Virus record (IMG/VR): IMGVR_UViG_3300010376_000014
Location: 1-47,242 of that record
Length of the DNA: 47,242 nt
Origin: a virus
Strand: one strand, 5' to 3'
Part shown: positions 1 to 47,242 of the stretch, in pieces
Position numbering within the stretch: the stretch's first letter is position 1
Layout: each line of letters begins with the position of its first letter
Program-made: the position numbers and the translations under genes
The notes under the pieces: generated by a model
What the model was told of the DNA's origin: nothing
Databases searched by the model: none
The model's input: the letters and a program-made list of their open reading frames with translations, nothing else

Positions 1-123
1 ATCGGTCCATCCCTGCTGTCCGGCAGTCGGTAGGTTACCGCCTTCAGGGACCGCCCCCAACCCCTCGTTACGAGCCATGTGGACGGGCAGCACCCATTCA
101 CGTCCGGCGAATTGCACGCCTTC
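1..123. repeat. Terminal direct repeat, copy 1 (identical to 47120..47242); circular-closure overlap or collapsed terminal redundancy
   Basis: Direct base-by-base comparison: 1-123 equals 47120-47242. The capsid ORF stays in frame across the junction. Confidence 0.95.
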
Positions 124-312
124 CGATTCACGAGTGAACCCCCGCCAGTCCATGTCGTAGCCGCGTCCTTCGGAGCCTGACGACGAGTACGTGCCTTCCT
201 GGTCGTCGTCCGCTGCGAACATCAGGATGCAGCGCTGATTGAGCTGCTCGCGAATCGGAGTGAGGTAGTACTCCTTGAGAATCGCGTCAGCGTTTGCGGT
301 GGTCTGTGCCAT
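1..312 (-). CDS. Major capsid protein, N-terminal part (gene wraps the window ends and continues at 47119 going down)
   Basis: ATG at 312 preceded by AGGAGA. Reads MAQTTANADAILKEYYLTPIREQLNQ... with no stop down to base 1. Frame joins ORF 46112..47236 through the 123-bp overlap. Full gene is 439 codons plus stop. Confidence 0.85.
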   Translation of the reverse strand, partial: MAQTTANADAILKEYYLTPIREQLNQRCILMFAADDDQEGTYSSSGSEGRGYDMDWRGFTRESEGVQFAGREWVLPVHMARNEGLGAVPEGGNLPTAGQQGWTD

Positions 313-326
313 CGCTTAGGATTCTC

Positions 327-1223
327 CTATCCCTGAGCTTCCGCCCTGTTCGACATGGCGAGGGCTTGCTCGGCAGCCACAGTGGCCTGTCGGAAGGGAT
401 CTCCCTGCCTCGGGCGGAGGTTACCTTGTGGTGCCTGAGGTGCGCCACCTACCATAGTCGGAGGTTTCGGCCCAGAACCGTTGGACTCAGTGAATCCCTT
501 GAGAATTGACTCTCTCATGTTCGTCAACATGGTAGTTGCTGCAGCCACATCGCCATTCTGGGCGATGATTGCGCTGTTGAGCAGCTCCTGTGAGAGTAAT
601 TCCTCAGGGAGCCCCGCAGCGGCCAACGTTGCTCTCATATTGACCTGTGCCTCACCTAGCATCTGCTGTTGCTGCTGTTCCTCGACCTGGGCCACACGCT
701 GATTCTCCTGTTGCTCCATCTGATCGATGCGCGCCTGGAGTGCTTGTGCCCATTGCGGTACCTCCTCACCACCGACGCCAGCACCTGGAGACATCTGCTG
801 CTGGGCCTGGATGAGTGGTGCTATCTGTTCGACCGAGAACGCTGGGTTCGAGATGATGCCATCGTCCTTCAAGGACTGTGCCAGACCGAGCCATGTGCTT
901 ACAGGGTCAGCTCCCCATTGATTCAGGAAGCCTATCATGTTCTGGACTTGGTCCTCAGGAATGGCACCCATCAGGGATCGATATGGAGCGACCTGCTGTT
1001 CGAGTCGAGTCGTATACCCTTGGATCTCCCTCAGGTGCGGCTCTAGCAGTTCACGATGACCTTCCGGGATATTGGGGAACATGCCCCAGTTGAAGCCCTG
1101 TCCGCTCTGTCCGCCTGTAGCCGATTGCCCTTGCCCCTGTCCCTGGCCGCTGGCCGGCGGCTGTGACGTTGGGGTGGGTGACCCTTGGGCGGGTGGTGCT
1201 GACGCTGCTCCTGATGCTTCCAT
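327..1223 (-). CDS. Putative scaffolding protein (298 aa, Q/E-rich, coiled-coil-like)
   Basis: Sits between portal and capsid genes. Q/E-rich helical composition (QMEQQENQRVAQVEEQQQQQ). AAAGGT Shine-Dalgarno before the ATG at 1223. Confidence 0.6.
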   Translation of the reverse strand: MEASGAASAPPAQGSPTPTSQPPASGQGQGQGQSATGGQSGQGFNWGMFPNIPEGHRELLEPHLREIQGYTTRLEQQVAPYRSLMGAIPEDQVQNMIGFLNQWGADPVSTWLGLAQSLKDDGIISNPAFSVEQIAPLIQAQQQMSPGAGVGGEEVPQWAQALQARIDQMEQQENQRVAQVEEQQQQQMLGEAQVNMRATLAAAGLPEELLSQELLNSAIIAQNGDVAAATTMLTNMRESILKGFTESNGSGPKPPTMVGGAPQAPQGNLRPRQGDPFRQATVAAEQALAMSNRAEAQG

Positions 1224-1244
1224 TACTACCTTTCTGGGCTGTAC

Positions 1245-1772
1245 TTACTTGCCTTGGCCCTTCAGACTCCGACCGCCTTCACGACGGTTTCTTGCCTTTT
1301 CTGTTTCCATCGCTCCGCTTCTGGAATATGATCCAGTGCGTCGCTTGTTCTCCATTGCCTCAGCGCGAGCTCCTCTGAACGTCCTGGAACCCCCGCCTTG
1401 GGTTGAAGGGTTGAAAGTATCTGGTCCACGTTCCGATGAGATATTACCGCCCATATCCGGCGGTCCACCAGGACCACCAGGCGGTGCGCCGGGTAGACCA
1501 GGTCCTCCAGGCGGACCCCCAGCAAGAGGCGGTCCTGCCCCCATATCCATACCGGGTGGTGGGCCCCCGGGAGGGCCAGGAGGTCCACCTGGAGTGTTGA
1601 GTCCGGACGTCATGTCTTGCTGGTCATCTCTGGCCACAAGGGGCATGAGTGGCTCAAGTTGCTTCATCACGGCCATGATGCCGCGTTGGATTTGGGGCTC
1701 TGTCTCTTGCTGAGCAAGTGCGGCGAGTATATCGCCCACTTGCTGCAGCATCTGTGCGCCCTGACCATCCAT
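1245..1772 (-). CDS. Pro/Gly-rich head-module protein, function unknown
   Basis: ORF track 175 aa. Central GGPPGPPGGPPPG...GGPPGGPGLPGAPPGGPGGPP tract. Start overlaps the upstream stop by one base. Confidence 0.55.
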   Translation of the reverse strand: MDGQGAQMLQQVGDILAALAQQETEPQIQRGIMAVMKQLEPLMPLVARDDQQDMTSGLNTPGGPPGPPGGPPPGMDMGAGPPLAGGPPGGPGLPGAPPGGPGGPPDMGGNISSERGPDTFNPSTQGGGSRTFRGARAEAMENKRRTGSYSRSGAMETEKARNRREGGRSLKGQGK

Positions 1773-2146
1773 CAGACCGTTCCTCTACCCCACCCGTTGT
1801 TCGGTTCGAGTGGTTCGAGTTCATCTGGCTTGGCGATGAAGACATCTTCGCGGCCGTCGCGTGTGCGGCAAACGTAGTCCTCTGCCTCAGCGAATCGTGC
1901 CTCCGGCACACCTGCCTTGGACAACAGCAGTTGTGTTACATCCTTGTAGTCGACGGCGAGCACGTATGCCATACGACCCTCGAAATCACCACTCTTGACT
2001 CGGACTCGTTGGCCTTCGATCAGGTGGGGGATTCTACCCTCAGCTTCGCCCTTGAGCTCCACAACCTGTGACTCCGGCGCCTTTTCCTCTGCCTTTGAGG
2101 TAGTCTCCTCGACTTCCTCTTCAACGTGTCGCGATGCTGTTGGCAT
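1772..2146 (-). CDS. Hypothetical head-module protein (124 aa, acidic N-terminus)
   Basis: ORF track. Co-oriented and tightly packed between the portal and the Pro/Gly-rich ORF. Confidence 0.55.
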   Translation of the reverse strand: MPTASRHVEEEVEETTSKAEEKAPESQVVELKGEAEGRIPHLIEGQRVRVKSGDFEGRMAYVLAVDYKDVTQLLLSKAGVPEARFAEAEDYVCRTRDGREDVFIAKPDELEPLEPNNGWGRGTV

Positions 2147-2172
2147 CTTTCTCCTTTGCGGGGATTATACGC

Positions 2173-4233
2173 TCATTGGGGTTGGGCGCCGATGATGTTC
2201 GCTGGCGACATCCCACTGAACGCTGCCGGCGGCCCCTCTGGAACTTGTTGACCATTTGCACCAGGCTGTACTGGAGTTGAACCATTCTGACTTGGTTGCT
2301 GTCCCTGCATCTGCGCAGCGTTCATGGCCTGCTGCTCTTCGTAATACGTGTGCTCCTGATCATGTTGCTCGAAGAGCTGCTGGATATCCTGTGATAGCTC
2401 CATAAAGTCAGCAGACTTCATGAAATTTCGGTGTACGTAGTGATGAGCGGGATGATTGTACCACTCCTTGACACCAGGATCCTCACCTGCTTGGAGAATG
2501 TGGTTTTCACGCTCCGCTTGGTCGAGATCAACCTCCCACTCATCTGGATCGCCCTCGGACAATTCAAGCATCTGCCTAACTTTCCTCGGGTCCTGCTCGA
2601 TTTTGCGATCCCACAAGTCCAAAATGTACTGCTGTTTCGCCGCCTTGGAGCGAGGCAGCGCCGATCCCGCTTGAACGACGACCGACGCTGCCCCGGCGAG
2701 CATAGAGCCTTGAAAGTCGATGATCTCAATATCGCTGTGGTTCTTGTATATAGCCACAGTTCTGGGAGTGGTGTATTTCTCCGCCATCAACCTCAGCATG
2801 GCATATGCTACGTTTTCGCAGACTTCCTCGAATTCTTGGACTGTGGTTCCGATCCTGGTGTCGTCTTCTTCTTGGAGGTACGCGATAGCAACTCCCGAAC
2901 GCGCGCCAGGAGGGACCTTTCCCTGCGATGTTTCTCCTTGTCCTGAGATTTCGAGGATATGTTGCTTGAGAATCTCGACAAGATCTGAGACATACTTCGG
3001 CATCTCCGGCATCGTCACTGGTTCCGGCTTCGGAACATTCGGCATGAAGTTGTATTCAATCCTCATGCCTGGCTTATTCTGAATCTCCTTTGTGACCTGG
3101 AGTTGCTTTGGAATCAACCACGGCGGATTCGCCATGAGATTCCTATTCTCTAGCATTTGAGACTCAGTTTTCGACAGTTCGAGAACCGGGCCCTTCAGTC
3201 CAGTCAGAATCGATAGTGGCCACTGAGAAATTGGGAATGGGACGTGACCCATCATGTAGACTGGTAGATCATACTCCCACGCCGTCTTCTTCAGGATAGT
3301 GTCCTTGTTGAAGATCAGGCAGAGTCCGTCGGGGAACTTTGGGTGACCGGGTTTGATCCACATCTGGTGAATGATAGCCAGACGTTGAACATGGGTAGGT
3401 CTAGTTGCCAATTTACCCGTGAGATCGAATCGACCCATGAGACGCTGTTCGATGATACCCGGAAGCGCATTGGTGTCAGGATTGACCACCACACCCCATC
3501 GACGAAAGACCTCCTCCACGTCAAATACAGTGGAGTATATACACCACCAAGCATCGTCGATGTAGTTGACGCTAAAGTCCCATAGTATCTCGAATGGACT
3601 GACTTCTTTGACAATGATCTCTCCATTTGGAATCTTGTGATAGGTTGGCTTCCTACCTTGTTGATCCAGTTCTTGCTTGTAGAGCTCAATGGCGCGTGGG
3701 TCGAATATGGGATTGCCACTATCGTCCACTAGGACGTCGATCTGTCCTAGTTTCGTGTCGTCCCAATCGACAAGTGTCCCACCAAGGCCACAGGTAAGAA
3801 CCCACATGAGCATGTGGCGTCGAACTCGTGGCATGTGGAACTCACGCTCGGCGTAGTTGTTGAGGAGTTTGTCCCCAACCTTCGCAGAGTTCAGGTCGCT
3901 TTGATCGGACGAGCGCGCCAATACGTCCATGATCGGCCGGTTCTTCATGAGCTTCGCGAGCTCTGTGCGAATCGCGGGTTGGGCGAGATTGATCGGGACT
4001 CTTACGCGATGGTCGGGGCGTTTCACTGGCTCGTAGAGCCGACGCTTGTGTATGTCCCACTCGACCCAGAAATCGCCCATATACACAGCGAGGTTCTCCC
4101 ACCACATGCCCTCCCAGTGACGGCGACGTCCTAGTCCTTCCGTATGAAGAGACTGCGCCCAGTGCAGGAGCTTCTTGTCAGTCTCCGATGTGGGCGGCCC
4201 TTTGGCCTGTGGATTGTTTTCTGGTGTAGACAT
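2173..4233 (-). CDS. Portal protein (686 aa)
   Basis: Size and position upstream of scaffold and capsid. Acidic/Q-rich C-terminal tail, as is common in portals. No family motif could be verified without a search. Confidence 0.7.
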   Translation of the reverse strand: MSTPENNPQAKGPPTSETDKKLLHWAQSLHTEGLGRRRHWEGMWWENLAVYMGDFWVEWDIHKRRLYEPVKRPDHRVRVPINLAQPAIRTELAKLMKNRPIMDVLARSSDQSDLNSAKVGDKLLNNYAEREFHMPRVRRHMLMWVLTCGLGGTLVDWDDTKLGQIDVLVDDSGNPIFDPRAIELYKQELDQQGRKPTYHKIPNGEIIVKEVSPFEILWDFSVNYIDDAWWCIYSTVFDVEEVFRRWGVVVNPDTNALPGIIEQRLMGRFDLTGKLATRPTHVQRLAIIHQMWIKPGHPKFPDGLCLIFNKDTILKKTAWEYDLPVYMMGHVPFPISQWPLSILTGLKGPVLELSKTESQMLENRNLMANPPWLIPKQLQVTKEIQNKPGMRIEYNFMPNVPKPEPVTMPEMPKYVSDLVEILKQHILEISGQGETSQGKVPPGARSGVAIAYLQEEDDTRIGTTVQEFEEVCENVAYAMLRLMAEKYTTPRTVAIYKNHSDIEIIDFQGSMLAGAASVVVQAGSALPRSKAAKQQYILDLWDRKIEQDPRKVRQMLELSEGDPDEWEVDLDQAERENHILQAGEDPGVKEWYNHPAHHYVHRNFMKSADFMELSQDIQQLFEQHDQEHTYYEEQQAMNAAQMQGQQPSQNGSTPVQPGANGQQVPEGPPAAFSGMSPANIIGAQPQ

Positions 4234-4326
4234 AAGTTCTGGTGGTGGGCATCGACGCAGCTTCGACCGAGGACTATCGTGTGCTGCGGAGCACCACCAC
4301 CCTCAGAGCGGCGAGGTCAAGTCCGC

Positions 4327-4689
4327 TCACGAGCCTCCTGGTGCCCCCGCTTGACCCCCACCCGGGCCTCCTGCGAGCTGTCGCATCGCGGCGAGTTGGA
4401 GTCGCGCCTGTATGGCGGCCTTCTGATCTGGCGGTGTTGACGGATCCTGCAAGACGCGAGTCATTTGGACGAGCGCATCGGGGTCGGATGACAGGTCGCT
4501 TCCTGTACCCATCAGTGTGGCTAAGTCGACGTTTGATAGGCCAGAAGTGGACGGCAGGCCTGACACTGCGGTCGCGGATGAACCGGGCGGGGTTGCCAGG
4601 CCTGCCGATGGTGTGACATCTGTGGGTGTACCCAGCGCAGGCGAAGCATTCATCGCAGCACGCATGAGGACCCGTGGATCGACTGCCAT
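4327..4689 (-). CDS. Hypothetical S/T/P-rich protein (120 aa)
   Basis: ORF track. Co-oriented. Start shares TAATG with the upstream small ORF. Confidence 0.5.
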   Translation of the reverse strand: MAVDPRVLMRAAMNASPALGTPTDVTPSAGLATPPGSSATAVSGLPSTSGLSNVDLATLMGTGSDLSSDPDALVQMTRVLQDPSTPPDQKAAIQARLQLAAMRQLAGGPGGGQAGAPGGS

Positions 4690-4814
4690 TACTTTCTCCT
4701 GCTCTGATCGATGGCGGCTTGCTTGATCTGGGCGTTCTTGTGTTGTGGCAAGTTCTTTGGCACACCATACTTCTTCGCCCAGCGCTTCGCTATGTCAGGA
4801 TGCTGTGAGAACAT
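4689..4814 (-). CDS. Small basic ORF (41 aa, MFSQHPDIAKRWAKKYGVPKNLPQHKNAQIKQAAIDQSRRK)
   Basis: Hand translation. Stop overlaps the next ATG (TAATG). No clear Shine-Dalgarno. Below the ORF-track length cut-off. Confidence 0.3.
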   Translation of the reverse strand: MFSQHPDIAKRWAKKYGVPKNLPQHKNAQIKQAAIDQSRRK

Positions 4815-4830
4815 GAATCGTTGCTGGGCT

Positions 4831-5202
4831 TTACTTTTGAAGGGGATGATAACACACCTCCTCAGTCACATACCGGATCTGCTCCAATCGCTTCTTGGAG
4901 AGATATGGACTGATGAGTTCCACGAACTTTGCTACCTCTTCGGTTTGACCAATGGTCCACACCCAATAACGATGATGACTACGTCGAGATATATAGGGAC
5001 CATTGATATGACCCAACCCAGTATATCTGACACACCGTTTGAGTGGCTCCAGATTCTGCTGCCCTATTCTCACTACGGATCGAACTGTGTGTCTGTCCCG
5101 TATCTCCCCGCGCCGGTTTCGATAGGTCAACCTCCTATGCGTGAAGGTGCCCTCTCCTTCGTAGAAGCCAGCGACCCACGCAAGTTGAGCTTCTCTGTTC
5201 AT
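4831..5202 (-). CDS. LAGLIDADG-family homing endonuclease (single-motif, about 123 aa)
   Basis: Motif LAWVAGFYEGEGTF near the N-terminus. ATG at 5202 overlaps the upstream TGA (TGATG). Paralogous in layout to 26791..27168. Confidence 0.8.
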   Translation of the reverse strand: MNREAQLAWVAGFYEGEGTFTHRRLTYRNRRGEIRDRHTVRSVVRIGQQNLEPLKRCVRYTGLGHINGPYISRRSHHRYWVWTIGQTEEVAKFVELISPYLSKKRLEQIRYVTEEVCYHPLQK

Positions 5203-5429
5203 CAATGACCGAGCATTCTGTGTGCGCGAGCCCTCACCTTAGCGGCCGCGCCGGGTGGCATGTTCTTCGCCTTCGGAAGCATCTGCAGTGCGAGACGAGC
5301 GTGCTTGAGGTCAGGCATGGGGAATCTATCCTTCTCACCCTGCTGTCTGCCTGGTTGGTGAAACGTCGCGGTCTTCTTTCTCAGCGACTGGGATATCGCG
5401 GCGTCCCTTACTTTTGGATTCGCTGCCAT
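5202..5429 (-). CDS. Hypothetical basic protein (75 aa)
   Basis: ORF track. Tightly packed in the operon. Confidence 0.5.
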   Translation of the reverse strand: MAANPKVRDAAISQSLRKKTATFHQPGRQQGEKDRFPMPDLKHARLALQMLPKAKNMPPGAAAKVRARAHRMLGH

Positions 5430-5430
5430 G

Positions 5431-5619
5431 TCATTCTACCTCTTGTGAAACTGGTGTCTCGACTGTATCCTCAGTCGAATCAATTTTGCCCCATCTCGCC
5501 CATATCGCTGGGCACTGCGCATGCTGCCGCCACATCTCAACTAACTCACTGATAGGCCTACGATCACCACGAGTGACAATCATATGGGAACCACAGACAC
5601 AATGGTACTCGATCTTCAT
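5431..5619 (-). CDS. Hypothetical protein (62 aa, Cys/His-containing)
   Basis: ORF track. ATGA overlap with the upstream gene. Confidence 0.5.
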   Translation of the reverse strand: MKIEYHCVCGSHMIVTRGDRRPISELVEMWRQHAQCPAIWARWGKIDSTEDTVETPVSQEVE

Positions 5620-5867
5620 TCTGCTTCAATCGACGCGGCAGCTGGGGGATTGAGCTCGTACTCACGTGCCTCGTCGATATACGAAACGTCGGATTCCCTA
5701 GGAGTCCCTAAGGACGACTTGAATGATGCTAACGAAATTGGTGATGAAAGTGACATGACTCGATCTGTGAGATCCCTACGCTCTTCCCGAGATAGCCACA
5801 AAAGATATGCGACGACGATCAACGCTCCGAACAAACAGATGCCCAACACTATCACCGCCACGGTCAT
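5616..5867 (-). CDS. Membrane protein with one N-terminal TM helix (83 aa); possible holin or spanin-like lysis accessory
   Basis: N-terminus MTVAVIVLGICLFGALIVVAYLLWL is hydrophobic. Lies two genes downstream of the endolysin. Confidence 0.5.
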   Translation of the reverse strand: MTVAVIVLGICLFGALIVVAYLLWLSREERRDLTDRVMSLSSPISLASFKSSLGTPRESDVSYIDEAREYELNPPAAASIEAE

Positions 5868-6070
5868 GGATTCATCGAGGGAGGTGGGGGCGTAGAAGTC
5901 GATGGCGTCTCGAGGTCCACCTGACCCTTGTGGTCCGCAATACCTGTACGAACCGAGTTGATCGTCATGGTCACCTGGGCACCTTCGTGGAACTGCCAGC
6001 TCTCGACTTGAGTCTCAGCGTCCTGTTCACTATCCGCATCGAAGATGATTGTGACTATGGCTCTGATCAT
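5864..6070 (-). CDS. Hypothetical protein (68 aa)
   Basis: ATG at 6070 forms an ATGA overlap with the endolysin stop. The longer 83-aa ORF-track version would overlap the endolysin. Confidence 0.5.
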   Translation of the reverse strand: MIRAIVTIIFDADSEQDAETQVESWQFHEGAQVTMTINSVRTGIADHKGQVDLETPSTSTPPPPSMNP

Positions 6071-6894
6071 GTAACTGGCGCCTCCCACGTTGCGTTCCAC
6101 GTCTTCGGGCCACACAGACCGTCTGCAGAGAGCCCCTTCTCGGATTGGAATTGCTTGCAGACGCCTTGCGATTGGGAACCATAGATACCATCAACGCTAA
6201 TGGTCCACCCTCGATCCTTCATCTTCTGCTGCCACTTCTTGATCTGACCATTATCGAACCCTCCCCCATGGCCATCATGCCAATTGTTCGATCCATCAGG
6301 CGGCCCGAAGTAATTGTCCTGTGGATACTCCCAAGGCGGCGCGGAGGACGATGGGGGTGGGGTTGACCCGCCTGAGCCTCCACCGCCACCCCGCGCCATG
6401 TCTAGGACGTCGTCTATTGGGAAGGACGACCCGCAGTCCCAATGTCCACCGCCCCATGAGCCAAGATCAGCGTGTTGGCACACCCCCTTGCTTCCGCCTT
6501 GCGCCTGACTTGAACTCAACTTTGTGATTGGAATACCGAACTTGGCTGCTTCTTCGGCTACCCACTTCGCTGTGTTTTGAAGCATAACAGAGTGCTTGTT
6601 CCACTCATCGAAGCTCCACGACGCGAACGCGCACAGTTCTGCCTGTACAGCCACAGGATTGGCGTTCGCTGCGGTCCATGCTTTGTAGTCGCGGCGGACG
6701 TACTCTCCGACTGTGTTGCTCGTGTCATCGATACCGACATGAGAGGAAACTTGGTTCGCTGAGTTTTGGAAGTAGCTCCCAAGTGACTGATACGTGGTTG
6801 CGCCCTCAGCCGTATGCAGTACGATCAAACGTACGGAACTACCTCCGCGACTTGAGTAACACGGCGACGGAATTGAGACTCGTTTGAGTGCCAT
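6067..6894 (-). CDS. Endolysin: N-acetylmuramoyl-L-alanine amidase (amidase_2/PGRP type) with C-terminal peptidoglycan-binding domain
   Basis: VRLIVLHTAEG...SSHVGIDD...CQHADLG amidase signature. G/S/P linker. C-terminal DGIYGSQSQGVCKQFQSEKGLSADGLCGPKTW (PG_binding_1-like). Confidence 0.85.
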   Translation of the reverse strand: MALKRVSIPSPCYSSRGGSSVRLIVLHTAEGATTYQSLGSYFQNSANQVSSHVGIDDTSNTVGEYVRRDYKAWTAANANPVAVQAELCAFASWSFDEWNKHSVMLQNTAKWVAEEAAKFGIPITKLSSSQAQGGSKGVCQHADLGSWGGGHWDCGSSFPIDDVLDMARGGGGGSGGSTPPPSSSAPPWEYPQDNYFGPPDGSNNWHDGHGGGFDNGQIKKWQQKMKDRGWTISVDGIYGSQSQGVCKQFQSEKGLSADGLCGPKTWNATWEAPVT

Positions 6895-7694
6895 TACTTC
6901 AACTCCCAGACGGTGACACGGTGAACGATAACCGGACCTTGACCTCCATTGTTTCGGTCACCGATTGAAAGGAGTAGGTAGTGAGGTGCGCCTTTATCCC
7001 CAGCGGGAATACTCTTCACAAGTTTACCATCCCAATACCGAGCTGTGGTGCCGCTATTGTCGTTGGTTCGGAGGTTACCGAACTTGTGACGACCAGACCA
7101 ATTGCCGCTGATCGGACCGCTATTGACAGGGTGGTCGCTGTTGACGTCTGGACCCCAATGATAGTTGGTACTCGCGAAGTGTGACCCTGATCCCATGAGC
7201 CACTCCAACGTATCATTTTCTCCATCAACCGGCCAATTTTGCCCATTGTCCCACCAAGCGAACCAGGCTGGATTCTGGGGACACTCGATATCTGCTTCGG
7301 CATATCCGTACGAGAACTGGAAACCTTGCGAATTTGCATCAGCGGGGTTAGTGTGCATCATGCAGCCCGTACGCCCGCCGTTGGAGACACCAATAGACAC
7401 TCCACCACTGGAGAGGAATGTGATGTTATTCGGGTCCAGCGGCTGCTGATTGAACGTATTGCCACCCCACCACTTATTGGTCCACACTTGACCCCATTGA
7501 ATATTTGCGAACTGAGTATCGTAGATCGGTGTGGGATTGAGACGAGACGCAACGTCTGCTGGAAGCGATGGCGTATAGCCAGAGGGTGGTGGCGTACTGC
7601 CTCCAGGTGTATACACAGGTGGTCCAATCGGAACTACGATGGTCGACCCGTCATCGTAGGCGAAGTGAACCTGGACTTGAACAGGGTTAGCCAT
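6894..7694 (-). CDS. GH16-like (concanavalin-fold glucanase-like) domain protein
   Basis: Segment WPVDGENDTLEW fits the GH16 catalytic pattern E-x-D-x-x-E. Start chosen at MANPVQVQ (ATG 7694). Confidence 0.5.
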   Translation of the reverse strand: MANPVQVQVHFAYDDGSTIVVPIGPPVYTPGGSTPPPSGYTPSLPADVASRLNPTPIYDTQFANIQWGQVWTNKWWGGNTFNQQPLDPNNITFLSSGGVSIGVSNGGRTGCMMHTNPADANSQGFQFSYGYAEADIECPQNPAWFAWWDNGQNWPVDGENDTLEWLMGSGSHFASTNYHWGPDVNSDHPVNSGPISGNWSGRHKFGNLRTNDNSGTTARYWDGKLVKSIPAGDKGAPHYLLLSIGDRNNGGQGPVIVHRVTVWELK

Positions 7695-7815
7695 TCTCTT
7701 TGTCCTCAGCGGGCTCCTCTTCGCCTTCTGCACCTCCGTGATGAGGTTCTTGCTCCGGGTCCTCGGCAGGCTCCGGCCACTCGGTTTCCTCGGTTTCCTC
7801 TGTGTCCTCGGTCAT
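7687..7815 (-). CDS. Small, extremely acidic ORF (42 aa, MTEDTEETEETEWPEPAEDPEQEP...)
   Basis: Hand translation. GGAGAA Shine-Dalgarno 9 nt upstream. Stop overlaps the next start (AATGGCTAA). Confidence 0.35.
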   Translation of the reverse strand: MTEDTEETEETEWPEPAEDPEQEPHHGGAEGEEEPAEDKENG

Positions 7816-7900
7816 TTCGACTTGTTCTCCGATCTTACTCTTATGTTTCTCAGGTCCGAATAGGTGTGCTTCGGTGGTACAGGCGCCAAAGGTTGAACTT

Positions 7901-8215
7901 CTACGGTCCGGTCAGAAGCACGTGGAGTGTCGCTCCCGCTCCCGTCGCCGTGCTCAGCATCCATAGTTTCCCCAGTCCATTTGCGTCGAACGCCACAGTC
8001 TCACCTGCCGCTAACGGATAGCCCTGCGCAGCCGTCACTCCTGGTCCACCCAAATACACGGCAGCTGTATTCGCCGAGTCTGCCTTGATGATTGCGCCAG
8101 TGGTATGAGGCGCGCCACTTCCTGGCGCTGTCGGTTGAGGCTGCACTTGCTGCGGAGTGCTCGCAGCGGAAACAGCGACATTGAGCGAATAAAAGGACTG
8201 CGGCAAGACGGACAT
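7901..8215 (-). CDS. Hypothetical (104 aa), possibly a small beta-rich virion protein
   Basis: ORF track. GGAGGT Shine-Dalgarno before the ATG at 8215. Confidence 0.55.
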   Translation of the reverse strand: MSVLPQSFYSLNVAVSAASTPQQVQPQPTAPGSGAPHTTGAIIKADSANTAAVYLGGPGVTAAQGYPLAAGETVAFDANGLGKLWMLSTATGAGATLHVLLTGP

Positions 8216-8230
8216 TGTACCTCCAATTTA

Positions 8231-8596
8231 TCACGCCGCCTCAGGACTCTTTGAGGCGGTCTTGGCGAGCACGCGCGATCTGGCCGCTGCTCCCTCTCGT
8301 ATCTTCTCAAGATCTCCTTCAGCCACCGATAATAGCTCGGTGGTACGATCAAGATCGGCACGTAGATCTGCATTTTCTGCGACGACTCGATCATAGGATG
8401 ACCTCGGTTCTCTGTCGATAAGGTCAGCAATCAGTTCAGCACACTCCCAACAAGTGTAGACCGAATTGCCCCAATCGACGTCCACCCCTTCTGAGAAGAT
8501 AGCCTTCATTTGGTTGCCGTGAGTATCGGAGGGATTGTTACCACAATGGATGCAGTGGTAGGGTTGCTCTGCCATGCCATTCACGACTTTGAACAT
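8231..8596 (-). CDS. Hypothetical protein with CxxC...CxxC metal-binding-like motif (121 aa)
   Basis: YHCIHCGN...YTCWEC. TAATG overlap with the terL stop. Confidence 0.55.
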   Translation of the reverse strand: MFKVVNGMAEQPYHCIHCGNNPSDTHGNQMKAIFSEGVDVDWGNSVYTCWECAELIADLIDREPRSSYDRVVAENADLRADLDRTTELLSVAEGDLEKIREGAAARSRVLAKTASKSPEAA

Positions 8597-10041
8597 TACG
8601 CCTCGGCTCCTAGCATCGAGTGGGCGCCCTCTCGACTTTGTCGTCTGTCCATACGCTCCCGCACTCGCGCCCAGTAACGTGCAGCGGGCGTGTTTGCGTC
8701 CTCGCTAGCCACAGGAAGTGACGGATGAGGCCGTGTCATCAGTATATAGCCCATCGCATCAACATCGTGGTCATCCTTCTCACGCGGTCTCTCTTTTGCG
8801 TCCTCGTCCGCGGTGACAGGTTGGCGCTTCCATTGGTACTGCTTTATGTGCTCGATCAGATTGACGCAGTTTTTGAAGATGTACAATCTTGGCCACCCCT
8901 CGTCCCGGTACTCCTGTGTAAGTGGGTGTGGATGATCTGGGTCGAGCATTAGCCATTCAGCTACACGGTTGATTCGTGCCGGAACATGACGATCGGATGG
9001 TATAGTTGAGATACCATGATCCCAGTACTCATCTATGACGCTACGCCCGGTGTTCGGATCCTTATGCGACGCGGAAGCATCGATGACCGTGTATATCGGG
9101 AGTTTGTAGCTGACACGAACCTCATGAATCCGCCGAGCGTGGTGAGCGACGAGTTGGAACGCCTCATAGTGCTCTTCAATGATAAAGCAGTTGCCATGTT
9201 CGTCGAAGGCCGCCCAGAGCACTGCGGTTGGATTACGCCGACCATGATCGATGCCCTCAATGAGGTCCCAATGGTCGGGTATTGGGAATGGGCGGACGGA
9301 GTGGATGTCTTCGTCAAACTCGGGCCATATCTGCCCTGAGAAGACATCCCACGAGCCCTCGACGAATCGCTTGACCCAAGACTCTGGCATCTTCAGCAGA
9401 CTGTTGATGTAGTCCTTAGGCAACATGGGATTGTCCGTGGTCTTTGCGTGGATCAAGCCACAATCTTTGTTGAGCTCTGGGCGATTGACGACTCTGTCCC
9501 ATATCCAATCGTGTCCATTAGGATTGGCCAAGATCATGCCGCATCGTGGCCCATTCGCCTGACGCAGACGACCACGAAGCATCATGAACATCTCCTCTGA
9601 CACCTCTTCTGCTTGATCGATCAAGAACCATGCGAGGTTCAGGTTGGTCAATTTCTGTGGCTCGTCGAGGGGCCAGAAGTGTATTTTCGAGCCATTTACG
9701 AGGGTCAGTAACTGATCCGTCTTGTGAAAGCTCCGTATGAGCTCCTGTGGGCACCCTGTGTAGTCCCCCTGATCCTCGTCACCGCCACCTCCGTGGAAGA
9801 ATGTCTCCATCGTTGTGGCCTTGAGCTCAGGACGAGTCTTGCGAGCAATAAGGCCGGTAGTACCAGGATACTCGATGGCGAGCATAAGAGCTTCTGCGCA
9901 TCCCGCCGACGTTTTGCCGTTGCCCCATCCGCCCACAAAGAATCGAAACCTCTTCGACATGCCATGGAACTCACCTTGTTTCGGCAGAGGTTGGTACTTG
10001 AGCTCAATCGAAATTGGCTCCGCTGAGGCTTGCATTTTCAT
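8596..10041 (-). CDS. terL: Terminase large subunit
   Basis: Walker A FFVGGWGNGKTSAG. About 480 aa. Start taken at ATG 10041, which forms an ATGA overlap with the upstream stop. The ORF-track start at 10152 would overlap the upstream gene by 115 nt. Confidence 0.85.
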   Translation of the reverse strand: MKMQASAEPISIELKYQPLPKQGEFHGMSKRFRFFVGGWGNGKTSAGCAEALMLAIEYPGTTGLIARKTRPELKATTMETFFHGGGGDEDQGDYTGCPQELIRSFHKTDQLLTLVNGSKIHFWPLDEPQKLTNLNLAWFLIDQAEEVSEEMFMMLRGRLRQANGPRCGMILANPNGHDWIWDRVVNRPELNKDCGLIHAKTTDNPMLPKDYINSLLKMPESWVKRFVEGSWDVFSGQIWPEFDEDIHSVRPFPIPDHWDLIEGIDHGRRNPTAVLWAAFDEHGNCFIIEEHYEAFQLVAHHARRIHEVRVSYKLPIYTVIDASASHKDPNTGRSVIDEYWDHGISTIPSDRHVPARINRVAEWLMLDPDHPHPLTQEYRDEGWPRLYIFKNCVNLIEHIKQYQWKRQPVTADEDAKERPREKDDHDVDAMGYILMTRPHPSLPVASEDANTPAARYWARVRERMDRRQSREGAHSMLGAEA

Positions 10042-10829
10042 GAGAATGGTCCAAGGTAGAACGCGGACAGGTGCGTCGTGGCGGAGAAGCCCTGGCTGGC
10101 GGTGTCGCTCCAGATGTTGAGATTCGCGACGTTGCCTGGGTTGCATGCCCAAACGAGCGACGCATGATGTCCCGAGAACTGCGTCGCTCCCGGACCGCCG
10201 ACCAGGTAGTCAGCGAGCAGCATCGAACCGCCGATGGTGATGCCCAGATATCTGTTGGCGGTACCGGCACTCGCTCGCTGCGACGCTTCGAGGAACCAAT
10301 TACCACCACGGTTGAGCGTGAGGCCGTTAGCCGCCGCTGTGCAATACGTACCTTGCTGCAGCTGAGTCCAGTTAGCGATCGCGACGCCGCCCACAACGGT
10401 CACATCGGATGGTGCAGACACCATGCCACGCACCTGGACGCGCTCGACCGGCTGACCCGAGGCGGTGTAGATGTGCCATCCGGATCGGTTGAACATGGCA
10501 AACCCACCGCTCGGTACCGAGATTGCGGTGGCTCCACCAATCCGGCCCTTGTTCGCACCGCCAGACGCGAACACGTTGACCGCAACCTGGATCGCAGTGC
10601 CTCCAAGGTTCAGTAGGCTGATGTAGTTGACGAGCGCCTGAATGTTCGCGGGGGGTCCAGCGTAGATCGAGTTCCATGCGTTTGCGGTACTGATCGTGGT
10701 GGATGCGAGGACCTGTGGGGTTGCCGGTCCGCCGCCAACGCCGAGGAGTTCGCCGCCGACGGTCGTGTACAGCGTTCCGGTGCCGCTGATATAGACCTGA
10801 AGGTTGTCGCCTGGTTGTAGGCCGATCAC
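10038..10829 (-). CDS. Tail fibre/receptor-binding-like protein (263 aa); N-terminal half paralogous to 10826..11176
   Basis: GTG 10829 overlaps the upstream TGA (GTGA). Shares the ...GGW-IY..-G motif and layout with the 116-aa ORF. Confidence 0.5.
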   Translation of the reverse strand: MIGLQPGDNLQVYISGTGTLYTTVGGELLGVGGGPATPQVLASTTISTANAWNSIYAGPPANIQALVNYISLLNLGGTAIQVAVNVFASGGANKGRIGGATAISVPSGGFAMFNRSGWHIYTASGQPVERVQVRGMVSAPSDVTVVGGVAIANWTQLQQGTYCTAAANGLTLNRGGNWFLEASQRASAGTANRYLGITIGGSMLLADYLVGGPGATQFSGHHASLVWACNPGNVANLNIWSDTASQGFSATTHLSAFYLGPFS

Positions 10830-11176
10830 AGCCGTACTCCATGCCCGTCGTAAATGGTCCAGCCGTCCGCGTCGAGTGACAGGATCCCACCAAGCGGAAC
10901 TATTGCGCCGTACGGTCCAGGTGACGTAGTCCCAGCAATGCTGACCCCGCCCGCTCCGCCGCCACCGTTCTCGACCATGAGATGTGAGATCAGCCACGCA
11001 TGCCCAGCGGGTACCGTTGCGATGGTGGTCCATGTATTGACGGTCGGCGGTCCGCCGGCGGCAAGGACCGTGTACGTCGGTACACCGTTGACGATGTCCA
11101 CTCCATGCAGCGTGTAGTAGACAGGTGTCATGGCGACGTAGATCCCGATGGATTGTCCCGACCCAAGCGCGAACAT
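10826..11176 (-). CDS. Small tail-fibre-associated module (116 aa)
   Basis: ORF track. Directly abuts the collagen-like fibre stop. C-terminus LDADGWTIYDGHG resembles NRSGWHIYTASG of the next gene. Confidence 0.5.
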   Translation of the reverse strand: MFALGSGQSIGIYVAMTPVYYTLHGVDIVNGVPTYTVLAAGGPPTVNTWTTIATVPAGHAWLISHLMVENGGGGAGGVSIAGTTSPGPYGAIVPLGGILSLDADGWTIYDGHGVRL

Positions 11177-12640
11177 TTATGCTGCCAGGAAGAACGCGGT
11201 GTCAAAGTACGGTGTGGACGACTGGGCGCCCGCCACGATCCAGGCCAGGTCGGGGCCGTCGAACACGAGCTCGCGATAGCAAATGCCGGTGAGGACCATG
11301 CTCGCCGAGAAAGCTGCGCCGTCGGCATAGATCCACTGTCCGGTCGGCGCGGCCGGAACCGCAATCGTGATCGTCGCGCCGCGCGACCAACACCACACGC
11401 CGACCCGATCACCGATGACCGCATTTGACGGGAGCGTGACGGTGATGCCGCCCGCGCACTCGACGAGGTCCCAGGCGTTCGCCGTGTAGTTGACGGTCGG
11501 CTGGGGATTGTTGCGGAAGCGGGTGCGGACGGTTGGGTTTGGGTAGGTGCCGAGCAGGTCGCCACCAGCGGCGCCTCCCGGCGTGCCGCCGGGTCCTTGC
11601 GCGCCCTGTGGTCCCTGAGCGCCGACAGCGCCTTGCGGGCCCTGCGGCCCGATGGCACCAGTACCGCCCGTCGCACCCTGCGGTCCGACGACTCCCTGTG
11701 GTCCTGTGGCTCCCTGTGGGCCCGTCGAGCCAATGGCGCCCTGCGGTCCTTGTGGTCCCTGTGCGCCGGGCGTGCCGATGCCGGTCGCGCCGGTCTGACC
11801 CTGTGGGCCCTGAGGACCGATCGCGCCTTGTGGACCCATGGCACCCTGGACCCCCATTACGCCTTGTGGACCACTAGGGCCCTGAGGTCCTTGTGGTCCA
11901 ATTGAACCTGTAGCACCTTGCGGACCCTGTGATCCAACTGCTCCTGTTGGTCCGACTGGCCCCGTAGGCCCCGTAGGCCCTGTGGCCCCCGCTGGTCCTT
12001 GCGGACCTGTAGGTCCAGGCGCACCCTGTCCAGCCTGCTCTATAGAAAACTTCGTAGCGTTGAGTGTGCAAGTGACTCCAGAGAGGTTAGCGATCACCAA
12101 AGCGATGATGTCTCCGGCATTGAGGTCCAATGCGTCATAGATATGGACCGTGTTATAACCTTCGACACCACTCCACGACGTAGCGTCCCCACCACCATAA
12201 TAGTTAGAGCCATTACGACTGAAGTAGAGCTGACAGTACGCACCACTACTTGCTGTCTCAGGTTGAATCGTAACGCTACCAGATATGAGATAGTGACCTG
12301 TGTTCGGTACTTGGAAGCCGTTACCGGACACTATCATGCCATTAGCCACAACAGCTGAGGCCACAGGGCAAAATAACGTGGCGCCATTGGTGATGGTCAG
12401 GCCCGCTCCACCTTGAACTCGACCTCGCGCTAGAGGTTGCCCTGTGCCACCTCCACCACTTCTTAGTGTGGGATTGGGATAACGTCCTGTGAGATCTCCA
12501 CCCGCCTGCTGTCCGTTGTACATCCAGTTAGACTGGATGAACTCCAGATTCTCAGTCGTGTAGTTATCTGTAGTGGACTGATGCGGAAATAGAACTATAT
12601 CCGCAGGAGCGAGACCAGGAAGGGGTATCGGAGCAGTCAC
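11177..12640 (-). CDS. Collagen-like repeat tail fibre protein (487 aa)
   Basis: About 50 uninterrupted G-X-Y triplets ([10 protein letters not shown]...). Motif GGDL-G-YPNPT-R occurs on both sides of the collagen tract. Confidence 0.75.
11584..12028 (-). repeat. Collagen-like G-X-Y triplet repeat tract (coding low-complexity repeat)
   Basis: Periodic GGN CCN NNN triplets in the DNA. They generate spurious long ORFs in other frames and on the other strand. Confidence 0.85.
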
Positions 12641-13314
12641 GACTTGATAATGTAGCTTACGGCCACAGAGGGTTGAAGGTTGTTGTGGGGTTGCCCGCCG
12701 CCAGTGTTAGATACCAACAACTCATCCCAATACGACCCCGTTGTGGTATGGACAGGGGGAGAAAAGAAGCCTGGAGTATTGCCTCCACTAGCCTGAACTG
12801 AACTCCACAATAGGCCACCATTTGGTCCTGTTGCCCATGCAAAAGACGACCCTTCAACCGACATGTACGTGCCATGGCCATGCGCCGGCATCTGAGCCAC
12901 ACTGACGACAGCATTTTCAGTGCCGCCATGCCAGCCTACTGATGGGTGGTTACTGATAAGTACTGACCCTCCTGGGTCCGCTCCGATAGGGATAGAGCCG
13001 ATCATATTTGGTACGTTGAACGTCGTACTACCATCACCCGCCCCATAGGCGGTGCCTATCGCAGCGTACAGACCGGAGTACTGAGTGCGAGAGACTGGTT
13101 GTCCATTACACATGAGCCATCCTGCTGGCGCAGTGGCACCACCATAGGCCATGATAAGACCGGGAAAGAATATGACGCTTGGACCACTAACAAAGTTCGT
13201 AGCATCCAAGTTACCATTGATGACTTCAGTTATCGCATCGAAGTCCGCTAAGATCTGCTCGATGGCGCGAATGTCTCCGCCGGATGGACGGTTGGGTATC
13301 GTAACGAAAGGCAC
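12637..13314 (-). CDS. Tail fibre protein with phage tail-collar domain (225 aa)
   Basis: APAGWLMCNGQPVSRTQYSGLYAAIGTAYGAGDGSTTFNVPNM is the classic tail-collar signature. Confidence 0.7.
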   Translation of the reverse strand: MPFVTIPNRPSGGDIRAIEQILADFDAITEVINGNLDATNFVSGPSVIFFPGLIMAYGGATAPAGWLMCNGQPVSRTQYSGLYAAIGTAYGAGDGSTTFNVPNMIGSIPIGADPGGSVLISNHPSVGWHGGTENAVVSVAQMPAHGHGTYMSVEGSSFAWATGPNGGLLWSSVQASGGNTPGFFSPPVHTTTGSYWDELLVSNTGGGQPHNNLQPSVAVSYIIKS

Positions 13315-14850
13315 TCAGTGCTCCTTCCCGCCACGCACGGCGAACTCGGCAACGTTGATGTAGAAGGGTATGCCGCCAGGAAGAGTACGGAACTGGATCT
13401 GATGGAACCTACCACGAGACTCAGGACGCACACGGGCAAATCTGTATTCGTTAGGTGGGTCCCATATACCAAATGGTTCGTTCCACATGTGTGGTGCATT
13501 GTTCCAAATATTGTCTCCAGTCACAGCAGGGTTCGGCAACGTTGCTGAGAAATCTGGTGCCTGATTGAAGTCCTTGAAAATGTCCACAATACAGTCACCA
13601 TATAGCTCTACATTCGCACGTCTGATCCGCTCGAATGGCTCCTCACCCTGGATTGCCATCCACGAACTCTTCCAATACGCATTGATCGGAGTGCCATCGT
13701 CCGTCTGACCCTGAAAAAGTTTGTACAACCTGGTCACATCAGCAGCCGACCCAATCACCACCCAGGGGCTGTGGCCATCTATGTTGACGTTGCACATGGC
13801 CTGAATCGCCATCGTGTGGATGAAGAATGCGGGTAGGAGGAGGTAGCGCCTACCACCAATACGTCGGAAGTTGATGTTCGGGATGTATTCGATGATGACG
13901 TTAGGCTTCCCGCTAGTGCTTGTGGTCGTAGTCACAGCTAGAAACATGCGTTGGTAGGAATCTCGTGTGCTTACGAGACGAGCAGTAGTTATGGCAGCAG
14001 AGTTCAGATTAGTTGGGAACCAGTTATTGATACTACCTGACTCATATGCTATAGCCACACCAGCCGTGGACCATAGGCCTTGCTGGTTGAACCAGTATAA
14101 CTTGGAATTCATCTCGGTGACCATGAATCTTCCAGCCACACCGGGGCGCCCCAGACGCCTGTTCGCCATCGTGGCGGAGTCGTTCATGACCCATACGGAC
14201 TCACGTTTGAAGAGATATAGCCTCGTTCCGAGCTCGGCCATATCGATGAATGAGTCCAACTCATCCTCAGGACCTCTCATATCGATGTAACCATAGGTGC
14301 CAGTGGTCGCTTCGGGGTCACCATACGGACTGAAGTAGACCCTTTGTGGATTAGCGGCCACACCAACCACGAACATGCGGTTACCGAAGACTTTGCATAG
14401 GTTCCCAGCCGGTGGTGTGCCTGCCCATGCAGATGTCCCTGAAGCCACACCATCCCACTTGAGTGGCGGGTCGACGCCGTTCATCATCCACACCATATCC
14501 CTGCCCGTGGCATCCGGGTACTGTGCGAAGCACCATACTGTGCCTGCTGTGCCTGTGGCTAATTGCTGCTGCACTCCGCCCATACTGCAGGCCACAACAC
14601 CGCCGTTGTAGGACAGCATGATCCATCGGATTGATGTGGACAGGACAATTTGCTGCATATTATCGGCATGCCCAGCCACAGCACCATTATCAAACTGCGT
14701 CTTGCCTTGTCGGACTCGCAACTGACCTACGAGGTCGCTGACTGTGACGTTCTGCAGGTCTGGGGACTCATTCGGTTGGAGATCGAACGGTCCGTCTCGA
14801 GTGTTCAGTCCGCCACGGAAGTTGTTGATGGGGACTCTCTGTAAGGGCAC
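13315..14850 (-). CDS. Large tail structural protein (511 aa), possibly a tubular/nozzle-type protein
   Basis: GTG start at 14850. N-terminus VPINNFRGGLNTRDGPFDLQPNESPDLQN resembles podovirus tail proteins from memory. Sits upstream of the fibres. Confidence 0.4.
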   Translation of the reverse strand: MPLQRVPINNFRGGLNTRDGPFDLQPNESPDLQNVTVSDLVGQLRVRQGKTQFDNGAVAGHADNMQQIVLSTSIRWIMLSYNGGVVACSMGGVQQQLATGTAGTVWCFAQYPDATGRDMVWMMNGVDPPLKWDGVASGTSAWAGTPPAGNLCKVFGNRMFVVGVAANPQRVYFSPYGDPEATTGTYGYIDMRGPEDELDSFIDMAELGTRLYLFKRESVWVMNDSATMANRRLGRPGVAGRFMVTEMNSKLYWFNQQGLWSTAGVAIAYESGSINNWFPTNLNSAAITTARLVSTRDSYQRMFLAVTTTTSTSGKPNVIIEYIPNINFRRIGGRRYLLLPAFFIHTMAIQAMCNVNIDGHSPWVVIGSAADVTRLYKLFQGQTDDGTPINAYWKSSWMAIQGEEPFERIRRANVELYGDCIVDIFKDFNQAPDFSATLPNPAVTGDNIWNNAPHMWNEPFGIWDPPNEYRFARVRPESRGRFHQIQFRTLPGGIPFYINVAEFAVRGGKEH

Positions 14851-15037
14851 GACGTGGATTTTATCTCTTTTAGCTTGGCTCGTTGGGGCCCCGCTAGCGT
14901 ACGACTAGGTGAGAGCTCCATTTTCTCCTCCCGCCAATGGGGAGCATCACTCATTTTCGCGCGACGTTGTTGTCCCGAACGCCACCGGGGTTGCGCGGGG
15001 GCCTTGAAAAAAGTGATGGCCAATGTGATCGGAAGAC

Positions 15038-15137
15038 GATCATATGATCACGCCATCACGCGATACGTGACGTGATGCATACCGTGACGTCATACAACTT
15101 GACGTAGGCGTCAATTGTCACGTGACGTGACGTGATG
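15038..15137. promoter_or_regulatory. Dense array of TGACGT-containing repeats and palindromes (candidate operator / pac / regulatory hub)
   Basis: TGACGT at 15068, 15085 (as TGACGTCA), 15100, 15123 and 15128. The 13-mer ACGTGACGTGATG occurs at 15065 and 15125. Palindromes GATCATATGATC (15038) and TTGACG-N4-CGTCAA (15099). Confidence 0.6.
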
Positions 15138-15193
15138 TGCCATACTCATGTTGTAGGTCATATCGCTTCAAGTGATCGGAGCCTAGCGCCACA

Positions 15194-15220
15194 TCACATA
15201 GCGAACATAACGGATCGCGC
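15194..15220. repeat. 27-bp perfect inverted repeat, left arm (TCACATAGCGAACATAACGGATCGCGC)
   Basis: Exact reverse complement of 15588..15614, checked base by base. Confidence 0.95.
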
Positions 15221-15242
15221 ATATCACGCAAAGGTGAATACA

Positions 15243-15560
15243 ATGGAATCCACGCAAGGTGATGTGCAGGCAGTAACGAATGACGTGCCGAAAGTGACGC
15301 CGAAGCCACGTAAGGCTAAGTCACCTGAGGTGACGTTTAGCAGTGTGATCAACGCCTATGCGAAGTCACGCAATATTGACACGACGCGCGCAGGCAAGGC
15401 AATCCGTAGCAAGATTCGCGCGATGGGTGACGCCGAAGTTGGTAAGGCATGGCCCGCTTTTCGTAAGTCTCAGAAGGTATTGCGTGACGGTAATCGTTAC
15501 CCGACCACAATGCCTCGCGCGTTCGCTGAGCAATTGCTCAAGGGACGTAGCGCGAAGTAA
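15243..15560 (+). CDS. Basic putative DNA-binding protein (105 aa)
   Basis: AAGGTGA Shine-Dalgarno 5 nt before the ATG at 15243. K/R-rich. The segment NIDTTRAGKAIRSKIR resembles the HTH of 19189..19746. Confidence 0.55.
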   Translation: MESTQGDVQAVTNDVPKVTPKPRKAKSPEVTFSSVINAYAKSRNIDTTRAGKAIRSKIRAMGDAEVGKAWPAFRKSQKVLRDGNRYPTTMPRAFAEQLLKGRSAK

Positions 15561-15587
15561 CGCAGTAACTATCCTGTAGTACACATC

Positions 15588-15614
15588 GCGCGATCCGTTA
15601 TGTTCGCTATGTGA
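15588..15614. repeat. 27-bp perfect inverted repeat, right arm
   Basis: Exact reverse complement of 15194..15220. Confidence 0.95.
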
Positions 15615-15636
15615 CAATCACAACGAAAGGTGACAA

Positions 15637-15738
15637 ATGATACACATAGCACATATCGCCATCATGGTAGGCGGAATTTCTTACTTTTTGTGGCATTACG
15701 TGATTAGTAGCATTATCGAAGTGTGGCGTGATAAGTGA
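15637..15738 (+). CDS. Small hydrophobic peptide (33 aa, MIHIAHIAIMVGGISYFLWHYVISSIIEVWRDK)
   Basis: Hand translation. GAAAGGTGA Shine-Dalgarno before the ATG. Single TM-like stretch. Its 3' end lies inside the hairpin 15722..15748. Confidence 0.35.
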   Translation: MIHIAHIAIMVGGISYFLWHYVISSIIEVWRDK

Positions 15739-15748
15739 TCACGCCACA
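15722..15748. terminator. 11-bp stem hairpin (TGTGGCGTGAT-AAGTG-ATCACGCCACA), no U-tract
   Basis: Read directly. Located at the end of the plus-strand cassette. Confidence 0.4.
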
Positions 15749-15909
15749 TCATCCGCTCGCGGCCCGACCACGTCGGGTCGAGAGTGGTTAGCTGACTGCC
15801 CGGCCGACTTCCATAGAACCAACTTGCGGTGGGCAGGCCGCCTATACTTCGTATAGGGCCAACTTCCAAGGACAGTCGCAGAGCCAACCCCACACTTGCA
15901 GTGGGCAAA

Positions 15910-16359
15910 CTACTCGTCTACGACTGTTGCGTCCACAACGTCTTCAGTCTCAAACGTAGGCCTAGGCGCCACAAACTTTATCGAGATCTCACCAGAATGC
16001 TCATGTTTGATCCGTGGATTGTGCACACCCGTGGCTTCGAGAAGTAGCTTGATCGCCTGGACGTTGCGCTGCCACGCACGTCTCGACAATGCCTGGCCAG
16101 CCTTGGGAAGGCCGACCACCATCTCCAATCGAGTCTCATCGAAGATGCCTGCGGCCACACGGTCATCATATAGGGCTGCGTGGCGAAGTTGCTTGTAGCA
16201 TTGGTTCCGCTTGCGAGCATTGTCGGGATATAGACGTCTCGCAATCGCCCTGGGATGGTTTCCTGCTGATATGGCGCGAATCAGGCCGTCTACCTGACCA
16301 TCCGTAAGCGTTGGGAACGCTTTTAGAGTCTTTGTCAACGCCATATCGGCCACCACCAT
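15910..16359 (-). CDS. Possible terminase small subunit / DNA-binding protein (149 aa)
   Basis: First gene of the minus-strand arm. HTH-like N-terminus. C-terminal AIKLLLEATGVHNPRIKHEHSGEISIKF resembles the tail of Terminase_2-type small subunits from memory. Confidence 0.4.
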   Translation of the reverse strand: MVVADMALTKTLKAFPTLTDGQVDGLIRAISAGNHPRAIARRLYPDNARKRNQCYKQLRHAALYDDRVAAGIFDETRLEMVVGLPKAGQALSRRAWQRNVQAIKLLLEATGVHNPRIKHEHSGEISIKFVAPRPTFETEDVVDATVVDE

Positions 16360-16440
16360 AATTTATCACATCCTAATCAGCTTGCGAAAGGTAGCAATTA
16401 GCAGGCCTTTTTATACCGCGGCATTTTTTTACCACATGAG

Positions 16441-16469
16441 TTGACCACAAGATCTCTGGATGCAACAAT
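16441..16469 (+). promoter_or_regulatory. Promoter P1: TTGACC - 17 nt (ending GGATGC) - AACAAT
   Basis: Spacing counted by hand. The 23-nt core GGATGCAACAATGAACGTGACGA is nearly identical to the cores at 17214 and 23167. Confidence 0.65.
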
Positions 16470-16518
16470 GAACGTGACGAAAACATCGTCCACATCGGTA
16501 AACCACGAAAGGGAAGCA

Positions 16519-16725
16519 ATGGCGAACAAACGAGGTGAGGTCCACTTCGATCACAAATCCGACGAAGACGTCTTCTTGGAGACGCTCGACCTGATGATCG
16601 AATCGACCGAGGAGTTCATCGGCGATGATGGACTGAGAGCTGATGACTCACGAATCCACGATCTGTCCGCACTGCTGCATGTGCGGGAACTGTTCACCGA
16701 AGTATTCCAGGAGGAGAACTCGTGA
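16519..16725 (+). CDS. Early acidic protein (68 aa)
   Basis: ATG preceded by GAAAGGGAAGCA. The ORF-track version starts further upstream. Confidence 0.55.
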   Translation: MANKRGEVHFDHKSDEDVFLETLDLMIESTEEFIGDDGLRADDSRIHDLSALLHVRELFTEVFQEENS

Positions 16726-16958
16726 ACCTGTACGACAACTCCGAGATAACCACAGGTGTGACAGTCGCCCAGGCGAAAGAAGCCATGCGTGTGCTCGAAG
16801 CTATCGGACACGTCCTCGAACCTGTGACTGACGGCACTTCTCGGGACATCTACGACTCACTGAATATGTCCTACGCATTTCTCAACGCCACGATCCAACA
16901 CCAAGAGCGACTCAATGCCGACTTCGACAACAAGCCACACGGATGGGGACAACTATGA
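16722..16958 (+). CDS. Early hypothetical protein (78 aa)
   Basis: GTG start overlapping the upstream stop. ORF track. Confidence 0.5.
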   Translation: MNLYDNSEITTGVTVAQAKEAMRVLEAIGHVLEPVTDGTSRDIYDSLNMSYAFLNATIQHQERLNADFDNKPHGWGQL

Positions 16959-17197
16959 CAACTCACTCGCCTCACTGCCAAGCCACAGTTGACCGTGCAT
17001 CGCTCATCCGCGAGCTATATGTAGCCGTAGGCATGGGCGAACGATCCATGCCGGTCATCCTTGGGACACAGGAAGAGCTTGAGCGTGTGTGGTCAATCCT
17101 CGAAGGGATCTACCACGAGTACCACGACGACGGCGACCAAATGTCAGATGCCTGCACCTGTGGTTACTTCGAAGCACAAAAAAGTGCCACCACATAG
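16955..17197 (+). CDS. Early hypothetical protein (80 aa)
   Basis: ATGA overlap with the upstream stop. Confidence 0.5.
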   Translation: MTTHSPHCQATVDRASLIRELYVAVGMGERSMPVILGTQEELERVWSILEGIYHEYHDDGDQMSDACTCGYFEAQKSATT

Positions 17198-17226
17198 TTG
17201 AACCGAAGCGCCGCGGATGCGACAAT
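17198..17226 (+). promoter_or_regulatory. Promoter P2: TTGAAC - 17 nt (ending GGATGC) - GACAAT
   Basis: Same architecture and core as P1 and P3. Confidence 0.6.
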
Positions 17227-17281
17227 GACGTTGTGCGATCACAACGCACACAGGAAGCCAAACCAACAAAGGGAAGCAAAA

Positions 17282-17497
17282 ATGAAGGTATCACGGAAGG
17301 GTATGAAGCGGGACGTGAAACAATCCCGCATCGTGCTCAAACCATCCCGCCGTGGCATGAATGTACGTGGCATATGCGGTCACAAGACGACTCGCTACGT
17401 AGACAACTACAAGCTACGCATGAAGGGCATCCAAACAGGTTACCCACCGCCAATCAAATTCCTCCCCGACGAAGATCTCCTGGAGCTGATGTTTTGA
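17282..17497 (+). CDS. Early basic protein (71 aa)
   Basis: ATG preceded by AAAGGGAAGCA. Confidence 0.5.
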   Translation: MKVSRKGMKRDVKQSRIVLKPSRRGMNVRGICGHKTTRYVDNYKLRMKGIQTGYPPPIKFLPDEDLLELMF

Positions 17498-17598
17498 TGA
17501 TAATTGCCGGACTCATAATTCTCCTACTCGCATGCATCGGCTTCGTCACGGTCGTCGATGTGGTGCGAGATGCCGTAAAGGCGCGCAAACACCGATGA
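17497..17598 (+). CDS. Small single-TM peptide (33 aa, MIIAGLIILLLACIGFVTVVDVVRDAVKARKHR)
   Basis: Hand translation. Its ATG shares one base with the upstream TGA (TGATG). Confidence 0.4.
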   Translation: MIIAGLIILLLACIGFVTVVDVVRDAVKARKHR

Positions 17599-17837
17599 CC
17601 TACCACGATTGGGAATGTGGCGACTACGACTCGCGCGATGAGGACATCCTCAGAGACGAGTTCGCTGATCCAGGCGGTCACTCCGCACTGCGCGCCGAAA
17701 CGCCCTCCAACCCACGTAATCTTCCGTGCCCGACCTGTGGCACACCAAACGTCCTGACGCCCGCCGACAAAGCACATGGGTATCAGTGCGACGCATGTGC
17801 GGATCGAGACGAAGGTCAGTATCCGTACGACTACTAA
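17595..17837 (+). CDS. Early Zn-ribbon-like protein (80 aa)
   Basis: CPTCG...CDAC. ATGA overlap. Confidence 0.5.
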   Translation: MTYHDWECGDYDSRDEDILRDEFADPGGHSALRAETPSNPRNLPCPTCGTPNVLTPADKAHGYQCDACADRDEGQYPYDY

Positions 17838-17854
17838 CGAAAGGGAAGCAACTA

Positions 17855-18142
17855 ATGGAAGACAACGAGACGTTCGAGCCACCGCGCCGAAAGGTGCGGA
17901 AGATGACTTACGTGCTGTGGGCGTGGATCATCTTGATCATCGTGTGGATCGCAGTCGGTGCGCACAACGCCCACCACGCAGTCCAACAGGCATGCACAGG
18001 ACAAACGTATCAGCAACTCTGCCAATCGGCGGGAGATACAGGGACTGCGATCGGTGTAGGAGTAATCATCATGATCGGGTTCTTCGGATTCATCGTCCTG
18101 AGCCTAATATGGCTGATGACGAAGCCCCGTGACGCAGCCTAA
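17855..18142 (+). CDS. Early membrane protein with two TM helices (95 aa)
   Basis: ATG preceded by GAAAGGGAAGCA. Hydrophobic stretches YVLWAWIILIIVWIAVGA and IGVGVIIMIGFFGFIVLSLIWL. Confidence 0.55.
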   Translation: MEDNETFEPPRRKVRKMTYVLWAWIILIIVWIAVGAHNAHHAVQQACTGQTYQQLCQSAGDTGTAIGVGVIIMIGFFGFIVLSLIWLMTKPRDAA

Positions 18143-18154
18143 CCAAGGAAAGCA

Positions 18155-18847
18155 ATGAGTCCAATCGACCCAAACCTGTTGAGGAAGATCAAGGCGCTCC
18201 TCAACCTGTCCGACCCCGCGCGTGGTGGGACAGAAGCTGAACGCGACAACGCGCTCCAAAAGGCTCAAGAGCTCATGTTCAAGCATGACCTCGAAGCCTT
18301 CGATCTCATCACCGAGGACGAACTCGACCACGGAGTCACCCACGAGGACATGATGATCAGTGGTAAGACGAAGATGTGGATTGGGCAACTGCTCAACGAT
18401 CTCGCCCTGGCGATGAACTGCCGCGTGGTCCGCACGAAGTATTCAGTCAAGCAGGCGAAGTTCACCATTATCGGAACCCCGGATAACATCCGATTCGTCA
18501 AGGACATACACGCAGCTCTCGTTCCGTGGCTTCAATCACAAAACAAGATCCACCGACTACGCGACTTGCCCTACAACCCTCTTGCCTACAATCGATCCTT
18601 CTACAACGCCGCAGGCGGACGGATATACTTCCGACTGAAGGAACAACAGGACTATCTCGCGTCCCAAAATGCCAAGGGCACCGAACTCGTGCTCGTCCGC
18701 GAGAGCCACAATGAGGACTACATGGCAAAGCTCTTCGGCGCGGTCCGGACGCGACGCGGTCCGAGCTACAAGAACCAGGCAGGTGCCATCGCAGGACACC
18801 AAGCCGGTTCCCAAGCAGACTTGAGTCGGGGAAAGCTCAATCAATAG
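18155..18847 (+). CDS. DUF2786-like domain protein (230 aa)
   Basis: N-terminus LLRKIKALLNLSDPARGGTEAERDNALQKAQELM matches the DUF2786 signature from memory. Confidence 0.6.
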   Translation: MSPIDPNLLRKIKALLNLSDPARGGTEAERDNALQKAQELMFKHDLEAFDLITEDELDHGVTHEDMMISGKTKMWIGQLLNDLALAMNCRVVRTKYSVKQAKFTIIGTPDNIRFVKDIHAALVPWLQSQNKIHRLRDLPYNPLAYNRSFYNAAGGRIYFRLKEQQDYLASQNAKGTELVLVRESHNEDYMAKLFGAVRTRRGPSYKNQAGAIAGHQAGSQADLSRGKLNQ

Positions 18848-18890
18848 GTCAGGCAGACCCGACACGAGAACACCACGAGATGGCATTTTT

Positions 18891-18919
18891 TTCACACACG
18901 GCAGCGCCGATGTGATATA
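18891..18919 (+). promoter_or_regulatory. Promoter P4: TTCACA - 17 nt (ending CGATGT) - GATATA, with a T-rich upstream tract
   Basis: Same spacing and a related core (CCGATGTGATATAG versus CGGATGCGACAATG). Confidence 0.5.
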
Positions 18920-19188
18920 GTCTTGCTATCTCATTCATCCCTCCACTCACGAAGGAGGGCGAGAAGACGAGGAAAATACGGACAACAGCTCCGAGGCATA
19001 TCGAATGGCGAAGGTTGAGAACCTTCACTACCACGTATGTCGCCTCAGCCACAAAGACCAAACCAGAAACCAAAATAGTAATCCATTCCGTCCGTGAACC
19101 GCCAGACCAGGTTACCCTGAACACAGGACACGGCAAACGGAAGTTCACAGCAAGGTCCATTCGGACAAGACTAACAAAGGTGATAATC

Positions 19189-19746
19189 GTGGCATCCACG
19201 AAAGGCAGGAAGAAGGCAGTAACCGAGGACGAGCTCGAGGAGATCGAAGGTCTCGAGGACATCGAGATCGAAGACGACGAAGACCTCGAGATCGAGGACG
19301 AGGACGAAGTCGAGGACGACGAGGAAGAGCCCGAAGACGAGGATGAGGACGAAGAGCCCGAGCCCGCACCCAAAGCGAAGAAGCGTGCGAAGAAGCCTGT
19401 TGCGAAGGTCAAGGCACGCGAAGACGGTACCGTCGGAACCACCGAGGTTGCCGCACACTTCAACGTCGACTCACGGACCCTTCGCATGGTCCTGCGCAAG
19501 CACAGCATCCCGAAGAGCGCTGACTCGGGTCGCTACGAGTGGGACGGTCTCGAGGACAAGACTGTCGTGCGCATCGGAAAGCTCATCGCCAAGGGCGAAG
19601 CGAAGGCAGTCAAGCAGGAGTCGCTCCAGAAGCTGAAGGACAAGAAGGAAGCGGAGCGCGCGGTCGCCGCGAAATCGAAGGCGAAGAAGTCGAAGGTGAA
19701 GAAGGTCAAGGTCGTCGAAGTCGACGAGGACGAGGACGACGAGTGA
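19189..19746 (+). CDS. Acidic/basic low-complexity protein with a central excisionase-type HTH (185 aa)
   Basis: GTG 19189 preceded by AAAGGTGA. D/E tract of about 50 residues. Lys-rich tracts. HTH-like TTEVAAHFNVDSRTLRMVLRKHSIP. Confidence 0.55.
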   Translation: MASTKGRKKAVTEDELEEIEGLEDIEIEDDEDLEIEDEDEVEDDEEEPEDEDEDEEPEPAPKAKKRAKKPVAKVKAREDGTVGTTEVAAHFNVDSRTLRMVLRKHSIPKSADSGRYEWDGLEDKTVVRIGKLIAKGEAKAVKQESLQKLKDKKEAERAVAAKSKAKKSKVKKVKVVEVDEDEDDE

Positions 19747-19904
19747 AGTCCCGCACGAAGCGCCTCGAGAAGCGAGTCAAGTCTCTCGAGAAGACAGTCA
19801 ATCAGCTCTCGAACTACGTAAGTTACCTCGTGAAGTCAGGCGACCTACACCACGTAGACGAGACACCTGAGGAACAGCCACAGGAAGAGACTGCGACTCA
19901 ATAG
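19743..19904 (+). CDS. Small coiled-coil-like protein (53 aa)
   Basis: GTGA overlap with the upstream stop. KRLEKRVKSLEKTVNQL heptad-like pattern. Confidence 0.4.
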   Translation: MKSRTKRLEKRVKSLEKTVNQLSNYVSYLVKSGDLHHVDETPEEQPQEETATQ

Positions 19905-20006
19905 ACTTGCCGGGAACTCGTGAGCCCCGGTGAGCAGTCAGATCCCGCAAAATGGATAGCGCAATATGATGGGGCGCTCTATCTGACTGTTGTGTACACA
20001 GGAAGG

Positions 20007-20058
20007 CAGGACCCCGCTCGGACATGCTTCCCCCGGGCGGGTGTCCTGTCTTTTTGTG
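20007..20058 (+). terminator. Rho-independent terminator
   Basis: 11-bp GC-rich stem with one bulge (CAGGACCCCGC / GCGGGTGTCCTG), followed by TCTTTTTGTGTT. Confidence 0.75.
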
Positions 20059-20177
20059 TTCCTCAATCCAAGCCATCCCTCCTATCCACAGTCGCCAAAA
20101 TCGCCACGATCCCTAACGCGCCCTACGAACCGATCGAGTCGAAACGCATATGTCATCGATCAACGCACGCCCGGTCG

Positions 20178-20206
20178 TTAGGGACGCTTAGGGACACGTC
20201 AGGGAC
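20178..20206 (+). repeat. Three helically phased direct repeats T(T/C)AGGGAC (10-11 bp spacing)
   Basis: TTAGGGAC at 20178 and 20188, TCAGGGAC at 20199. An inverted partial copy TCCCTAA lies at 20110. Confidence 0.8.
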
Positions 20207-20295
20207 GAAGGTTTTTGCGACGTTCGCGACACAATCGCACAACGACTGCATCATCCACAGCCACAGAAGACAGACAGACACAGAACGAGGTCAAA

Positions 20296-20844
20296 GTGCC
20301 AATCGTAGGATCCATCACAATACTCAAACAGACAGTCGAGCTCCACGCCAACTCCGACGGATGGTGGTCCGCAAGACTACCCGTCATAGAGGGCGAAGCA
20401 GTCGGTACATATCTTGCGGCTGGGCGAGATCTCGCGAGGGTAAAGCGAGACGCCCGACGCAAGTTACGAGATCTACGCATCCCAACCACCGTCCCGTTCC
20501 TCACATACGCCCCAGCCACAGGAGATGTATGGCATGCAATCGGGCGGGGAATTCACATGCGCACTGGTGAAGTTCTCGCATGGGTGGACGATCCGAACGG
20601 TGGGGCGAATACTACGTATTCGAGATGGAACACTAGAGTCCTATCCCCCGCAACAAGCCACACAGCCATCAAGCTCTACTACGAGAAACAACGTAAACTC
20701 CAAGACGCCCAACGCAAACTCAAGGAGTGGTGGGACGCTAACACCTTCGACCTCCGACAAGCAGTCGAAGACGCCGTCAAAGCACACACCGACACGCTCG
20801 ATCCGACCGAGATAGACGAGGTAGACACAGAGGAGGAGCAATGA
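20296..20844 (+). CDS. Hypothetical protein (182 aa)
   Basis: GTG 20296 preceded by GAGGT. The ORF-track start at 20215 lies within the repeat/promoter region. Confidence 0.55.
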   Translation: MPIVGSITILKQTVELHANSDGWWSARLPVIEGEAVGTYLAAGRDLARVKRDARRKLRDLRIPTTVPFLTYAPATGDVWHAIGRGIHMRTGEVLAWVDDPNGGANTTYSRWNTRVLSPATSHTAIKLYYEKQRKLQDAQRKLKEWWDANTFDLRQAVEDAVKAHTDTLDPTEIDEVDTEEEQ

Positions 20845-20996
20845 CCTACAACCTGGAGACATCCGATAGTGTCATCGACTTCATCAAGACGGCTGCAGGA
20901 ATGAAGAGCTATCACAAAGACGAGCATCCCGATCCACAACTCCTGATTGCACTCGCACTCGTCGCCATCGCCGAAGAACTTCGGGAAATGAAATGA
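20841..20996 (+). CDS. Small hypothetical protein (51 aa)
   Basis: Hand translation. ATGA overlap. AGGAGGAG Shine-Dalgarno upstream. Confidence 0.4.
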   Translation: MTYNLETSDSVIDFIKTAAGMKSYHKDEHPDPQLLIALALVAIAEELREMK

Positions 20997-21025
20997 TTCC
21001 TCGCGCGTACGCACCCTCGCGCCGT

Positions 21026-21050
21026 GCTGCGCCCCGAAGGGGCTTGCAGC
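21026..21050. terminator. GC-rich hairpin at the convergence of plus and minus transcription (possible bidirectional terminator)
   Basis: GCTGCGCCCC-GAA-GGGGCTTGCAGC. No U-tract on either strand. Confidence 0.4.
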
Positions 21051-21071
21051 GCGCGCGAACGGGATGCGTTT

Positions 21072-21153
21072 CGGTATCTCCACATAGGGGTTGCGGTACA
21101 GTATCGGTACCGGTTGCGGTATGCGCCATGCAGTAGCGGTACCGGTTGCGGTA
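21072..21153. repeat. Iteron-like repeats: six CGGTA(C/T) units at about 11/22-bp phasing, including a 17-mer direct repeat
   Basis: CGGTACCGGTTGCGGTA at 21105 and 21137. GGTTGCGGTA at 21089, 21112 and 21144. Ends 10 bp downstream of the helicase stop codon. Confidence 0.8.
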
Positions 21154-21162
21154 CCTCTCGTG

Positions 21163-22557
21163 TCAATCCCTTTTCTTCAACACTACGATCCACGGTTTGC
21201 GTCCCCCTACACGCGATGCCTGTCCCTCCTTCAGATCCAACATCAGAGACTTTTCTGCCCAACTCATAATCGTCTTTCGGGTCTTCTCGAATAGCTCCGC
21301 AAGCGCAGTCACACTCAATCCCTCATGCCTCGAGACATAGAACTCAAAGTCCGACATTGGTTCAGGCGCCTTTGTCTTCGATTCTTCTGTGACTGTAACT
21401 GCATAGCCTTCGCTACCTCCGACGTACTCTATCTCGAAGTCAGGGAAGGGCTCAAAGTTACGGAACTCACGTTCGACATGAGTAATGTAGGGTTCAGGCT
21501 TGCTAAGGTAAAGACCACACTCTACCCAAGCGTGGAACGCCTGACTACCGAGCATCCGTTGACCGCCGACTTTGGGGTTGTTAGCAGACGGCTTCGCGTA
21601 GTGGTGGATCAGCATGATCGAGCAACCCGTGAGTTCCTTCAACGCCTGCAGATTGAGCAGTATCGGACGCATGGACGAAGCGCTATTCTCATCTCCGGAA
21701 CCAAGCATCATCTGAAGCGGATCGAGAATAACAAGCTTTACTTCTCTGCTCACAATCTCATGTTGCAGGGCTTCCAGATCTGGAACGGAAGTGAGGTCGA
21801 ATTGCTTTCGACTGCGCACATACATCGGTATGGAGCTCGGGAATTTCACGGAGATACCACGTGGAGTTACGTCGATCTCCCCACCAAGTTCTTTACTGCG
21901 CGCGACCCACCGCATCCGTTTGTGTAACTCGGACGCTGACAGTTCCTCCTGGATGTACAACACAGGTAGTGCCTTCGGAACATCGAAGTACCCAAACACC
22001 TTGGTCCCTGTGGCTACAGACAGAGCAATATCGATGGCGAGCCATGACTTACGTACCTTCGGTTCGCCAGCCACAATACCGTGAGCCTGTTCGGACCATA
22101 GTCCCTGTATCATCCAACCGGGATCCTTTACCTCCCGAGCCAGAATCTTGTCGACTGATTCCGACCAGATCTCACGACGGGTTGCTCGACCATTGGTTGA
22201 TCGTCCGTCACCTGTGTCCACGGCGTGTAACCCCCAGGCCTTGAGGATGTCTCGCCGAAGCCGATTGATATCTCCACCGAACTTGTTCCAGCTTGAACAT
22301 TGCACAAGAGACTGTACCTCGAGCGGAGCCAAGCCGGATTGGAATAGAGCGAAATACAGGCGCCACATCGCCTTCGATCGGTCACCCTGGGGTTCACGAG
22401 AAAAGAGCCGCTCAAGTACGTACCGAGGAATGCGATCTCGATGGATCTCCAGAACTTGCTCAGCTTTCGGTATCTCACCTCCATCGTCTGTGACCTCGCC
22501 TCCAAGCTCACGCAGTTTTGGTAATTGCTTCAACAACTTCTTAGGATCTACGTCCAT
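21163..22557 (-). CDS. RepA/DnaB-like (AAA_25-type) replicative helicase (464 aa)
   Basis: Walker B-like KLVILDPLQMM. IMLIHHYAKPS motif. Degenerate Walker A GEPKVRKS. Start taken at MDVDPKK (ATG 22557). Confidence 0.7.
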   Translation of the reverse strand: MDVDPKKLLKQLPKLRELGGEVTDDGGEIPKAEQVLEIHRDRIPRYVLERLFSREPQGDRSKAMWRLYFALFQSGLAPLEVQSLVQCSSWNKFGGDINRLRRDILKAWGLHAVDTGDGRSTNGRATRREIWSESVDKILAREVKDPGWMIQGLWSEQAHGIVAGEPKVRKSWLAIDIALSVATGTKVFGYFDVPKALPVLYIQEELSASELHKRMRWVARSKELGGEIDVTPRGISVKFPSSIPMYVRSRKQFDLTSVPDLEALQHEIVSREVKLVILDPLQMMLGSGDENSASSMRPILLNLQALKELTGCSIMLIHHYAKPSANNPKVGGQRMLGSQAFHAWVECGLYLSKPEPYITHVEREFRNFEPFPDFEIEYVGGSEGYAVTVTEESKTKAPEPMSDFEFYVSRHEGLSVTALAELFEKTRKTIMSWAEKSLMLDLKEGQASRVGGRKPWIVVLKKRD

Positions 22558-23039
22558 AAAAGTTTGACCTTGGGTCGTAGCGGATATTTGTGGTTGATAG
22601 TTCCAGGTATGCGCAGCACCTGTGTCCGATCCCATCCTCCTTTGTCTGCACCGATTGCATAGGTCAGTCTTTGATTCAGCTCTGAGTGTTCTTGCGGTTG
22701 GCACTTCTGCGTCATTCGCCACAAACATTGGAAGCGATTGGGCGATGACTCCCACGCTGTTGTCGGACGTGGGTCCACGTATTCAGGATCCACATCGTCG
22801 AGGTCGGCATACAACCAAATCGATGGTAGCATGAGTTCCTTGCGACGTTTCGGACCTGAAAAGACATTCGGACAAAAGTACAGATCACCATCCACATTGG
22901 GTATCTCGACCTCGCCGCCTTTATTCTTCTTCCATGAGAACGCCACGTCATACCACGTGTCTTGCTTCACGGATACAAAGACGAAGCCCGTCGCGTTCTG
23001 CTCATCCCACACCATCTTGACAAAGTCAACCGGTTCCAC
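22548..23039 (-). CDS. Primase-polymerase (Prim-Pol/RepB'-like) domain protein (163 aa)
   Basis: LYADLDD (DxD) and VLRIPGTINHKY motifs. Overlaps the helicase start by 10 nt. Confidence 0.6.
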   Translation of the reverse strand: MEPVDFVKMVWDEQNATGFVFVSVKQDTWYDVAFSWKKNKGGEVEIPNVDGDLYFCPNVFSGPKRRKELMLPSIWLYADLDDVDPEYVDPRPTTAWESSPNRFQCLWRMTQKCQPQEHSELNQRLTYAIGADKGGWDRTQVLRIPGTINHKYPLRPKVKLLWT

Positions 23040-23079
23040 CGTATGTCCTCGTTAGCCAACAGTAAGCCATCACTGATAC

Positions 23080-23108
23080 ATGATACGTGTAGGCACACGA
23101 GAGGGCAA
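23080..23108 (-). promoter_or_regulatory. Minus-strand promoter for the primase/helicase island: TTGCCC - 17 nt - TATCAT
   Basis: Hexamers and spacing read on the reverse complement. Divergent from P3. Confidence 0.5.
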
Positions 23109-23149
23109 TATCGAGTTCGCAACGGGCGCATAAAATGCCAGGGGACTTA

Positions 23150-23178
23150 TTGACGCGAGGATCCACGGATGCGACAAT
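23150..23178 (+). promoter_or_regulatory. Promoter P3: TTGACG - 17 nt (ending GGATGC) - GACAAT
   Basis: Core GGATGCGACAATGAACGTGCGCA is nearly identical to P1. Confidence 0.65.
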
Positions 23179-23214
23179 GAACGTGCGCACGAACGACAAC
23201 GAAATGGGGCCACC

Positions 23215-23400
23215 ATGGACCAAGTGAAGTTGACGAGAATGCAAGTCAAGCATCTCGCAGAGCAAGACGAAGCGCTCATCATCACAGCTACCAACGAGGA
23301 CACAGGTCTGATCTTCGTTGAGCGCGAGAAGTACATAGGTCAGAACAAGGGAAAGTGGATGCTTCCGAACGGAAAGTATCGAAAGGATGCCACTCAATAA
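23215..23400 (+). CDS. Hypothetical protein (61 aa)
   Basis: ORF track. First ORF after P3. Confidence 0.5.
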   Translation: MDQVKLTRMQVKHLAEQDEALIITATNEDTGLIFVEREKYIGQNKGKWMLPNGKYRKDATQ

Positions 23401-23866
23401 CAGATCCATCAACATGCCCGCGCGATGGTCAGTCGTGTGGCGCAAGAATGGGCAGTGGATCGAGAAGGAGGTCGACGACGACTTCGGTGAAGCGCAGCGA
23501 CTGTTCGGGTTACTCATTCGAGCAGGACGTGAACCGCAGATCCGATCGTTGAACGTAGCCTTTCCGCCGCCCAAACGTCTCACAGAGTACAAGAAGTACA
23601 GTGTAGTCAACGGAAAGAAACGATTGCGGATAGTCAATCGTATGGAGTCGCTAAACCGAAAGGGATGGTGGTGGTGTCCCTACTGTGTTCGTCTCCGCAA
23701 GTTCGAGAAAGACGCCGACAGAACGAGGACCATCTTCCTGTGTCCGTTATGCGGCATCTCGAGCAGGGACGGAGCAGTCAAGAGATACAACCCATTTGCC
23801 CTTGTGATTGAGGTCCATAGGAGAACTCGTGTCAACAGAAGGAGACGTATACGCAGACATACCTGA
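23387..23866 (+). CDS. Hypothetical Zn-ribbon protein (159 aa; start uncertain, alternative ATG at 23414)
   Basis: WWWCPYCVR...LCPLCG. Confidence 0.5.
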   Translation: MPLNNRSINMPARWSVVWRKNGQWIEKEVDDDFGEAQRLFGLLIRAGREPQIRSLNVAFPPPKRLTEYKKYSVVNGKKRLRIVNRMESLNRKGWWWCPYCVRLRKFEKDADRTRTIFLCPLCGISSRDGAVKRYNPFALVIEVHRRTRVNRRRRIRRHT

Positions 23867-24152
23867 GGGCATGCGTGAGTGGATACGACACATGGATACT
23901 CACGAACCGCCGACGTATGAGGCAGGTGTGTCTGAAAGGTGGATATGGTTCAAGGAAGGCAAGTGCATGTGCTGCAGTGCTCCACTTGGCACGTACACCA
24001 CAGCTATCGTCAATGCTGGGGGGCTCGCAGGAGTCTTTTGCACAGGCGTCTGTGCGACTGACATAGCGAACATGGGGTTCATTCAGGAGCTGTACGATGA
24101 CATCCAACAAAAGATCAAGTTCCGAGGCGGTAGCGGTGACGCTCCTGAGTGA
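23829..24152 (+). CDS. Hypothetical Cys-rich protein (107 aa)
   Basis: GTG 23829 preceded by AGGAGA. Confidence 0.5.
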   Translation: MSTEGDVYADIPEGMREWIRHMDTHEPPTYEAGVSERWIWFKEGKCMCCSAPLGTYTTAIVNAGGLAGVFCTGVCATDIANMGFIQELYDDIQQKIKFRGGSGDAPE

Positions 24153-25494
24153 GGACAATAGGTACAAGTTCAAGACGAAGCCCTACGCATATCAAGTCGA
24201 GGCGCTGAAGAAACTCGCCAAATTGCCTCGAGGTGGTGGCTTGTACATGGAGATGGGCACAGGCAAGACGAAGGTCGCTATCGACTACGCAGGCATCGAG
24301 AAGCAACTCGGTGAGATAGACACAGTGTTGGTCGTGTGTCCACTGTCCGTATTGGGCGTGTGGGACCTCGAGATCCAGAAGCACTCGAACAAGAATGGAC
24401 TCAAGTGGCACATTGTCAACTACGACAAAATCATCCGAGATCCATGGCAAGACGAAGTGCTCAAGATCACACGAGACAACAAGACGCTGGTGATATTCGA
24501 TGAAGCCCACAAGATCAAGAACCCTCAAGCGAAGAGGTCCAAAATCGCGTACGTTCTTGGGCGTCTCGCTCAACGTGTCCTCCTACTCACAGGTACTCCG
24601 ATCGGGAAATCGCCTTTGGATCTGTTCAGTCAATTCAGGGCGCTGGACGATACAATTCTCGGTAGCTCGTGGGGTGTCTTCAAGCGTACGTATGCGCAGT
24701 GGGGCGGATACGGTGGTTATCAGCTCGTCCGGTACATGAACCTGAAGCAACTCATGGTCAAGGTCGGACCAAACGTCTATCAGATCAAGAAACAGGATGC
24801 CCTTGATCTACCCGCGCGCAGACACGAGATAGTTCCTGTGACTCTAGAGCGATCCCGTAGAGCATACGATCAGATGGCCTGGGAACGCATAGCGGAGATC
24901 GAGGAAGGCATAGTCGAGGCACCGATCATTCTCACGAAGCTACTTCGACTATCGCAGATGACAGGCGGGTGGGTCAAGGATGACACAGGCATCGTGCGTA
25001 AAGTTGGAGACGAGAAGATGAAGGTACTCACCGATCTCGTCGGCGACATGTGGGAGTCCGATCGACTGAAGATCGTTATCTTCTGTCGCTTCCTCGCGGA
25101 ACTCAAGGCGATATGCTATGCAGTACGAGACATTGGGTATTCACCCATCCCGTTTTACGGTAAGACACCACCCAAGAAGCGAGAGCAACTCCTAGCACGA
25201 TTCGATGAGACCGATGAACCCACAGCGTTTGTAGCGCAGACAGCCACTGGGTCACTTGGTATCTCCCTTGTGGCTGCCAGCGAAGCGATATTCTACAGTC
25301 ACAGCTACGACTACATTGAGTTCGCCCAGGCGTGTGATCGTCTACATCGCATAGGACAGCATCATCCTGTGACCTACTACCATCTACTAGCCACAGATAC
25401 GATAGACGAAGCTGTGTGGATGGCGATACGTACAAAGCGCAACCTAGCAGACCTGGTCATGAAGCATGCTGAACTCCTGACAAAGTCGTCATAA
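24097..25494 (+). CDS. SNF2-family DEAD/H-box helicase (465 aa)
   Basis: GTGKT Walker A. DEAHKIKN motif II. C-terminal helicase motif AQTATGSLGISL...CDRLHRIGQ. Confidence 0.85.
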   Translation: MTSNKRSSSEAVAVTLLSEDNRYKFKTKPYAYQVEALKKLAKLPRGGGLYMEMGTGKTKVAIDYAGIEKQLGEIDTVLVVCPLSVLGVWDLEIQKHSNKNGLKWHIVNYDKIIRDPWQDEVLKITRDNKTLVIFDEAHKIKNPQAKRSKIAYVLGRLAQRVLLLTGTPIGKSPLDLFSQFRALDDTILGSSWGVFKRTYAQWGGYGGYQLVRYMNLKQLMVKVGPNVYQIKKQDALDLPARRHEIVPVTLERSRRAYDQMAWERIAEIEEGIVEAPIILTKLLRLSQMTGGWVKDDTGIVRKVGDEKMKVLTDLVGDMWESDRLKIVIFCRFLAELKAICYAVRDIGYSPIPFYGKTPPKKREQLLARFDETDEPTAFVAQTATGSLGISLVAASEAIFYSHSYDYIEFAQACDRLHRIGQHHPVTYYHLLATDTIDEAVWMAIRTKRNLADLVMKHAELLTKSS

Positions 25495-25522
25495 TATACG
25501 TACACACAGCAGGAGGCGGAAG

Positions 25523-25837
25523 ATGTCATACCCAGCAGGTACCCCATATGAAGCCCAAACAGAAGAAGAATCCGAGCACGCCGAAGACTCTCACCCTGCG
25601 GATATACAGGGTAACTTGTCTTCAGAGATATCCGCCGAAAGTGGGCATCCACTCGGCGACTCCGAAGGTGAACTCACACTCGCACACCTCCAAGGTGGGC
25701 TCGATATCGAAGATGACGAAGACCGTGAAGAGCAGGTCACAGGGAGAGGGGTGAATCAGAATGCTGATAGTAGAAGGACCCGATGGGAGCGGGAAAACGA
25801 GCCTATGCAAAGCTCTTTCGGCAGAGCTGAACCTTGA
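25523..25837 (+). CDS. Strongly acidic protein (104 aa)
   Basis: AGGAGG Shine-Dalgarno. D/E-rich. Its 3' end overlaps the kinase gene by 77 nt in another frame. Confidence 0.5.
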   Translation: MSYPAGTPYEAQTEEESEHAEDSHPADIQGNLSSEISAESGHPLGDSEGELTLAHLQGGLDIEDDEDREEQVTGRGVNQNADSRRTRWERENEPMQSSFGRAEP

Positions 25838-26336
25838 ACTCGCGCCGATATATGCCCGCAGTCGTAGGGACATGCCCAAGACAGGTGTCAGGCGCCGCGT
25901 GTGGAATGGTATCGGCGCGATGCTGCGGGGGCAGATATTCATCCACGATCGTCTGTATTTCTCTGAGATAGTGTACGGCACGATACTCAGGGGCGGTATA
26001 GACTTCAGCATCGAAGAGATCACGTGGATCAAATATACATTAGACGAGTTCGAGGTACCCATCATCCTGTGTCTACCACCATGGGAGGTTACATGGGAGA
26101 ATATGATGGACGATATCGGTGCGCAGCAAAGCATCGATAAACTGCGAGAGATCTACAGGGTGTACCAAGGTATGACTCAAGATCCTGAGTTGCTCGCTCG
26201 TCCATACGACTACACTTCGGAGCATGATACGGTAGAAGATTTGATCACGTGGATCGAACCAAAACTCAACGATCTAAGGAGACGCTTTGGAGTTACTGAT
26301 GGGGGACGCACAGATAGCGCTAGCGCCGGAACCTAG
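25761..26336 (+). CDS. P-loop (deoxy)nucleoside monophosphate kinase, thymidylate-kinase-like (191 aa)
   Basis: N-terminal MLIVEGPDGSGKTS, as in Tmk/dNMP kinases. Confidence 0.7.
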   Translation: MLIVEGPDGSGKTSLCKALSAELNLELAPIYARSRRDMPKTGVRRRVWNGIGAMLRGQIFIHDRLYFSEIVYGTILRGGIDFSIEEITWIKYTLDEFEVPIILCLPPWEVTWENMMDDIGAQQSIDKLREIYRVYQGMTQDPELLARPYDYTSEHDTVEDLITWIEPKLNDLRRRFGVTDGGRTDSASAGT

Positions 26337-26478
26337 TGGTGGCTTCGTCTTGAAGATAGCCCATGAGAAGTTGCCGTTCACGATATGGATACCTGTCGAG
26401 AGGGATCGAGCGGACACATTCGCTGATGCTCTCATGAACACAATGAGAAGGAAGCGAGTGGTGGTGCCTAATGCGTGA
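26287..26478 (+). CDS. Hypothetical protein (63 aa)
   Basis: TTG start with AAGGAGA 5 nt upstream. ORF track. Confidence 0.45.
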   Translation: MELLMGDAQIALAPEPSGGFVLKIAHEKLPFTIWIPVERDRADTFADALMNTMRRKRVVVPNA

Positions 26479-26794
26479 ACTGCAGAAAGAGCTCCACGAG
26501 TGGAGGATGTACAACTTTCCCGAGTGTACGCCCGAGGACCAATTCATGGGCATGGTCGAGGAAATGGGCGAGATTGCTCACGCTCTGCTCAAGACGAAGC
26601 AAGGCATCCGCATCGAGGACGAGATTCAGGGTCACGCCAAGGTCAGGGACGGCATCGCAGATCTAGTGATCTACACAATGGGACTATGCTCACTGATGGG
26701 ATGGGACCTCGAGGCTCTCGTCTCATCCGTGGCTAACAATGAGGTCATGCAACGCGACTGGATCAAATATCCGAAGGACGGCATGACCACATGA
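26471..26794 (+). CDS. mazG: MazG-like all-alpha nucleoside triphosphate pyrophosphohydrolase (107 aa)
   Basis: MGMVEEMGEIAHALLK...DGIADLVIYTMGL fits the EExxE...D layout of small phage MazG proteins. Confidence 0.7.
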   Translation: MRELQKELHEWRMYNFPECTPEDQFMGMVEEMGEIAHALLKTKQGIRIEDEIQGHAKVRDGIADLVIYTMGLCSLMGWDLEALVSSVANNEVMQRDWIKYPKDGMTT

Positions 26795-27168
26795 AAGACA
26801 CAGACTGGGCATACTTAGCTGGACTCATCGACGGAGAGGGATGCATTAGTACAGTGCATACTAATCCTCGTAATGGACAATTCAACGCCAAGATAGCTAT
26901 AGTGAACACAGACAAAACCGTCCTCGATTGGATAGTGAAAACATTCGCTGTGGGTAATGTGTATCCAAGACGCCTGAGGCTTCCCATGAAGCAATCATGG
27001 CGATGGCAACTGGCTGCAGGTTCGTCTGTTTCCCGCATCCTGAATGGGGTTTATCCGTATCTCATCATCAAGAAGGACCAAGCAGTACTCGCTATTGAAC
27101 TATGCTCTCGACCGGCAAAGCGCCGACAACTCGAGATCTACGGGGCACTTCGTGAGGCAAAGCGATGA
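26791..27168 (+). CDS. LAGLIDADG-family homing endonuclease (125 aa)
   Basis: Canonical YLAGLIDGEGC motif. ATGA overlaps at both ends. Visibly more A/T-rich than the flanks. Confidence 0.85.
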   Translation: MKDTDWAYLAGLIDGEGCISTVHTNPRNGQFNAKIAIVNTDKTVLDWIVKTFAVGNVYPRRLRLPMKQSWRWQLAAGSSVSRILNGVYPYLIIKKDQAVLAIELCSRPAKRRQLEIYGALREAKR

Positions 27169-28004
27169 GAATGAAAAAGTATCGTGACCTTACTGAGTTG
27201 TGGAACAGGGAAGCTGAATCAATGGTGCTAGCGACCTGGAAAGAGATCGACTTCGTAAGCGGACTTGACGTGATTCGCTACGACAACCTCGTCGGCTGTG
27301 ACTCGATGGCATATAAATTCGATCTCGGGAGACATCTGTGGCTGAATCGTTCTCGCTTCACTGTGCTCCAGCGAGAGTATCTCGACCTTGCCCAATTAGA
27401 GTCCTTCTTGGGTAGGGCCACCGAAATAGGACTTGGTGGTGTCAAGCACGGTGTGGTCACATCGATGCCCTTTCGCTCGCCTGAGTTCCGTGCGAAGAAG
27501 CATAGGTGGGGTGGATGCATGTCCTCATTGGCGTTCCGCATGTCCGCCGAAGGACAACCTGTTTTGGTACTGCAGTCTCGTGTGACCTACATCACATACA
27601 TGGGTGGCTGTGATCTTGCCTTGTGCCACGTGATAGCAAGAGAGATAGGGCAGCGTATTGGCAAGATACCCGAAGACTTTGCATTCCGGTGGAACTGTGC
27701 ATCTCATCAGGCTCATTCATTCAAAGGCATCCCATATCTGTTCCACGCCAATTTGTGGCCTGTGATTGTAGACGAAAGATCAATCGAGCAATACCCTGAC
27801 TCTGACTATCCAGCATTGAAATTGATCCGAAAGTGGGCTCGGATCATTGTTGAACGTCATGAAGTCGGGGTACCTCTTGATGAAGAGAAATACGGACCCC
27901 TCCGACGAGTCAGACGCCGATACGAAGAATGGATGAGGGACGAGCCGTTACCGAAAGTACCCGTCACATCGTTGACCCTACAACCACTTCGGGAACGTGG
28001 GTGA
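27165..28004 (+). CDS. Highly divergent thymidylate-synthase-fold-like protein (279 aa), function unknown
   Basis: By-eye alignment: HGVVTSMPFRSPE ~ SRRIIVSAWNVGE; GGCMSSLAFR ~ APCHAFFQFY; LVLQSRVTYITYMGGCDLALCHVIA ~ [29 protein letters not shown]. Confidence 0.4.
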   Translation: MRMKKYRDLTELWNREAESMVLATWKEIDFVSGLDVIRYDNLVGCDSMAYKFDLGRHLWLNRSRFTVLQREYLDLAQLESFLGRATEIGLGGVKHGVVTSMPFRSPEFRAKKHRWGGCMSSLAFRMSAEGQPVLVLQSRVTYITYMGGCDLALCHVIAREIGQRIGKIPEDFAFRWNCASHQAHSFKGIPYLFHANLWPVIVDERSIEQYPDSDYPALKLIRKWARIIVERHEVGVPLDEEKYGPLRRVRRRYEEWMRDEPLPKVPVTSLTLQPLRERG

Positions 28005-28185
28005 GAAACGCATAGGAAAGCGTAAAATACAGAAGCGCAAGTGGGACAACGCAAATCGGCGAACCGTCTGCTCTGTGTGTGGCACTTTGATATGGAACCA
28101 CCGAGAGCACTCAGGTCTGTGTCGATCCTGCAGTACGAAGCGTAGACCTCGAGATGAACATGGGAATCTACTGCCGTACAAATAA
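27997..28185 (+). CDS. Small basic Zn-ribbon protein (62 aa)
   Basis: CSVCG...CRSC. GTG start overlapping the upstream gene. Confidence 0.4.
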   Translation: MGEKRIGKRKIQKRKWDNANRRTVCSVCGTLIWNHREHSGLCRSCSTKRRPRDEHGNLLPYK

Positions 28186-28197
28186 TGCCACGTAGTG

Positions 28198-28226
28198 CGA
28201 CATGGAGGAAACGAGGATGCGATAAT
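28198..28226 (+). promoter_or_regulatory. Possible promoter P5: weak -35 (CGACAT) - 17 nt (ending GGATGC) - GATAAT
   Basis: Shares the GGATGCGA(C/T)AAT core with P1-P3. The -35 element is poor. Confidence 0.35.
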
Positions 28227-28262
28227 AATGTTGCACACGTACATACACATAGGAGGTCAACC

Positions 28263-28691
28263 GTGGTAGCAAAAAAGACAGACAGACCGAAGTTCAATCC
28301 TCAGGAGCTCATCGATGAGCAGGTTGCCCAGATCAACCGCGCCATCGACGAGATAGACAAGCGCATGAAGCCTTACGAGACACTCGCAGCGAAGAAGTTG
28401 CAGCTTGTGGCTGCTCGTCGTGCGCTACTAGGGACAGGCAACAGACTCACCGGCAACGCGGGTCATCGTGTGACGCTCGATGATCTGATCTCGTTCATCT
28501 CAGAGAATCCCGGCGCGTCTCCAGGTCAAATGGCTGAACACTTCGGTGTCACGCAGGGGACGATCAGCAGTCACTTGTACCGCAATAAGGATCGCTTCGT
28601 GCGGAACAACGGATCGTACTGGGTGAAGGATCCCGCCGCTGGGATCAACACGTCTGCCGATGTGGAGAAGGAGGACGATGACGAGACCTGA
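28263..28691 (+). CDS. Winged-helix/HTH putative transcription regulator (142 aa)
   Basis: GTG 28263 preceded by TAGGAGGT. GQMAEHFGVTQGTISSHLYRNKDRF HTH-like segment. Confidence 0.55.
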   Translation: MVAKKTDRPKFNPQELIDEQVAQINRAIDEIDKRMKPYETLAAKKLQLVAARRALLGTGNRLTGNAGHRVTLDDLISFISENPGASPGQMAEHFGVTQGTISSHLYRNKDRFVRNNGSYWVKDPAAGINTSADVEKEDDDET

Positions 28692-28854
28692 TTGGGAAGC
28701 TGTCGCCTGTCCACACTGTGGTGCGAAGGTTGGAGAACATTGCAAGAATCCCGACGGATCGAAGTACCAATACGTCCACCGCAAGCGCTACGAGGCATAC
28801 GCGAAGGAGGCAGAGCATGCAGTTCGAGCAGATATACAACTCCCTCCTCGCTAA
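28678..28854 (+). CDS. Small Zn-finger protein (58 aa)
   Basis: CPHCGAKVGEHC. Overlaps the next gene by 38 nt. Confidence 0.45.
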   Translation: MTRPDWEAVACPHCGAKVGEHCKNPDGSKYQYVHRKRYEAYAKEAEHAVRADIQLPPR

Positions 28855-29587
28855 CGTGATCGAGGGCATGCCTGTGGATCGTGGCGAGTGGCACGCGAAG
28901 GACGTGCGTGGCATACCGAAGCTCGTGTCGTACGAGGTCAGAGACATCGCCTTCGATCTGTGGTGTCCGCCGACGATGGTGGAGCTGCAGGACGATTACA
29001 AGCCGAATCTGCCCTGGGCAGAGGATCACTTTCAGGAGCGAGTCAGTGGGCAACCCTTGAATCCCCCACCGTCGCATGCGTGGTGGCCCTTTGGCAATAC
29101 ACAGACCCACATGCAGGAAGGCAAGTTCAGCCACTCGTATCCCGAGCGGTATTGGCCCAAGCGTGCGGGGGCTCAGCGATACTCAGAGGAGCTAGGCGGT
29201 ATCCGATTCGAGTGGGGCGATCTCGATGATCTCGTGTCCTTGCTGAGTGAGCGTCCCATGACGCGACAAGCATACCTGCCTGTGTGGTTTCCTGAAGATC
29301 TGACAGCCGCTCGTGAGAAGGAGCGCTGTCCCTGCTCTTTGGGTTATCACTTTCTCGTGCATGAGGAACACAACGGACTGAGGATGGACTGTGCGTATTT
29401 CATGCGGTCTTGTGACTTCGTGCGGCACTTCAGGGACGATATGTATCTGACCGCCCGACTGATGCAGTGGGTCGGTGACAAGATCGAGATTCAACCATCG
29501 GAGCTACACGTCTACATCTCGTCACTCCACTGCATAGAGGGTGACCTCGACAATCTGAGGGAGGAGTATGAGAATCTCTCGCGATGA
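28817..29587 (+). CDS. Thymidylate synthase / dCMP hydroxymethylase family protein (256 aa)
   Basis: AAGGAGG Shine-Dalgarno. RQAYLPVWFPED, CPCSLGYHFLV, YFMRSCDFVRHFRDDMYL and SSLHCIEGD align by eye with T4 gp42 (NMRSNDVVFGFRNDYAW, GSLHVYSRH) and with ThyA. Confidence 0.65.
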   Translation: MQFEQIYNSLLANVIEGMPVDRGEWHAKDVRGIPKLVSYEVRDIAFDLWCPPTMVELQDDYKPNLPWAEDHFQERVSGQPLNPPPSHAWWPFGNTQTHMQEGKFSHSYPERYWPKRAGAQRYSEELGGIRFEWGDLDDLVSLLSERPMTRQAYLPVWFPEDLTAAREKERCPCSLGYHFLVHEEHNGLRMDCAYFMRSCDFVRHFRDDMYLTARLMQWVGDKIEIQPSELHVYISSLHCIEGDLDNLREEYENLSR

Positions 29588-30077
29588 CATGTTTCTCCGT
29601 GTGGCTGAAGTCATCGCGCTGCGCGGTACGTGTCCACGAGCCACAGTTGGAGCAGTGCTTGTCCGTCACGGACGCATCATTAGCATCGGGTACAATGGCG
29701 CCCCATCTGGGATGCCGCACTGCGAGGATGAGGGTTGCGACGTCCCATTTGCGGGAGGAGGATGCGTTCGAGCGATTCACGCAGAGACTAATGCGATACT
29801 CTGGGCAGCACGTGAGGGCGTCTCTACAGATCAAACTACGATGTATTGCACACATGCGCCCTGCGTCAACTGTGCCCTAACTGTGGCTATGGCGGGTATC
29901 ACTGAGTTTCATTATCTATATAACTACCGTGATCCTGGTGGATTGAAGATCCTTACCGACTACGACGTTGCACATTGGAGGCGGAGTGGAGCCGGATCAG
30001 TTGCAGATGCAGAAGATAGTGAGAGTGATGCAGCGGATCGAAATAGTAGTAATCTCTCAGACGGAAGAGGGATCTGA
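29568..30077 (+). CDS. dCMP deaminase (169 aa)
   Basis: Zinc-site motifs HAETNA and PCVNCA. Typical CMP/dCMP deaminase layout. Confidence 0.85.
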   Translation: MRISRDDMFLRVAEVIALRGTCPRATVGAVLVRHGRIISIGYNGAPSGMPHCEDEGCDVPFAGGGCVRAIHAETNAILWAAREGVSTDQTTMYCTHAPCVNCALTVAMAGITEFHYLYNYRDPGGLKILTDYDVAHWRRSGAGSVADAEDSESDAADRNSSNLSDGRGI

Positions 30078-30131
30078 GCGCGAGGTCGTGATTGACTCCA
30101 TCATTCGTCCGATTCCGATACCATACGAACA

Positions 30132-32504
30132 GTGAACTGGAGAGATCAAATCCGAGACAGTAAGTGCACAGCCTGTGGCTTGCATGAGAACGCCCAGTAC
30201 GTTTGCCTGATGGGGACAGGCAAACGTTCTTCTCGTCTCATGATTATCGGGGAGGCACCAGGTGCCCGAGAAGATGAAGAACACCGAGCCTTTGTGGGTC
30301 CCGCGGGGCAACTTCTCAACGATCTATTATCCGAAGTGGGGTTGTCTCGTGAAGATGCCTATATCTCAAACGCCGTCAAGTGTCGTCCGCCAAGCAACGA
30401 GACCCCAACGCGAGTCCATATCAAAGCGTGTGCGCAGTATCTCATCCGTGAGCTCGAGGAGGTAGAGCCTGAATATGTACTTGCTCTTGGCAATTCTGCG
30501 CTCCAAGCCCTTACCGGGAGATCTGGTATTACTAAGTATCGGGGGCGACTGCATAGTCTTGGAGGAACCCAGGTCCTCCCCACCTTTCACCCTGCAGCGG
30601 CGCTCCGATCTCCAAGGTATCTCCCGTCGATCAAGGCAGACTTTCGTGCGCTTGCCCGATACATGGATAACTCACACATGGGGAGTAATGGACTATCCAC
30701 ACGTGTCCGCATCATCCGTAATGCTGGACAACTCAGGTGGCTCATCAACCGCCTAGCCACAGCTGAGGTCATCGCGTTCGATCTGGAGACTACAGGGCTA
30801 AACGAGTTCGCGGAAGGAGCCAAGATTGTTACCCTCGGAGTCGCGTGGGAACCTGGTTGTGCTGCAGTCGTCCCACTTCATCACAGCGCAGGAACTTTTG
30901 CGGAACCTGCCAAGATCTTACATCAGCTCAAACCGGTTATGGAGAGAACAGACTGTCGTTACGTTGGGCATAACGCCAAGTTTGATACGAGATGGCTTGG
31001 ACGTTTCGGTATCTATACACCGACTTCCTTCGATACGATGCTTGCCTCCCACCTTCTCGACGAGAACGGACAACACGGACTCAAGCCCCTATCACAACTC
31101 CATCTCGGAGCTCTTGACTACGATATTGGGGATGATGTCAAGGACGCCTACAACACTAACCTAAAGCGACTTTGTATCTACAACGGAAAGGATTGTGACT
31201 ATACTTTACGACTATATCTTCGTCTTCGGGAAGAGCTCAAACAGCAGCCCCGTCTCGCAAGGCTCTTCACCCGACTCACCATGCCTGCTAGTCGTGCTCT
31301 GCTACGAGTTGAAGTTGCTGGGCTTCAAGTGAATACCGACAGGCTCATCAACAGGGCTAAGGAGACAGAATACAAGATCCTGAAATGCAAGAACTACATG
31401 GACCAATACGTGCCGGAAGATATGAAACCAATCAACTACAACTCTCCAGCACAGATTGGCCTGTGGCTATTCGGTTCGATGGGGCTGCCTATACTTGAGA
31501 GGACCAAGAGTGGGGCGCCATCGACCCGTGAGGCAGTGCTATTCCAACTCGCGAAGCAGCATAAGGCAGTCGAGGTCCTGTTGCGCTATCGGAAGTGGTC
31601 CAAGTATTACTCCACTTACATCACGGCATGGGCTGAGGCTATTGATCCAAGAGGACGTCTTCACACTTCTTACCTCTTGCATGGAACTGTCACCGGACGA
31701 CTATCCAGCCGCAATCCAAATCTCCAACAAGTCCCACGGGACCCGTTTATACGCGGCATTCTCGGAGCACCGCTCGGATGGAAGTTTGTCGAAGCTGATT
31801 ATTCGCAGGTTGAGTTGAGGATAGCAGCCATGATCGCACAGGAAAGAAGCATGTTACGGCTATTCGCTCTCGGGGAAGATATACATATGAGCACCGCATG
31901 CTTCATGACAGGAAAGATCCCAGCGCAGGTCACGAGTGAGGAACGGAAGAAAGCGAAAGCCGTCAACTTCGGCTTCCTTTATGGCATGGGTGCTCAGAAG
32001 TTCGTGACCTACGCACGGGACAGTTATGATGTGGAGGTTACCCTTGCTGAAGCAGAAAAGGTCAGAGACCGTTTCTTTGAACGGTATCCACGTCTACGCA
32101 CGTGGCATGATAGACAGCGAAGACTCGCAACGAGATACGGTCGAGTGCAGTCGCCTCTTGGGCGGATACGGCACTTGCCAGATGTGCGGTCGACAGATTC
32201 AGACGTACGTGCTGAGTCGGAACGACAGGCTATCAATTCGCCCGTCCAGTCCTTTGCGAGTGATCTCATGCTCGTGTCCCTTACACGGCTGGATCGCGCC
32301 TTCCCTAACAACGTGGCGCGCACCGTAGGATCAGTGCACGATGCTCTGCTCTTCGAGGTTAGAGAGCAATACGTGGATGAAGTGTGTGCCAAGATCAAGG
32401 AGGTTATGGAGGATACAGACTACGTAAAGAAAGTATTTGGAACCGAGATTACAGTGCCGATCGAAGTCGAGATAAAGGTCAGCGATCATTGGGGCGAGTC
32501 ATGA
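30132..32504 (+). CDS. polA: Fusion: family-4 uracil-DNA glycosylase-like domain + 3'-5' exonuclease + family A DNA polymerase (790 aa)
   Basis: UDG4: CTACGL...GEAPG...KCRPP...FHPAAALR. Exo: FDLETTGL, HNAKFD, YNGKDCDY. Pol: DYSQVELR, RKKAKAVNFGFLYGMG, SVHDALLFEV. Confidence 0.9.
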   Translation: MNWRDQIRDSKCTACGLHENAQYVCLMGTGKRSSRLMIIGEAPGAREDEEHRAFVGPAGQLLNDLLSEVGLSREDAYISNAVKCRPPSNETPTRVHIKACAQYLIRELEEVEPEYVLALGNSALQALTGRSGITKYRGRLHSLGGTQVLPTFHPAAALRSPRYLPSIKADFRALARYMDNSHMGSNGLSTRVRIIRNAGQLRWLINRLATAEVIAFDLETTGLNEFAEGAKIVTLGVAWEPGCAAVVPLHHSAGTFAEPAKILHQLKPVMERTDCRYVGHNAKFDTRWLGRFGIYTPTSFDTMLASHLLDENGQHGLKPLSQLHLGALDYDIGDDVKDAYNTNLKRLCIYNGKDCDYTLRLYLRLREELKQQPRLARLFTRLTMPASRALLRVEVAGLQVNTDRLINRAKETEYKILKCKNYMDQYVPEDMKPINYNSPAQIGLWLFGSMGLPILERTKSGAPSTREAVLFQLAKQHKAVEVLLRYRKWSKYYSTYITAWAEAIDPRGRLHTSYLLHGTVTGRLSSRNPNLQQVPRDPFIRGILGAPLGWKFVEADYSQVELRIAAMIAQERSMLRLFALGEDIHMSTACFMTGKIPAQVTSEERKKAKAVNFGFLYGMGAQKFVTYARDSYDVEVTLAEAEKVRDRFFERYPRLRTWHDRQRRLATRYGRVQSPLGRIRHLPDVRSTDSDVRAESERQAINSPVQSFASDLMLVSLTRLDRAFPNNVARTVGSVHDALLFEVREQYVDEVCAKIKEVMEDTDYVKKVFGTEITVPIEVEIKVSDHWGES

Positions 32505-33271
32505 TCAGCGTCTTCACTCCCTCCCACAATCCCCTGTGGCTAGATCAATGTCACGAGAGCCTGAGGACCCAGACACTATGGGATTGGGAATGGATCGTGT
32601 TGCTCAACGGTGACGCGGAGTGGGAGTGTGACGATCCCCAGGTCCGGATATATCGGTTCCCACGATCAGGTACGGTTGGACTCATGAAAGCTGTGGCCTG
32701 TACGCACGCTTCTGGCAGTATCTTGGTCGAGCTAGATCATGACGATGTACTTCTGCCTGACGCACTGATGGAAATAGACCGAGCGTTCAGTGAGAATCCG
32801 ACAGCCACACTCGTGTACAGCGACTTCGCCCAAATGTTCGAGGATGGTACGCCGGATGAATCAGATTTCGACTTGAGGAATGGATGGGAGTCAACACCGG
32901 AGTACTATGAGGGACAAACGTATAAGCGCTGGCGTGCTCCCAAGCCGTGGCCCGTGAATGTTGGACTGATCTGGTTCGCGCCTAATCATATCCGCGCGTT
33001 CCGCACATCTACCTACCACGAGGTCGGTGGGTACGACCCCAACAGACGTGTGCTCGACGATCAAGATCTGATGATGCGGCTGTATATGAGAGGACCATTT
33101 ATCCACATCGACAGACTACTGTACTTGGTCAGGGTACATGACGGCAACACTCAAAAAGACCCCGAGCTCAATGCTCAGATCCAATGGGAGACAGTTCAAA
33201 TGTATTGCCAACAGAGGGAGGCACTCCATTTGGCATATATGTCTCATAACGGGTTGATACAATTACAGTGA
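32501..33271 (+). CDS. Family 2 (GT-A) glycosyltransferase (256 aa)
   Basis: MISVFTPSHNPLWLDQCHESLRTQT...LVELDHDDVLLPDAL (DxD). ATGA overlap with the polA stop. Confidence 0.75.
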   Translation: MISVFTPSHNPLWLDQCHESLRTQTLWDWEWIVLLNGDAEWECDDPQVRIYRFPRSGTVGLMKAVACTHASGSILVELDHDDVLLPDALMEIDRAFSENPTATLVYSDFAQMFEDGTPDESDFDLRNGWESTPEYYEGQTYKRWRAPKPWPVNVGLIWFAPNHIRAFRTSTYHEVGGYDPNRRVLDDQDLMMRLYMRGPFIHIDRLLYLVRVHDGNTQKDPELNAQIQWETVQMYCQQREALHLAYMSHNGLIQLQ

Positions 33272-33287
33272 AACAGAGGTCACAGGG

Positions 33288-33512
33288 ATGGCGAAGGTCA
33301 ATAGGACAAAGAGGATTCTCGCTGGGAGGATGCTCCTAGTAGCGTTCCACCACATCAATGCGATGAGGACCGTGTTGTGGCTAGAGGACTTGAACGCTCT
33401 GGGTCTGACTCCTAGTGAGAAAGAAAAGTTGGCAGATATCAATAAGCGAGTCAATGACATAGCTAACGAGGTCAGGGCAATGGGATGGAAAATCAACCGT
33501 GAGAATCTCTAA
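33288..33512 (+). CDS. Hypothetical protein (74 aa)
   Basis: ORF track. Confidence 0.5.
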   Translation: MAKVNRTKRILAGRMLLVAFHHINAMRTVLWLEDLNALGLTPSEKEKLADINKRVNDIANEVRAMGWKINRENL

Positions 33513-34455
33513 CGCGAAGTTGAAGACGTTCCGTCGTTGTGCCAAGCAATACGACTACAAGTACGTCCAACGCCTGAGGTCTAAGCGTAAGGGCGTAGCC
33601 CTCGAGAGAGGATCGTGGATACACGAACTGCTTATGGTCCACAACGATGGCGAGGACTGGCGTGTTCGGCAGGCAGCACTAACTAAGCAGTTCAACAATC
33701 TCTTCGAAGAAGAAAGAGAGGAGCTAGGCGATCTGCCGGGAGAATGCAGTCGCATCATGAAAGCATACCTAAGAACCTACAAGTCGGATGAGCAACGGTA
33801 TCGTGTCATAGATACAGAGATGGACGAGATCGTCACTCTGCCGAATGGGCTGTATCTCGAGGTCATCATAGACGTTATAGTGGAGGACGTGATCGATGGG
33901 GGATTGTGGATTCGGGATTACAAGACAAGGCGAAGCTTCCATGATCCTGCCATCATCATGCGAGATCCTCAACTTACGCTCTATTATTGGGCAGTTGAGC
34001 ACATGGGTTATACGCCGCTACGGGGCGCTATTGTTGATGAGATTAGAACAAAAGCCCCAGCTGTCCCAGAGCTTCTCAAAAGTGGGGGGTTGTCCCGCCG
34101 GAGGAACATCGACACGGATGTCTATACGTACGCGGCGGAGATCCGACGACACGGTCTCTCTATCGAACTCTATAGGGATCATCTTCTCCATATCGCGAAG
34201 AACCAACATGACCGGTTCTTCCGTCGGACCTCGATGCCGAAGGACCCTCCAGTTATCCGAACAACCATGCGAGAGGCGGTCGAGACGGCGCAGGCAATAC
34301 AGATGGCTGAGCGGTACATGAGATTTCCCCGCACACCGGACTTCACATGTGAGCACTCCTGTGAGTTCAAAGATCTCTGTCTTGTGGAACTATATGGGGG
34401 CGATGGGTCTTCGTTGATCAAAATGAACTTTGAGGTGAGCAAGCGTGGCGACTAA
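33499..34455 (+). CDS. PD-(D/E)XK Cas4/RecB-like exonuclease with 4-Cys cluster (318 aa)
   Basis: N-terminal KLKTFRRCAKQY. IIDVIVED...WIRDYKT. QLTLYYWA. C-terminal CEHSCEFKDLC. Confidence 0.7.
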   Translation: MRISNAKLKTFRRCAKQYDYKYVQRLRSKRKGVALERGSWIHELLMVHNDGEDWRVRQAALTKQFNNLFEEEREELGDLPGECSRIMKAYLRTYKSDEQRYRVIDTEMDEIVTLPNGLYLEVIIDVIVEDVIDGGLWIRDYKTRRSFHDPAIIMRDPQLTLYYWAVEHMGYTPLRGAIVDEIRTKAPAVPELLKSGGLSRRRNIDTDVYTYAAEIRRHGLSIELYRDHLLHIAKNQHDRFFRRTSMPKDPPVIRTTMREAVETAQAIQMAERYMRFPRTPDFTCEHSCEFKDLCLVELYGGDGSSLIKMNFEVSKRGD

Positions 34456-35218
34456 CCAACGGTCACAGATCCAAGCAGTTAGGAAGAGAATCGTTCCTGT
34501 GGCTCAAACTTCGCCCTATATCAGAGCACTATTCTATGGGTATAATGGACGTGGTAAGACGCGCCTAGCAGCCACAGGACCGAAGGCGTTGGTGGTCGAT
34601 ATCAACGAGAAGGGCACAAAGTCGATCAGGAGCTATACAGGTGTGGATCTATTCGAGACAGAAAAGTGGGAGGACGTCACTTACCTGTACTGGTTTCTTA
34701 GGAGTGCTGATCATTCCTACGAGACCGTGGTTATCGACACCGCGACTTCCCTGGCTGATGTGTGCCTGTCCCACGTGCTCAAGGAAGCGGGAGATAGAGA
34801 TCCTCTTCGAGACCCTGCAACAGCGTCTCAGCGAGACTGGGGTAAAGTCGCTAAGCTTATGGGCGACCTCATCCTACGATACCGAAACCTCCCAATGCAC
34901 GTCGTCTTTCTCTCCCAAGTCCGTGCTGTTGACGATGAAGAGTCAGGTGAGACTCTCAAAGTCCCTGATCTTTCACCGAAGCCAAGAGGTATCCTAATGT
35001 CAGCGGTTGATATAATTGGTTATCTCTACAAAACGGAGGTGAGAGTAGTCAATCGCAAAACGAAGCGTGAGACGAAGGACTGGGAGACGCGGCTCCTAAC
35101 AGGACCGCATAACATTTACCCAACGAAGGACCAAACCGGCGCACTACCGAGGATCATGAGGGCGCCAACAATGCCACAGATCATAGAACTCAACAACAAC
35201 GGAGGTAGCAATGGCTAA
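34445..35218 (+). CDS. RecA-like AAA_24/Sak4-type ATPase (257 aa)
   Basis: Walker A YGYNGRGKTRLAAT. Walker B-like TVVIDTATS. Followed by a DUF669-like gene, as in Sak4 modules. Confidence 0.6.
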   Translation: MATNQRSQIQAVRKRIVPVAQTSPYIRALFYGYNGRGKTRLAATGPKALVVDINEKGTKSIRSYTGVDLFETEKWEDVTYLYWFLRSADHSYETVVIDTATSLADVCLSHVLKEAGDRDPLRDPATASQRDWGKVAKLMGDLILRYRNLPMHVVFLSQVRAVDDEESGETLKVPDLSPKPRGILMSAVDIIGYLYKTEVRVVNRKTKRETKDWETRLLTGPHNIYPTKDQTGALPRIMRAPTMPQIIELNNNGGSNG

Positions 35219-35768
35219 GGGAGGCGGACCCATCGTCGACTTCACTGGGGTACAATCGGGTGGAGGTCGCCCGCGTATCCCGGAGGGCGATCATCTCGCA
35301 AAGGTCGCGAGTGTCAAGCAGGAAACGTCATCCAAGGGTAACGAGATGCTCGTATGGCGCTTCGAGGTCAGCAATGGGCGTGGGCGAGGAAAGGTGCTAC
35401 AGACGTACACGTCCTTGAATACTGAGGCGCTTTGGAAGCTCCGAGGGTTGCTCGAAGCGTTAGGGGTCGCAGTTCCTGACGGACGCGCACAACTGCGTCT
35501 GAAGAACTACATCGGCAAAGAGATAGGCATTACGGTAATCGATGAGGAGTACAATAACAGGATCTACTCCAACATCACAGACTTCATCTCTGCCGATTCA
35601 CTAACCGATGAAGACGTGGACGATGAGGAAGAGGACGAAGAAGAGGAAGAGGAGGATGAAGAGGAAGAGGCAACTCCTCCACCGAAGGCTAAGAAGTCCA
35701 AGAAGGCTAAGAGACGCGAAGCCGAGGAGGAAGAGGAGATCGAGGACATAGACCTCGACGAGTTGTAA
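35211..35768 (+). CDS. DUF669-like putative ssDNA-binding protein with acidic C-terminal tail (185 aa)
   Basis: Position after the Sak4-like ATPase. Long D/E tail ending IEDIDLDEL. Confidence 0.5.
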   Translation: MAKGGGPIVDFTGVQSGGGRPRIPEGDHLAKVASVKQETSSKGNEMLVWRFEVSNGRGRGKVLQTYTSLNTEALWKLRGLLEALGVAVPDGRAQLRLKNYIGKEIGITVIDEEYNNRIYSNITDFISADSLTDEDVDDEEEDEEEEEEDEEEEATPPPKAKKSKKAKRREAEEEEEIEDIDLDEL

Positions 35769-35816
35769 AGACGTCACCCACGCAGTGCTCATGTAAACCA
35801 GACAAGGAGAAAGCGT

Positions 35817-36143
35817 GTGAAGTTGGCAGCTATCGTCTCTGTGCTCATAGTTCCTTTCCATCAGTCCAAGGCGAGACACTATAACACACGAATGACGCCT
35901 TTGGCATGGTGCGTATCGGGACTAGAATCCAACCATAATTTCCAAGCCGCCACTGGTAATGGATACTATGGGGGGTATCAGTTCGATATACCTACTTGGA
36001 GATGGGCGCAGAGACTGATGGGTGTCTGGTACGCAACACGCGCAGATTGGGCGTCAGTTGCGCAGCAGACAGCCGTGTTCAACTACTACGAGCCCCGATA
36101 CCCTGGAGCATGGCCACGGACGGTGCCTGCTTGCGGAGGATGA
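35817..36143 (+). CDS. Rpf-like transglycosylase-domain protein with N-terminal signal/anchor (108 aa)
   Basis: CVSGLESNHNFQAATGNGYYGGYQFDIPTW...GAWPRTVPAC matches the resuscitation-promoting-factor domain signature (ECES..TGNGYYGG.QF..W...WP.C). Confidence 0.75.
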   Translation: MKLAAIVSVLIVPFHQSKARHYNTRMTPLAWCVSGLESNHNFQAATGNGYYGGYQFDIPTWRWAQRLMGVWYATRADWASVAQQTAVFNYYEPRYPGAWPRTVPACGG

Positions 36144-36144
36144 T

Positions 36145-36447
36145 GTGACGGAAGCGGATCTTACCCGGGACATCCTCAGAGCGCTCAACAGCATTCCCGA
36201 CACTTTCGCGTTCAAGATACATGGCGGCCCCAATCAATATGGTGGGATGTCCGACATAATCTGTTGCCATGAGGGATGCTTCTTCGCTATGGAGGTAAAG
36301 TTACCGGGTAAGGAACGCAACATTTCAAAGCTCCAAGCGAGATTTCTGCACCACGTCAACGAGGCGGGCGGGGTGGGCATTTTAGTCACTTCTGTGAATC
36401 AAGCTGTGGAGGAGGTCATTTATGGCGAGTCTACAACAGCAGAGTAA
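36145..36447 (+). CDS. VRR-NUC / Holliday-junction-resolvase-like nuclease (100 aa)
   Basis: GMSDIICCHEGCFFAMEVKLPGKE..SKLQARFLHHVNEAGG fits the D...E-x-K...Q VRR-NUC layout. GTG start just after the Rpf stop. Confidence 0.6.
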   Translation: MTEADLTRDILRALNSIPDTFAFKIHGGPNQYGGMSDIICCHEGCFFAMEVKLPGKERNISKLQARFLHHVNEAGGVGILVTSVNQAVEEVIYGESTTAE

Positions 36448-36730
36448 GGGCCTGATTCAAGCACGCAAGACACGCTCCCAAATTGCCAGGTTGTTCGCGC
36501 GTGTGGAACGTGACGAATTATCTGTGACCGAGCTCCTAGGAAGACGCCCATCGTGTCTAGAGAGAATGTCTGTATACGATGTGTTGCGTCGATTGCCGGG
36601 ACTTGATCGAACCGGAGCCGAACGAGTCCTGCGCATATCGAAGATATGGCCACTAACCAAGTGGGCAGATCTCACGATTGAGGATCGTGAGAAGATTCTT
36701 GTGAATCTTCCACCCCGAGTGAAACGCTAA
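36422..36730 (+). CDS. Actinobacterial integration-host-factor (mIHF)-like DNA-binding protein (102 aa)
   Basis: LSVTELLG...MSVYDVLRRLPGLDRTGAERVLRISKI...ADLTIEDREKIL resembles mIHF family proteins from memory. Confidence 0.55.
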   Translation: MASLQQQSKGLIQARKTRSQIARLFARVERDELSVTELLGRRPSCLERMSVYDVLRRLPGLDRTGAERVLRISKIWPLTKWADLTIEDREKILVNLPPRVKR

Positions 36731-36935
36731 CTCGACCACCGCTCGTAAGATCTGATAGAGGAAACGCTCCAACCATCAGGGCACCAATTAGAAGTTCTGG
36801 CCATGGGTCATCGCCTCGGGAAAGCGCGTCGATGATAACGGCCGCCCCTAGCAGAAAGACGCCAACGCGGCGAATGCTAGTCCAAGTTTGCCACCATCGG
36901 AATTTTTTAGGTGGCGCCTCTGATGGCTTCACCAT
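36672..36935 (-). CDS. Membrane protein with two TM helices (87 aa); last gene of the minus arm
   Basis: VGVFLLGAAVIIDAL and LLIGALMVGAFPL. Its 3' end overlaps the convergent mIHF-like gene by 59 nt. Confidence 0.45.
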   Translation of the reverse strand: MVKPSEAPPKKFRWWQTWTSIRRVGVFLLGAAVIIDALSRGDDPWPELLIGALMVGAFPLSDLTSGGRVSVSLGVEDSQESSHDPQS

Positions 36936-36944
36936 GACGGTTCA

Positions 36945-37103
36945 TCACACAAATGGTTCAAGAAGGAACGCAAGCGCTCCGCCAAGAAACCATGGGACCC
37001 AGTTTGCATCCAGTATACGAGTTGGAATAGTCACAGCGATCAGCGCCACGATGATGCAAGCGATAGCTATAAGACGAAGGATATTGGTTCGAGTGATGGT
37101 CAT
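36945..37103 (-). CDS. Small membrane protein (52 aa, MTITRTNILRLIAIACIIVALIAVTIP...)
   Basis: Hand translation. ATGA overlap with the upstream stop. AGGGAG Shine-Dalgarno. Below the ORF-track cut-off. Confidence 0.4.
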   Translation of the reverse strand: MTITRTNILRLIAIACIIVALIAVTIPTRILDANWVPWFLGGALAFLLEPFV

Positions 37104-37801
37104 ACTCCCTGAGCCTTCGCGAGATTAGACAGCAGGTCCCAAGTCTTCGCCGATTGTGAATTACCTCCCATACCACCCAGAGTCGAGAACATATCCGCAA
37201 CCGGTGTAGTCTTAGGTTGACCAGTTGTCCCAGTAGGGAGCAGCTGTGCCTTGAGCGGTCCTACATTCTGAAGAGGACCTAGATTAGCGCCCCTACTACT
37301 TCCACTTCCGCCTCCTCCTGACCCTGTGGCTGATAGCGATCCTGCTGGCGCCTTGTAGCCTGCGGGTATCTTTGGCGTTGGACCTCCTGATGCCTGTGCG
37401 TACAGGCCAGGCAATGAAGGTTCACCAGACGTAGCCCATCCCGAATGCTGAATCGCTGAGATCTGAGCAGCTGGCCCTTGCCCTGCGCTTGACAGGATGT
37501 TACGGATACCTGGGGACGCTGTACCGTATCCGGCGACAGAGTTCTGTCCCTTCAACCATTGGGCTGTCGCTCGACCTGCAGCCACAGGGTTGGACCAAAT
37601 CGCGTCGCCATGTCCGATGCGCGCGCCGGAGTCGACGTTGCCGATATTGAGCCAGTTCTGATCGTTCTGACCTACAGTCTGTTGTGCACCCTGTGGCTCC
37701 TCGTTTATCATCCATCCCTCGATCACATAGGGATTGAGACCGGTGCCCTGGGCAAGAGCCGCAGCGAAGAGCTGCTGATTACGTGAGAGATTGAGTGCCA
37801 T
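37100..37801 (-). CDS. Virion-associated protein of unknown function (233 aa)
   Basis: ORF track. Follows the 1321-aa protein with overlapping stop/start. Confidence 0.45.
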   Translation of the reverse strand: MALNLSRNQQLFAAALAQGTGLNPYVIEGWMINEEPQGAQQTVGQNDQNWLNIGNVDSGARIGHGDAIWSNPVAAGRATAQWLKGQNSVAGYGTASPGIRNILSSAGQGPAAQISAIQHSGWATSGEPSLPGLYAQASGGPTPKIPAGYKAPAGSLSATGSGGGGSGSSRGANLGPLQNVGPLKAQLLPTGTTGQPKTTPVADMFSTLGGMGGNSQSAKTWDLLSNLAKAQGV

Positions 37802-40800
37802 TAGGGATTCAGTGCCGCCTGCTTCGCGAGGTCAGTGTAGTAGGTACTTAGGGCACGATTGACGTTAGTCTGCAGGTTCGATTGGTAACTGCCCAAATTG
37901 TATTGCTTCGGGACGAATGGGAACGCATATTGTCCTAGCGCTGTGCCAATATTGGATACCTTGGGTACTTGCGTGGGAATGATCTTCTCATTGACGAGTG
38001 GGATCGCCTCAGGATATACGGACCTACCACCGGTCATGAGCGTCTCGAGAATACGAGCTTCCGGGAACGAACGAGCCACACTTCCAAGAAATCGCTCGGC
38101 GGGAGAGATACCTGCGAGTGTAGATGCCTCTCGAGGATTATTGGGATCTGTGTTATAGTAGGTGCCATTGACTTCAATCCATCCGCTAGACGGGTCAATG
38201 TATTCCTGACCACCCGTCATTGGATTGATTCCCATAGCAGCCATACTGCCCTGGATAAGTGGATTCAGCTGTCCGAAATTGACGAGCCCAGTTGAGTTGA
38301 GTGTCCCATCGGCATTGACTGGAGACATGACGTCTGATATTGGGTTTAGTCCCTGAAGATTGATGTAGCGCGCCATACCCTGAGAGTTCATGCCAAGAAC
38401 GATCGAGTTCTGCAACCAATCGGGAAGCGGGCCATACTGTTGATTCTGTTCCTCATTGCCCAATTGGCCTAGCATCCGTAGGATATTCGCGCGACCAGGA
38501 TACGTTATCGGTAGCGTCCACGCGAACTTGGAGGCGAACTTGTACCAACCCCAAAATGGCATCCCATACATGGCAAGTCTGCGTTCCCACGGAGCCATCT
38601 GTCCGAACGTGTAGGTCACACGGGACATCTCGTTCAGGACGTGTTGGACTATGTCATTGTGGTTGAGAACGAGTTGATTGATCTTCTCGGGAGTATCGAA
38701 CTTAGTGAATACTTGCCCTGTCTCATCGAGGGAGTTAGCGATCTCGCTCCATCGCCCTCTAGCTGTCTTATCAAGGAGGTGGATAAATGCAGCCTTACGT
38801 TGGAAGTTCATCGTGCTGTGAACCATTGATTGAACACGAGGAGCTATACCGTATCGAGAGAGACCATGTGCGTCTTCGAACTGCGACTCCAACGCTCCCT
38901 GGATCACACCAGCAGGATAGTGGATCTGACGTGATTCATCGAGACCCATTGCGCCAACGTGAAAGCCTTGCTCACCCTTCCTCGCAAGACGAGCCTCCCA
39001 GGTCATGCCTGGAATAGTGTTGATGCCGTTCAGCCACAGGATGGCACCGTGTCCCACTGTCGTGCGGAACCACCATGCCGGCATCATTGCCAACACAGCA
39101 TGGCGCCACTGACCGATGAATGTAGCCTCCAGTCTCCAGAATTTGCTTGTCGTCTTCGCCGACAGTCTCGCATGATCTACGAGTCGGTTGAAGGTTGCTA
39201 CTGGGATCGCGCGGACCCCTTGTCCTGCTGAATCGACTAACTCTCTCGCTGTCTCTTGAGCGGACTCCTCGAGGCCCTCCATGATACTCTCTGCACCTGT
39301 CGCTGTTAGTCCTCCCTCTCTCATTGTGGCTGCCTTGAGAGCCTCGACTACGCTGATAATCGCATGATCCTCAGTCGTCATGAGAGTACGGATCGCATTG
39401 TCAGGAAGAGGTACGTAGTTCTTAGCGGCTGCCTCACTACCTATGTCCTTGATGAACTGATTCCAGTCTGTATATCTAGCCACTGAACCATCGGCGCTTT
39501 TGAAGGACAGTCTATCTAACAGCGGATCACCTAACTGTGTCCCTAATACATGGCGCTCACGCTGCATGATGTGGTTGTAGATGACTCTCTCATCAAGACG
39601 CTCGATGCCCTGCTCGAAAAGGGTGTGGTCAATATCACGAAGGAAACTCGGTGTCTGCACGAAGCCCAGCTGCTGACGATGGACAAGTTGTGCCGGCGAC
39701 TTGGGAGCACTTCTGAATCTACCAGCGAACTCACGCATCGTCATGTCCTCAGGCGCGTTCCATCCACCTCCTCCCGCGAGCTTCCTGATGCGCGCGATGC
39801 GTCCAGTTCCATTTATCAGCTTCAGGTCAGTCGCTGATCTTGAGGGCCAATACGTTGGCGCCCATTCTTCGCCGGGCTTCAATATCGGCGACCCCGCCAT
39901 GAATCGCTGAGCCTCATGAGGACTCATGTATCCGTCACGTACGAGCGCCTGTCCCACCTTCTCGCTTAGTGTCTTACCTGGGAGATAATCAGGATCTCGC
40001 TTACGCTCCGCAAGCGGTATTTCGTCGTGATAATCAGCCTTGAACGACGCTATGGCGTCCTCGATGATCTTCGTCTTTCGAGCCACATTTGGGCCAGGTA
40101 TTGCTGTGGCCAATTGATAATTGAGATGCTCCTCGGGAACGTCCTCACCCTTAGCGTCTATGATCGCCTGCTGTACCTGACTGAGACCTTTCGCTAGCGT
40201 TCCTGAGCGTTTGAACGAATCAGGCATCTTTCCGATCAATGAGTCCACACTCTCTTGTCTTGCTATCGCGTGAGTTCCGAGCATATTCTGTATATGCTCC
40301 CACGGATCAATGCCCTCTTGTGCGAGACCTCTCGCTGCATCTTCATGAAGAGCCTTTGCGAACTCGCTCATGCCTTCTGTGGGATTACCGAAATAATCAC
40401 GGAACGCCGGCTCTGAGAACTGCTTGTCGTAGTAGTTACGAGTGGCGTCTGGTTCCGTGATACCAAGCGACGCTCTCATCGGACCACTGCGTTCCAACTC
40501 AGGTGGCAACTTCGCGATCTCGCCTCTTAGATAGTCCTTCTGATATTGCTCCAAGATTTGAAGAGCTTCGTCCTTATTCTCTGTGCCTGCGAGTAAGCGC
40601 ATACGCATGATCGTGGCATTACGCTTCATCTCGAAGTCTCGTGGACTAAGAGACTCTTTATGAAGATCATCGAGCACTGCCTTGATCTTCTGTATCCGAG
40701 AGAAACCAATGTCCGCAGTACCCGCCTGAACCTGACCTCTTGTGGCGTCGACTGCCCTACCCGCATGGTACTCAAATCGTTTATCGGCAAGTGAGCTATC

Positions 40801-41766
40801 TCCCCAGGGAAGTTTCATCTTGCCAACTGGGCTATTGAAGAACGCATTGACCGCAGGCTCAACAATCGCTCGTCTGAACGGAGACACAGAAGGATAGAGA
40901 GTTATCGACGGAACGCGACTCTGTCCTAATGCTTCCTGAGCAATTACATCGGGACGATACTGAAGTTGCTGTGGTCTCATCTCGTATAGTGGTCTCGTTA
41001 CTTGAGCCACACGTTGAACTCCAGGCATCACACCTACAGCAGCCCTCAACCGCCCTACGTCTGATGCTGTCGCTTCACCTGCTCGGACCGCTCTCGCTGC
41101 TGACGCTGCAGCATCTGCTATCGACCCAGCTTTTGCCGCTGCTCCGATACCAGGTGCAGCGACTGAAGCTACATCCATAAATGGCTTCCAAATAGTGGTC
41201 GGGGTTGCGTTCGTGAAGTCACCAACAGTCTGTCTTATCTGTGACTTCAGAATCTGAGTGCCACTAGTTGTCTGTTGCCCCGACCCAGCTGCCGCGATTG
41301 GATTCTCACGGAGCATTGCGTTCTTAGCGAGATCGAATACGCCAATAGGAGCCTGCCCCAATGCCTTGACGGGACCGTACAGATTAGCAGCAGCGATTGA
41401 AGCCCCTTCACCAATGGTCTTGCCCACGTCGCCGAGCATGTTTCCTATCGCGCCAAGGAAGCCACCACCTGACGTGTGGGGGCCAATTGGATTGGACTTC
41501 AAAGCACCACTAAGACTTGGTCCTAACCCTGCGGACTGTATACTCTGGGATGATAGAAGAGCTCGGTCACCAGTCGACAATTGCTGTGGTTGGATCTTGC
41601 CCTGATTGATGCCAGCCTGCAGGAGTCCCGCACGAACAGAATTGTTGATATCCTCCCCTGTAGCTAGGCCAGTGCCAATCGCGCTTGCAAGAGACGCTCC
41701 TGTGTCAGCGGCCTGATATAGTCGCTCTAGCGACGGGAGGTCGGGGATAATTACCCCGGAAGACAT
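37801..41766 (-). CDS. Very large internal-virion/ejection-type protein (1321 aa)
   Basis: Size and position after two low-complexity proteins parallel the T7 gp14-gp15-gp16 core proteins. No enzymatic motif recognised. Confidence 0.5.
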   Translation of the reverse strand: MSSGVIIPDLPSLERLYQAADTGASLASAIGTGLATGEDINNSVRAGLLQAGINQGKIQPQQLSTGDRALLSSQSIQSAGLGPSLSGALKSNPIGPHTSGGGFLGAIGNMLGDVGKTIGEGASIAAANLYGPVKALGQAPIGVFDLAKNAMLRENPIAAAGSGQQTTSGTQILKSQIRQTVGDFTNATPTTIWKPFMDVASVAAPGIGAAAKAGSIADAAASAARAVRAGEATASDVGRLRAAVGVMPGVQRVAQVTRPLYEMRPQQLQYRPDVIAQEALGQSRVPSITLYPSVSPFRRAIVEPAVNAFFNSPVGKMKLPWGDSSLADKRFEYHAGRAVDATRGQVQAGTADIGFSRIQKIKAVLDDLHKESLSPRDFEMKRNATIMRMRLLAGTENKDEALQILEQYQKDYLRGEIAKLPPELERSGPMRASLGITEPDATRNYYDKQFSEPAFRDYFGNPTEGMSEFAKALHEDAARGLAQEGIDPWEHIQNMLGTHAIARQESVDSLIGKMPDSFKRSGTLAKGLSQVQQAIIDAKGEDVPEEHLNYQLATAIPGPNVARKTKIIEDAIASFKADYHDEIPLAERKRDPDYLPGKTLSEKVGQALVRDGYMSPHEAQRFMAGSPILKPGEEWAPTYWPSRSATDLKLINGTGRIARIRKLAGGGGWNAPEDMTMREFAGRFRSAPKSPAQLVHRQQLGFVQTPSFLRDIDHTLFEQGIERLDERVIYNHIMQRERHVLGTQLGDPLLDRLSFKSADGSVARYTDWNQFIKDIGSEAAAKNYVPLPDNAIRTLMTTEDHAIISVVEALKAATMREGGLTATGAESIMEGLEESAQETARELVDSAGQGVRAIPVATFNRLVDHARLSAKTTSKFWRLEATFIGQWRHAVLAMMPAWWFRTTVGHGAILWLNGINTIPGMTWEARLARKGEQGFHVGAMGLDESRQIHYPAGVIQGALESQFEDAHGLSRYGIAPRVQSMVHSTMNFQRKAAFIHLLDKTARGRWSEIANSLDETGQVFTKFDTPEKINQLVLNHNDIVQHVLNEMSRVTYTFGQMAPWERRLAMYGMPFWGWYKFASKFAWTLPITYPGRANILRMLGQLGNEEQNQQYGPLPDWLQNSIVLGMNSQGMARYINLQGLNPISDVMSPVNADGTLNSTGLVNFGQLNPLIQGSMAAMGINPMTGGQEYIDPSSGWIEVNGTYYNTDPNNPREASTLAGISPAERFLGSVARSFPEARILETLMTGGRSVYPEAIPLVNEKIIPTQVPKVSNIGTALGQYAFPFVPKQYNLGSYQSNLQTNVNRALSTYYTDLAKQAALNP

Positions 41767-43565
41767 CAGTAATTAGGTGCTCGCCACTGCCGATTATAGA
41801 TGTCGCGCAGGGCAGTATTGATCGCCTGCTGATAACCGCTCGGTAAGAAGTTTCGGTACCAATTCGCTGGCTGTGGTGTAGCGTATGTCTTCTGATTCGG
41901 GCCCCATCCAGGTATTGGGGCTAGATCTCGTGCCCATCGCTGATTACCGGTTTTGCGAGCCTGTCCGGTCACTCGGCTTTCGATGCCTTTGATAATGTTC
42001 TGCCGTTGCTGGAGGACATCTCGAGGCTCATTGCCTACACCCGCATAGAAGAGCATGTCCTTGGCCCATTGCCCAACGGTCAAGCGACTATTGCCCTGAT
42101 AGTACTGTGGTTGATTCTGTATCGCTTGTAGCGCCTGTATACGCGAGATACCATATTGATCCTGAAGCTGTTGTACAAGCGCCCACGGCTGAATCCGCTG
42201 GCGATATTGGTTCTCATTGATATGGGTCGTTCGAGTGGTGACCGGCTGCTGACCCGATCCTGCCTTTGGTTGAGACTTCTGGGTGGTTGTATAGATCTCC
42301 TCCTTCGTCGGTGAGAAGTAGGCCTGAATCGTCTTAGCCACATTGTTAGCTGCTGTCGCCTGAAGTTTCGCTTCGTTCTGGATCGTCTTCGCATTGGTCG
42401 AATCGATGCCTGCCTGGATCGACTTGGCGTTCTGGTCCAACTGCGTATTGCCCTGTTGGATTCTCGCCCAGTTCTGAGCATTGGTGACGTTCTGATTGTG
42501 GATATTGGCGGCGTTGACTTGCCTCGTTTGGCTTTCATTGAACGCCTGCGATTGTCTCGCTTGACCCTGAGTGAATGCCTGGTTCTGCTTATTGAGATTG
42601 AGTGTCTCTTGAGCGATGCGGTTCTGAAGAGCTGTAGTGGCAGCGTTTTGGAGCTGTGTGGTAATCGCATTGCGCGCGGTAGTGATATCGCTAGGTATCT
42701 GTTGCGCCAATGCCGACATTTGCCCTTGGAGTCCCTGAACTGCTGCTCGGTGGCGTAGGGATTCTGTATCGAGCTGTTGTGCGCGCTCGAGGCCTGCGTT
42801 TGATATCTGCTCTCCTAACGGTCCCAGATCAGACGCAGCGAGTTGTCCAAGAGTATTTTGGATGCCCTGCCCCTGTGCCTCAGCCGCTGCTTGATAGGGC
42901 TGAGCTGGCGATCCGGGTGGTGCCGTGATACCAAGCATCTGATCTAACGTCTGACCCGGAACGTTTGCTGAGTTGAGTGCGGCCCCCAACGTCTGCTGCG
43001 CAGCTTGATTGCCGGCAGCGTTCTGAGTCAACCACTGACTAAGCTGATTCCGGACCTGGTTGTAAGCATCCTGAGCCTGCTGACCATAGGTCTTATATGT
43101 GGCCGTAATAGCAGCCACACGTTGGGGGTCAGCCGCATTCTCGGCAGCGAGGTTACCTTGAATTGTTTGAAGTTGAGGCAGATACTGAGATCGAGCCTGC
43201 TGAAGAATCTGCTGATTGACTTGTCCCTGTGTCTGAGTGCCAAAGGGATTATAGGCACCCTTAGCGCCTGTATTCAGACCGAACGTCCCCGTAGCGATTT
43301 GGTTCGCTAACTTATCTGTTGGAGATATTGGAGCTGCTCCAGGAGTCTTACCAGCAGGCAACTTCGTCGAGGTCGCCTTTGGAGCGGCCACAGTTGGGGC
43401 TTTTGGTGCCTTTGGTGCGGCGGCCCTGAATGGCGCCATTGTGATCTGCCCAGTGGTGGCACCTGTGCCCTTATTAGAGCCCAGTAGAGAATTGACTTGT
43501 GAGCCACCACTAGATGGAAGTGCAGGTTTGACGTTTGGGAGTTTGAGTGTAGCTGCAGCAGCCAT
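41766..43565 (-). CDS. Q/N/A-rich coiled-coil internal-virion-like protein (599 aa)
   Basis: ORF track. Composition. Overlapping stop/start with both neighbours. Confidence 0.5.
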   Translation of the reverse strand: MAAAATLKLPNVKPALPSSGGSQVNSLLGSNKGTGATTGQITMAPFRAAAPKAPKAPTVAAPKATSTKLPAGKTPGAAPISPTDKLANQIATGTFGLNTGAKGAYNPFGTQTQGQVNQQILQQARSQYLPQLQTIQGNLAAENAADPQRVAAITATYKTYGQQAQDAYNQVRNQLSQWLTQNAAGNQAAQQTLGAALNSANVPGQTLDQMLGITAPPGSPAQPYQAAAEAQGQGIQNTLGQLAASDLGPLGEQISNAGLERAQQLDTESLRHRAAVQGLQGQMSALAQQIPSDITTARNAITTQLQNAATTALQNRIAQETLNLNKQNQAFTQGQARQSQAFNESQTRQVNAANIHNQNVTNAQNWARIQQGNTQLDQNAKSIQAGIDSTNAKTIQNEAKLQATAANNVAKTIQAYFSPTKEEIYTTTQKSQPKAGSGQQPVTTRTTHINENQYRQRIQPWALVQQLQDQYGISRIQALQAIQNQPQYYQGNSRLTVGQWAKDMLFYAGVGNEPRDVLQQRQNIIKGIESRVTGQARKTGNQRWARDLAPIPGWGPNQKTYATPQPANWYRNFLPSGYQQAINTALRDIYNRQWRAPNY

Positions 43566-44674
43566 TATTTCTTCTTACTCGCGACCTTCAGTCCCGTTGG
43601 CGACTTCGATTTCACAGTTGACGATTTGATTGCTGGTACCTTCGCTGCCTTCGGTGCTCCGGCCTTGGCGCCCTTCGCGACCGTCGGCGTCTTGACTGCG
43701 GTGGTGCGTGGTGTAGGGGAGGCGACATTGCCAGGCGCGAAGGATCCTGTGGCCGTATCAGGAGTGGGCCAATTATTCGCTGCCTGTGTGACCTGATCCG
43801 CCAGTGCAGCATTGACTGCGTTGGTCCTATCCGTCAATGCTCTGTTCATGTTGATATTGAAGTTGGCAAGTGCCTGATTATATCTCTGCTGGCCTAGAAG
43901 GTCCGCACGCTGTTGGGCACTACCAATATTGCCGAGGTCCTGACCCATGAGGGATGAGAAGAATGTACCTGTGCGTGCGCGGGCGTTCTCAGCAGTCTGC
44001 GTCTGTTGCTGCGCGCGTAGTGCAGCGAGCGCGAGGGCAGAATTAGGATTAGGAGCTGCAGGAAGGCCCCACTGAGCCATCAGATTCGGGTCACCATACG
44101 CAAGTGCCGCATTCTGCATTGCCTGTTGATACTGTGCCTGAGAGGCACCATACGTTGCATTGGCGGCTGCAATCGCTGCCTGATCAGCAGGGACAAGTGG
44201 GATGGGATTGGGATTTGCCCCAGCAGTCACAGGAGGATTAGGTACTGTCGGCGTTGTGTTGGGAGTACCAGGAGGGGCGCCGGGGAGCGGTGCGGCGGTT
44301 TTTGCCCCGGCTACCCCTGAACCTGGTTGTGTTGCTGTCGATGCTTGGCTTGTGGCTGATGATCTGCCAACTGGATTAGTATCGGGCAGTCTTCCGGCTC
44401 CCACAGGTGGTTTCGCAGCAGGAGGCCTTGGAGCAGTTGCTTGCCCTGTACCCCCTGTCTGCGCCTTCACCGCCGCCTTTGCTAGGGTCGGCTGGGCCCC
44501 TCCCGTTGGAGTCTGACGGGGAGTGGGGGGCTTGGCGATGGTGAGAGCTGCCCCGGGTGGTTTAGTAGCCGCAGTCGCTCTTAGTGGAAGGCCATATGTG
44601 TTACCCATGGCCGTCTGCCTGGCAACGGGAGCAACGACTGTGGGTTTACGAATGGCTGGAGCAACTGTGGCCAT
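43565..44674 (-). CDS. A/P/T-rich internal-virion-like protein (369 aa)
   Basis: ORF track. Low-complexity N-terminal two thirds. Confidence 0.5.
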   Translation of the reverse strand: MATVAPAIRKPTVVAPVARQTAMGNTYGLPLRATAATKPPGAALTIAKPPTPRQTPTGGAQPTLAKAAVKAQTGGTGQATAPRPPAAKPPVGAGRLPDTNPVGRSSATSQASTATQPGSGVAGAKTAAPLPGAPPGTPNTTPTVPNPPVTAGANPNPIPLVPADQAAIAAANATYGASQAQYQQAMQNAALAYGDPNLMAQWGLPAAPNPNSALALAALRAQQQTQTAENARARTGTFFSSLMGQDLGNIGSAQQRADLLGQQRYNQALANFNINMNRALTDRTNAVNAALADQVTQAANNWPTPDTATGSFAPGNVASPTPRTTAVKTPTVAKGAKAGAPKAAKVPAIKSSTVKSKSPTGLKVASKKK

Positions 44675-45339
44675 TACCAGCTCCCGAGTCCACGAATAGG
44701 CATATCGGTTTGGTAACCCTGTGCGTCTTCGACCGTGGTGGGTTCGTCTAGCTCACGTTCGCTGAACTTGCCCATCAGACGCAGCAAGGTCGCTTCATAC
44801 TGCTTCAGTGCGTTATCCGCTCTCTCTTCTTCGTTCTCAGCCTGTAGCGCTATGGCAGCAGCCATTTGAATGATGGCATACTGTACTATGTCGGGGAAGG
44901 GTCCACTGGAGATCGAGCCAGGCATGTCGGTGGGATTGACCATATCAGGACACAGTGCCTGGTACATGATCTCAAAGGGAGTATCAGTCTGTAGTACACG
45001 CCAGATCTGCATCCTGTTCGTGCTCACAAGCGTGTAGACCTCTGCTAGTCCTATATCTGTAGGATCATTGATCTGACGTACGAACTTGTGACGGTCGTAG
45101 TATTTCAACTTGGCGAATTGCACCATATCCTTGACATACATGACCTTAGAGCAATCAGCAGGTAACTGGATCGTGTTGGAGCCTGCAGTCACTGTGAGTG
45201 TGATTGGATTGGCTTCTAAGAAGGGCCAGTCGAACGCCGCCTCGAATGTGTGCATGGCTGCATTGAGCCAGATCGTCAGTGGATCCGTTGAATCGAATCC
45301 GAAGCGCATTAGCGCCGTTTGAAGTTGAGTTAGTTGCAT
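44674..45339 (-). CDS. Possible head-to-tail adaptor protein (221 aa)
   Basis: Assigned by position between the capsid-proximal genes and the internal proteins only. Confidence 0.35.
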   Translation of the reverse strand: MQLTQLQTALMRFGFDSTDPLTIWLNAAMHTFEAAFDWPFLEANPITLTVTAGSNTIQLPADCSKVMYVKDMVQFAKLKYYDRHKFVRQINDPTDIGLAEVYTLVSTNRMQIWRVLQTDTPFEIMYQALCPDMVNPTDMPGSISSGPFPDIVQYAIIQMAAAIALQAENEEERADNALKQYEATLLRLMGKFSERELDEPTTVEDAQGYQTDMPIRGLGSW

Positions 45340-45770
45340 CAGAAATATACGGTGGGTCGGTCGATGATACCATCTTTCCTCAGTGCGAAGTATAGTCTCT
45401 CGGATGCCGCACCGATCTCCTCACTGAGCGAGTGGTCAAGGTCGCGCTCACGCTGGGCATCGTACCGTTGGAACTCGTCCTCAAGGTCCACATATGAACG
45501 TGAGTTCTGATCCGCCCTGTGGATCTTATCGATTGTATTCTGCCCAAGCCATTTAGTCGTGAAGCATAGGCGATCCGTCTGGTCCGCGCAGTGTTCAACG
45601 ATGACCCATTCCTCATTCTCGGTGTCGAAGTACACGGACAGAAGCCCCGCCCAGCGACGCTCGATCTCTGCCTTGACATCCAGGACGTCCTTCTCGTATG
45701 TTACGAGGCGCCCTTCGTTGGCATCCACAATGGAAAGACCGGGCTTCGCTATTTGGCGGGGCTTCCACAT
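45339..45770 (-). CDS. Hypothetical virion-module protein (143 aa)
   Basis: Start taken at ATG 45770, just after the upstream stop. The ORF-track start at 45923 would overlap the upstream gene. Confidence 0.5.
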   Translation of the reverse strand: MWKPRQIAKPGLSIVDANEGRLVTYEKDVLDVKAEIERRWAGLLSVYFDTENEEWVIVEHCADQTDRLCFTTKWLGQNTIDKIHRADQNSRSYVDLEDEFQRYDAQRERDLDHSLSEEIGAASERLYFALRKDGIIDRPTVYF

Positions 45771-45774
45771 GGTC

Positions 45775-46110
45775 CTATTTGGCGTATACGCGGGCCATAG
45801 TCTGAGTATCGCCCGTGAGTGCTGCTGGGTATGCTCCTGCCGCAAGCTCTGTGCCTGCTGCAGAGAATACCTTGAGACCACCAGTTGGCTTCTGGAACTC
45901 GAAATCGTATCCAGCGCCTCCATCGATGGTTATGCTGATGATCTGGGACGGAGCTGATCCGGGCCACCCTGCGAGTGGATTCCATGCATCGCCACCTGTC
46001 GTGTACGACCCAGAGAACGCCAACGACATATAGCGGACGTTGACGGAGCCCTCCACATTGGTGATGCCCCCCGATCCGGGGAGTGGAACGTCTGTGGCGA
46101 CCAACGTCAT
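45775..46110 (-). CDS. Small protein immediately after the capsid gene (111 aa), possibly a capsid decoration/accessory protein
   Basis: ATG 46110 lies 1 nt after the capsid stop (46112-46114). G/S/T-rich, beta-like composition. Confidence 0.4.
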   Translation of the reverse strand: MTLVATDVPLPGSGGITNVEGSVNVRYMSLAFSGSYTTGGDAWNPLAGWPGSAPSQIISITIDGGAGYDFEFQKPTGGLKVFSAAGTELAAGAYPAALTGDTQTMARVYAK

Positions 46111-46111
46111 G

Positions 46112-47242
46112 TCAGCTCCAGACGCCAGCGGCGTCGTCCTGCAGATTGATGATCTTGCCAAGGCGGTTACGTCCCACCGTGCCGAAATCATGATCCGCAG
46201 CGAGGTAGGCGTCGAAGTTATCCGTGCGGTCGACTGCACGAGCAAGAATCGCCCCGTCATCGTCCACCCAGTTCCAGCCGCCCTTCCCATCCTGCCCTGC
46301 GTCGAGGTAGATCCACATCATCGCGTCTGCGTTGAGCATCCACATGGTGCCCTTTGGACAGTCGTCATCGAATACCATCGGCATCTCGTTGAAGAGGATT
46401 GCTTTGAATCCTCCTCGCAGAGTGACTGAGTCCGAGTCATTGAATCGCTTCTGTGACTTCAGAGTATTGACGTAGCGACGACGAATACCACGAGTAGTGA
46501 GGATCAATTCGACTTCTGCCTGACCCGACTGTCCGACGCGGTCGACCACCTGCTGTCCCTGGTCTTCTGAGAACGGATTGCCGGCTGAGTCAACGATCAC
46601 CGAGTTCCACCACGAGTTCGCAGCGGCCGAGGCGTCTACACCATGCAGAATGTTGTTGATCGGCCCAGGTCCTGCATAGTTGGATATGATATTGCCGAGA
46701 CCATTGATCTCGTTCGTGACGGATCCTGCGCGAGTGAGGATATGCGACGTGGTTGCGGTTACGTCCGCGCCCGAATACGTCACGACTCCTGTGGCCGGAT
46801 TGATTGCCGTGATCGTCCTGGCGGACGCCAGTACCGTCCAAGGGGACGTACCCAGGACGATATCGACCACCATGTTGACACGGAGGTACTGCACTGATCC
46901 AACCGTGACGCTATTGGCACCATCGGCGGTCACTGCTGCCAATGCACCAACCTGGGAACCATAGCCCTGGCGGTTGACGTCCTTTCGGATGTCAAGCACC
47001 ATGCCCTTCGTCTCGGCCTCCAGTAGACGCAGGAAGACGCCTGGCTGGCGTTCGCTCAGCTTGATCGCATAACGCGAGAGTCTGATCGAACCGAGATTGT
47101 GATGGAGGCGGTCCTTCAGATCGGTCCATCCCTGCTGTCCGGCAGTCGGTAGGTTACCGCCTTCAGGGACCGCCCCCAACCCCTCGTTACGAGCCATGTG
47201 GACGGGCAGCACCCATTCACGTCCGGCGAATTGCACGCCTTC
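46112..47242 (-). CDS. Major capsid protein, main part (continues upstream into 312..1 through the circular junction)
   Basis: ORF track 46112..47236. Same frame as 1..312 after mapping 47120-47242 onto 1-123. Size and position are typical of HK97-fold capsid proteins. Confidence 0.85.
   Translation of the reverse strand, partial: EGVQFAGREWVLPVHMARNEGLGAVPEGGNLPTAGQQGWTDLKDRLHHNLGSIRLSRYAIKLSERQPGVFLRLLEAETKGMVLDIRKDVNRQGYGSQVGALAAVTADGANSVTVGSVQYLRVNMVVDIVLGTSPWTVLASARTITAINPATGVVTYSGADVTATTSHILTRAGSVTNEINGLGNIISNYAGPGPINNILHGVDASAAANSWWNSVIVDSAGNPFSEDQGQQVVDRVGQSGQAEVELILTTRGIRRRYVNTLKSQKRFNDSDSVTLRGGFKAILFNEMPMVFDDDCPKGTMWMLNADAMMWIYLDAGQDGKGGWNWVDDDGAILARAVDRTDNFDAYLAADHDFGTVGRNRLGKIINLQDDAAGVWS
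47120..47242. repeat. Terminal direct repeat, copy 2 (identical to 1..123)
   Basis: Same comparison as copy 1. Confidence 0.95.

Follow-up and report, generated by a model that had tools for sequence, protein, structure and literature searches.

Organization of the Locus

The window, i.e., the whole stretch of 47,242 nt that was analysed, contains a small plus-strand cassette between a minus-strand structural block (start 14850) and a plus-strand early/replication block (from 16441). A single convergent gene, coding for a protein of 149 aa, lies between the cassette and the early/replication block (Table 1). A first interpretation made from the letters of the DNA (hereafter the sequence-only reading) had placed the cassette inside the late operon, which was not borne out, as it marks the junction of two gene blocks. 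The same reading described two plus-strand ORFs, and both are present: the first encodes a basic protein of 105 aa and the second a hydrophobic peptide of 33 aa. It also described a perfect 27-bp inverted repeat around the first ORF. The two arms indeed pair at 27 of 27 positions, are separated by 367 nt, and enclose the 105-aa gene. Each arm stops 23 nt before an ATG, the left one before that of the 105-aa gene and the right one before that of the 33-aa gene, in agreement with the 20–30 nt given earlier, and the AAGGTGA-type Shine-Dalgarno (SD) sequences reported for both starts were found as well.

The arm sequence has only these two sites in the window, even if three mismatches are permitted, and was found in 0 of 100 shuffles. 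It forms the sole perfect long inverted repeat of the 47-kb window, the remaining ones being 70–94% complementary. Behind each arm follows one copy of a module that consists of an ATCAC(G) motif and the SD sequence and is repeated in direct orientation; TCAC plus SD is found in just 4 of the 54 other putative genes. The motif CCTGTAGTACACA next to the right arm is shared with two related lineages (L001 and L010), is nearly preserved in L012, and occurs in looser forms in the other lineages.

Table 1. Features of the cassette and its surroundings (positions refer to the window).
Feature	Position	Strand	Remarks
TGACGT/GTGAY motif array	15065–15136		Putative operator-like region
Putative extended -10 element TGcCATACT	15138–15146	+	Read from sequence
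Left (5') arm	15194–15220	+	TCACATAGCGAACATAACGGATCGCGC; 3' end 10 nt ahead of first SD
Module copy 1: ATCACG motif and SD AAGGTGA	15223–15237	+	SD at 15231–15237; precedes 105-aa gene
105-aa basic protein gene	15243–15560	+	pI 10.7; ORF list and codon-position pattern
Conserved motif CCTGTAGTACACA	15573–15585	+	Directly 5' of right arm
Right (3') arm	15588–15614	+	Exact reverse complement of left arm; 12 nt ahead of second SD
Module copy 2: ATCAC and SD AAGGTGA	15617–15633	+	SD at 15627–15633; precedes 33-aa peptide gene
33-aa hydrophobic peptide gene	15637–15738	+	GRAVY 0.91; one predicted membrane helix
Two tandem G+C-rich hairpins	15721–15787	+	15721–15749 and 15753–15787; candidate terminator without U tract, z -5.9
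149-aa convergent gene	15910–16359	-	C-terminal motif GVHNPR..HEHSGEI.IK conserved

The Enclosed Gene and Its Neighbors

Differences between the 105-aa ORF and its relatives number 37–43 at codon position 3 and 7–20 at positions 1 and 2, which marks the ORF as a real gene. Its product is a member of an unannotated family that comprises more than 180 protein clusters and has the core VTFSSVI..YAK..IDTTRAGKAIRSKIRA...RDGNRYP..MP. The family is known here from metagenomic assemblies alone, and these were phage-like contigs wherever the context was read; tblastn against deposited phages retrieved nothing, and no member was detected in GTDB genomes by protein patterns. A search of GTDB with a degenerate DNA pattern for RDGNRYP..MP yielded chance motifs only, one of them within an alpha-amylase-like ORF. 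No usable match to the protein was obtained in Pfam, PHROGs, NCBIfam, or a PDB profile search, its lone matches being phrog_19132 (E 0.007, no function assigned) and a spurious hit to LolE. An AlphaFold2 model reached a pLDDT of 72, and Foldseek reported no significant fold match. The label "HTH-like," previously attached to this protein, thus has no family match behind it. An identity as HU/IHF was considered and rejected: among the ten leading PDB entries listed by Foldseek, HU proteins took ranks 1–8, but with E values of at least 0.17 and TM scores of 0.28–0.47, hhalign against an HU/IHF alignment gave a probability of 2.3%, and Pfam contained no match. Two long matches in the representative search were dismissed as repeat-protein artefacts (one PPR, one Ig-like).

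The gene behind the right arm is far more variable. The 33-aa peptide has a homolog in L001 (common pattern W.YVI..IIE..R.K), its position is taken by unrelated small membrane peptides in L005, L006, L011, and L012, and distant lineages carry unrelated acidic small proteins or no gene there. In L009 and L027 the repeat is kept although the right arm has no gene behind it, and in L019, L022, L025, and L028 only non-hydrophobic small genes follow. Tight control of a toxin-like peptide, as suggested by the sequence-only reading, is therefore not supported as the cause of the repeat. A type I toxin–antitoxin system (hok/sok-like) is not supported either, since the repeat persists without a hydrophobic peptide and the downstream small genes are unrelated among lineages.

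The 149-aa gene is syntenic in every lineage whose contig extends that far. Its product matched no family in Pfam, PHROGs, or NCBIfam, a profile of 15 sequences likewise retrieved nothing from the PDB, and a single-sequence AlphaFold2 model (pLDDT 57) was left unused; the earlier designation of this minus-strand gene as terS-like is therefore unsupported. The DNA of the window shows no similarity to deposited phages, among which the DNA polymerase alone has relatives (41–46% identity). The clade consists of contigs of approximately 45–48 kb from uncultured phages, several of them from soil samples; IMG/VR contributed two contigs only, both of one lineage.

Recurrence and Covariation of the Repeat

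A search of relatives for the repeat-flanked unit, as proposed in the sequence-only reading, found it in 12 of 13 lineages, each time at the corresponding position. In each of these an inverted repeat of 24–32 nt, the longest of the locus, flanks the family gene, and its arms pair almost completely (window, 27/27; L001 group, 27/30; L005, 29/32; L006 group, 28/32; L009, 24/28; L010, 26/27; L012, 25/28; L019, 24/27; L022, 28/30; L025, 24/27; L027, 23/26; L028, 23/24), amounting to Watson-Crick pairs at 308 of 338 arm positions. The sequence of the arms, in contrast, is not conserved. Between a left arm and the reverse-complemented right arm of the same lineage, identity is 86–100%, but only 35–65% if the right arm is taken from another lineage. 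Comparison of the upstream 200 nt with the reverse-complemented downstream 750 nt accordingly gave local scores of 16–27 on the diagonal and of 9.7 ± 1.9 off it. At least two different Watson-Crick pair types occur at all 24 of 24 helix positions, and the divergence of the arms is about that of third codon positions. As the position of the repeat is constant among these lineages and its sequence differs in each, the pairing itself is under selection. Some features are shared between lineages: L001, L005, and L012 have the central block GTGCA(A/G)ACACC vs. GTGCAGGCATC in common, and L025 and L028 a G·G mismatch. Common mismatches of this kind, next to parts of the arms that covary, argue against simple homogenization of the two arms. 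SNPs among near-identical contigs miss the arms (0 in 60 nt, with 1.3 expected), numbers too small to count as evidence.

The position of the right arm among the genes varies, but it never falls inside a gene and never leaves the plus-strand unit. The arms enclose one gene in the window, two in L001 and L025, and four in L028. Their distance to the next start is 17–36 nt in most relatives, and in L028 the family gene starts 142 nt from its arm. The thirteenth lineage, L011, lacks the 5' arm and has a local 23-bp hairpin (dG -49.9 kcal/mol, z -4.2) exactly where the right arm of its close relatives is located. Loss of the repeat with retention of the genes, which had been named beforehand as evidence against a function of the repeat, was thus found once, but with the local hairpin in its place; what is kept is a long duplex at that position.

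Putative Transcription Signals

Upstream of the left arm, the window carries the array of TGACGT motifs mentioned in the sequence-only reading, with six copies at 15068–15133. Four tandem pentamers (GTCAC-GTGAC-GTGAC-GTGAT, 15117–15136) fall within the spacer of the putative plus-strand promoter. GTGAY/RTCAC motifs reach a density of 38 per kb in 15000–15760, compared to 4.6 per kb genome-wide, and relatives carry similar arrays.

Judged from the extended -10 element, the start site of cassette transcription would lie near 15153, and the left arm would belong to a 5'UTR of approximately 90 nt. This element aligns only with the CATACT, GATACT, and CATGCT sequences of the closest lineages (L001, L006, and L011) and not with the strong sites found elsewhere, and the window yielded no promoter candidate in a scan that required a -35 element nor in the run of the scan tool. 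More complete sigma-70-like motifs are located on the same side and strand and at comparable distances in other lineages: TTGACA-17-TATAGT in L025 and L028, TTGACA-17-GATACT in L019, TTGACA-16-TATTGT in L022, TTGACG-18-TATCAT in L009, and TTGACC-17-GATACT in L005. The sites in L025, L028, and L009 are backed by the tool scan, those in L019, L022, and L005 derive from our own scan. Across lineages, such a motif lies 47–90 nt 5' of the left arm.

Canonical terminators composed of a hairpin and a U tract were identified at the position equivalent to the tandem hairpins of the window in L009, L011, L025, L027, and L028, and in L009, L025, L027, and L028 plus-strand terminators lie 13–45 nt past the right arm. 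The window by itself offers a weak promoter match (the extended -10 element) and no U-tract terminator, but from the promoter motifs 5' of the left arm and the terminators 3' of the right arm in its relatives both arms are predicted to be part of one plus-strand transcript. An interpretation of the arms as outward- or inward-facing promoters was discarded, because the arm is absent elsewhere in the genome and a promoter sequence would be conserved between relatives.

RNA Folding

In every lineage, the minimum-free-energy structure computed by RNAfold contained the helix; mean pair probabilities were 0.73–1.0, and the duplex dG ranged from -30 to -63 kcal/mol. Alternative local folds were not significant, neither in the 5'UTR (z -1.1 to 0.0) nor for a hairpin between the right arm and the peptide ORF (z -0.55). 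Rfam contained no match to 14700–16500.

Folding of the helix on the minus strand is as good or better. The signature expected of RNA, namely tolerance of G·U and avoidance of A·C mismatches, is absent on the plus strand, where 13 G·U stand against 12 A·C mismatches in a small sample without phylogenetic correction, and some of the A·C mismatches are conserved. The conserved mismatches of L001, L005, L010, and L012 are A·C on the plus and G·U on the minus strand, while those of L006 and L009 are G·U on the plus and A·C on the minus strand. The notion, derived from the L001 group, that the mismatches speak for the minus strand was therefore dropped in view of L006 and L009 and of the total of 13 vs. 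12.

A Proposed Long-Range Helix in the Cassette mRNA

For the reading that we favor, and to which we would give roughly even chances, the arms form a long-range helix in the mRNA between the 5'UTR and an intercistronic region or the 3'UTR, which serves as a processing or stability element of the RNase III type. It builds on what was directly observed, i.e., the repeat, its position that is kept despite full turnover of the sequence, the plus-strand promoter and terminator motifs, and the predicted folding; the existence of the transcript, formation of the helix in vivo, cutting by RNase III, and the way in which expression would change are what we infer. Plus-strand transcription would proceed from the sigma-70-like promoter about 47–90 nt 5' of the left arm, so that this arm would be situated in the 5'UTR of the gene for the basic protein. 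Its partner, the right arm, would lie downstream on the same transcript, after the first gene in the window and elsewhere after the second or fourth gene or just before the terminator. Once it is transcribed, the two arms could form a near-perfect helix of 24–32 bp, and the enclosed coding region would become its loop. Length and quality of such a helix would suit cutting by the double-strand-specific RNase III. A cut might strip off the leader and detach the enclosed message from the small gene or genes downstream, and the enclosed mRNA might keep both of its ends clamped to each other, which would set how stable it is and how strongly it is expressed compared with the downstream genes.

An RNase III-type duplex had already been suggested in the sequence-only reading. 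This part of it fits the comparative evidence best (covariation of the arms, the plus-strand promoter, and the plus-strand terminators in relatives), but the strand signature of RNA is missing. The translational lock proposed alongside it finds no support in the form given: the arms stop 10–12 nt before both SD sequences and overlap neither, and as the helix ends short of the ribosome-binding sites, a direct block of initiation is not expected.

Complementary segments that flank the coding region of a single mRNA have precedents. In icaR of Staphylococcus aureus, pairing of the 5'- and 3'-UTR yields an RNase III substrate, and a UCCCCUG motif pairs with the SD region (PMC3868564); in hbs of Bacillus subtilis, a 14-bp interaction of the 5'-UTR with the 3'-UTR modulates the action of RNases (PMC5737220). 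The phage arms flank one coding region of a presumed single mRNA in the same manner, and in L009, L025, L027, and L028 the 3' arm is likewise found in the putative 3'UTR just before the terminator. In contrast to the short pairings of icaR and hbs, however, the phage helix comprises 24–32 nearly perfect base pairs, often closes before downstream cistrons and not at the end of the mRNA, and is known from covariation over a phage clade and not from experiment. SD masking as in icaR does not occur, since the arms never reach the SD region and the helix of the window ends at least 10 nt short of it.

A second point of comparison are the long-range RNase III stems that flank the 16S and 23S rRNA in rRNA operons, and the local RNase III hairpins with internal loops between the early cistrons of phage T7. 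In both, processing splits a polycistronic transcript and the paired ends stabilize the products, to which the proposed phage helix may be likened. As in the rRNA stems, a long duplex would be formed from both sides of a functional RNA and its sequence drifts while pairing is kept, but the bracketed unit consists of one or of two to four protein-coding phage genes. The T7 sites differ in that they are local and contain internal loops; the local hairpin of L011 resembles a T7-type intercistronic site.

It is our impression that few structured regulatory RNAs are known from phage messages, and long-range ones fewer still, because cultured models dominate. Here, a long-range duplex of 24–32 bp was identified by comparative sequence alone; it survived complete sequence turnover within the clade, and it invariably accompanies one and the same unannotated gene for a small basic protein, where the structural and early blocks meet. 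If it does function as an RNA processing or stability helix, pairing of the icaR/hbs type and excision stems of the rRNA type would extend to phage coding cassettes. Natural compensatory variants are already present, and the cassette would therefore be a clean system for studying how helices set expression. The 105-aa family and its motif-rich surroundings are probably the regulatory center of these phages.

Alternative Explanations

Several alternatives act at the level of DNA. The arms might be recombination partners, which either invert the segment as a flip-flop switch against the minus-strand genes or undergo gene conversion by a phage recombination module. A requirement for identity in any sequence would suit homologous recombination, as would a mismatch spectrum without strand asymmetry (13 vs. 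12), and a PD-(D/E)XK nuclease and an AAA_24 protein, which from their domain types may presumably form a recombination module, are encoded at 33499–35218; an inverted gene, its own SD included, would run with the minus-strand genes. The layout also recalls invertible segments such as Hin/Gin/Cin, fimS, and Bacteroides-type invertons in its inverted repeats of about 20–30 bp, the few hundred bp between them, and the adjoining tail-fiber genes. However, all 29 contigs from 13 lineages and many independent samples agree in how the enclosed segment is oriented to the minus-strand genes on either side, the arm sequences differ among relatives, unlike those of invertons, and a scan of approximately 55 ORFs against Pfam or PHROGs, which covered some but not all of the small ORFs, revealed no domain of a serine or tyrosine recombinase or of an integrase, although a host enzyme might act instead. 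The argument of the sequence-only reading against DNA inversion, based on the lack of a recombinase, thereby holds and is strengthened by the single orientation. Gene conversion would erase the mismatches that are conserved across lineages beside covarying positions, arms of 24–32 bp are short for homologous recombination, and L011 swaps the pair for a local hairpin, so that recombination appears improbable to us. The same grade applies to the paired operator sites of the earlier reading, in which one regulator (the 105-aa or 149-aa protein or a host factor) would bind both arms and loop with the TGACGT/GTGAY array to shut the promoter. GTGAY is eightfold enriched over the locus and occurs in the promoter spacer, the outer end of each arm of the window holds one such motif, and the inner arms of L001, L010, L022, L025, L027, and L028 contain GTGACG-like sequences; because this motif matches the putative operator array, part of the arms may have a role at the DNA level. 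Yet binding sites need no exact mutual complementarity over 24–32 bp, and shared motifs cover only a minor part of each arm. Operators fit poorly above all because the arms are nearly random between lineages (35–65% alike) while the candidate binding proteins stay conserved at 56–85% identity (62–85% for the 105-aa protein in close lineages and 54% in L009; up to 59% for the 149-aa protein), and a local hairpin as in L011 is no pair of distant sites. An origin of the arms as terminal inverted repeats of a small MITE-like non-autonomous element that brought the gene in is hardly credible: 27-bp arms around a short transposase-less segment bear a superficial resemblance, but there is a single pair in the window, the arm ends lack a target-site duplication, the syntenic position of the cassette is identical in all lineages, and the arm sequences lack the conservation that recognition by a transposase would demand.

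Other alternatives concern the RNA. A retron-like a1/a2 stem was rejected, as no reverse transcriptase was present among the ORFs scanned. The helix might function on minus-strand read-through from the 149-aa gene to the tail genes, where it would mark antisense RNA for removal, or on both strands. Its predicted fold on the minus strand, on which the conserved mismatches of L001, L005, L010, and L012 are G·U, equals or surpasses that on the plus strand, and use of both strands would fit the overall lack of strand bias. Those of L006 and L009 show the opposite pattern, however, a bidirectional terminator separates the 149-aa gene from the right arm in L009, and the promoter and terminator motifs around the arms are on the plus strand; we regard such a function as quite improbable. 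Somewhat different is the proposal that the 3' arm is an antisense regulator of the basic-protein 5'UTR, acting in cis or as a released short RNA and constituting a lineage-specific "lock." Complementarity that is kept while the arm sequence turns over at a nearly neutral rate would agree with it, although a duplex free of sequence constraint would drift likewise; so would the conserved motif just 5' of the right arm and the small-RNA-like layout of L009, where an intrinsic terminator follows 13 nt after the arm, but no promoter-like match precedes the right arm, and L011 manages without a 5' arm. The nearest parallel is the c4-ant antisense immunity of phages P1 and P7, in which c4 is a processed small RNA and its targets overlap a ribosome-binding site. 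Matched complementary segments within one transcription unit, with sequences differing among related phages, are common to both; unlike the targets of c4, neither ribosome-binding site of the cassette is overlapped, and nothing indicates a separate small RNA. We therefore consider the antisense regulator unlikely. The chance also seems small that the bracket represents an undescribed class of phage cis-elements, be it such a lineage-specific RNA lock or a duplex free of sequence requirements and strict in pairing, which would act on both convergent early and late transcripts. On two transcripts, the basic-protein message would be excised from the plus-strand RNA and its antisense from the minus-strand read-through, and rapid co-divergence of the arms would, in this version as in the lock, give each lineage its private control. 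Use of both strands would explain the absence of a strand preference in the mismatches.

Inverted Repeat and Its Conservation across Lineages

The inverted repeat that encloses the 105-aa gene proved to be as the sequence-only reading had described it: its arms (TCACATAGCGAACATAACGGATCGCGC on the left) are complementary at every position and lie 367 nt apart, and both open reading frames (ORFs) were recovered together with their Shine–Dalgarno sites (Table). The arm sequence has only two sites in the window even if 3 mismatches are tolerated, is contained in none of 100 shuffled sequences, and forms the sole perfect long inverted repeat across the whole window; the repeat is confirmed to be far beyond chance. 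Each arm stops exactly 23 nt upstream of the ATG that follows it. The longer ORF encodes a basic protein (pI 10.7), and the shorter one a hydrophobic peptide.

For comparison, the locus was taken from 13 distinct lineages of related uncultured phages (29 contigs), the window included. Its synteny is constant and comprises a minus-strand tail gene, the plus-strand gene of the 105-aa family, 0–3 small plus-strand genes and, scored only where the contig extends to it, a minus-strand gene of 146–152 aa. A search for the same repeat-flanked unit in related genomes, as proposed from the sequence alone, found the family gene bracketed by the longest inverted repeat of the locus in 12 of the 13 lineages.

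Between lineages, the arm sequences are essentially unrelated: left arms match reverse-complemented right arms at 35–65% across lineages and at 86–100% within them. Local scores, with composition and shared motifs kept as control, were 16–27 on the diagonal and 9.7 ± 1.9 off it. Watson–Crick pairs occupy 308 of 338 arm positions, at least two different Watson–Crick pair types occur at 24/24 helix positions, and the arms diverge about as much as synonymous sites. From this covariation of the arms it follows that pairing is maintained while the sequence is free. Homogenization of the arms by gene conversion is disfavored, because conserved mismatches adjoin covarying positions (in L001, L005, and L012, and as G.G in L025 and L028).

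L011 is the only lineage that lacks the 5′ arm; its 5′UTR is shorter, and the left-arm region is deleted. At exactly the place that the right arm occupies in its relatives, with the family gene on one side and a 42-aa membrane-peptide gene on the other, it has a local G+C-rich hairpin of 23 bp (positions 952–1001; ΔG −49.9 kcal/mol, z −4.2). Judging from this lineage, the conserved feature is a long duplex at the right-arm point of the message.

Features of the cassette, its surroundings, and the arm pairs (L numbers are handles of related lineages)
Feature	Lineage	Position or motif	Strand	Pairing or remark
Left arm	window	15194–15220	+	exact complement of right arm
Right arm	window	15588–15614	+	exact complement of left arm
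105-aa ORF	window	15243–15560	+	enclosed by repeat
33-aa ORF	window	15637–15738	+	preceded by repeat
AAGGTGA (two copies)	window	15231–15237, 15627–15633
511-aa tail gene	window	starts 14850	−
Primase-like gene	window	21163–22755	−	inside plus-strand early/replication block
Putative promoter	window	15138–15146, extended −10 TGcCATACT	+
Promoter motif	L025, L028	TTGACA-17-TATAGT	+
Promoter motif	L019	TTGACA-17-GATACT	+
Promoter motif	L022	TTGACA-16-TATTGT	+
Promoter motif	L009	TTGACG-18-TATCAT	+
Promoter motif	L005	TTGACC-17-GATACT	+
Module part after right arm	L025	~3492–3501
Module part after right arm	L027	~3374–3383
Module part after right arm	L028	~3872–3881
Arm pair	window			27/27
Arm pair	L001 group			27/30; 559 nt and one extra ORF between arms
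Arm pair	L005			29/32
Arm pair	L006 group			28/32
Arm pair	L009			24/28
Arm pair	L010			26/27
Arm pair	L012			25/28
Arm pair	L019			24/27
Arm pair	L022			28/30
Arm pair	L025			24/27; two genes enclosed
Arm pair	L027			23/26
Arm pair	L028			23/24; 969 nt and four genes between arms

The Enclosed Gene

The 105-aa protein, with seven close relatives (53–81% identity), is a member of a family of 75–130-aa proteins that comprises more than 180 clusters, all from metagenomic assemblies (several on contigs of 45–48 kb) and all without annotation. No deposited phage shows DNA similarity to the region or encodes the protein. The window gene differs from its relatives at 37–43 third codon positions against 7–20 others, an excess that indicates purifying selection on the protein; the ORF is a real and widespread gene. 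Its product is small and basic, and probably a nucleic-acid-binding protein. The earlier label “HTH-like” was not borne out. No known structure significantly matches the AlphaFold2 model (pLDDT 72) of the protein. The best PDB matches are HU proteins, with E values of at least 0.17, and an HU/IHF identity was rejected on these values and an hhalign probability of 2.3%.

A Predicted Long-Range Helix in the mRNA

Sigma-70-like promoter motifs are located on the plus strand 47–90 nt upstream of the left arm, and a hairpin with a U tract follows the right arm after 13–45 nt in L009, L025, L027, and L028. In these four lineages the right arm lies in the 3′UTR; it is intercistronic in the window and in the lineages closer to it. 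From the end of the left arm to the family gene's start codon there are 22–36 nt in all lineages except L028 (142 nt), and Shine–Dalgarno sequences are never overlapped by either arm. In every lineage, the minimum-free-energy structure predicted by RNAfold includes the helix (mean pair probability 0.73–1.0), with duplex ΔG values of −30 to −63 kcal/mol. Because of these promoter, terminator, arm placement, and folding observations, we infer that both arms reside on one plus-strand transcript.

Most likely, the arms form a long-range mRNA helix between the 5′UTR and the intercistronic or 3′UTR region. RNase III substrates include near-perfect duplexes, such as those of 24–32 bp. In the inferred mechanism, the arms would pair in vivo within the plus-strand transcript, RNase III would cut the 24–32 bp helix, the leader would be removed and the downstream small genes detached, and the enclosed message would keep its two ends base-paired, with a consequent effect on its expression. 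This model also accounts for a constraint that acts on pairing alone and leaves the sequence free. The mechanism considered probable here is of a well-known kind. The same logic underlies rRNA excision stems and the sites at which RNase III separates the early cistrons of T7. Also close to the proposed helix are the 5′/3′-UTR duplex of icaR, which is an RNase III substrate (PMC3868564), and the 14-bp 5′/3′-UTR interaction of hbs, which modulates RNase access (PMC5737220).

The classical RNA substitution signature is absent among the arm mismatches. Among the transition-type mismatches on the plus strand, 13 G.U stand against 12 A.C (G.U on the minus strand), besides 5 mismatches of other types; L001, L005, L012, and L010 have conserved A.C mismatches in common, and L006 and L009 have G.U ones. 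A fold of equal quality is predicted for the minus strand, and the conserved mismatches do not identify the strand used. Of the interpretations in the sequence-only reading, the RNA duplex as an RNase III substrate is the one that finds support in the comparative data. The element can be classed as a putative long-range helix or processing stem in mRNA that accompanies a conserved phage gene without annotation. It would be a candidate rather than a proven member of the RNase III-site class, since the RNA-specific substitutions were looked for and not found. Its covariation is striking, and the helix could be probed directly with compensatory mutants.

Alternative Explanations

Inversion of the enclosed DNA segment is disfavored. 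In line with the earlier argument, no recombinase appeared among the ~55 ORFs scanned; moreover, 29/29 contigs from many independent samples show a single orientation, mismatches are conserved between lineages, and L011 has a local hairpin in place of the arm pair. The earlier suggestion that the arms are paired operators is disfavored as well, since binding does not require exact mutual complementarity over 24–32 bp and divergence is much greater in the arms than in the candidate proteins. The inner parts of several arms contain a GTGACG-type motif that recurs near the promoter, so some of the arm sequence may also be read as DNA. A MITE relic can be dismissed for practical purposes: the arm pair is single-copy in the window, has no target duplication, is fixed in syntenic position, and has non-conserved ends.

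Control of the hydrophobic peptide in the manner of hok, and with it the suggested role in toxin control, is not supported: the repeat persists in L009 and L027, whose right arm has no gene after it, and in lineages with only non-hydrophobic small genes, and the small genes downstream are unrelated between lineages. An antisense “lock” of the c4 type and use of the helix on a minus-strand read-through transcript are possible minor alternatives to the plus-strand mRNA helix.

Sequence Motifs around the Cassette

The density of GTGAY/RTCAC is 38 per kb in 15000–15760 versus 4.6 per kb genome-wide, and four tandem pentamers (GTCAC-GTGAC-GTGAC-GTGAT, 15117–15136) fall within the spacer of the plus-strand promoter proposed above. 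All relatives have comparable TGACGT(CA) arrays, and we take that of the window to be a candidate operator array for some regulator. After both arms stands a direct-repeat module of (A)TCACG(CGA) and AAGGTGA (15223–15237, 15617–15633), whose TCACGCGA part is kept after the right arm in distant relatives even without a following gene. Base pairing is possible between its TCAC and GGTGA in the Shine–Dalgarno sequence, and the TCAC resembles the 16S rRNA 3′ end (...GAUCACCUCC...); TCAC plus a Shine–Dalgarno sequence occurs in only 4 of 54 other putative genes of the window.

The outer end of the arm (CACATAGC) recurs a third time within the 33-aa ORF (15645–15652). If the left arm is unpaired, this copy permits a local right-arm fold of 13 pairs over the Shine–Dalgarno site and AUG of that gene, but comparison with shuffled sequences shows no significance for this fold (z −0.55). 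Two strong tandem hairpins (15721–15787; 12-bp and 15-bp stems, z −5.9) lie where the peptide gene ends, the first spanning the stop codon. They lack a U tract; relatives have canonical hairpin-plus-U terminators there.

Upstream of the 511-aa tail gene, non-coding positions 14851–15000 are strongly conserved in all lineages, far above the rest of the intergenic region, with the words GTCCCGAACGCCmCCGkG, GCCAA..GGGG, and CTAGGTGAGAGCTCCA. This stretch has no Rfam match; it may serve as a late promoter or leader. Where the cassette and the 149-aa gene converge, the intergenic region (15790–15905) contains GGCCRAC(T)(T)C in 2–4 direct copies as well as ACTTGCrGTGGGCA repeats, found at the same position in most lineages covering the region (L005, L006, L009, L011, L022, L027); they are possibly protein-binding sites or a packaging site.

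Genome Setting and Neighboring Genes

Bases 1–123 and 47120–47242 of the window are identical, so it represents a circularly closed phage assembly of ~47.1 kb; related contigs of 45–48 kb begin at varying points of the gene order. The structural genes are on the minus strand (terminase large subunit at 8596–10152, portal, endolysin, collagen-like and collar tail-fiber genes), and from 16441 the plus strand encodes a helicase and DNA polymerase A among other replication genes, along with small ORFs of early type. This layout places the cassette at the junction of two divergent blocks; the earlier placement inside the late operon is not supported. The ~55 scanned ORFs also yielded no integrase, reverse transcriptase, or RNase III.

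Only the minus-strand 149-aa gene (15910–16359) separates the cassette from the plus-strand block. Its description as “terS-like” is unsupported, as the protein has no match in Pfam, PHROG, NCBIfam, or a PDB profile search. The protein, whose gene is kept in synteny, has an invariant C-terminal motif, G.HNP...HEH.GE...PRP, and is predicted to combine a helical N-terminal region with C-terminal strands; the histidine-rich motif might bind metal. Among the replication genes, a LAGLIDADG-like ORF (26791–27168) has a borderline Pfam match. A cluster around the DNA polymerase (cluster and LAGLIDADG-like ORF being separate, the former at 28718–33271) combines genes for a thymidylate-synthase-like protein, a dCMP deaminase, and a family-2 glycosyltransferase, which suggests modified DNA bases.

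Follow-up and report, generated by a model that had tools for sequence, protein, structure and literature searches.

A widespread phage replication cassette with two paired thymidylate synthase-fold enzymes and a putative role in cytosine replacement

Does the run of nucleotide-metabolism genes around the polymerase of this virus serve to place a modified pyrimidine in its DNA, and does the glycosyltransferase gene at its end belong to the same system? We have analyzed the question in a stretch of 47,242 nt (hereafter the window; IMG/VR record IMGVR_UViG_3300010376_000014), which comes from a tailed phage of ~47 kb and contains a replication and nucleotide-metabolism module (Table 1). A sequence-only reading had described here seven co-oriented, mostly start/stop-overlapping genes and proposed that they make hydroxymethyl-pyrimidine, possibly glycosylated, DNA. 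We found all seven, encoded by the + strand, located at or close to the positions first assigned to them and each with profile or fold support. Most junctions are overlaps of 1–20 nt, and three are gaps of 54–134 nt. The enzyme classes do fit a pre-replicative pyrimidine-replacement pathway in the style of T4 or Xp12. Four further ORFs within the stretch had been passed over, coding for a LAGLIDADG homing endonuclease, a 62-aa Cys-rich protein, a 168-aa protein with a weak HTH signal and a 63-aa protein. A search of the large ORFs of the window found no ThyA, ThyX or DHFR.

Table 1. Features of the cassette and its neighbors, with positions in the window.
Feature	Position	Strand	Evidence
SNF2-type helicase, conserved upstream neighbor	24097..25494	+	PF00176 1.3e-18; PF00271 7e-12
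P-loop dNMP kinase (Tmk-like)	25761..26336	+	PHROG 761 'thymidylate kinase' 9.2e-18
63-aa ORF between kinase and MazG	26287..26478	+	ORF list
MazG-like all-alpha NTP pyrophosphatase	26471..26794	+	PHROG 715 8.7e-8; PHROG 1992 3.5e-7
Free-standing LAGLIDADG homing endonuclease	26791..27168	+	PF00961 23.2 bits (cut-off 23.1); PHROG 5046 6e-23
TS1, divergent thymidylate synthase-fold enzyme, uncharacterised family phrog_13667	27165..28004	+	AF2 and Foldseek
62-aa Cys-rich ORF	27997..28185	+	ORF list; weak DUF7567 match, 16.3 bits, under cut-off
168-aa protein between the TS genes, weak winged-helix/HTH signal	28185..28691	+	MarR_2, HTH_5, HTH_24 at residues 101-131, all under Pfam cut-offs
TS2, thymidylate synthase homologue, dCMP-type active site	28817..29587	+	PF00303 32.3 bits (cut-off 24.3); PHROG 160 1.6e-25
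dCMP-deaminase-family enzyme	29568..30077	+	PF00383 2e-20; PHROG 174 5e-48; TIGR02571 4e-37
Replicative polymerase (family-4 UDG, 3'-5' exonuclease, family A polymerase)	30132..32504	+	PF03167 1.6e-34 (residues 28-162); PF01612 4e-27; PF00476 2.8e-95
GT2 (GT-A fold) glycosyltransferase	32501..33271	+	PF00535 29.2 bits (cut-off 23.3)
PD-(D/E)XK exonuclease, conserved downstream neighbor	33499-34455	+	Pfam labels of syntenic L005/L007 genes
AAA_24 ATPase, conserved downstream neighbor	34445-35218	+	TIGR01618 5e-10; Pfam labels of syntenic L005/L007 genes
Protein in DUF669-gene slot, acidic tail	35211-35768	+	Pfam labels of syntenic L005/L007 genes

The conserved core consists of the dNMP kinase, the MazG-type NTP pyrophosphatase, two TS-fold enzymes, the dCMP-deaminase-family enzyme and the UDG-exo-PolA fusion. 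The order kinase, MazG, TS1, TS2, (deaminase), UDG-PolA is fixed in 13 other independent loci, an arrangement far beyond chance. Carriers include Mycobacterium phage Muddy and phages of Gordonia, Streptomyces, Microbacterium, Pseudomonas, Serratia, Brevundimonas and Clostridium. The flanks are conserved as well: the SNF2-type helicase occupies the same place in loci L005, L007, L021 and L022 and in Muddy (gp50), Triscuit (gp58) and KimJongPhill (gp74), and the downstream trio, whose Pfam labels (PF12705, PF13479, PF05037) were transferred from the syntenic genes of L005 and L007, keeps its order in Muddy (gp43-41), Almagne and Serbin. Among the small ORFs, the slot of the 63-aa one between kinase and MazG is filled in L005 and L007 by ORFs of 84-88 aa (a match of position only), and those of the 62-aa and 168-aa proteins are taken in L005 by ORFs of 56 and 140 aa; the 168-aa protein is possibly a regulator, from its weak HTH signal. 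The LAGLIDADG gene, which has the lowest GC3 among the long genes apart from the deaminase (0.476), is absent in L005 and L006, whose MazG and TS1 genes overlap with nothing between them. It is an insertion and lies outside the pathway.

Foldseek, the structure comparison that the sequence-only reading had suggested for the two TS-fold proteins, matched both to the thymidylate synthase superfamily, TS2 at 1e-11. The best PDB profile matches of TS2 were the CMP hydroxymethylase MilA and L. casei TS N229D. We aligned TS2 with E. coli ThyA, T4 gp42 and the Xp12 TS (ThyA numbering). It keeps Cys146, Arg166, Ser167 and the folate-binding Asp169, carries the substitutions Asn177 to Asp, His147 to Ser/Thr, Leu143 to Arg and Arg127 to Gln, and is missing the C-terminal ~45 residues of ThyA. 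The pattern R-x-P-C-[ST]-L-G ... RS[CST]D......[DN]D does not vary among 12 loci, whose hosts are spread across four bacterial phyla. Like TS2, the T4 dCMP hydroxymethylase is missing the C-terminal tail, but it requires Asp or Glu three residues before the Cys, the D145N mutant being inactive (PMC6400193), and TS2 has an invariant Arg at that position, so that the product may be the 5-hydroxymethyl, the 5-methyl or another derivative. The Xp12 methylase differs in another way, since it keeps the tail and has an adjoining DHFR gene; TS2 is just 28% identical to it, across 40% of the length.

The other protein, TS1, gave no match in Pfam and PDB sequence searches. Its AlphaFold2 model (pLDDT 92.8, pTM 0.90) matched only the TS superfamily throughout the best 50 of 89 Foldseek matches in the PDB with E<=1e-3, those leading among the matches listed being the dCMP hydroxylase of phage HY126, MilA and the T4 dCMP hydroxymethylase (top entries 9iqu, 5jnh and 6l18). 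The TS fold of the model is thus assigned with confidence, and the claim that both proteins are TS-fold yet far from ThyA holds. The family comprises 257 representative clusters among 1.84e9 proteins. We scored residue conservation over 116 representatives with <50% mutual identity: Y72, G116, C118, R139 and W176 are invariant, S138 is kept in 99%, R64 in 97% and D150 in 97% (the remainder Glu). By hhalign C118 corresponds to Cys146 of ThyA, R139 to Arg166, D150 to Asn177, W115 to Leu143 and Y142 to Asp169, so the folate-binding Asp is absent; the probability of this profile alignment is 9.9%, and the equivalences also lean on spacing and predicted secondary structure.

Both proteins therefore have Asp at the position that specifies the base, which argues for dCMP and not dUMP as the target. 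Asn177Asp turns TS from dUMP to dCMP and is the top residue separating the TS genes of cytosine-modified from those of unmodified metavirome contigs (PMC8670742). From these residues TS1 is predicted to be specific for a cytosine nucleotide, and TS2 would add a one-carbon unit to C5 of dCMP. Of the proposed hydroxymethyl-pyrimidine, then, the pyrimidine can be narrowed to cytosine, and the hydroxymethyl group is called into question by the Arg of TS2. The pairing of TS1 with TS2 had not been singled out in the sequence-only reading.

The kinase scores just below the Pfam cut-off (PF02223, 25.9 bits against 27), its TIGR00041 match is confined to the P-loop, and its slot is labelled thymidylate kinase in Muddy (gp49), Triscuit (gp62), Almagne and Serbin; by analogy with T4 gp1 it would phosphorylate modified dCMP. 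The MazG-like gene is also under the Pfam cut-offs (PF12643 22.7 bits, PF01503 16.8 bits) and its slot is annotated MazG, dUTPase or PRA-PH in all the related loci. A putative step from dCTP or dUTP to the monophosphate, analogous to that of T4 gp56, can be assigned to it. The deaminase, with HAE and PCxxC motifs and 34% identity to the Xp12 deaminase gp58, is predicted to convert dCMP to dUMP or 5-methyl-dC nucleotides to dT nucleotides. The UDG domain of the polymerase is above its cut-off (TIGR00758, 149.6 bits against 125.3) and has four Cys besides the motifs GEAPG and HPAA; the same three-domain fusion appears in L005, L007, L021 and L022.

Taken with published data, these genes would on balance probably serve for the pre-replicative replacement of deoxycytidine by a C5-modified deoxycytidine in the phage DNA. 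The sequence-only reading did not recognise the combination, but TS (Asp177), PRA-PH, dCMP deaminase and PolA have been published as a set that marks cytosine-modified metavirome contigs (PMC8670742; bioRxiv 10.1101/2024.12.05.627091), and GT-A-fold DNA glycosyltransferases beside TS homologues have also been described (bioRxiv 10.1101/2023.12.21.572611). In modified contigs 70% of dCMP deaminases lie <=3 kb from a TS gene and the domains that co-localise most are TS, PRA-PH, DNA_pol_A and DNA_pol_A_exo1 (bioRxiv 10.1101/2024.12.05.627091), the arrangement found in this phage. This link to fully cytosine-modified DNA, which holds at the level of Pfam domains and could not be traced to this clade, makes pre-replicative replacement the best reading. 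The pyrophosphatase would convert dCTP (and dUTP) to the monophosphate, keeping canonical dCTP from the pool and feeding the next step. The conserved Cys of TS2, which would read cytosine through its Asp and bind folate through Asp169, would attack C6 of dCMP, and a one-carbon unit from methylene-tetrahydrofolate would pass to C5, giving 5-hydroxymethyl-dCMP or 5-methyl-dCMP; the known signatures fit neither decisively. TS1, with only the Cys/Arg/Asp core, may perform a second step on the cytosine nucleotide or be an obligate partner of TS2. The kinase would phosphorylate the modified dNMP, host NDP kinase would complete the triphosphate for incorporation by the phage polymerase, and the deaminase would supply the thymidine branch. 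We infer each activity and the modification from the folds, residue patterns, synteny and distribution, which were observed directly. Counted against cytosine replacement are that TS2 fails the T4 hydroxymethylase signature and differs from the Xp12 methylase, that the profile alignment of TS1 with TS is of low probability, that the literature search on cassette-bearing isolates (see below) gave no report of modified DNA, that the genes also lend themselves to a reading as a dTTP-supply module, and that the activities are predicted from sequence and models.

A specific sub-case of cytosine replacement, differing on the product, follows Xp12: TS2 (or TS1) would convert dCMP to 5-methyl-dCMP, 5mC would fully replace C, and the deaminase would turn part of the 5-methyl-dC nucleotides into dT nucleotides, so that no dUMP-dependent thymidylate synthase would be needed, consistent with the lack of ThyA and ThyX among the large ORFs. 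Xp12 too has its TS homologue next to its deaminase, of seven Asp177 TS homologues that are linked to deaminases on modified metavirome contigs five made 5mdCMP, and the linked deaminase produced dTTP from 5mdCTP (bioRxiv 10.1101/2024.12.05.627091). Besides, the Trp of TS1 at the Leu143 position is a bulky hydrophobic residue, a feature tied to methyl over hydroxymethyl products (PMC13326640). We nevertheless hold this sub-case to be unlikely, given the low similarity of TS2 to the Xp12 TS, the lack of a DHFR gene among the large ORFs of the window, the loss of the folate-binding Asp in TS1 and a deaminase that is dispensable in some cassettes (the annotations of Polewnik and C. perfringens P21 include none).

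Equally doubtful is an ordinary thymidylate supply for canonical DNA, in which the deaminase would make dUMP from dCMP, a TS-fold enzyme dTMP and the Tmk-like kinase dTDP, while the MazG/dUTPase-like enzyme cleared dUTP and UDG removed stray uracil. In its favor, the syntenic genes carry the names thymidylate kinase, dUTPase, thymidylate synthase and dCMP deaminase in the GenBank records of Muddy, Serbin, Almagne and the Gordonia phages, TS2 clears the Pfam thymidylate synthase cut-off, and the UDG domain with its motifs fits a theme of uracil avoidance. We found no literature report of modified DNA in Muddy, Gordonia cluster CT phages, Serbin or Almagne, isolates handled for years. However, the base-specifying residue is Asp and not Asn in TS2 of 12/12 loci and nearly throughout the TS1 family, and TS2 has further changes at His147, Leu143 and Arg127 and has lost the C-terminal tail that hydride transfer requires. 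In Microbacterium phage Triscuit the gene immediately following TS2 codes for a fully canonical ThyA (gp67), which indicates that TS2 is not merely the thymidylate synthase of that phage; on the thymidylate-supply reading it would be superfluous there. Synthesis of dTMP needs no two extra TS-fold genes.

The GT2 gene, which had been counted as a member of the pathway, behaves differently from the core. The gene truly begins with the ATG at 32501, which shares an ATGA with the stop codon of PolA, and in GC and GC3 it is in line with its neighbors, suggesting expression with the replication genes. None of the 13 related cassettes has it, not even those of sister phages whose TS1 is 82% identical; there its slot holds a 63-aa ORF (as in L005). 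There was no PHROG match, the best PDB sequence match was a polysaccharide synthase, and the closest homologues (50-62% identity) were mostly chromosomal actinobacterial proteins of ~413 aa with GT2 and Methyltransf_11 domains, labelled cell-wall or O-antigen biosynthesis. Up to 10 kb on each side of its viral relatives (L009, L016, L018, L019, L020), TS, deaminase, kinase, MazG or PolA genes were found in 0/5; one relative sits among collagen-repeat fibre genes and other glycosyltransferases, beside a tail sheath gene. Judging from these comparisons, GT2 is a later accessory insertion in this phage alone, outside the cassette system, and its acceptor is more probably a protein (e.g., the collagen-like fibre of the phage) or a cell-envelope glycan than DNA. 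DNA glycosylation by GT2 was considered and is not supported, given its absence from related cassettes and its cell-wall-type relatives. A T4-like route, in which a TS-fold enzyme would make 5-hydroxymethyl-dCMP (or hm-dUMP) and GT2 would glycosylate that base in DNA from host UDP-sugar, could draw on the coupling of GT2 to the polymerase, on the tail-less TS2 and on GT-A-fold phage enzymes that glycosylate 5hmC and in metaviromes often lie near TS homologues, dCMP deaminases and polymerases (bioRxiv 10.1101/2023.12.21.572611), but is very improbable in view of the distribution and relatives of GT2 and of the essential T4 Asp absent from TS2.

Cytosine replacement would then concern the core without GT2. 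The cassette is a widespread, so far uncharacterised phage replication module, of which this phage holds one copy, and what is really unusual in it is TS1, a second uncharacterised TS-fold family strictly paired with TS2.

The window takes in nearly all of a metagenomic contig from a phage (47,260 bp). At either end of the window the minus strand carries structural genes (P22-like portal, large terminase, tail collar, collagen-repeat fibre and SU10-type adaptor), and a replication block occupies the plus strand at approximately 23.4–36.7 kb. All the genes that a sequence-only reading had named between 25761 and 33271 are present, and both of its thymidylate synthase (TS)-fold calls were correct, that of TS1 by AlphaFold2 and Foldseek and that of TS2 by PF00303 and Foldseek. 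Most junctions within this cassette overlap by 1–20 nt. The kinase stayed under the cut-offs of PF02223 (25.9 bits, cut-off 27) and TIGR00041 (25.9 bits, cut-off 83, P-loop only), and so did the MazG-like protein with PF12643 (22.7 bits, cut-off 27) and PF01503 (16.8 bits, cut-off 21.3). The UDG domain of the polymerase gene scored 149.6 bits against TIGR00758 (cut-off 125.3), and its GEAPG and HPAA motifs together with four putative Fe-S cysteines (CxxC...C...C) are those of a predicted family-4 uracil-DNA glycosylase. No ThyA, ThyX or DHFR was found among the large ORFs of the window, and when the 9-kb stretch was compared with phage records by megablast, the single match covered 64 nt of the polymerase. 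Besides the genes already named, we found a LAGLIDADG homing endonuclease between MazG and TS1 and three small or weakly HTH-like ORFs. The endonuclease gene overlaps each of its neighbors by 4 nt and has the appearance of a mobile element that entered a conserved operon recently, the MazG and TS1 genes overlapping directly in a sister contig (L005, 82% identical).

Coordinates of the genes discussed and main profile evidence
Feature	Position	Strand	Evidence
Collagen-triple-helix-repeat protein	11177-12640	-	
Tail-collar-domain protein	12637-13314	-	
DUF2786/DUF7168 protein	18155-18847	+	
AAA_25 helicase (530 aa) and 163-aa protein	21163-23039	-	
P-loop Tmk-like kinase	25761-26336	+	PHROG 761 at 9e-18, residues 2-177
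MazG-like all-alpha NTP pyrophosphatase	26471-26794	+	PHROG 715 at 9e-8, PHROG 1992 at 3.5e-7
LAGLIDADG homing endonuclease, free-standing	26791-27168	+	
TS1, TS-fold protein (279 aa)	27165-28004	+	
TS2, TS homologue	28817-29587	+	
dCMP/cytidine deaminase family	29568-30077	+	PF00383 2e-20, 73 bits vs cut-off 25; putative zinc motifs HAE and PCxxC
UDG-exonuclease-PolA, three domains	30132-32504	+	UDG part above family-4 TIGRFAM cut-off
GT2-family glycosyltransferase	32501-33271	+	
Protein in DUF669-gene slot	35211-35768	+	

The cassette is far from being a peculiarity of this phage. Searching phage records by tblastn, TS1 was detected in 85 and TS2 in 116–154. We examined 13 related loci, those of Mycobacterium phage Muddy, Microbacterium phage Triscuit, KimJongPhill, Pseudomonas phage Almagne, Serratia phage Serbin, Clostridium perfringens P21 and Brevundimonas Polewnik plus six metagenomic contigs, and the order was the same in all of them: helicase, P-loop kinase, MazG/dUTPase-like, TS1, TS2, (deaminase), PolA, PD-(D/E)XK nuclease and AAA_24 ATPase. 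HMMs of TS1 and TS2 matched the protein in each slot (weakly for TS1 in Serbin, Almagne and Polewnik), and the UDG was fused to PolA in all six metagenomic contigs, which are the loci with Pfam domains on record. In the GenBank entries of the related phages, TS1 is labelled hypothetical protein and TS2 thymidylate synthase, and our literature search brought up no work on the function of the cassette. TS1 and TS2 were always both present. The pair is obligate, and the cassette is common, crosses phyla, is found in a therapeutic phage and is apparently unstudied. P21 and Polewnik have no annotated deaminase in the interval from TS2 to the polymerase, and this gene therefore appears to be optional in the module. 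A 64-kb relative (L022) carries a stand-alone UDG-family protein (2955-3443, minus strand) besides the UDG domain fused to PolA.

TS2 has a Foldseek match to TS structures at 1e-11 and a PF00303 score of 32.3 bits (cut-off 24.3), the latter confined to residues 135–250. We aligned it with T4 gp42, the TS homologue of phage Xp12 and the ThyA of E. coli, whose sequence we had checked against PDB. In E. coli ThyA numbering, Cys146, Arg166, Ser167 and the pterin-binding Asp169 are retained, and Asn177 is replaced by Asp, His147 by Ser/Thr, Leu143 by Arg and Arg127 by Gln. The C-terminus is about 45 residues shorter than in ThyA, and there is no tail to close the active site for hydride transfer. 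The window and all 12 loci examined have Asp at position 177, where ThyA reads uracil with Asn, and R-x-P-C-[ST]-L-G ... RS[CST]D......[DN]D was invariant in the TS2 of 12 loci. Asn177Asp is the established dUMP-to-dCMP switch and the top residue separating the TS genes of cytosine-modified and unmodified metavirome contigs (PMC8670742). This agrees with a PDB profile search, in which TS2 matched best a CMP hydroxymethylase and the N229D mutants from L. casei.

What TS2 would do with a cytosine nucleotide is less easily read. Like T4 gp42, it has the catalytic Cys and the Asp that specifies cytosine, and no C-terminal tail. However, the T4 enzyme depends on Asp145, located three positions ahead of the Cys, and its D145N mutant is inactive (PMC6400193), whereas TS2 has no Asp/Glu there but an Arg (R-x-P-C) that is invariant in 30 homologues and 12 loci. 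As for the Ser94/Tyr96 pair of T4, a Tyr/Trp of TS2 aligns to Tyr94 with no Ser two residues before it, within a clade-specific insertion where the alignment is unreliable. The signature of the flavin-dependent 5-hydroxy-dCMP synthases, Asp169 to Asn (PMC13326640), is not present, the Asp being kept (RSCD). Of the features of an Xp12-type methyltransferase, TS2 has Asp177 and lacks the C-terminal tail, and a DHFR is absent from the large ORFs of the window. In these alignments, TS2 misses one defining residue of each of four known subfamilies, ThyA, the T4-type hydroxymethylase, the Xp12-type methylase and the 5-hydroxy-dCMP synthase. Phage Triscuit (L002) has a region with three TS-fold genes, TS1 (gp64), TS2 (gp66) and, directly after TS2, a fully canonical ThyA (gp67, 6831-7628) with Asn177, Leu143, His147 and the C-terminal tail. 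As a natural control, it indicates that TS2 is neither the thymidylate synthase of the phage nor a substitute for ThyA.

The other member of the pair is more divergent. For TS1, Pfam, NCBIfam and PDB gave no relative by sequence, whether it was searched as a single sequence or as a 28-sequence profile; the sole result of these searches, TNFAIP3, was a chance match (E 0.33). Its AlphaFold2 model, built with 28 homologues, had a pLDDT of 92.8 and a pTM of 0.90, and the Foldseek matches listed in PDB (50 of 89 at E<=1e-3) belonged throughout to the TS superfamily, with TM-scores of 0.4–0.64, the best being the dCMP hydroxylase of phage HY126, the CMP hydroxymethylase MilA and the T4 dCMP hydroxymethylase. 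An exhaustive HMM search gave 257 representative clusters for the family. Among 116 full-length representatives, with all pairs below 50% identity, Tyr72, Gly116, Cys118, Arg139 and Trp176 were invariant and Ser138, Arg64 and Asp150 were 97–99% conserved (97% for Asp150). A first profile-profile comparison of TS1 with TS2 gave a probability of 0.2%. With a deeper TS1 alignment, a local comparison against a mixed TS alignment reached an overall probability of only 9.9%, with high confidence at single positions, and we used this alignment only beside spacing and predicted secondary structure. It pairs Cys118 with Cys146, Arg139 with Arg166, Asp150 with Asn177, Tyr142 with Asp169 and Trp115 with Leu143, and the same equivalences are backed by the 11-residue spacing from Arg to Asp and by the predicted strand-loop-helix. 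With that alignment probability of 9.9%, TS1 has the nucleophilic Cys146, the phosphate-binding Arg166 and the base-reading residue 177 of the superfamily, and lacks the Asp169 that binds the pterin of the folate, a position taken by Tyr or Phe in 97 of the 116 representatives (84%). Because of the conservation of Cys, Arg and Asp and of these equivalences, TS1 looks like an active enzyme whose Cys would bind covalently to a cytosine nucleotide and which would have given up the folate-binding Asp. Asp150 rules out a canonical td-like dUMP enzyme, and neither TS1 nor TS2 is a 5-hydroxy-dCMP synthase, as Asp169Asn is absent from both. The chemistry of TS1 matches no known signature and the protein is a family apart; that it encodes a new chemistry we consider doubtful.

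The cassette can be compared with several known systems. With the T4 hmC pathway (gp56 dCTPase, gp42 dCMP hydroxymethylase, gp1 dNMP kinase, cd deaminase, td and the alpha/beta-glucosyltransferases) it has in common the enzyme classes and the pre-replicative logic. Unlike in T4, its second TS-fold enzyme carries Asp and is not a canonical td, and its polymerase is of family A with a fused UDG, the T4 polymerase being of family B. The T4 glucosyltransferases are GT-B enzymes and part of the pathway, whereas the GT2 of the window is not conserved with the cassette. The 5mC pathway of Xp12 (TS homologue gp59, deaminase gp58 and DHFR) is also similar in that an Asp177-type TS is directly followed by a gene of the dCMP deaminase family (34% identity between the window deaminase and gp58), in a genome of siphovirus size that also has a PolA. 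However, the Xp12 TS has a full ThyA C-terminal tail and Asn at three residues before the Cys, its cluster includes DHFR and is devoid of TS1, MazG and kinase, and its PolA is located about 5 kb upstream instead of directly downstream. The 5-hydroxy-dCMP synthases of RB69, DLP3 and HY126 (PMC13326640; PDB 9iqu, 9iqc) share the TS fold, the dCMP substrate, Cys and Asp177 and have left folate chemistry. Actually, 9iqu was the top structural match of TS1, with TM-scores of only 0.51/0.64, but at the position of their Asp169 to Asn change TS2 has Asp and TS1 Tyr/Phe. True homologues in the same order are found in Muddy (gp50-gp41) and in the modules of Gordonia CT phages, Streptomyces Zukovirus, Triscuit, Almagne, Serbin, Polewnik and P21, none of them with the GT2 or the LAGLIDADG gene. 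The cassette is like the T4 and Xp12 pathways in its logic and a member of neither at the enzyme level.

A further comparison comes from MetaGPA, in which fully cytosine-modified DNA is physically selected. There, 70% of the dCMP deaminases of modified contigs were within 3 kb of a TS gene, vs. 6% of those of unmodified contigs, the top co-localized domains were TS, PRA-PH and DNA_pol_A with its exonuclease, and 85% of the TS genes carried dCMP-type residues (bioRxiv 10.1101/2024.12.05.627091; PMC8670742). The domain set of the modified contigs, TS(Asp177), PRA-PH, dCMP deaminase, DNA_pol_A and exonuclease within about 3 kb, is that of the cassette, the association being at the level of Pfam domains and TS1 not being described there (same references).

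Pre-replicative cytosine modification, following the logic of T4 and Xp12, is the reading that we favor by a modest degree, on grounds of sequence and gene order. It is the best reading because Triscuit has a ThyA beside TS2, the window has no ThyA, ThyX or DHFR, and the MetaGPA layout coincides with that of the cassette. In such a pathway the pyrophosphatase would yield dCMP and exclude dCTP, TS2 and TS1 would modify the dCMP, the kinase would rephosphorylate the modified nucleotide and PolA would incorporate it. The deaminase might feed the dT branch, its substrate being dCMP or, as is the case in Xp12-like phages, 5-methyl-dC nucleotides. We do not put this reading higher since isolates handled for a long time carry the cassette with no report of odd DNA among those that we found. 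Our literature search, partly off-target towards mammalian 5hmC, found no report of modified DNA in Muddy or in the Gordonia, Serbin and Almagne phages. A plain module for the supply of dTTP would fit ordinary DNA in these isolates, and we regard it as unlikely, the canonical ThyA directly after TS2 in Triscuit speaking against it. A more ambitious version of cytosine modification, in which TS1, with its Cys/Arg/Asp core and devoid of folate binding, would act with TS2 in an undescribed cytosine modification that is standard chemistry across phages of Actinobacteria, Proteobacteria and Firmicutes (therapeutic Muddy included), and an acquired GT2 might decorate the base in this phage, seems to us rather improbable as a whole.

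The sequence-only reading had proposed a candidate hydroxymethyl-pyrimidine operon, possibly with glycosylation of the modified base by the GT2, in a combination that it did not recognize as described. The TS-fold enzymes and the enzyme classes stand; the proposal as a whole, a hydroxymethyl base with GT2 glycosylation in an undescribed combination, is right only in part. By its PF00535 match (29.2 bits) and its LDHDD and DDQD motifs, the gene encodes a predicted glycosyltransferase with a DxD-type motif. Its start codon overlaps the polymerase stop (ATGA), and its composition matches that of its neighbors. Both facts suggest that it is expressed early with the replication genes. However, none of the 13 related cassettes has it, and in L005 a 63-aa ORF is found in its place. 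It had no PHROG match and its best solved relative was a chondroitin synthase. Its closest homologues (50–62% identity) are mostly proteins of about 413 aa with GT2 and methyltransferase domains; those with an organism name all come from Actinobacteria, in contigs of up to 1.28 Mb, and are labelled as cell-wall or O-antigen biosynthesis. One cellular homologue that we examined was in an ordinary bacterial neighborhood. The closest relative was P0242. Five viral contigs carry relatives at 41–62% identity, with no homologue of the cassette genes within the sequence examined, up to 10 kb at each side. In cyanophage S-CRM01 the relative is near psbA and hli. A conserved association with a base-modifying enzyme (TS homologue or 5mYOX), as expected of a phage DNA glycosyltransferase, is not seen in the 13 related cassettes and the five viral contigs. 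The phage GT-A-fold DNA glycosyltransferases (JGT/TarP-like; bioRxiv 10.1101/2023.12.21.572611) resemble the GT2 in its predicted fold, small size and possible location beside polymerase and TS genes, but its best solved relatives are of the chondroitin synthase type and not TarP, it has no PHROG counterpart, its homologues are cellular GT2-methyltransferase fusions and its viral relatives are not near TS or 5mYOX genes. On this comparative evidence the GT2 is best placed outside the cassette system, and we find a role on DNA very unlikely.

One of the viral relatives is in a glycosylation island (L020, 1811-18627), all of it located just upstream of the tail sheath gene. Three collagen-repeat proteins, one of them with PA14, are followed there by a GT2+methyltransferase protein, and the island also codes for proteins of the types DUF6445, FkbM-methyltransferase+GT1 (1127 aa), GT4-like and GT9. 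In the window, a collagen-repeat gene adjoins a tail-collar gene, and both are in the GC peak at 10–12 kb (0.64), the most GC-rich stretch. Since the GT2 relative of the island comes directly after three collagen-repeat genes, the fibre of the window is a candidate acceptor of GT2. Glycosylation of virion proteins by phage-encoded glycosyltransferases has been reported for cluster F1 mycobacteriophages, in work cited in PMC11256854.

Other features of the window deserve mention. The AAA_25 helicase and the 163-aa protein, which occupies the slot of an L005 gene annotated RepB_primase, make up another set of replication genes, encoded on the minus strand and divergent from the main block. The protein in the DUF669 slot has a long acidic C-terminal tail, with D/E runs around KAKKSKKAKRR, that recalls those of single-stranded-DNA-binding proteins, and the DUF2786/DUF7168 gene is within a small-ORF early region. 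The clues about the host are in conflict. A TS1 fragment (P0047, 77% identical) was binned in a Ktedonobacteraceae (Chloroflexota) MAG, whereas the GT2 homologues with an organism name (P0255, P0279, P0291, P0314 and P0332) are all from Actinobacteria and a viral relative (L018) encodes WhiB. The GC content of the window is 54%.

The case of the GT2 indicates that a gene can adjoin a polymerase gene, and be translationally coupled to it, and yet not be assignable to DNA modification on that ground. What is of interest here is the obligate TS1-TS2 pair within a common cassette. If what the active sites suggest is true, dozens of cultured phages annotated with a thymidylate synthase would have fully modified cytosine, among them Muddy, used as compassionate therapy against Mycobacterium abscessus. 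This would bear on how these phages evade restriction and CRISPR, on their host range, on their nanopore sequencing and engineering and on the way innate immunity senses them. With TS1, a family whose chemistry fits no known signature would join a superfamily in which a switch from folate to flavin has recently been described (the 5-hydroxy-dCMP synthases).

Follow-up and report, generated by a model that had tools for sequence, protein, structure and literature searches.

A phage protein with a predicted thymidylate synthase fold encoded beside a dCMP-type thymidylate synthase homolog

The window analysed here is a 47,242 nt stretch of viral DNA (IMG/VR record IMGVR_UViG_3300010376_000014). 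Its nucleotide-metabolism operon encodes a 279 aa protein, called X, which raises the question of whether a protein with only a faint resemblance to thymidylate synthase (TS) is an enzyme and, if so, what it acts on. The first-pass annotation described X as an orphan with a TS-like core and proposed that it is either a new class of C5-pyrimidine-modifying enzyme or a partner or regulator, itself non-catalytic, of the operon's second TS-fold protein. To our knowledge, the TS fold has long been associated with only a few activities, namely methylation and hydroxymethylation of pyrimidine mononucleotides and, since 2025-26, hydroxylation; as far as we know, a single PF00303-recognised enzyme performs each of them. 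The genes of the operon that bear on this question are the following.

25761..26336, + strand: P-loop dNMP (thymidylate-kinase-like) kinase of the cassette (PF02223, phrog_761, synteny)
26471..26794, + strand: all-alpha MazG/PRA-PH-type NTP pyrophosphatase (Pfam and PHROG matches, synteny)
26791..27168, + strand: LAGLIDADG homing endonuclease between the MazG gene and X (PF00961, phrog_5046)
27165..28004, + strand: gene for protein X, 279 aa (ORF, PHROG match, AF2 model, only TS-fold matches in Foldseek, purifying selection)
27997..28185: Zn-ribbon ORF next to X
28817..29587, + strand: partner gene, a dCMP-type TS homolog called TS-like (PF00303 E 9.1e-8, alignments A2 and A4, linkage counts)
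29568..30077, + strand: dCMP deaminase of the cassette (PF00383 E 2e-20)

Gene X and its family

X is located inside the operon with the LAGLIDADG gene on one side and the Zn-ribbon ORF on the other, as originally described. Its ATG start shares an ATGA overlap with the stop codon of the LAGLIDADG gene, and a GAGG Shine-Dalgarno sequence lies upstream. Comparison with three relatives at about 80% identity gives a pN of 0.16-0.19 against a saturated pS of 0.78-0.87. X is a genuine gene, and purifying selection on it is strong.

The label of orphan does not hold for X. The protein falls in PHROG 13667 (E 8.6e-34), a family that has no functional annotation, and copies occur in 85 cultured actinophages. 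These include Muddy (gp47), a therapy phage in clinical use against Mycobacterium abscessus. There are 196 matches among 90%-identity clusters, and the metagenomic family comprises 259 clusters at 50% identity. A profile search of genome contigs with the X-family alignment A1 found no cellular copies. The best 150 of the 259 clusters contain no X-TS fusion protein, and the longest full-length member aligned has 371 aa. A search of the literature on Muddy gp46/gp47, on cytosine modification in actinophages and on phages PMBT14 and P744 yielded no functional data.

The similarity of the X sequence to TS is not significant by itself. X has no Pfam match at E≤1, and thus none to PF00303 (Thymidylat_synt) above the gathering threshold; a Pfam scan of 119 family members matched no model, PF00303 included (0/119). 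The NCBIfam search with X was also negative. Shallow and deep X-family profiles searched against PDB sequences returned no TS but chance matches, e.g. TNFAIP3 with an E of 0.14-0.29. These profile searches, which had been set as a test of the TS assignment, linked X to no unrelated family.

Predicted fold and active-site residues

The AF2 model of X has a pLDDT of 94.4 and a pTM of 0.92 and is predicted to adopt the TS alpha/beta fold, with a central mixed sheet and the canonical succession of helix A, helix J and the strand that bears the Cys. The predicted order of secondary-structure elements agrees with that of ThyA. In a Foldseek search of the PDB the top 50 matches all have the TS fold (E 1.1e-5 to 1e-3, probability 1.00). 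The best is the dCMP hydroxylase AfhB (9iqu, E 1.1e-5), followed by MilA, T4 dCMP hydroxymethylase and ThyA. The TM-scores are 0.40-0.48 when normalised to the query, which is below 0.5, and reach 0.60 when normalised to the target. Three uncharacterized viral proteins score best in BFVD, and the annotated matches after them are mostly TS or dCMP hydroxymethylases. Comparison of two X-family alignments (A1, A3) with two overlapping TS alignments (A2, A4) by hhalign gives E values of 0.0032 and 0.00095 at a probability of only 10-22%, with the same register on the catalytic residues each time. Structure prediction, which had also been set beforehand as a test, thus points to a TS fold and to no unrelated one. 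The model, the Foldseek matches and the hhalign E values place the resemblance that had been noticed by eye above chance. The parts of X that carry the comparison with TS are the following.

27354..27380, + strand: codons R64 to Y72, helix with a near-invariant Arg and an invariant Tyr (R64 116/119, Y72 119/119)
27516..27518, + strand: codon of Cys118 in the motif W115-G116-G-C118, which maps to the TS nucleophile Cys146 (119/119, hhalign)
27576..27590, + strand: codons S138-R139-V140-T141-Y142, with R139 at Arg166, V140 at Ser167 and Y142 at Asp169 (hhalign register)
27612..27614, + strand: codon of Asp150, which maps to TS Asn177 (Asp 115/119, Glu 4/119; aligned in three hhalign runs)
27717..28001, + strand: C-terminal helical module, residues 185-279, in place of the TS C-terminal region (DSSP helices 189-278, pLDDT 93-97)

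Conservation was counted over 119 diverse family representatives with 21-78% identity to the query. The mean column identity is 18% and only Y72, G116, C118, R139 and W176 are invariant (119/119), while R64, S138 (118/119) and D150 are conserved in at least 95%. The diverse alignments A3 and A6 contain no conserved run of 7-10 columns. Judged by alignment, C118, R139 and D150 appear to correspond to C146, R166 and N177 of TS, and H207 and W201 of ThyA align with H184 and W176. C118 is at the start of strand 119-126 in the model, as expected for a TS-type catalytic Cys. The register proposed by eye for the Cys strand and the QSR...D helix is the same as that of hhalign. For the strand likened to SRRIIVSAWN, the agreement extends to the order of secondary-structure elements and not to the Arg pair. 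The positions expected for Arg126' and Arg127' from strand order are K94 and H95 in X, and position 95 is Arg in only 61/119 members.

The first-pass statement that the R-S-x-D motif is not conserved is right only in part, as is the conservation of the motif itself. The Arg166 equivalent R139 is invariant. At the Ser167 position X has Val and 78/119 members have Thr, and only Asp169 is truly replaced, by Tyr (88 members), Phe (12), Arg (6) or Ser (3) among the 119 and never mainly by Asn. X therefore does not carry D169N, the diagnostic substitution of 5-hydroxy-dCMP (5hodCMP) synthases (PMC13326640). Asn177 sets uracil versus cytosine specificity and Asp is the cytosine-type state (PMC13326640, PMC8670742); X has this Asp, as do T4 dCH, MilA, the Xp12-type dCMP methylase and the 5hodCMP synthases. 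The dCMP hydroxymethylases have in place of Leu143 an acidic residue that admits water (PMC13326640). With C118 aligned to C146, this position in X is W115 (Trp in 95/119), rather than Asp/Glu as in T4 gp42 and MilA.

The folate site of TS has no reliable hhalign counterpart in X. Asp169 is exchanged for Tyr/Phe, the C-terminus is a different helical module, and about 30 residues separate the second strand from the helix-G equivalent, where E. coli ThyA has about 75. After His184, the His207 equivalent, X has 95 residues, which are helical, versus 57 in E. coli ThyA, so the extra C-terminal residues that had been reported are present. The module has a conserved K-Y-G-P-x-R248-x-R-x-R252 motif, with R248 in 106/119 members. 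A global hhalign run to carry the TS register into the N-terminal half had a probability of 0.3%; since this is unreliable, R64 and Y72 are given no TS counterpart and are considered candidate phosphate-binding and general acid/base residues.

X shares its overall fold and element order with ThyA and differs from it in the Asp at position 177 and the missing folate site. A role as the phage dTMP synthase was rejected for these two reasons and because Triscuit and locus L006 additionally encode a canonical ThyA or ThyX. T4 gp42 and MilA, both PF00303 proteins, have the TS fold, Cys nucleophile, Arg166 and Asp for Asn177 in common with X, but in the X family the PF00303 match is absent (0/119), and Ser167, Asp169, the Trp80/Trp83 folate segment and Arg126/127 are missing or unconserved. 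The closest likeness is to AfhB of phage HY126 (9iqu/9iqc, the best structural match), RB69 gp48 and DLP3 gp80. These are also phage-encoded, have a compact TS fold with Asp at the Asn177 position and equivalents of the catalytic Cys and Arg166, and supply modified dC to DNA, which for X is a proposal. In contrast to them, X has about 11% identity, Tyr/Phe instead of D169N, the 95-residue helical C-terminal module, a near-obligate second TS homolog and no conserved glycosyltransferase partner.

Gene linkage and sister proteins

The slot of X is nearly always bordered by a MazG/dUTPase-type pyrophosphatase gene before it and a dCMP-type (N177D) TS homolog after it. The TS-like gene is downstream on the same strand in 30/31 metagenomic loci seeded on X. 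When 80 loci were seeded on the TS-like gene, X was immediately upstream in 63, with a median gap of 33 nt, and a second family, X2, was in its position in 5 more; stop and start codons of X and TS-like often overlap. An X-type gene is missing from about 10 of 78 TS-like loci, most of them on jumbo-phage contigs, and therefore the TS homolog can work without X. In the window, the TS-like gene has a start codon with a GAAGGAGG Shine-Dalgarno sequence, and its product keeps the catalytic Cys and R-S-x-D, has the changes N177->D, L143->R and R127->Q, and has a short C-terminus. Its subfamily has 114 records in cultured phages, and the per-genus counts of X (85 records) and X2 (18 records) equal those of this subfamily. 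Clostridium perfringens phages account for about 10 of the records, and CPD4, the one that was examined, has an X-like gene upstream.

A MazG/PRA-PH superfamily gene directly precedes the X-type gene in all three cultured lineages examined (actinophages, proteobacterial phages and Clostridium phage CPD4) and in two metagenomic loci inspected. The first-pass annotation had suggested a survey of co-occurrence with dCMP deaminase and GT2 genes. The deaminase is in 90/94 loci carrying X and the TS-like gene is near-obligate, but no GT2 homolog was found in 111 related loci, and the GT2 gene was rejected as part of the module. A LAGLIDADG homolog is in only 4/31 related loci; this gene is a mobile insertion outside the conserved module. 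The cassette parallels T4 gp1 (kinase), gp56 (all-alpha dCTPase), gp42 and cd (deaminase). The combination of deaminase, TS(N177D), PRA-PH and PolA has been reported as the hallmark of those virome contigs in which cytosine is modified (bioRxiv 10.1101/2024.12.05.627091). The literature search found no experimental report of modified DNA in Muddy, Gordonia or PMBT14-type phages. A link to the 5mC system of Xp12/PaMx74 was rejected, as those TS enzymes are outside the TS-like subfamily.

X2 is PHROG 34294, which has no functional annotation and includes PMBT14 gp48, a protein of Serratia phage Serbin and ORF027 of Yersinia phage vB_YenM_P744, the last annotated as 'pyrimidine hmase synthase'. 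X2 and the Clostridium phage protein CPD4_74 are homologous to X by hhalign (probability 96-97%, E 3e-9 to 1.5e-11), although a profile-to-sequence search with the X-family HMM finds no X2 protein at E≤10. Their genes likewise lie between that of the pyrophosphatase and that of the N177D TS homolog, and the proteins keep the Gly-x-Cys, Arg, Asp and Tyr residues. The motif [YW]R[ST]TE, with Glu at the Asp169 position, replaces SR[TV]xY of X, and X2 proteins have no basic pair at the Arg126/Arg127 positions. The hosts are Proteobacteria and Firmicutes (Clostridium), whereas X is found in Actinobacteria-type phages.

Possible functions of X

The TS-fold proposal is supported by these results. Of its two branches the catalytic one is favoured, because the residues that map to the TS nucleophile, the phosphate anchor and the base-recognition residue are invariant or, for the Asp, nearly so. 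The best reading, to which we give about an even chance, is that X is an active, non-folate enzyme of the TS superfamily and works with the neighbouring TS homolog on a cytosine nucleotide. By analogy with TS chemistry, we infer that X would bind a cytosine (deoxy)nucleoside monophosphate, with the 5'-phosphate held by Arg139, probably aided by Arg64 and Arg248, and cytosine N3/N4 read by Asp150. The thiolate of Cys118 would attack C6 and activate C5, and Tyr72 may act as an acid/base. The partner electrophile or cofactor is probably not methylene-tetrahydrofolate, since Asp169, the Trp80/Trp83 segment and the C-terminal tail of TS are absent. X would be an obligate companion of the adjacent dCMP-specific TS homolog and may use the same substrate or the product of that homolog. 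The conserved cassette order of dNMP kinase, dCTPase/dUTPase-like pyrophosphatase, X, TS-like, dCMP deaminase and PolA would then feed a non-canonical pyrimidine pool to the phage polymerase.

X could also be a non-catalytic TS-fold subunit or regulator that binds the dCMP-type TS homolog and/or a nucleotide and tunes activity, specificity or channelling. All TS enzymes require a dimer partner, and the near-obligate adjacency with overlapping codons and the asymmetric dependence (X is with TS-like in 30/31 loci, while TS-like is sometimes without X) are consistent with such a role. The unusual R127->Q and truncated C-terminus of TS-like beside the extra module of X, and the loss of Ser167, Asp169 and the folate elements from X, also suggest it. 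Pseudoenzymes, however, usually lose the nucleophile, and Cys118, Arg139 and Asp150 are among the best-conserved residues in a family with a mean identity of 18% and persist in X2 and CPD4_74. In a TS dimer each subunit contributes Arg126 and Arg127 to the active site of the other, and the equivalents in X are not conserved; no fusion with TS is found among the best 150 of 259 clusters. We consider a non-catalytic role less probable than a catalytic one. The specific version in which X donates the Arg126/127 pair to a heterodimer was rejected, as these positions are unconserved in both X and X2. Alternatively, X may be a decoy or inhibitor whose TS fold sequesters a host nucleotide or poisons a host enzyme, e.g. 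as a ThyA heterodimer, and so redirects pyrimidine flux. Inhibition of host pyrimidine enzymes is common among phages whose pyrimidine content is altered, and X keeps the fold and the nucleotide-binding residues with the folate site lost. Sequestration does not need an invariant nucleophilic Cys, though. The pairing is kept across phages that infect Actinobacteria, Proteobacteria and Clostridium, hosts with different types of TS, and X is linked to the phage's own TS homolog and not to host taxonomy. We consider a decoy improbable.

A stand-alone flavin- or otherwise oxygen-dependent dCMP C5-hydroxylase of the AfhB/RB69 gp48 type, in which case the cassette would make a 5-hydroxy-dC derivative, is suggested by the best PDB matches (AfhB in 9iqu, TM 0.60 on target, and 9iqc), by similarly scoring 234-235-aa 'gp42' proteins of Acinetobacter-type phages in BFVD, and by the compactness of X and its lack of the canonical Asp169. 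The higher target-normalised TM is expected simply because these targets are smaller. D169N is absent, with Tyr/Phe in X and Glu in X2 and CPD4_74. The known hydroxylases, which have a loosely bound flavin, need no second TS homolog while X is tied to one, and the sole glycosyltransferase of the window is conserved in no relative. We consider this hydroxylase role slightly less probable still than a decoy. The absence of a significant sequence profile and the moderate TM-scores could mean that X resembles TS by convergence or through an artefact of modelling and has an unrelated function. This is very improbable given the highly confident AF2 model, the top 50 PDB matches to one fold family at probability 1.00, the same catalytic register from A1/A3 and A2/A4, and the position of X within a pyrimidine-nucleotide cassette beside a bona fide TS homolog.

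Within the preferred reading of X as an active enzyme, we tentatively put forward a bolder possibility that could well prove wrong: X and X2/CPD4_74 may form a new enzyme class on the TS scaffold, in which the conserved Cys, Asp, Arg and Tyr would carry out C5 chemistry without folate, with either dCMP or the product of TS-like as substrate. They might, for example, regenerate the exocyclic methylene from 5-hydroxymethyl-dCMP so that a new nucleophile can be captured. If this class exists, phages of the Muddy, Emalyn, Triscuit, PMBT14 and CPD4 types would have two TS-fold enzymes in series and would make a novel cytosine derivative at the mononucleotide level.

The family of X is sizeable (259 clusters at 50% identity and a sister family) and invisible to Pfam, NCBIfam and PDB sequence profiles. 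It keeps the residues for covalent catalysis and not the folate site, and in phages that infect three bacterial phyla it is tied almost 1:1 to one dCMP-type TS homolog. As a partner subunit, X would belong to the first heteromeric TS-type enzyme. Should X instead be an enzyme in its own right, phage pyrimidine metabolism would gain a new reaction, and more than 100 cultured phages, including Muddy, may have an overlooked modified cytosine, which would matter for restriction/CRISPR evasion, sequencing artefacts and phage engineering.

Gene X and its surroundings

The 279-aa protein X is encoded in a plus-strand operon of a phage genome of ~47 kb.

Genes around X in the window
24097-25494, +, SNF2 helicase
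25761-26336, +, P-loop "thymidylate-kinase-like" dNMP kinase
26471-26794, +, MazG/PRA-PH pyrophosphatase
26791-27168, +, LAGLIDADG endonuclease
27165-28004, +, X, 279-aa ORF
27997-28185, +, Zn ribbon
28185-28691, +, wHTH protein
28660-28854, +, Phage_zn_bind_8 ORF, a separate 64-aa zinc finger (PF24623, E 2.3e-9)
28817-29587, +, thymidylate synthase (TS) homolog (PF00303)
29568-30077, +, dCMP deaminase
30132-32504, +, UDG-exo-PolA fusion
32384-33271, +, GT2 glycosyltransferase ORF (PF00535, E 1.5e-6), overlapping the PolA 3' end

X lies between the homing endonuclease and the Zn-ribbon ORF, as the first-pass annotation had placed it. The ATG of X and the stop codon of the LAGLIDADG gene overlap as ATGA, with GAGG upstream. 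Compared with three metagenomic relatives (~80% identity), X differs at 0.16-0.19 per non-synonymous site, whereas synonymous sites are saturated (0.78-0.87); X is thus a genuine gene, kept by purifying selection. The LAGLIDADG endonuclease is free-standing and sits exactly between the MazG gene and X. Homologs of it are found in no more than 4 of the 31 related loci, which suggests that it entered the nucleotide cassette recently as a mobile element. The GT2 gene is lineage-specific, with no homolog within 7 kb in any of 111 related loci, the ~80%-identity relatives included, so the co-occurrence with GT2 proposed for survey at first pass is not seen. The DNA polymerase joins a family-4-type UDG (PF03167, E 1.6e-34), a 3'-5' exonuclease and PolA, a fusion that argues against uracil-containing DNA in this phage.

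X had been called an orphan, which proved wrong. It matches PHROG 13667 (function not annotated; E 8.6e-34), and tblastn finds it in 85 cultured actinophages, annotated as "hypothetical protein" in every one. By host genus, 68 belong to Gordonia and nine to Mycobacterium (Muddy, with X as gp47, and FF47 among them); the others are phages of Streptomyces, Microbacterium and Curtobacterium. Word-indexed searching gave 196 clusters at 90% identity, and a profile search run exhaustively on 1.84 billion representatives gave 259 clusters at 50% identity (E<=1e-3). X and 119 diverse relatives have no sequence-profile match in Pfam, NCBIfam or PDB, and there is no cellular copy of the close clade of X in species-representative genomes. 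A Ktedonobacteraceae MAG holds a fragment 77% identical to X (P0047), and an Rpf-like transglycosylase domain (PF06737) is encoded at 35817-36143. Both are hints to the host of the phage, and the window G+C of ~54% is compatible with them.

Predicted fold and active site

The AlphaFold2 model of X, built from a 54-sequence alignment, has a pLDDT of 94.4, a pTM of 0.92 and no disordered segments. The top 50 Foldseek matches in PDB are all TS-fold proteins; they include the dCMP hydroxylase AfhB of phage HY126 (E 1.1e-5; TM 0.48 by query, 0.60 by target), MilA, T4 dCMP hydroxymethylase and many ThyA structures (E 1e-4 to 1e-3). In BFVD, uncharacterised viral proteins rank on top (TM 0.63-0.78), followed by annotated matches that are mostly TS and dCMP hydroxymethylases. 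The predicted order of secondary-structure elements equals that of E. coli ThyA up to the His207 strand. Beyond this strand the model has ~95 helical residues, whereas the TS C-terminal region of E. coli ThyA has 57, in agreement with the ~90 extra residues reported at first pass. By the structural matches and the element order, the "ghost" of a TS fold seen earlier is real; a modelling artefact is a lesser alternative. X and TS align weakly in profile-profile comparison (E 0.0032 and 0.00095, probability 10-22%). Three such runs share a single register, which fits where strands and helices begin and end in the model.

In an alignment of 119 family members (21-78% identity to X, mean column identity 18%), only Y72, G116, C118, R139 and W176 are invariant. 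R64 (116/119) and S138 (118/119) are nearly so, D150 is Asp in 115 and Glu in 4, and R248 is kept in 106. The correspondence with E. coli ThyA is based on alignment and secondary structure only, not on 3D coordinates.

Putative residue correspondence, X to E. coli ThyA
C118 to C146
R139 to R166
Position 140 (Thr in 78/119; Val in X itself) to S167
Y142 to D169
D150 to N177
W176 to W201
H184 to H207

Asp at position 177 is an established marker of cytosine-specific TS homologs (PMC13326640; PMC8670742). In this register, the most conserved residues of X fall on three sites of TS: its nucleophile, its phosphate anchor and its base-specificity residue, which is in the cytosine state. The earlier statement that the RS-D motif is not conserved is right for Asp169 (Y142) and partly for the Ser167 position (Thr/Val), but not for Arg166, whose equivalent R139 is invariant. 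Together with the "orphan" label, this means that the first-pass observation is confirmed only partly.

The folate-related features Asp169, the long Trp80/Trp83 segment and the C-terminal tail are absent from X or have no counterpart, and the Arg126/127 pair is not conserved in the family. The flavin-using dCMP-hydroxylating TS homologs described in 2025-26 have a D169N signature (PMC13326640), which X does not have. A stand-alone AfhB-like hydroxylase, as the Foldseek match might suggest, is a lesser alternative.

Linkage of X to a dCMP-type TS homolog

Across phages of three bacterial phyla, X and a dCMP-type TS homolog are genetically linked. Muddy, Cozz and Triscuit share one gene order: helicase, kinase, MazG/dUTPase, X, TS homolog, dCMP deaminase and PolA. 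The full arrangement also occurs in two distant metagenomic members (P0190 and P0246), and X, TS homolog and deaminase are visible on the short contig of a third (P0267). In IMG/VR, the TS homolog is downstream of X in 30 of 31 X-seeded loci; the sole exception ends at X. Among the 80 best TS-homolog-seeded loci, X is immediately upstream on the same strand in 63 (median gap 33 nt). The other 17 comprise two without upstream flank, five with a sister family, X2, and ten with neither despite a flank, mostly on contigs >100 kb (jumbo-phage). Therefore, the TS homolog can exist without any X-type gene. Such loci include L066 6145-6909, L071 4397-5116, L093/L109 ~6100-6820 and L098/L105 ~6100-6850, where the upstream gene is unrelated and by eye looks like that of a highly acidic ssDNA-binding protein, a metallophosphoesterase or a methyltransferase. 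dCMP deaminase, the other co-occurrence proposed earlier, is found in 90 of 94 X-bearing loci, and PolA in 91. The Microbacterium phage Triscuit (L002, 8373-10078) also has a canonical dTMP synthase, gp67 (64% identical to E. coli ThyA), and L006 (9752-11199) has ThyX, so that a cassette may hold up to three pyrimidine-C5 enzymes.

X2 (250-295 aa; PHROG 34294, function not annotated; no Pfam match) has the motifs GxC, [YW]R[ST]TE and [AP]D[LH] and is homologous to X (hhalign: 224 columns, probability 96%, E 3.4e-9). Eighteen cultured phages of Proteobacteria carry it, including PMBT14, Almagne, Serbin and Brevundimonas phages; one GenBank record labels that of Yersinia phage P744 "pyrimidine hmase synthase". 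P744 and PMBT14 were the two genomes examined for the X2 cassette, which in both is identical to that of X. A third variant, CPD4_74 of Clostridium phage CPD4, matches X at probability 97% (E 1.5e-11) and lies between a dUTPase_2 gene and a TS homolog with Asp at the Asn177 position (N177D). By profile comparison, X2 and CPD4_74 are remote homologs of X that take its position, upstream of the N177D TS homolog (L045 6123-6962; L080 6141-7022; L104 5910-6707; L116 5791-6534; L121 5007-5840; L122 5001-5789; L123 3196-3945). The TS-homolog subfamily is in 114 cultured-phage records, with per-genus counts that match the 85 X and 18 X2 records; ~10 are Clostridium perfringens phages, of which CPD4 was examined.

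All partner TS homologs keep the catalytic Pro-Cys and the R-S-x-D motif, have a short C-terminus, and differ from TS by Asp at Asn177, Arg at Leu143 and Gln at Arg127. In the subfamily alignment, Ser/Thr replaces His147 and the C-terminus ends ~20 residues past His207. The best NCBIfam match, a weak one, is the short methanogen-type TS (TIGR03283). Published rules do not predict whether the product is 5-methyl, 5-hydroxymethyl or another group. The mechanical ORF call in the window begins at GTG 28718; the true start is likely ATG 28817, behind a GAAGGAGG Shine-Dalgarno sequence, and the stretch upstream is part of the Phage_zn_bind_8 ORF.

Possible role of X

The cassette corresponds to the MetaGPA neighbourhood characteristic of virome contigs with modified cytosine, in which a dCMP-deaminase gene lies <=3 kb from an N177D TS homolog, a PRA-PH pyrophosphatase and PolA (bioRxiv 10.1101/2024.12.05.627091). 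Of seven such TS homologs, five produced 5-methyl-dCMP; the deaminases turned 5-methyl-dC nucleotides into dT (same source). Since X has no Pfam domain, it would have escaped that domain-based analysis. No paper on X or Muddy gp47, nor on what the DNA of X-bearing phages is composed of, came up in a literature search. The TS fold and the general chemistry are already known; none of the databases and papers searched describes the X family, the changes in its active site or the fact that it is obligately paired with a second TS homolog.

The main rival to a catalytic role, a non-catalytic partner or regulatory subunit, is rather unlikely. The strict, asymmetric linkage and the complementary C-terminal features of X and the TS homolog would fit it, but X keeps the nucleophile and lacks the Arg pair that would have to come from a TS dimer partner, and there is no X-TS fusion among the best 150 of the 259 clusters. 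A host-directed decoy is a lesser alternative.

X is a real, conserved and phage-restricted protein with a predicted TS-type fold. Fold, residue conservation and linkage support the earlier interpretation of a TS-fold modifying enzyme or partner. There is about an even chance that X binds a cytosine mononucleotide and performs folate-free, Cys-dependent chemistry at C5/C6. The adjacent TS homolog would act before or after this step, and the scheme would resemble that of T4 (kinase, dCTPase, C5-modifying enzyme, deaminase).
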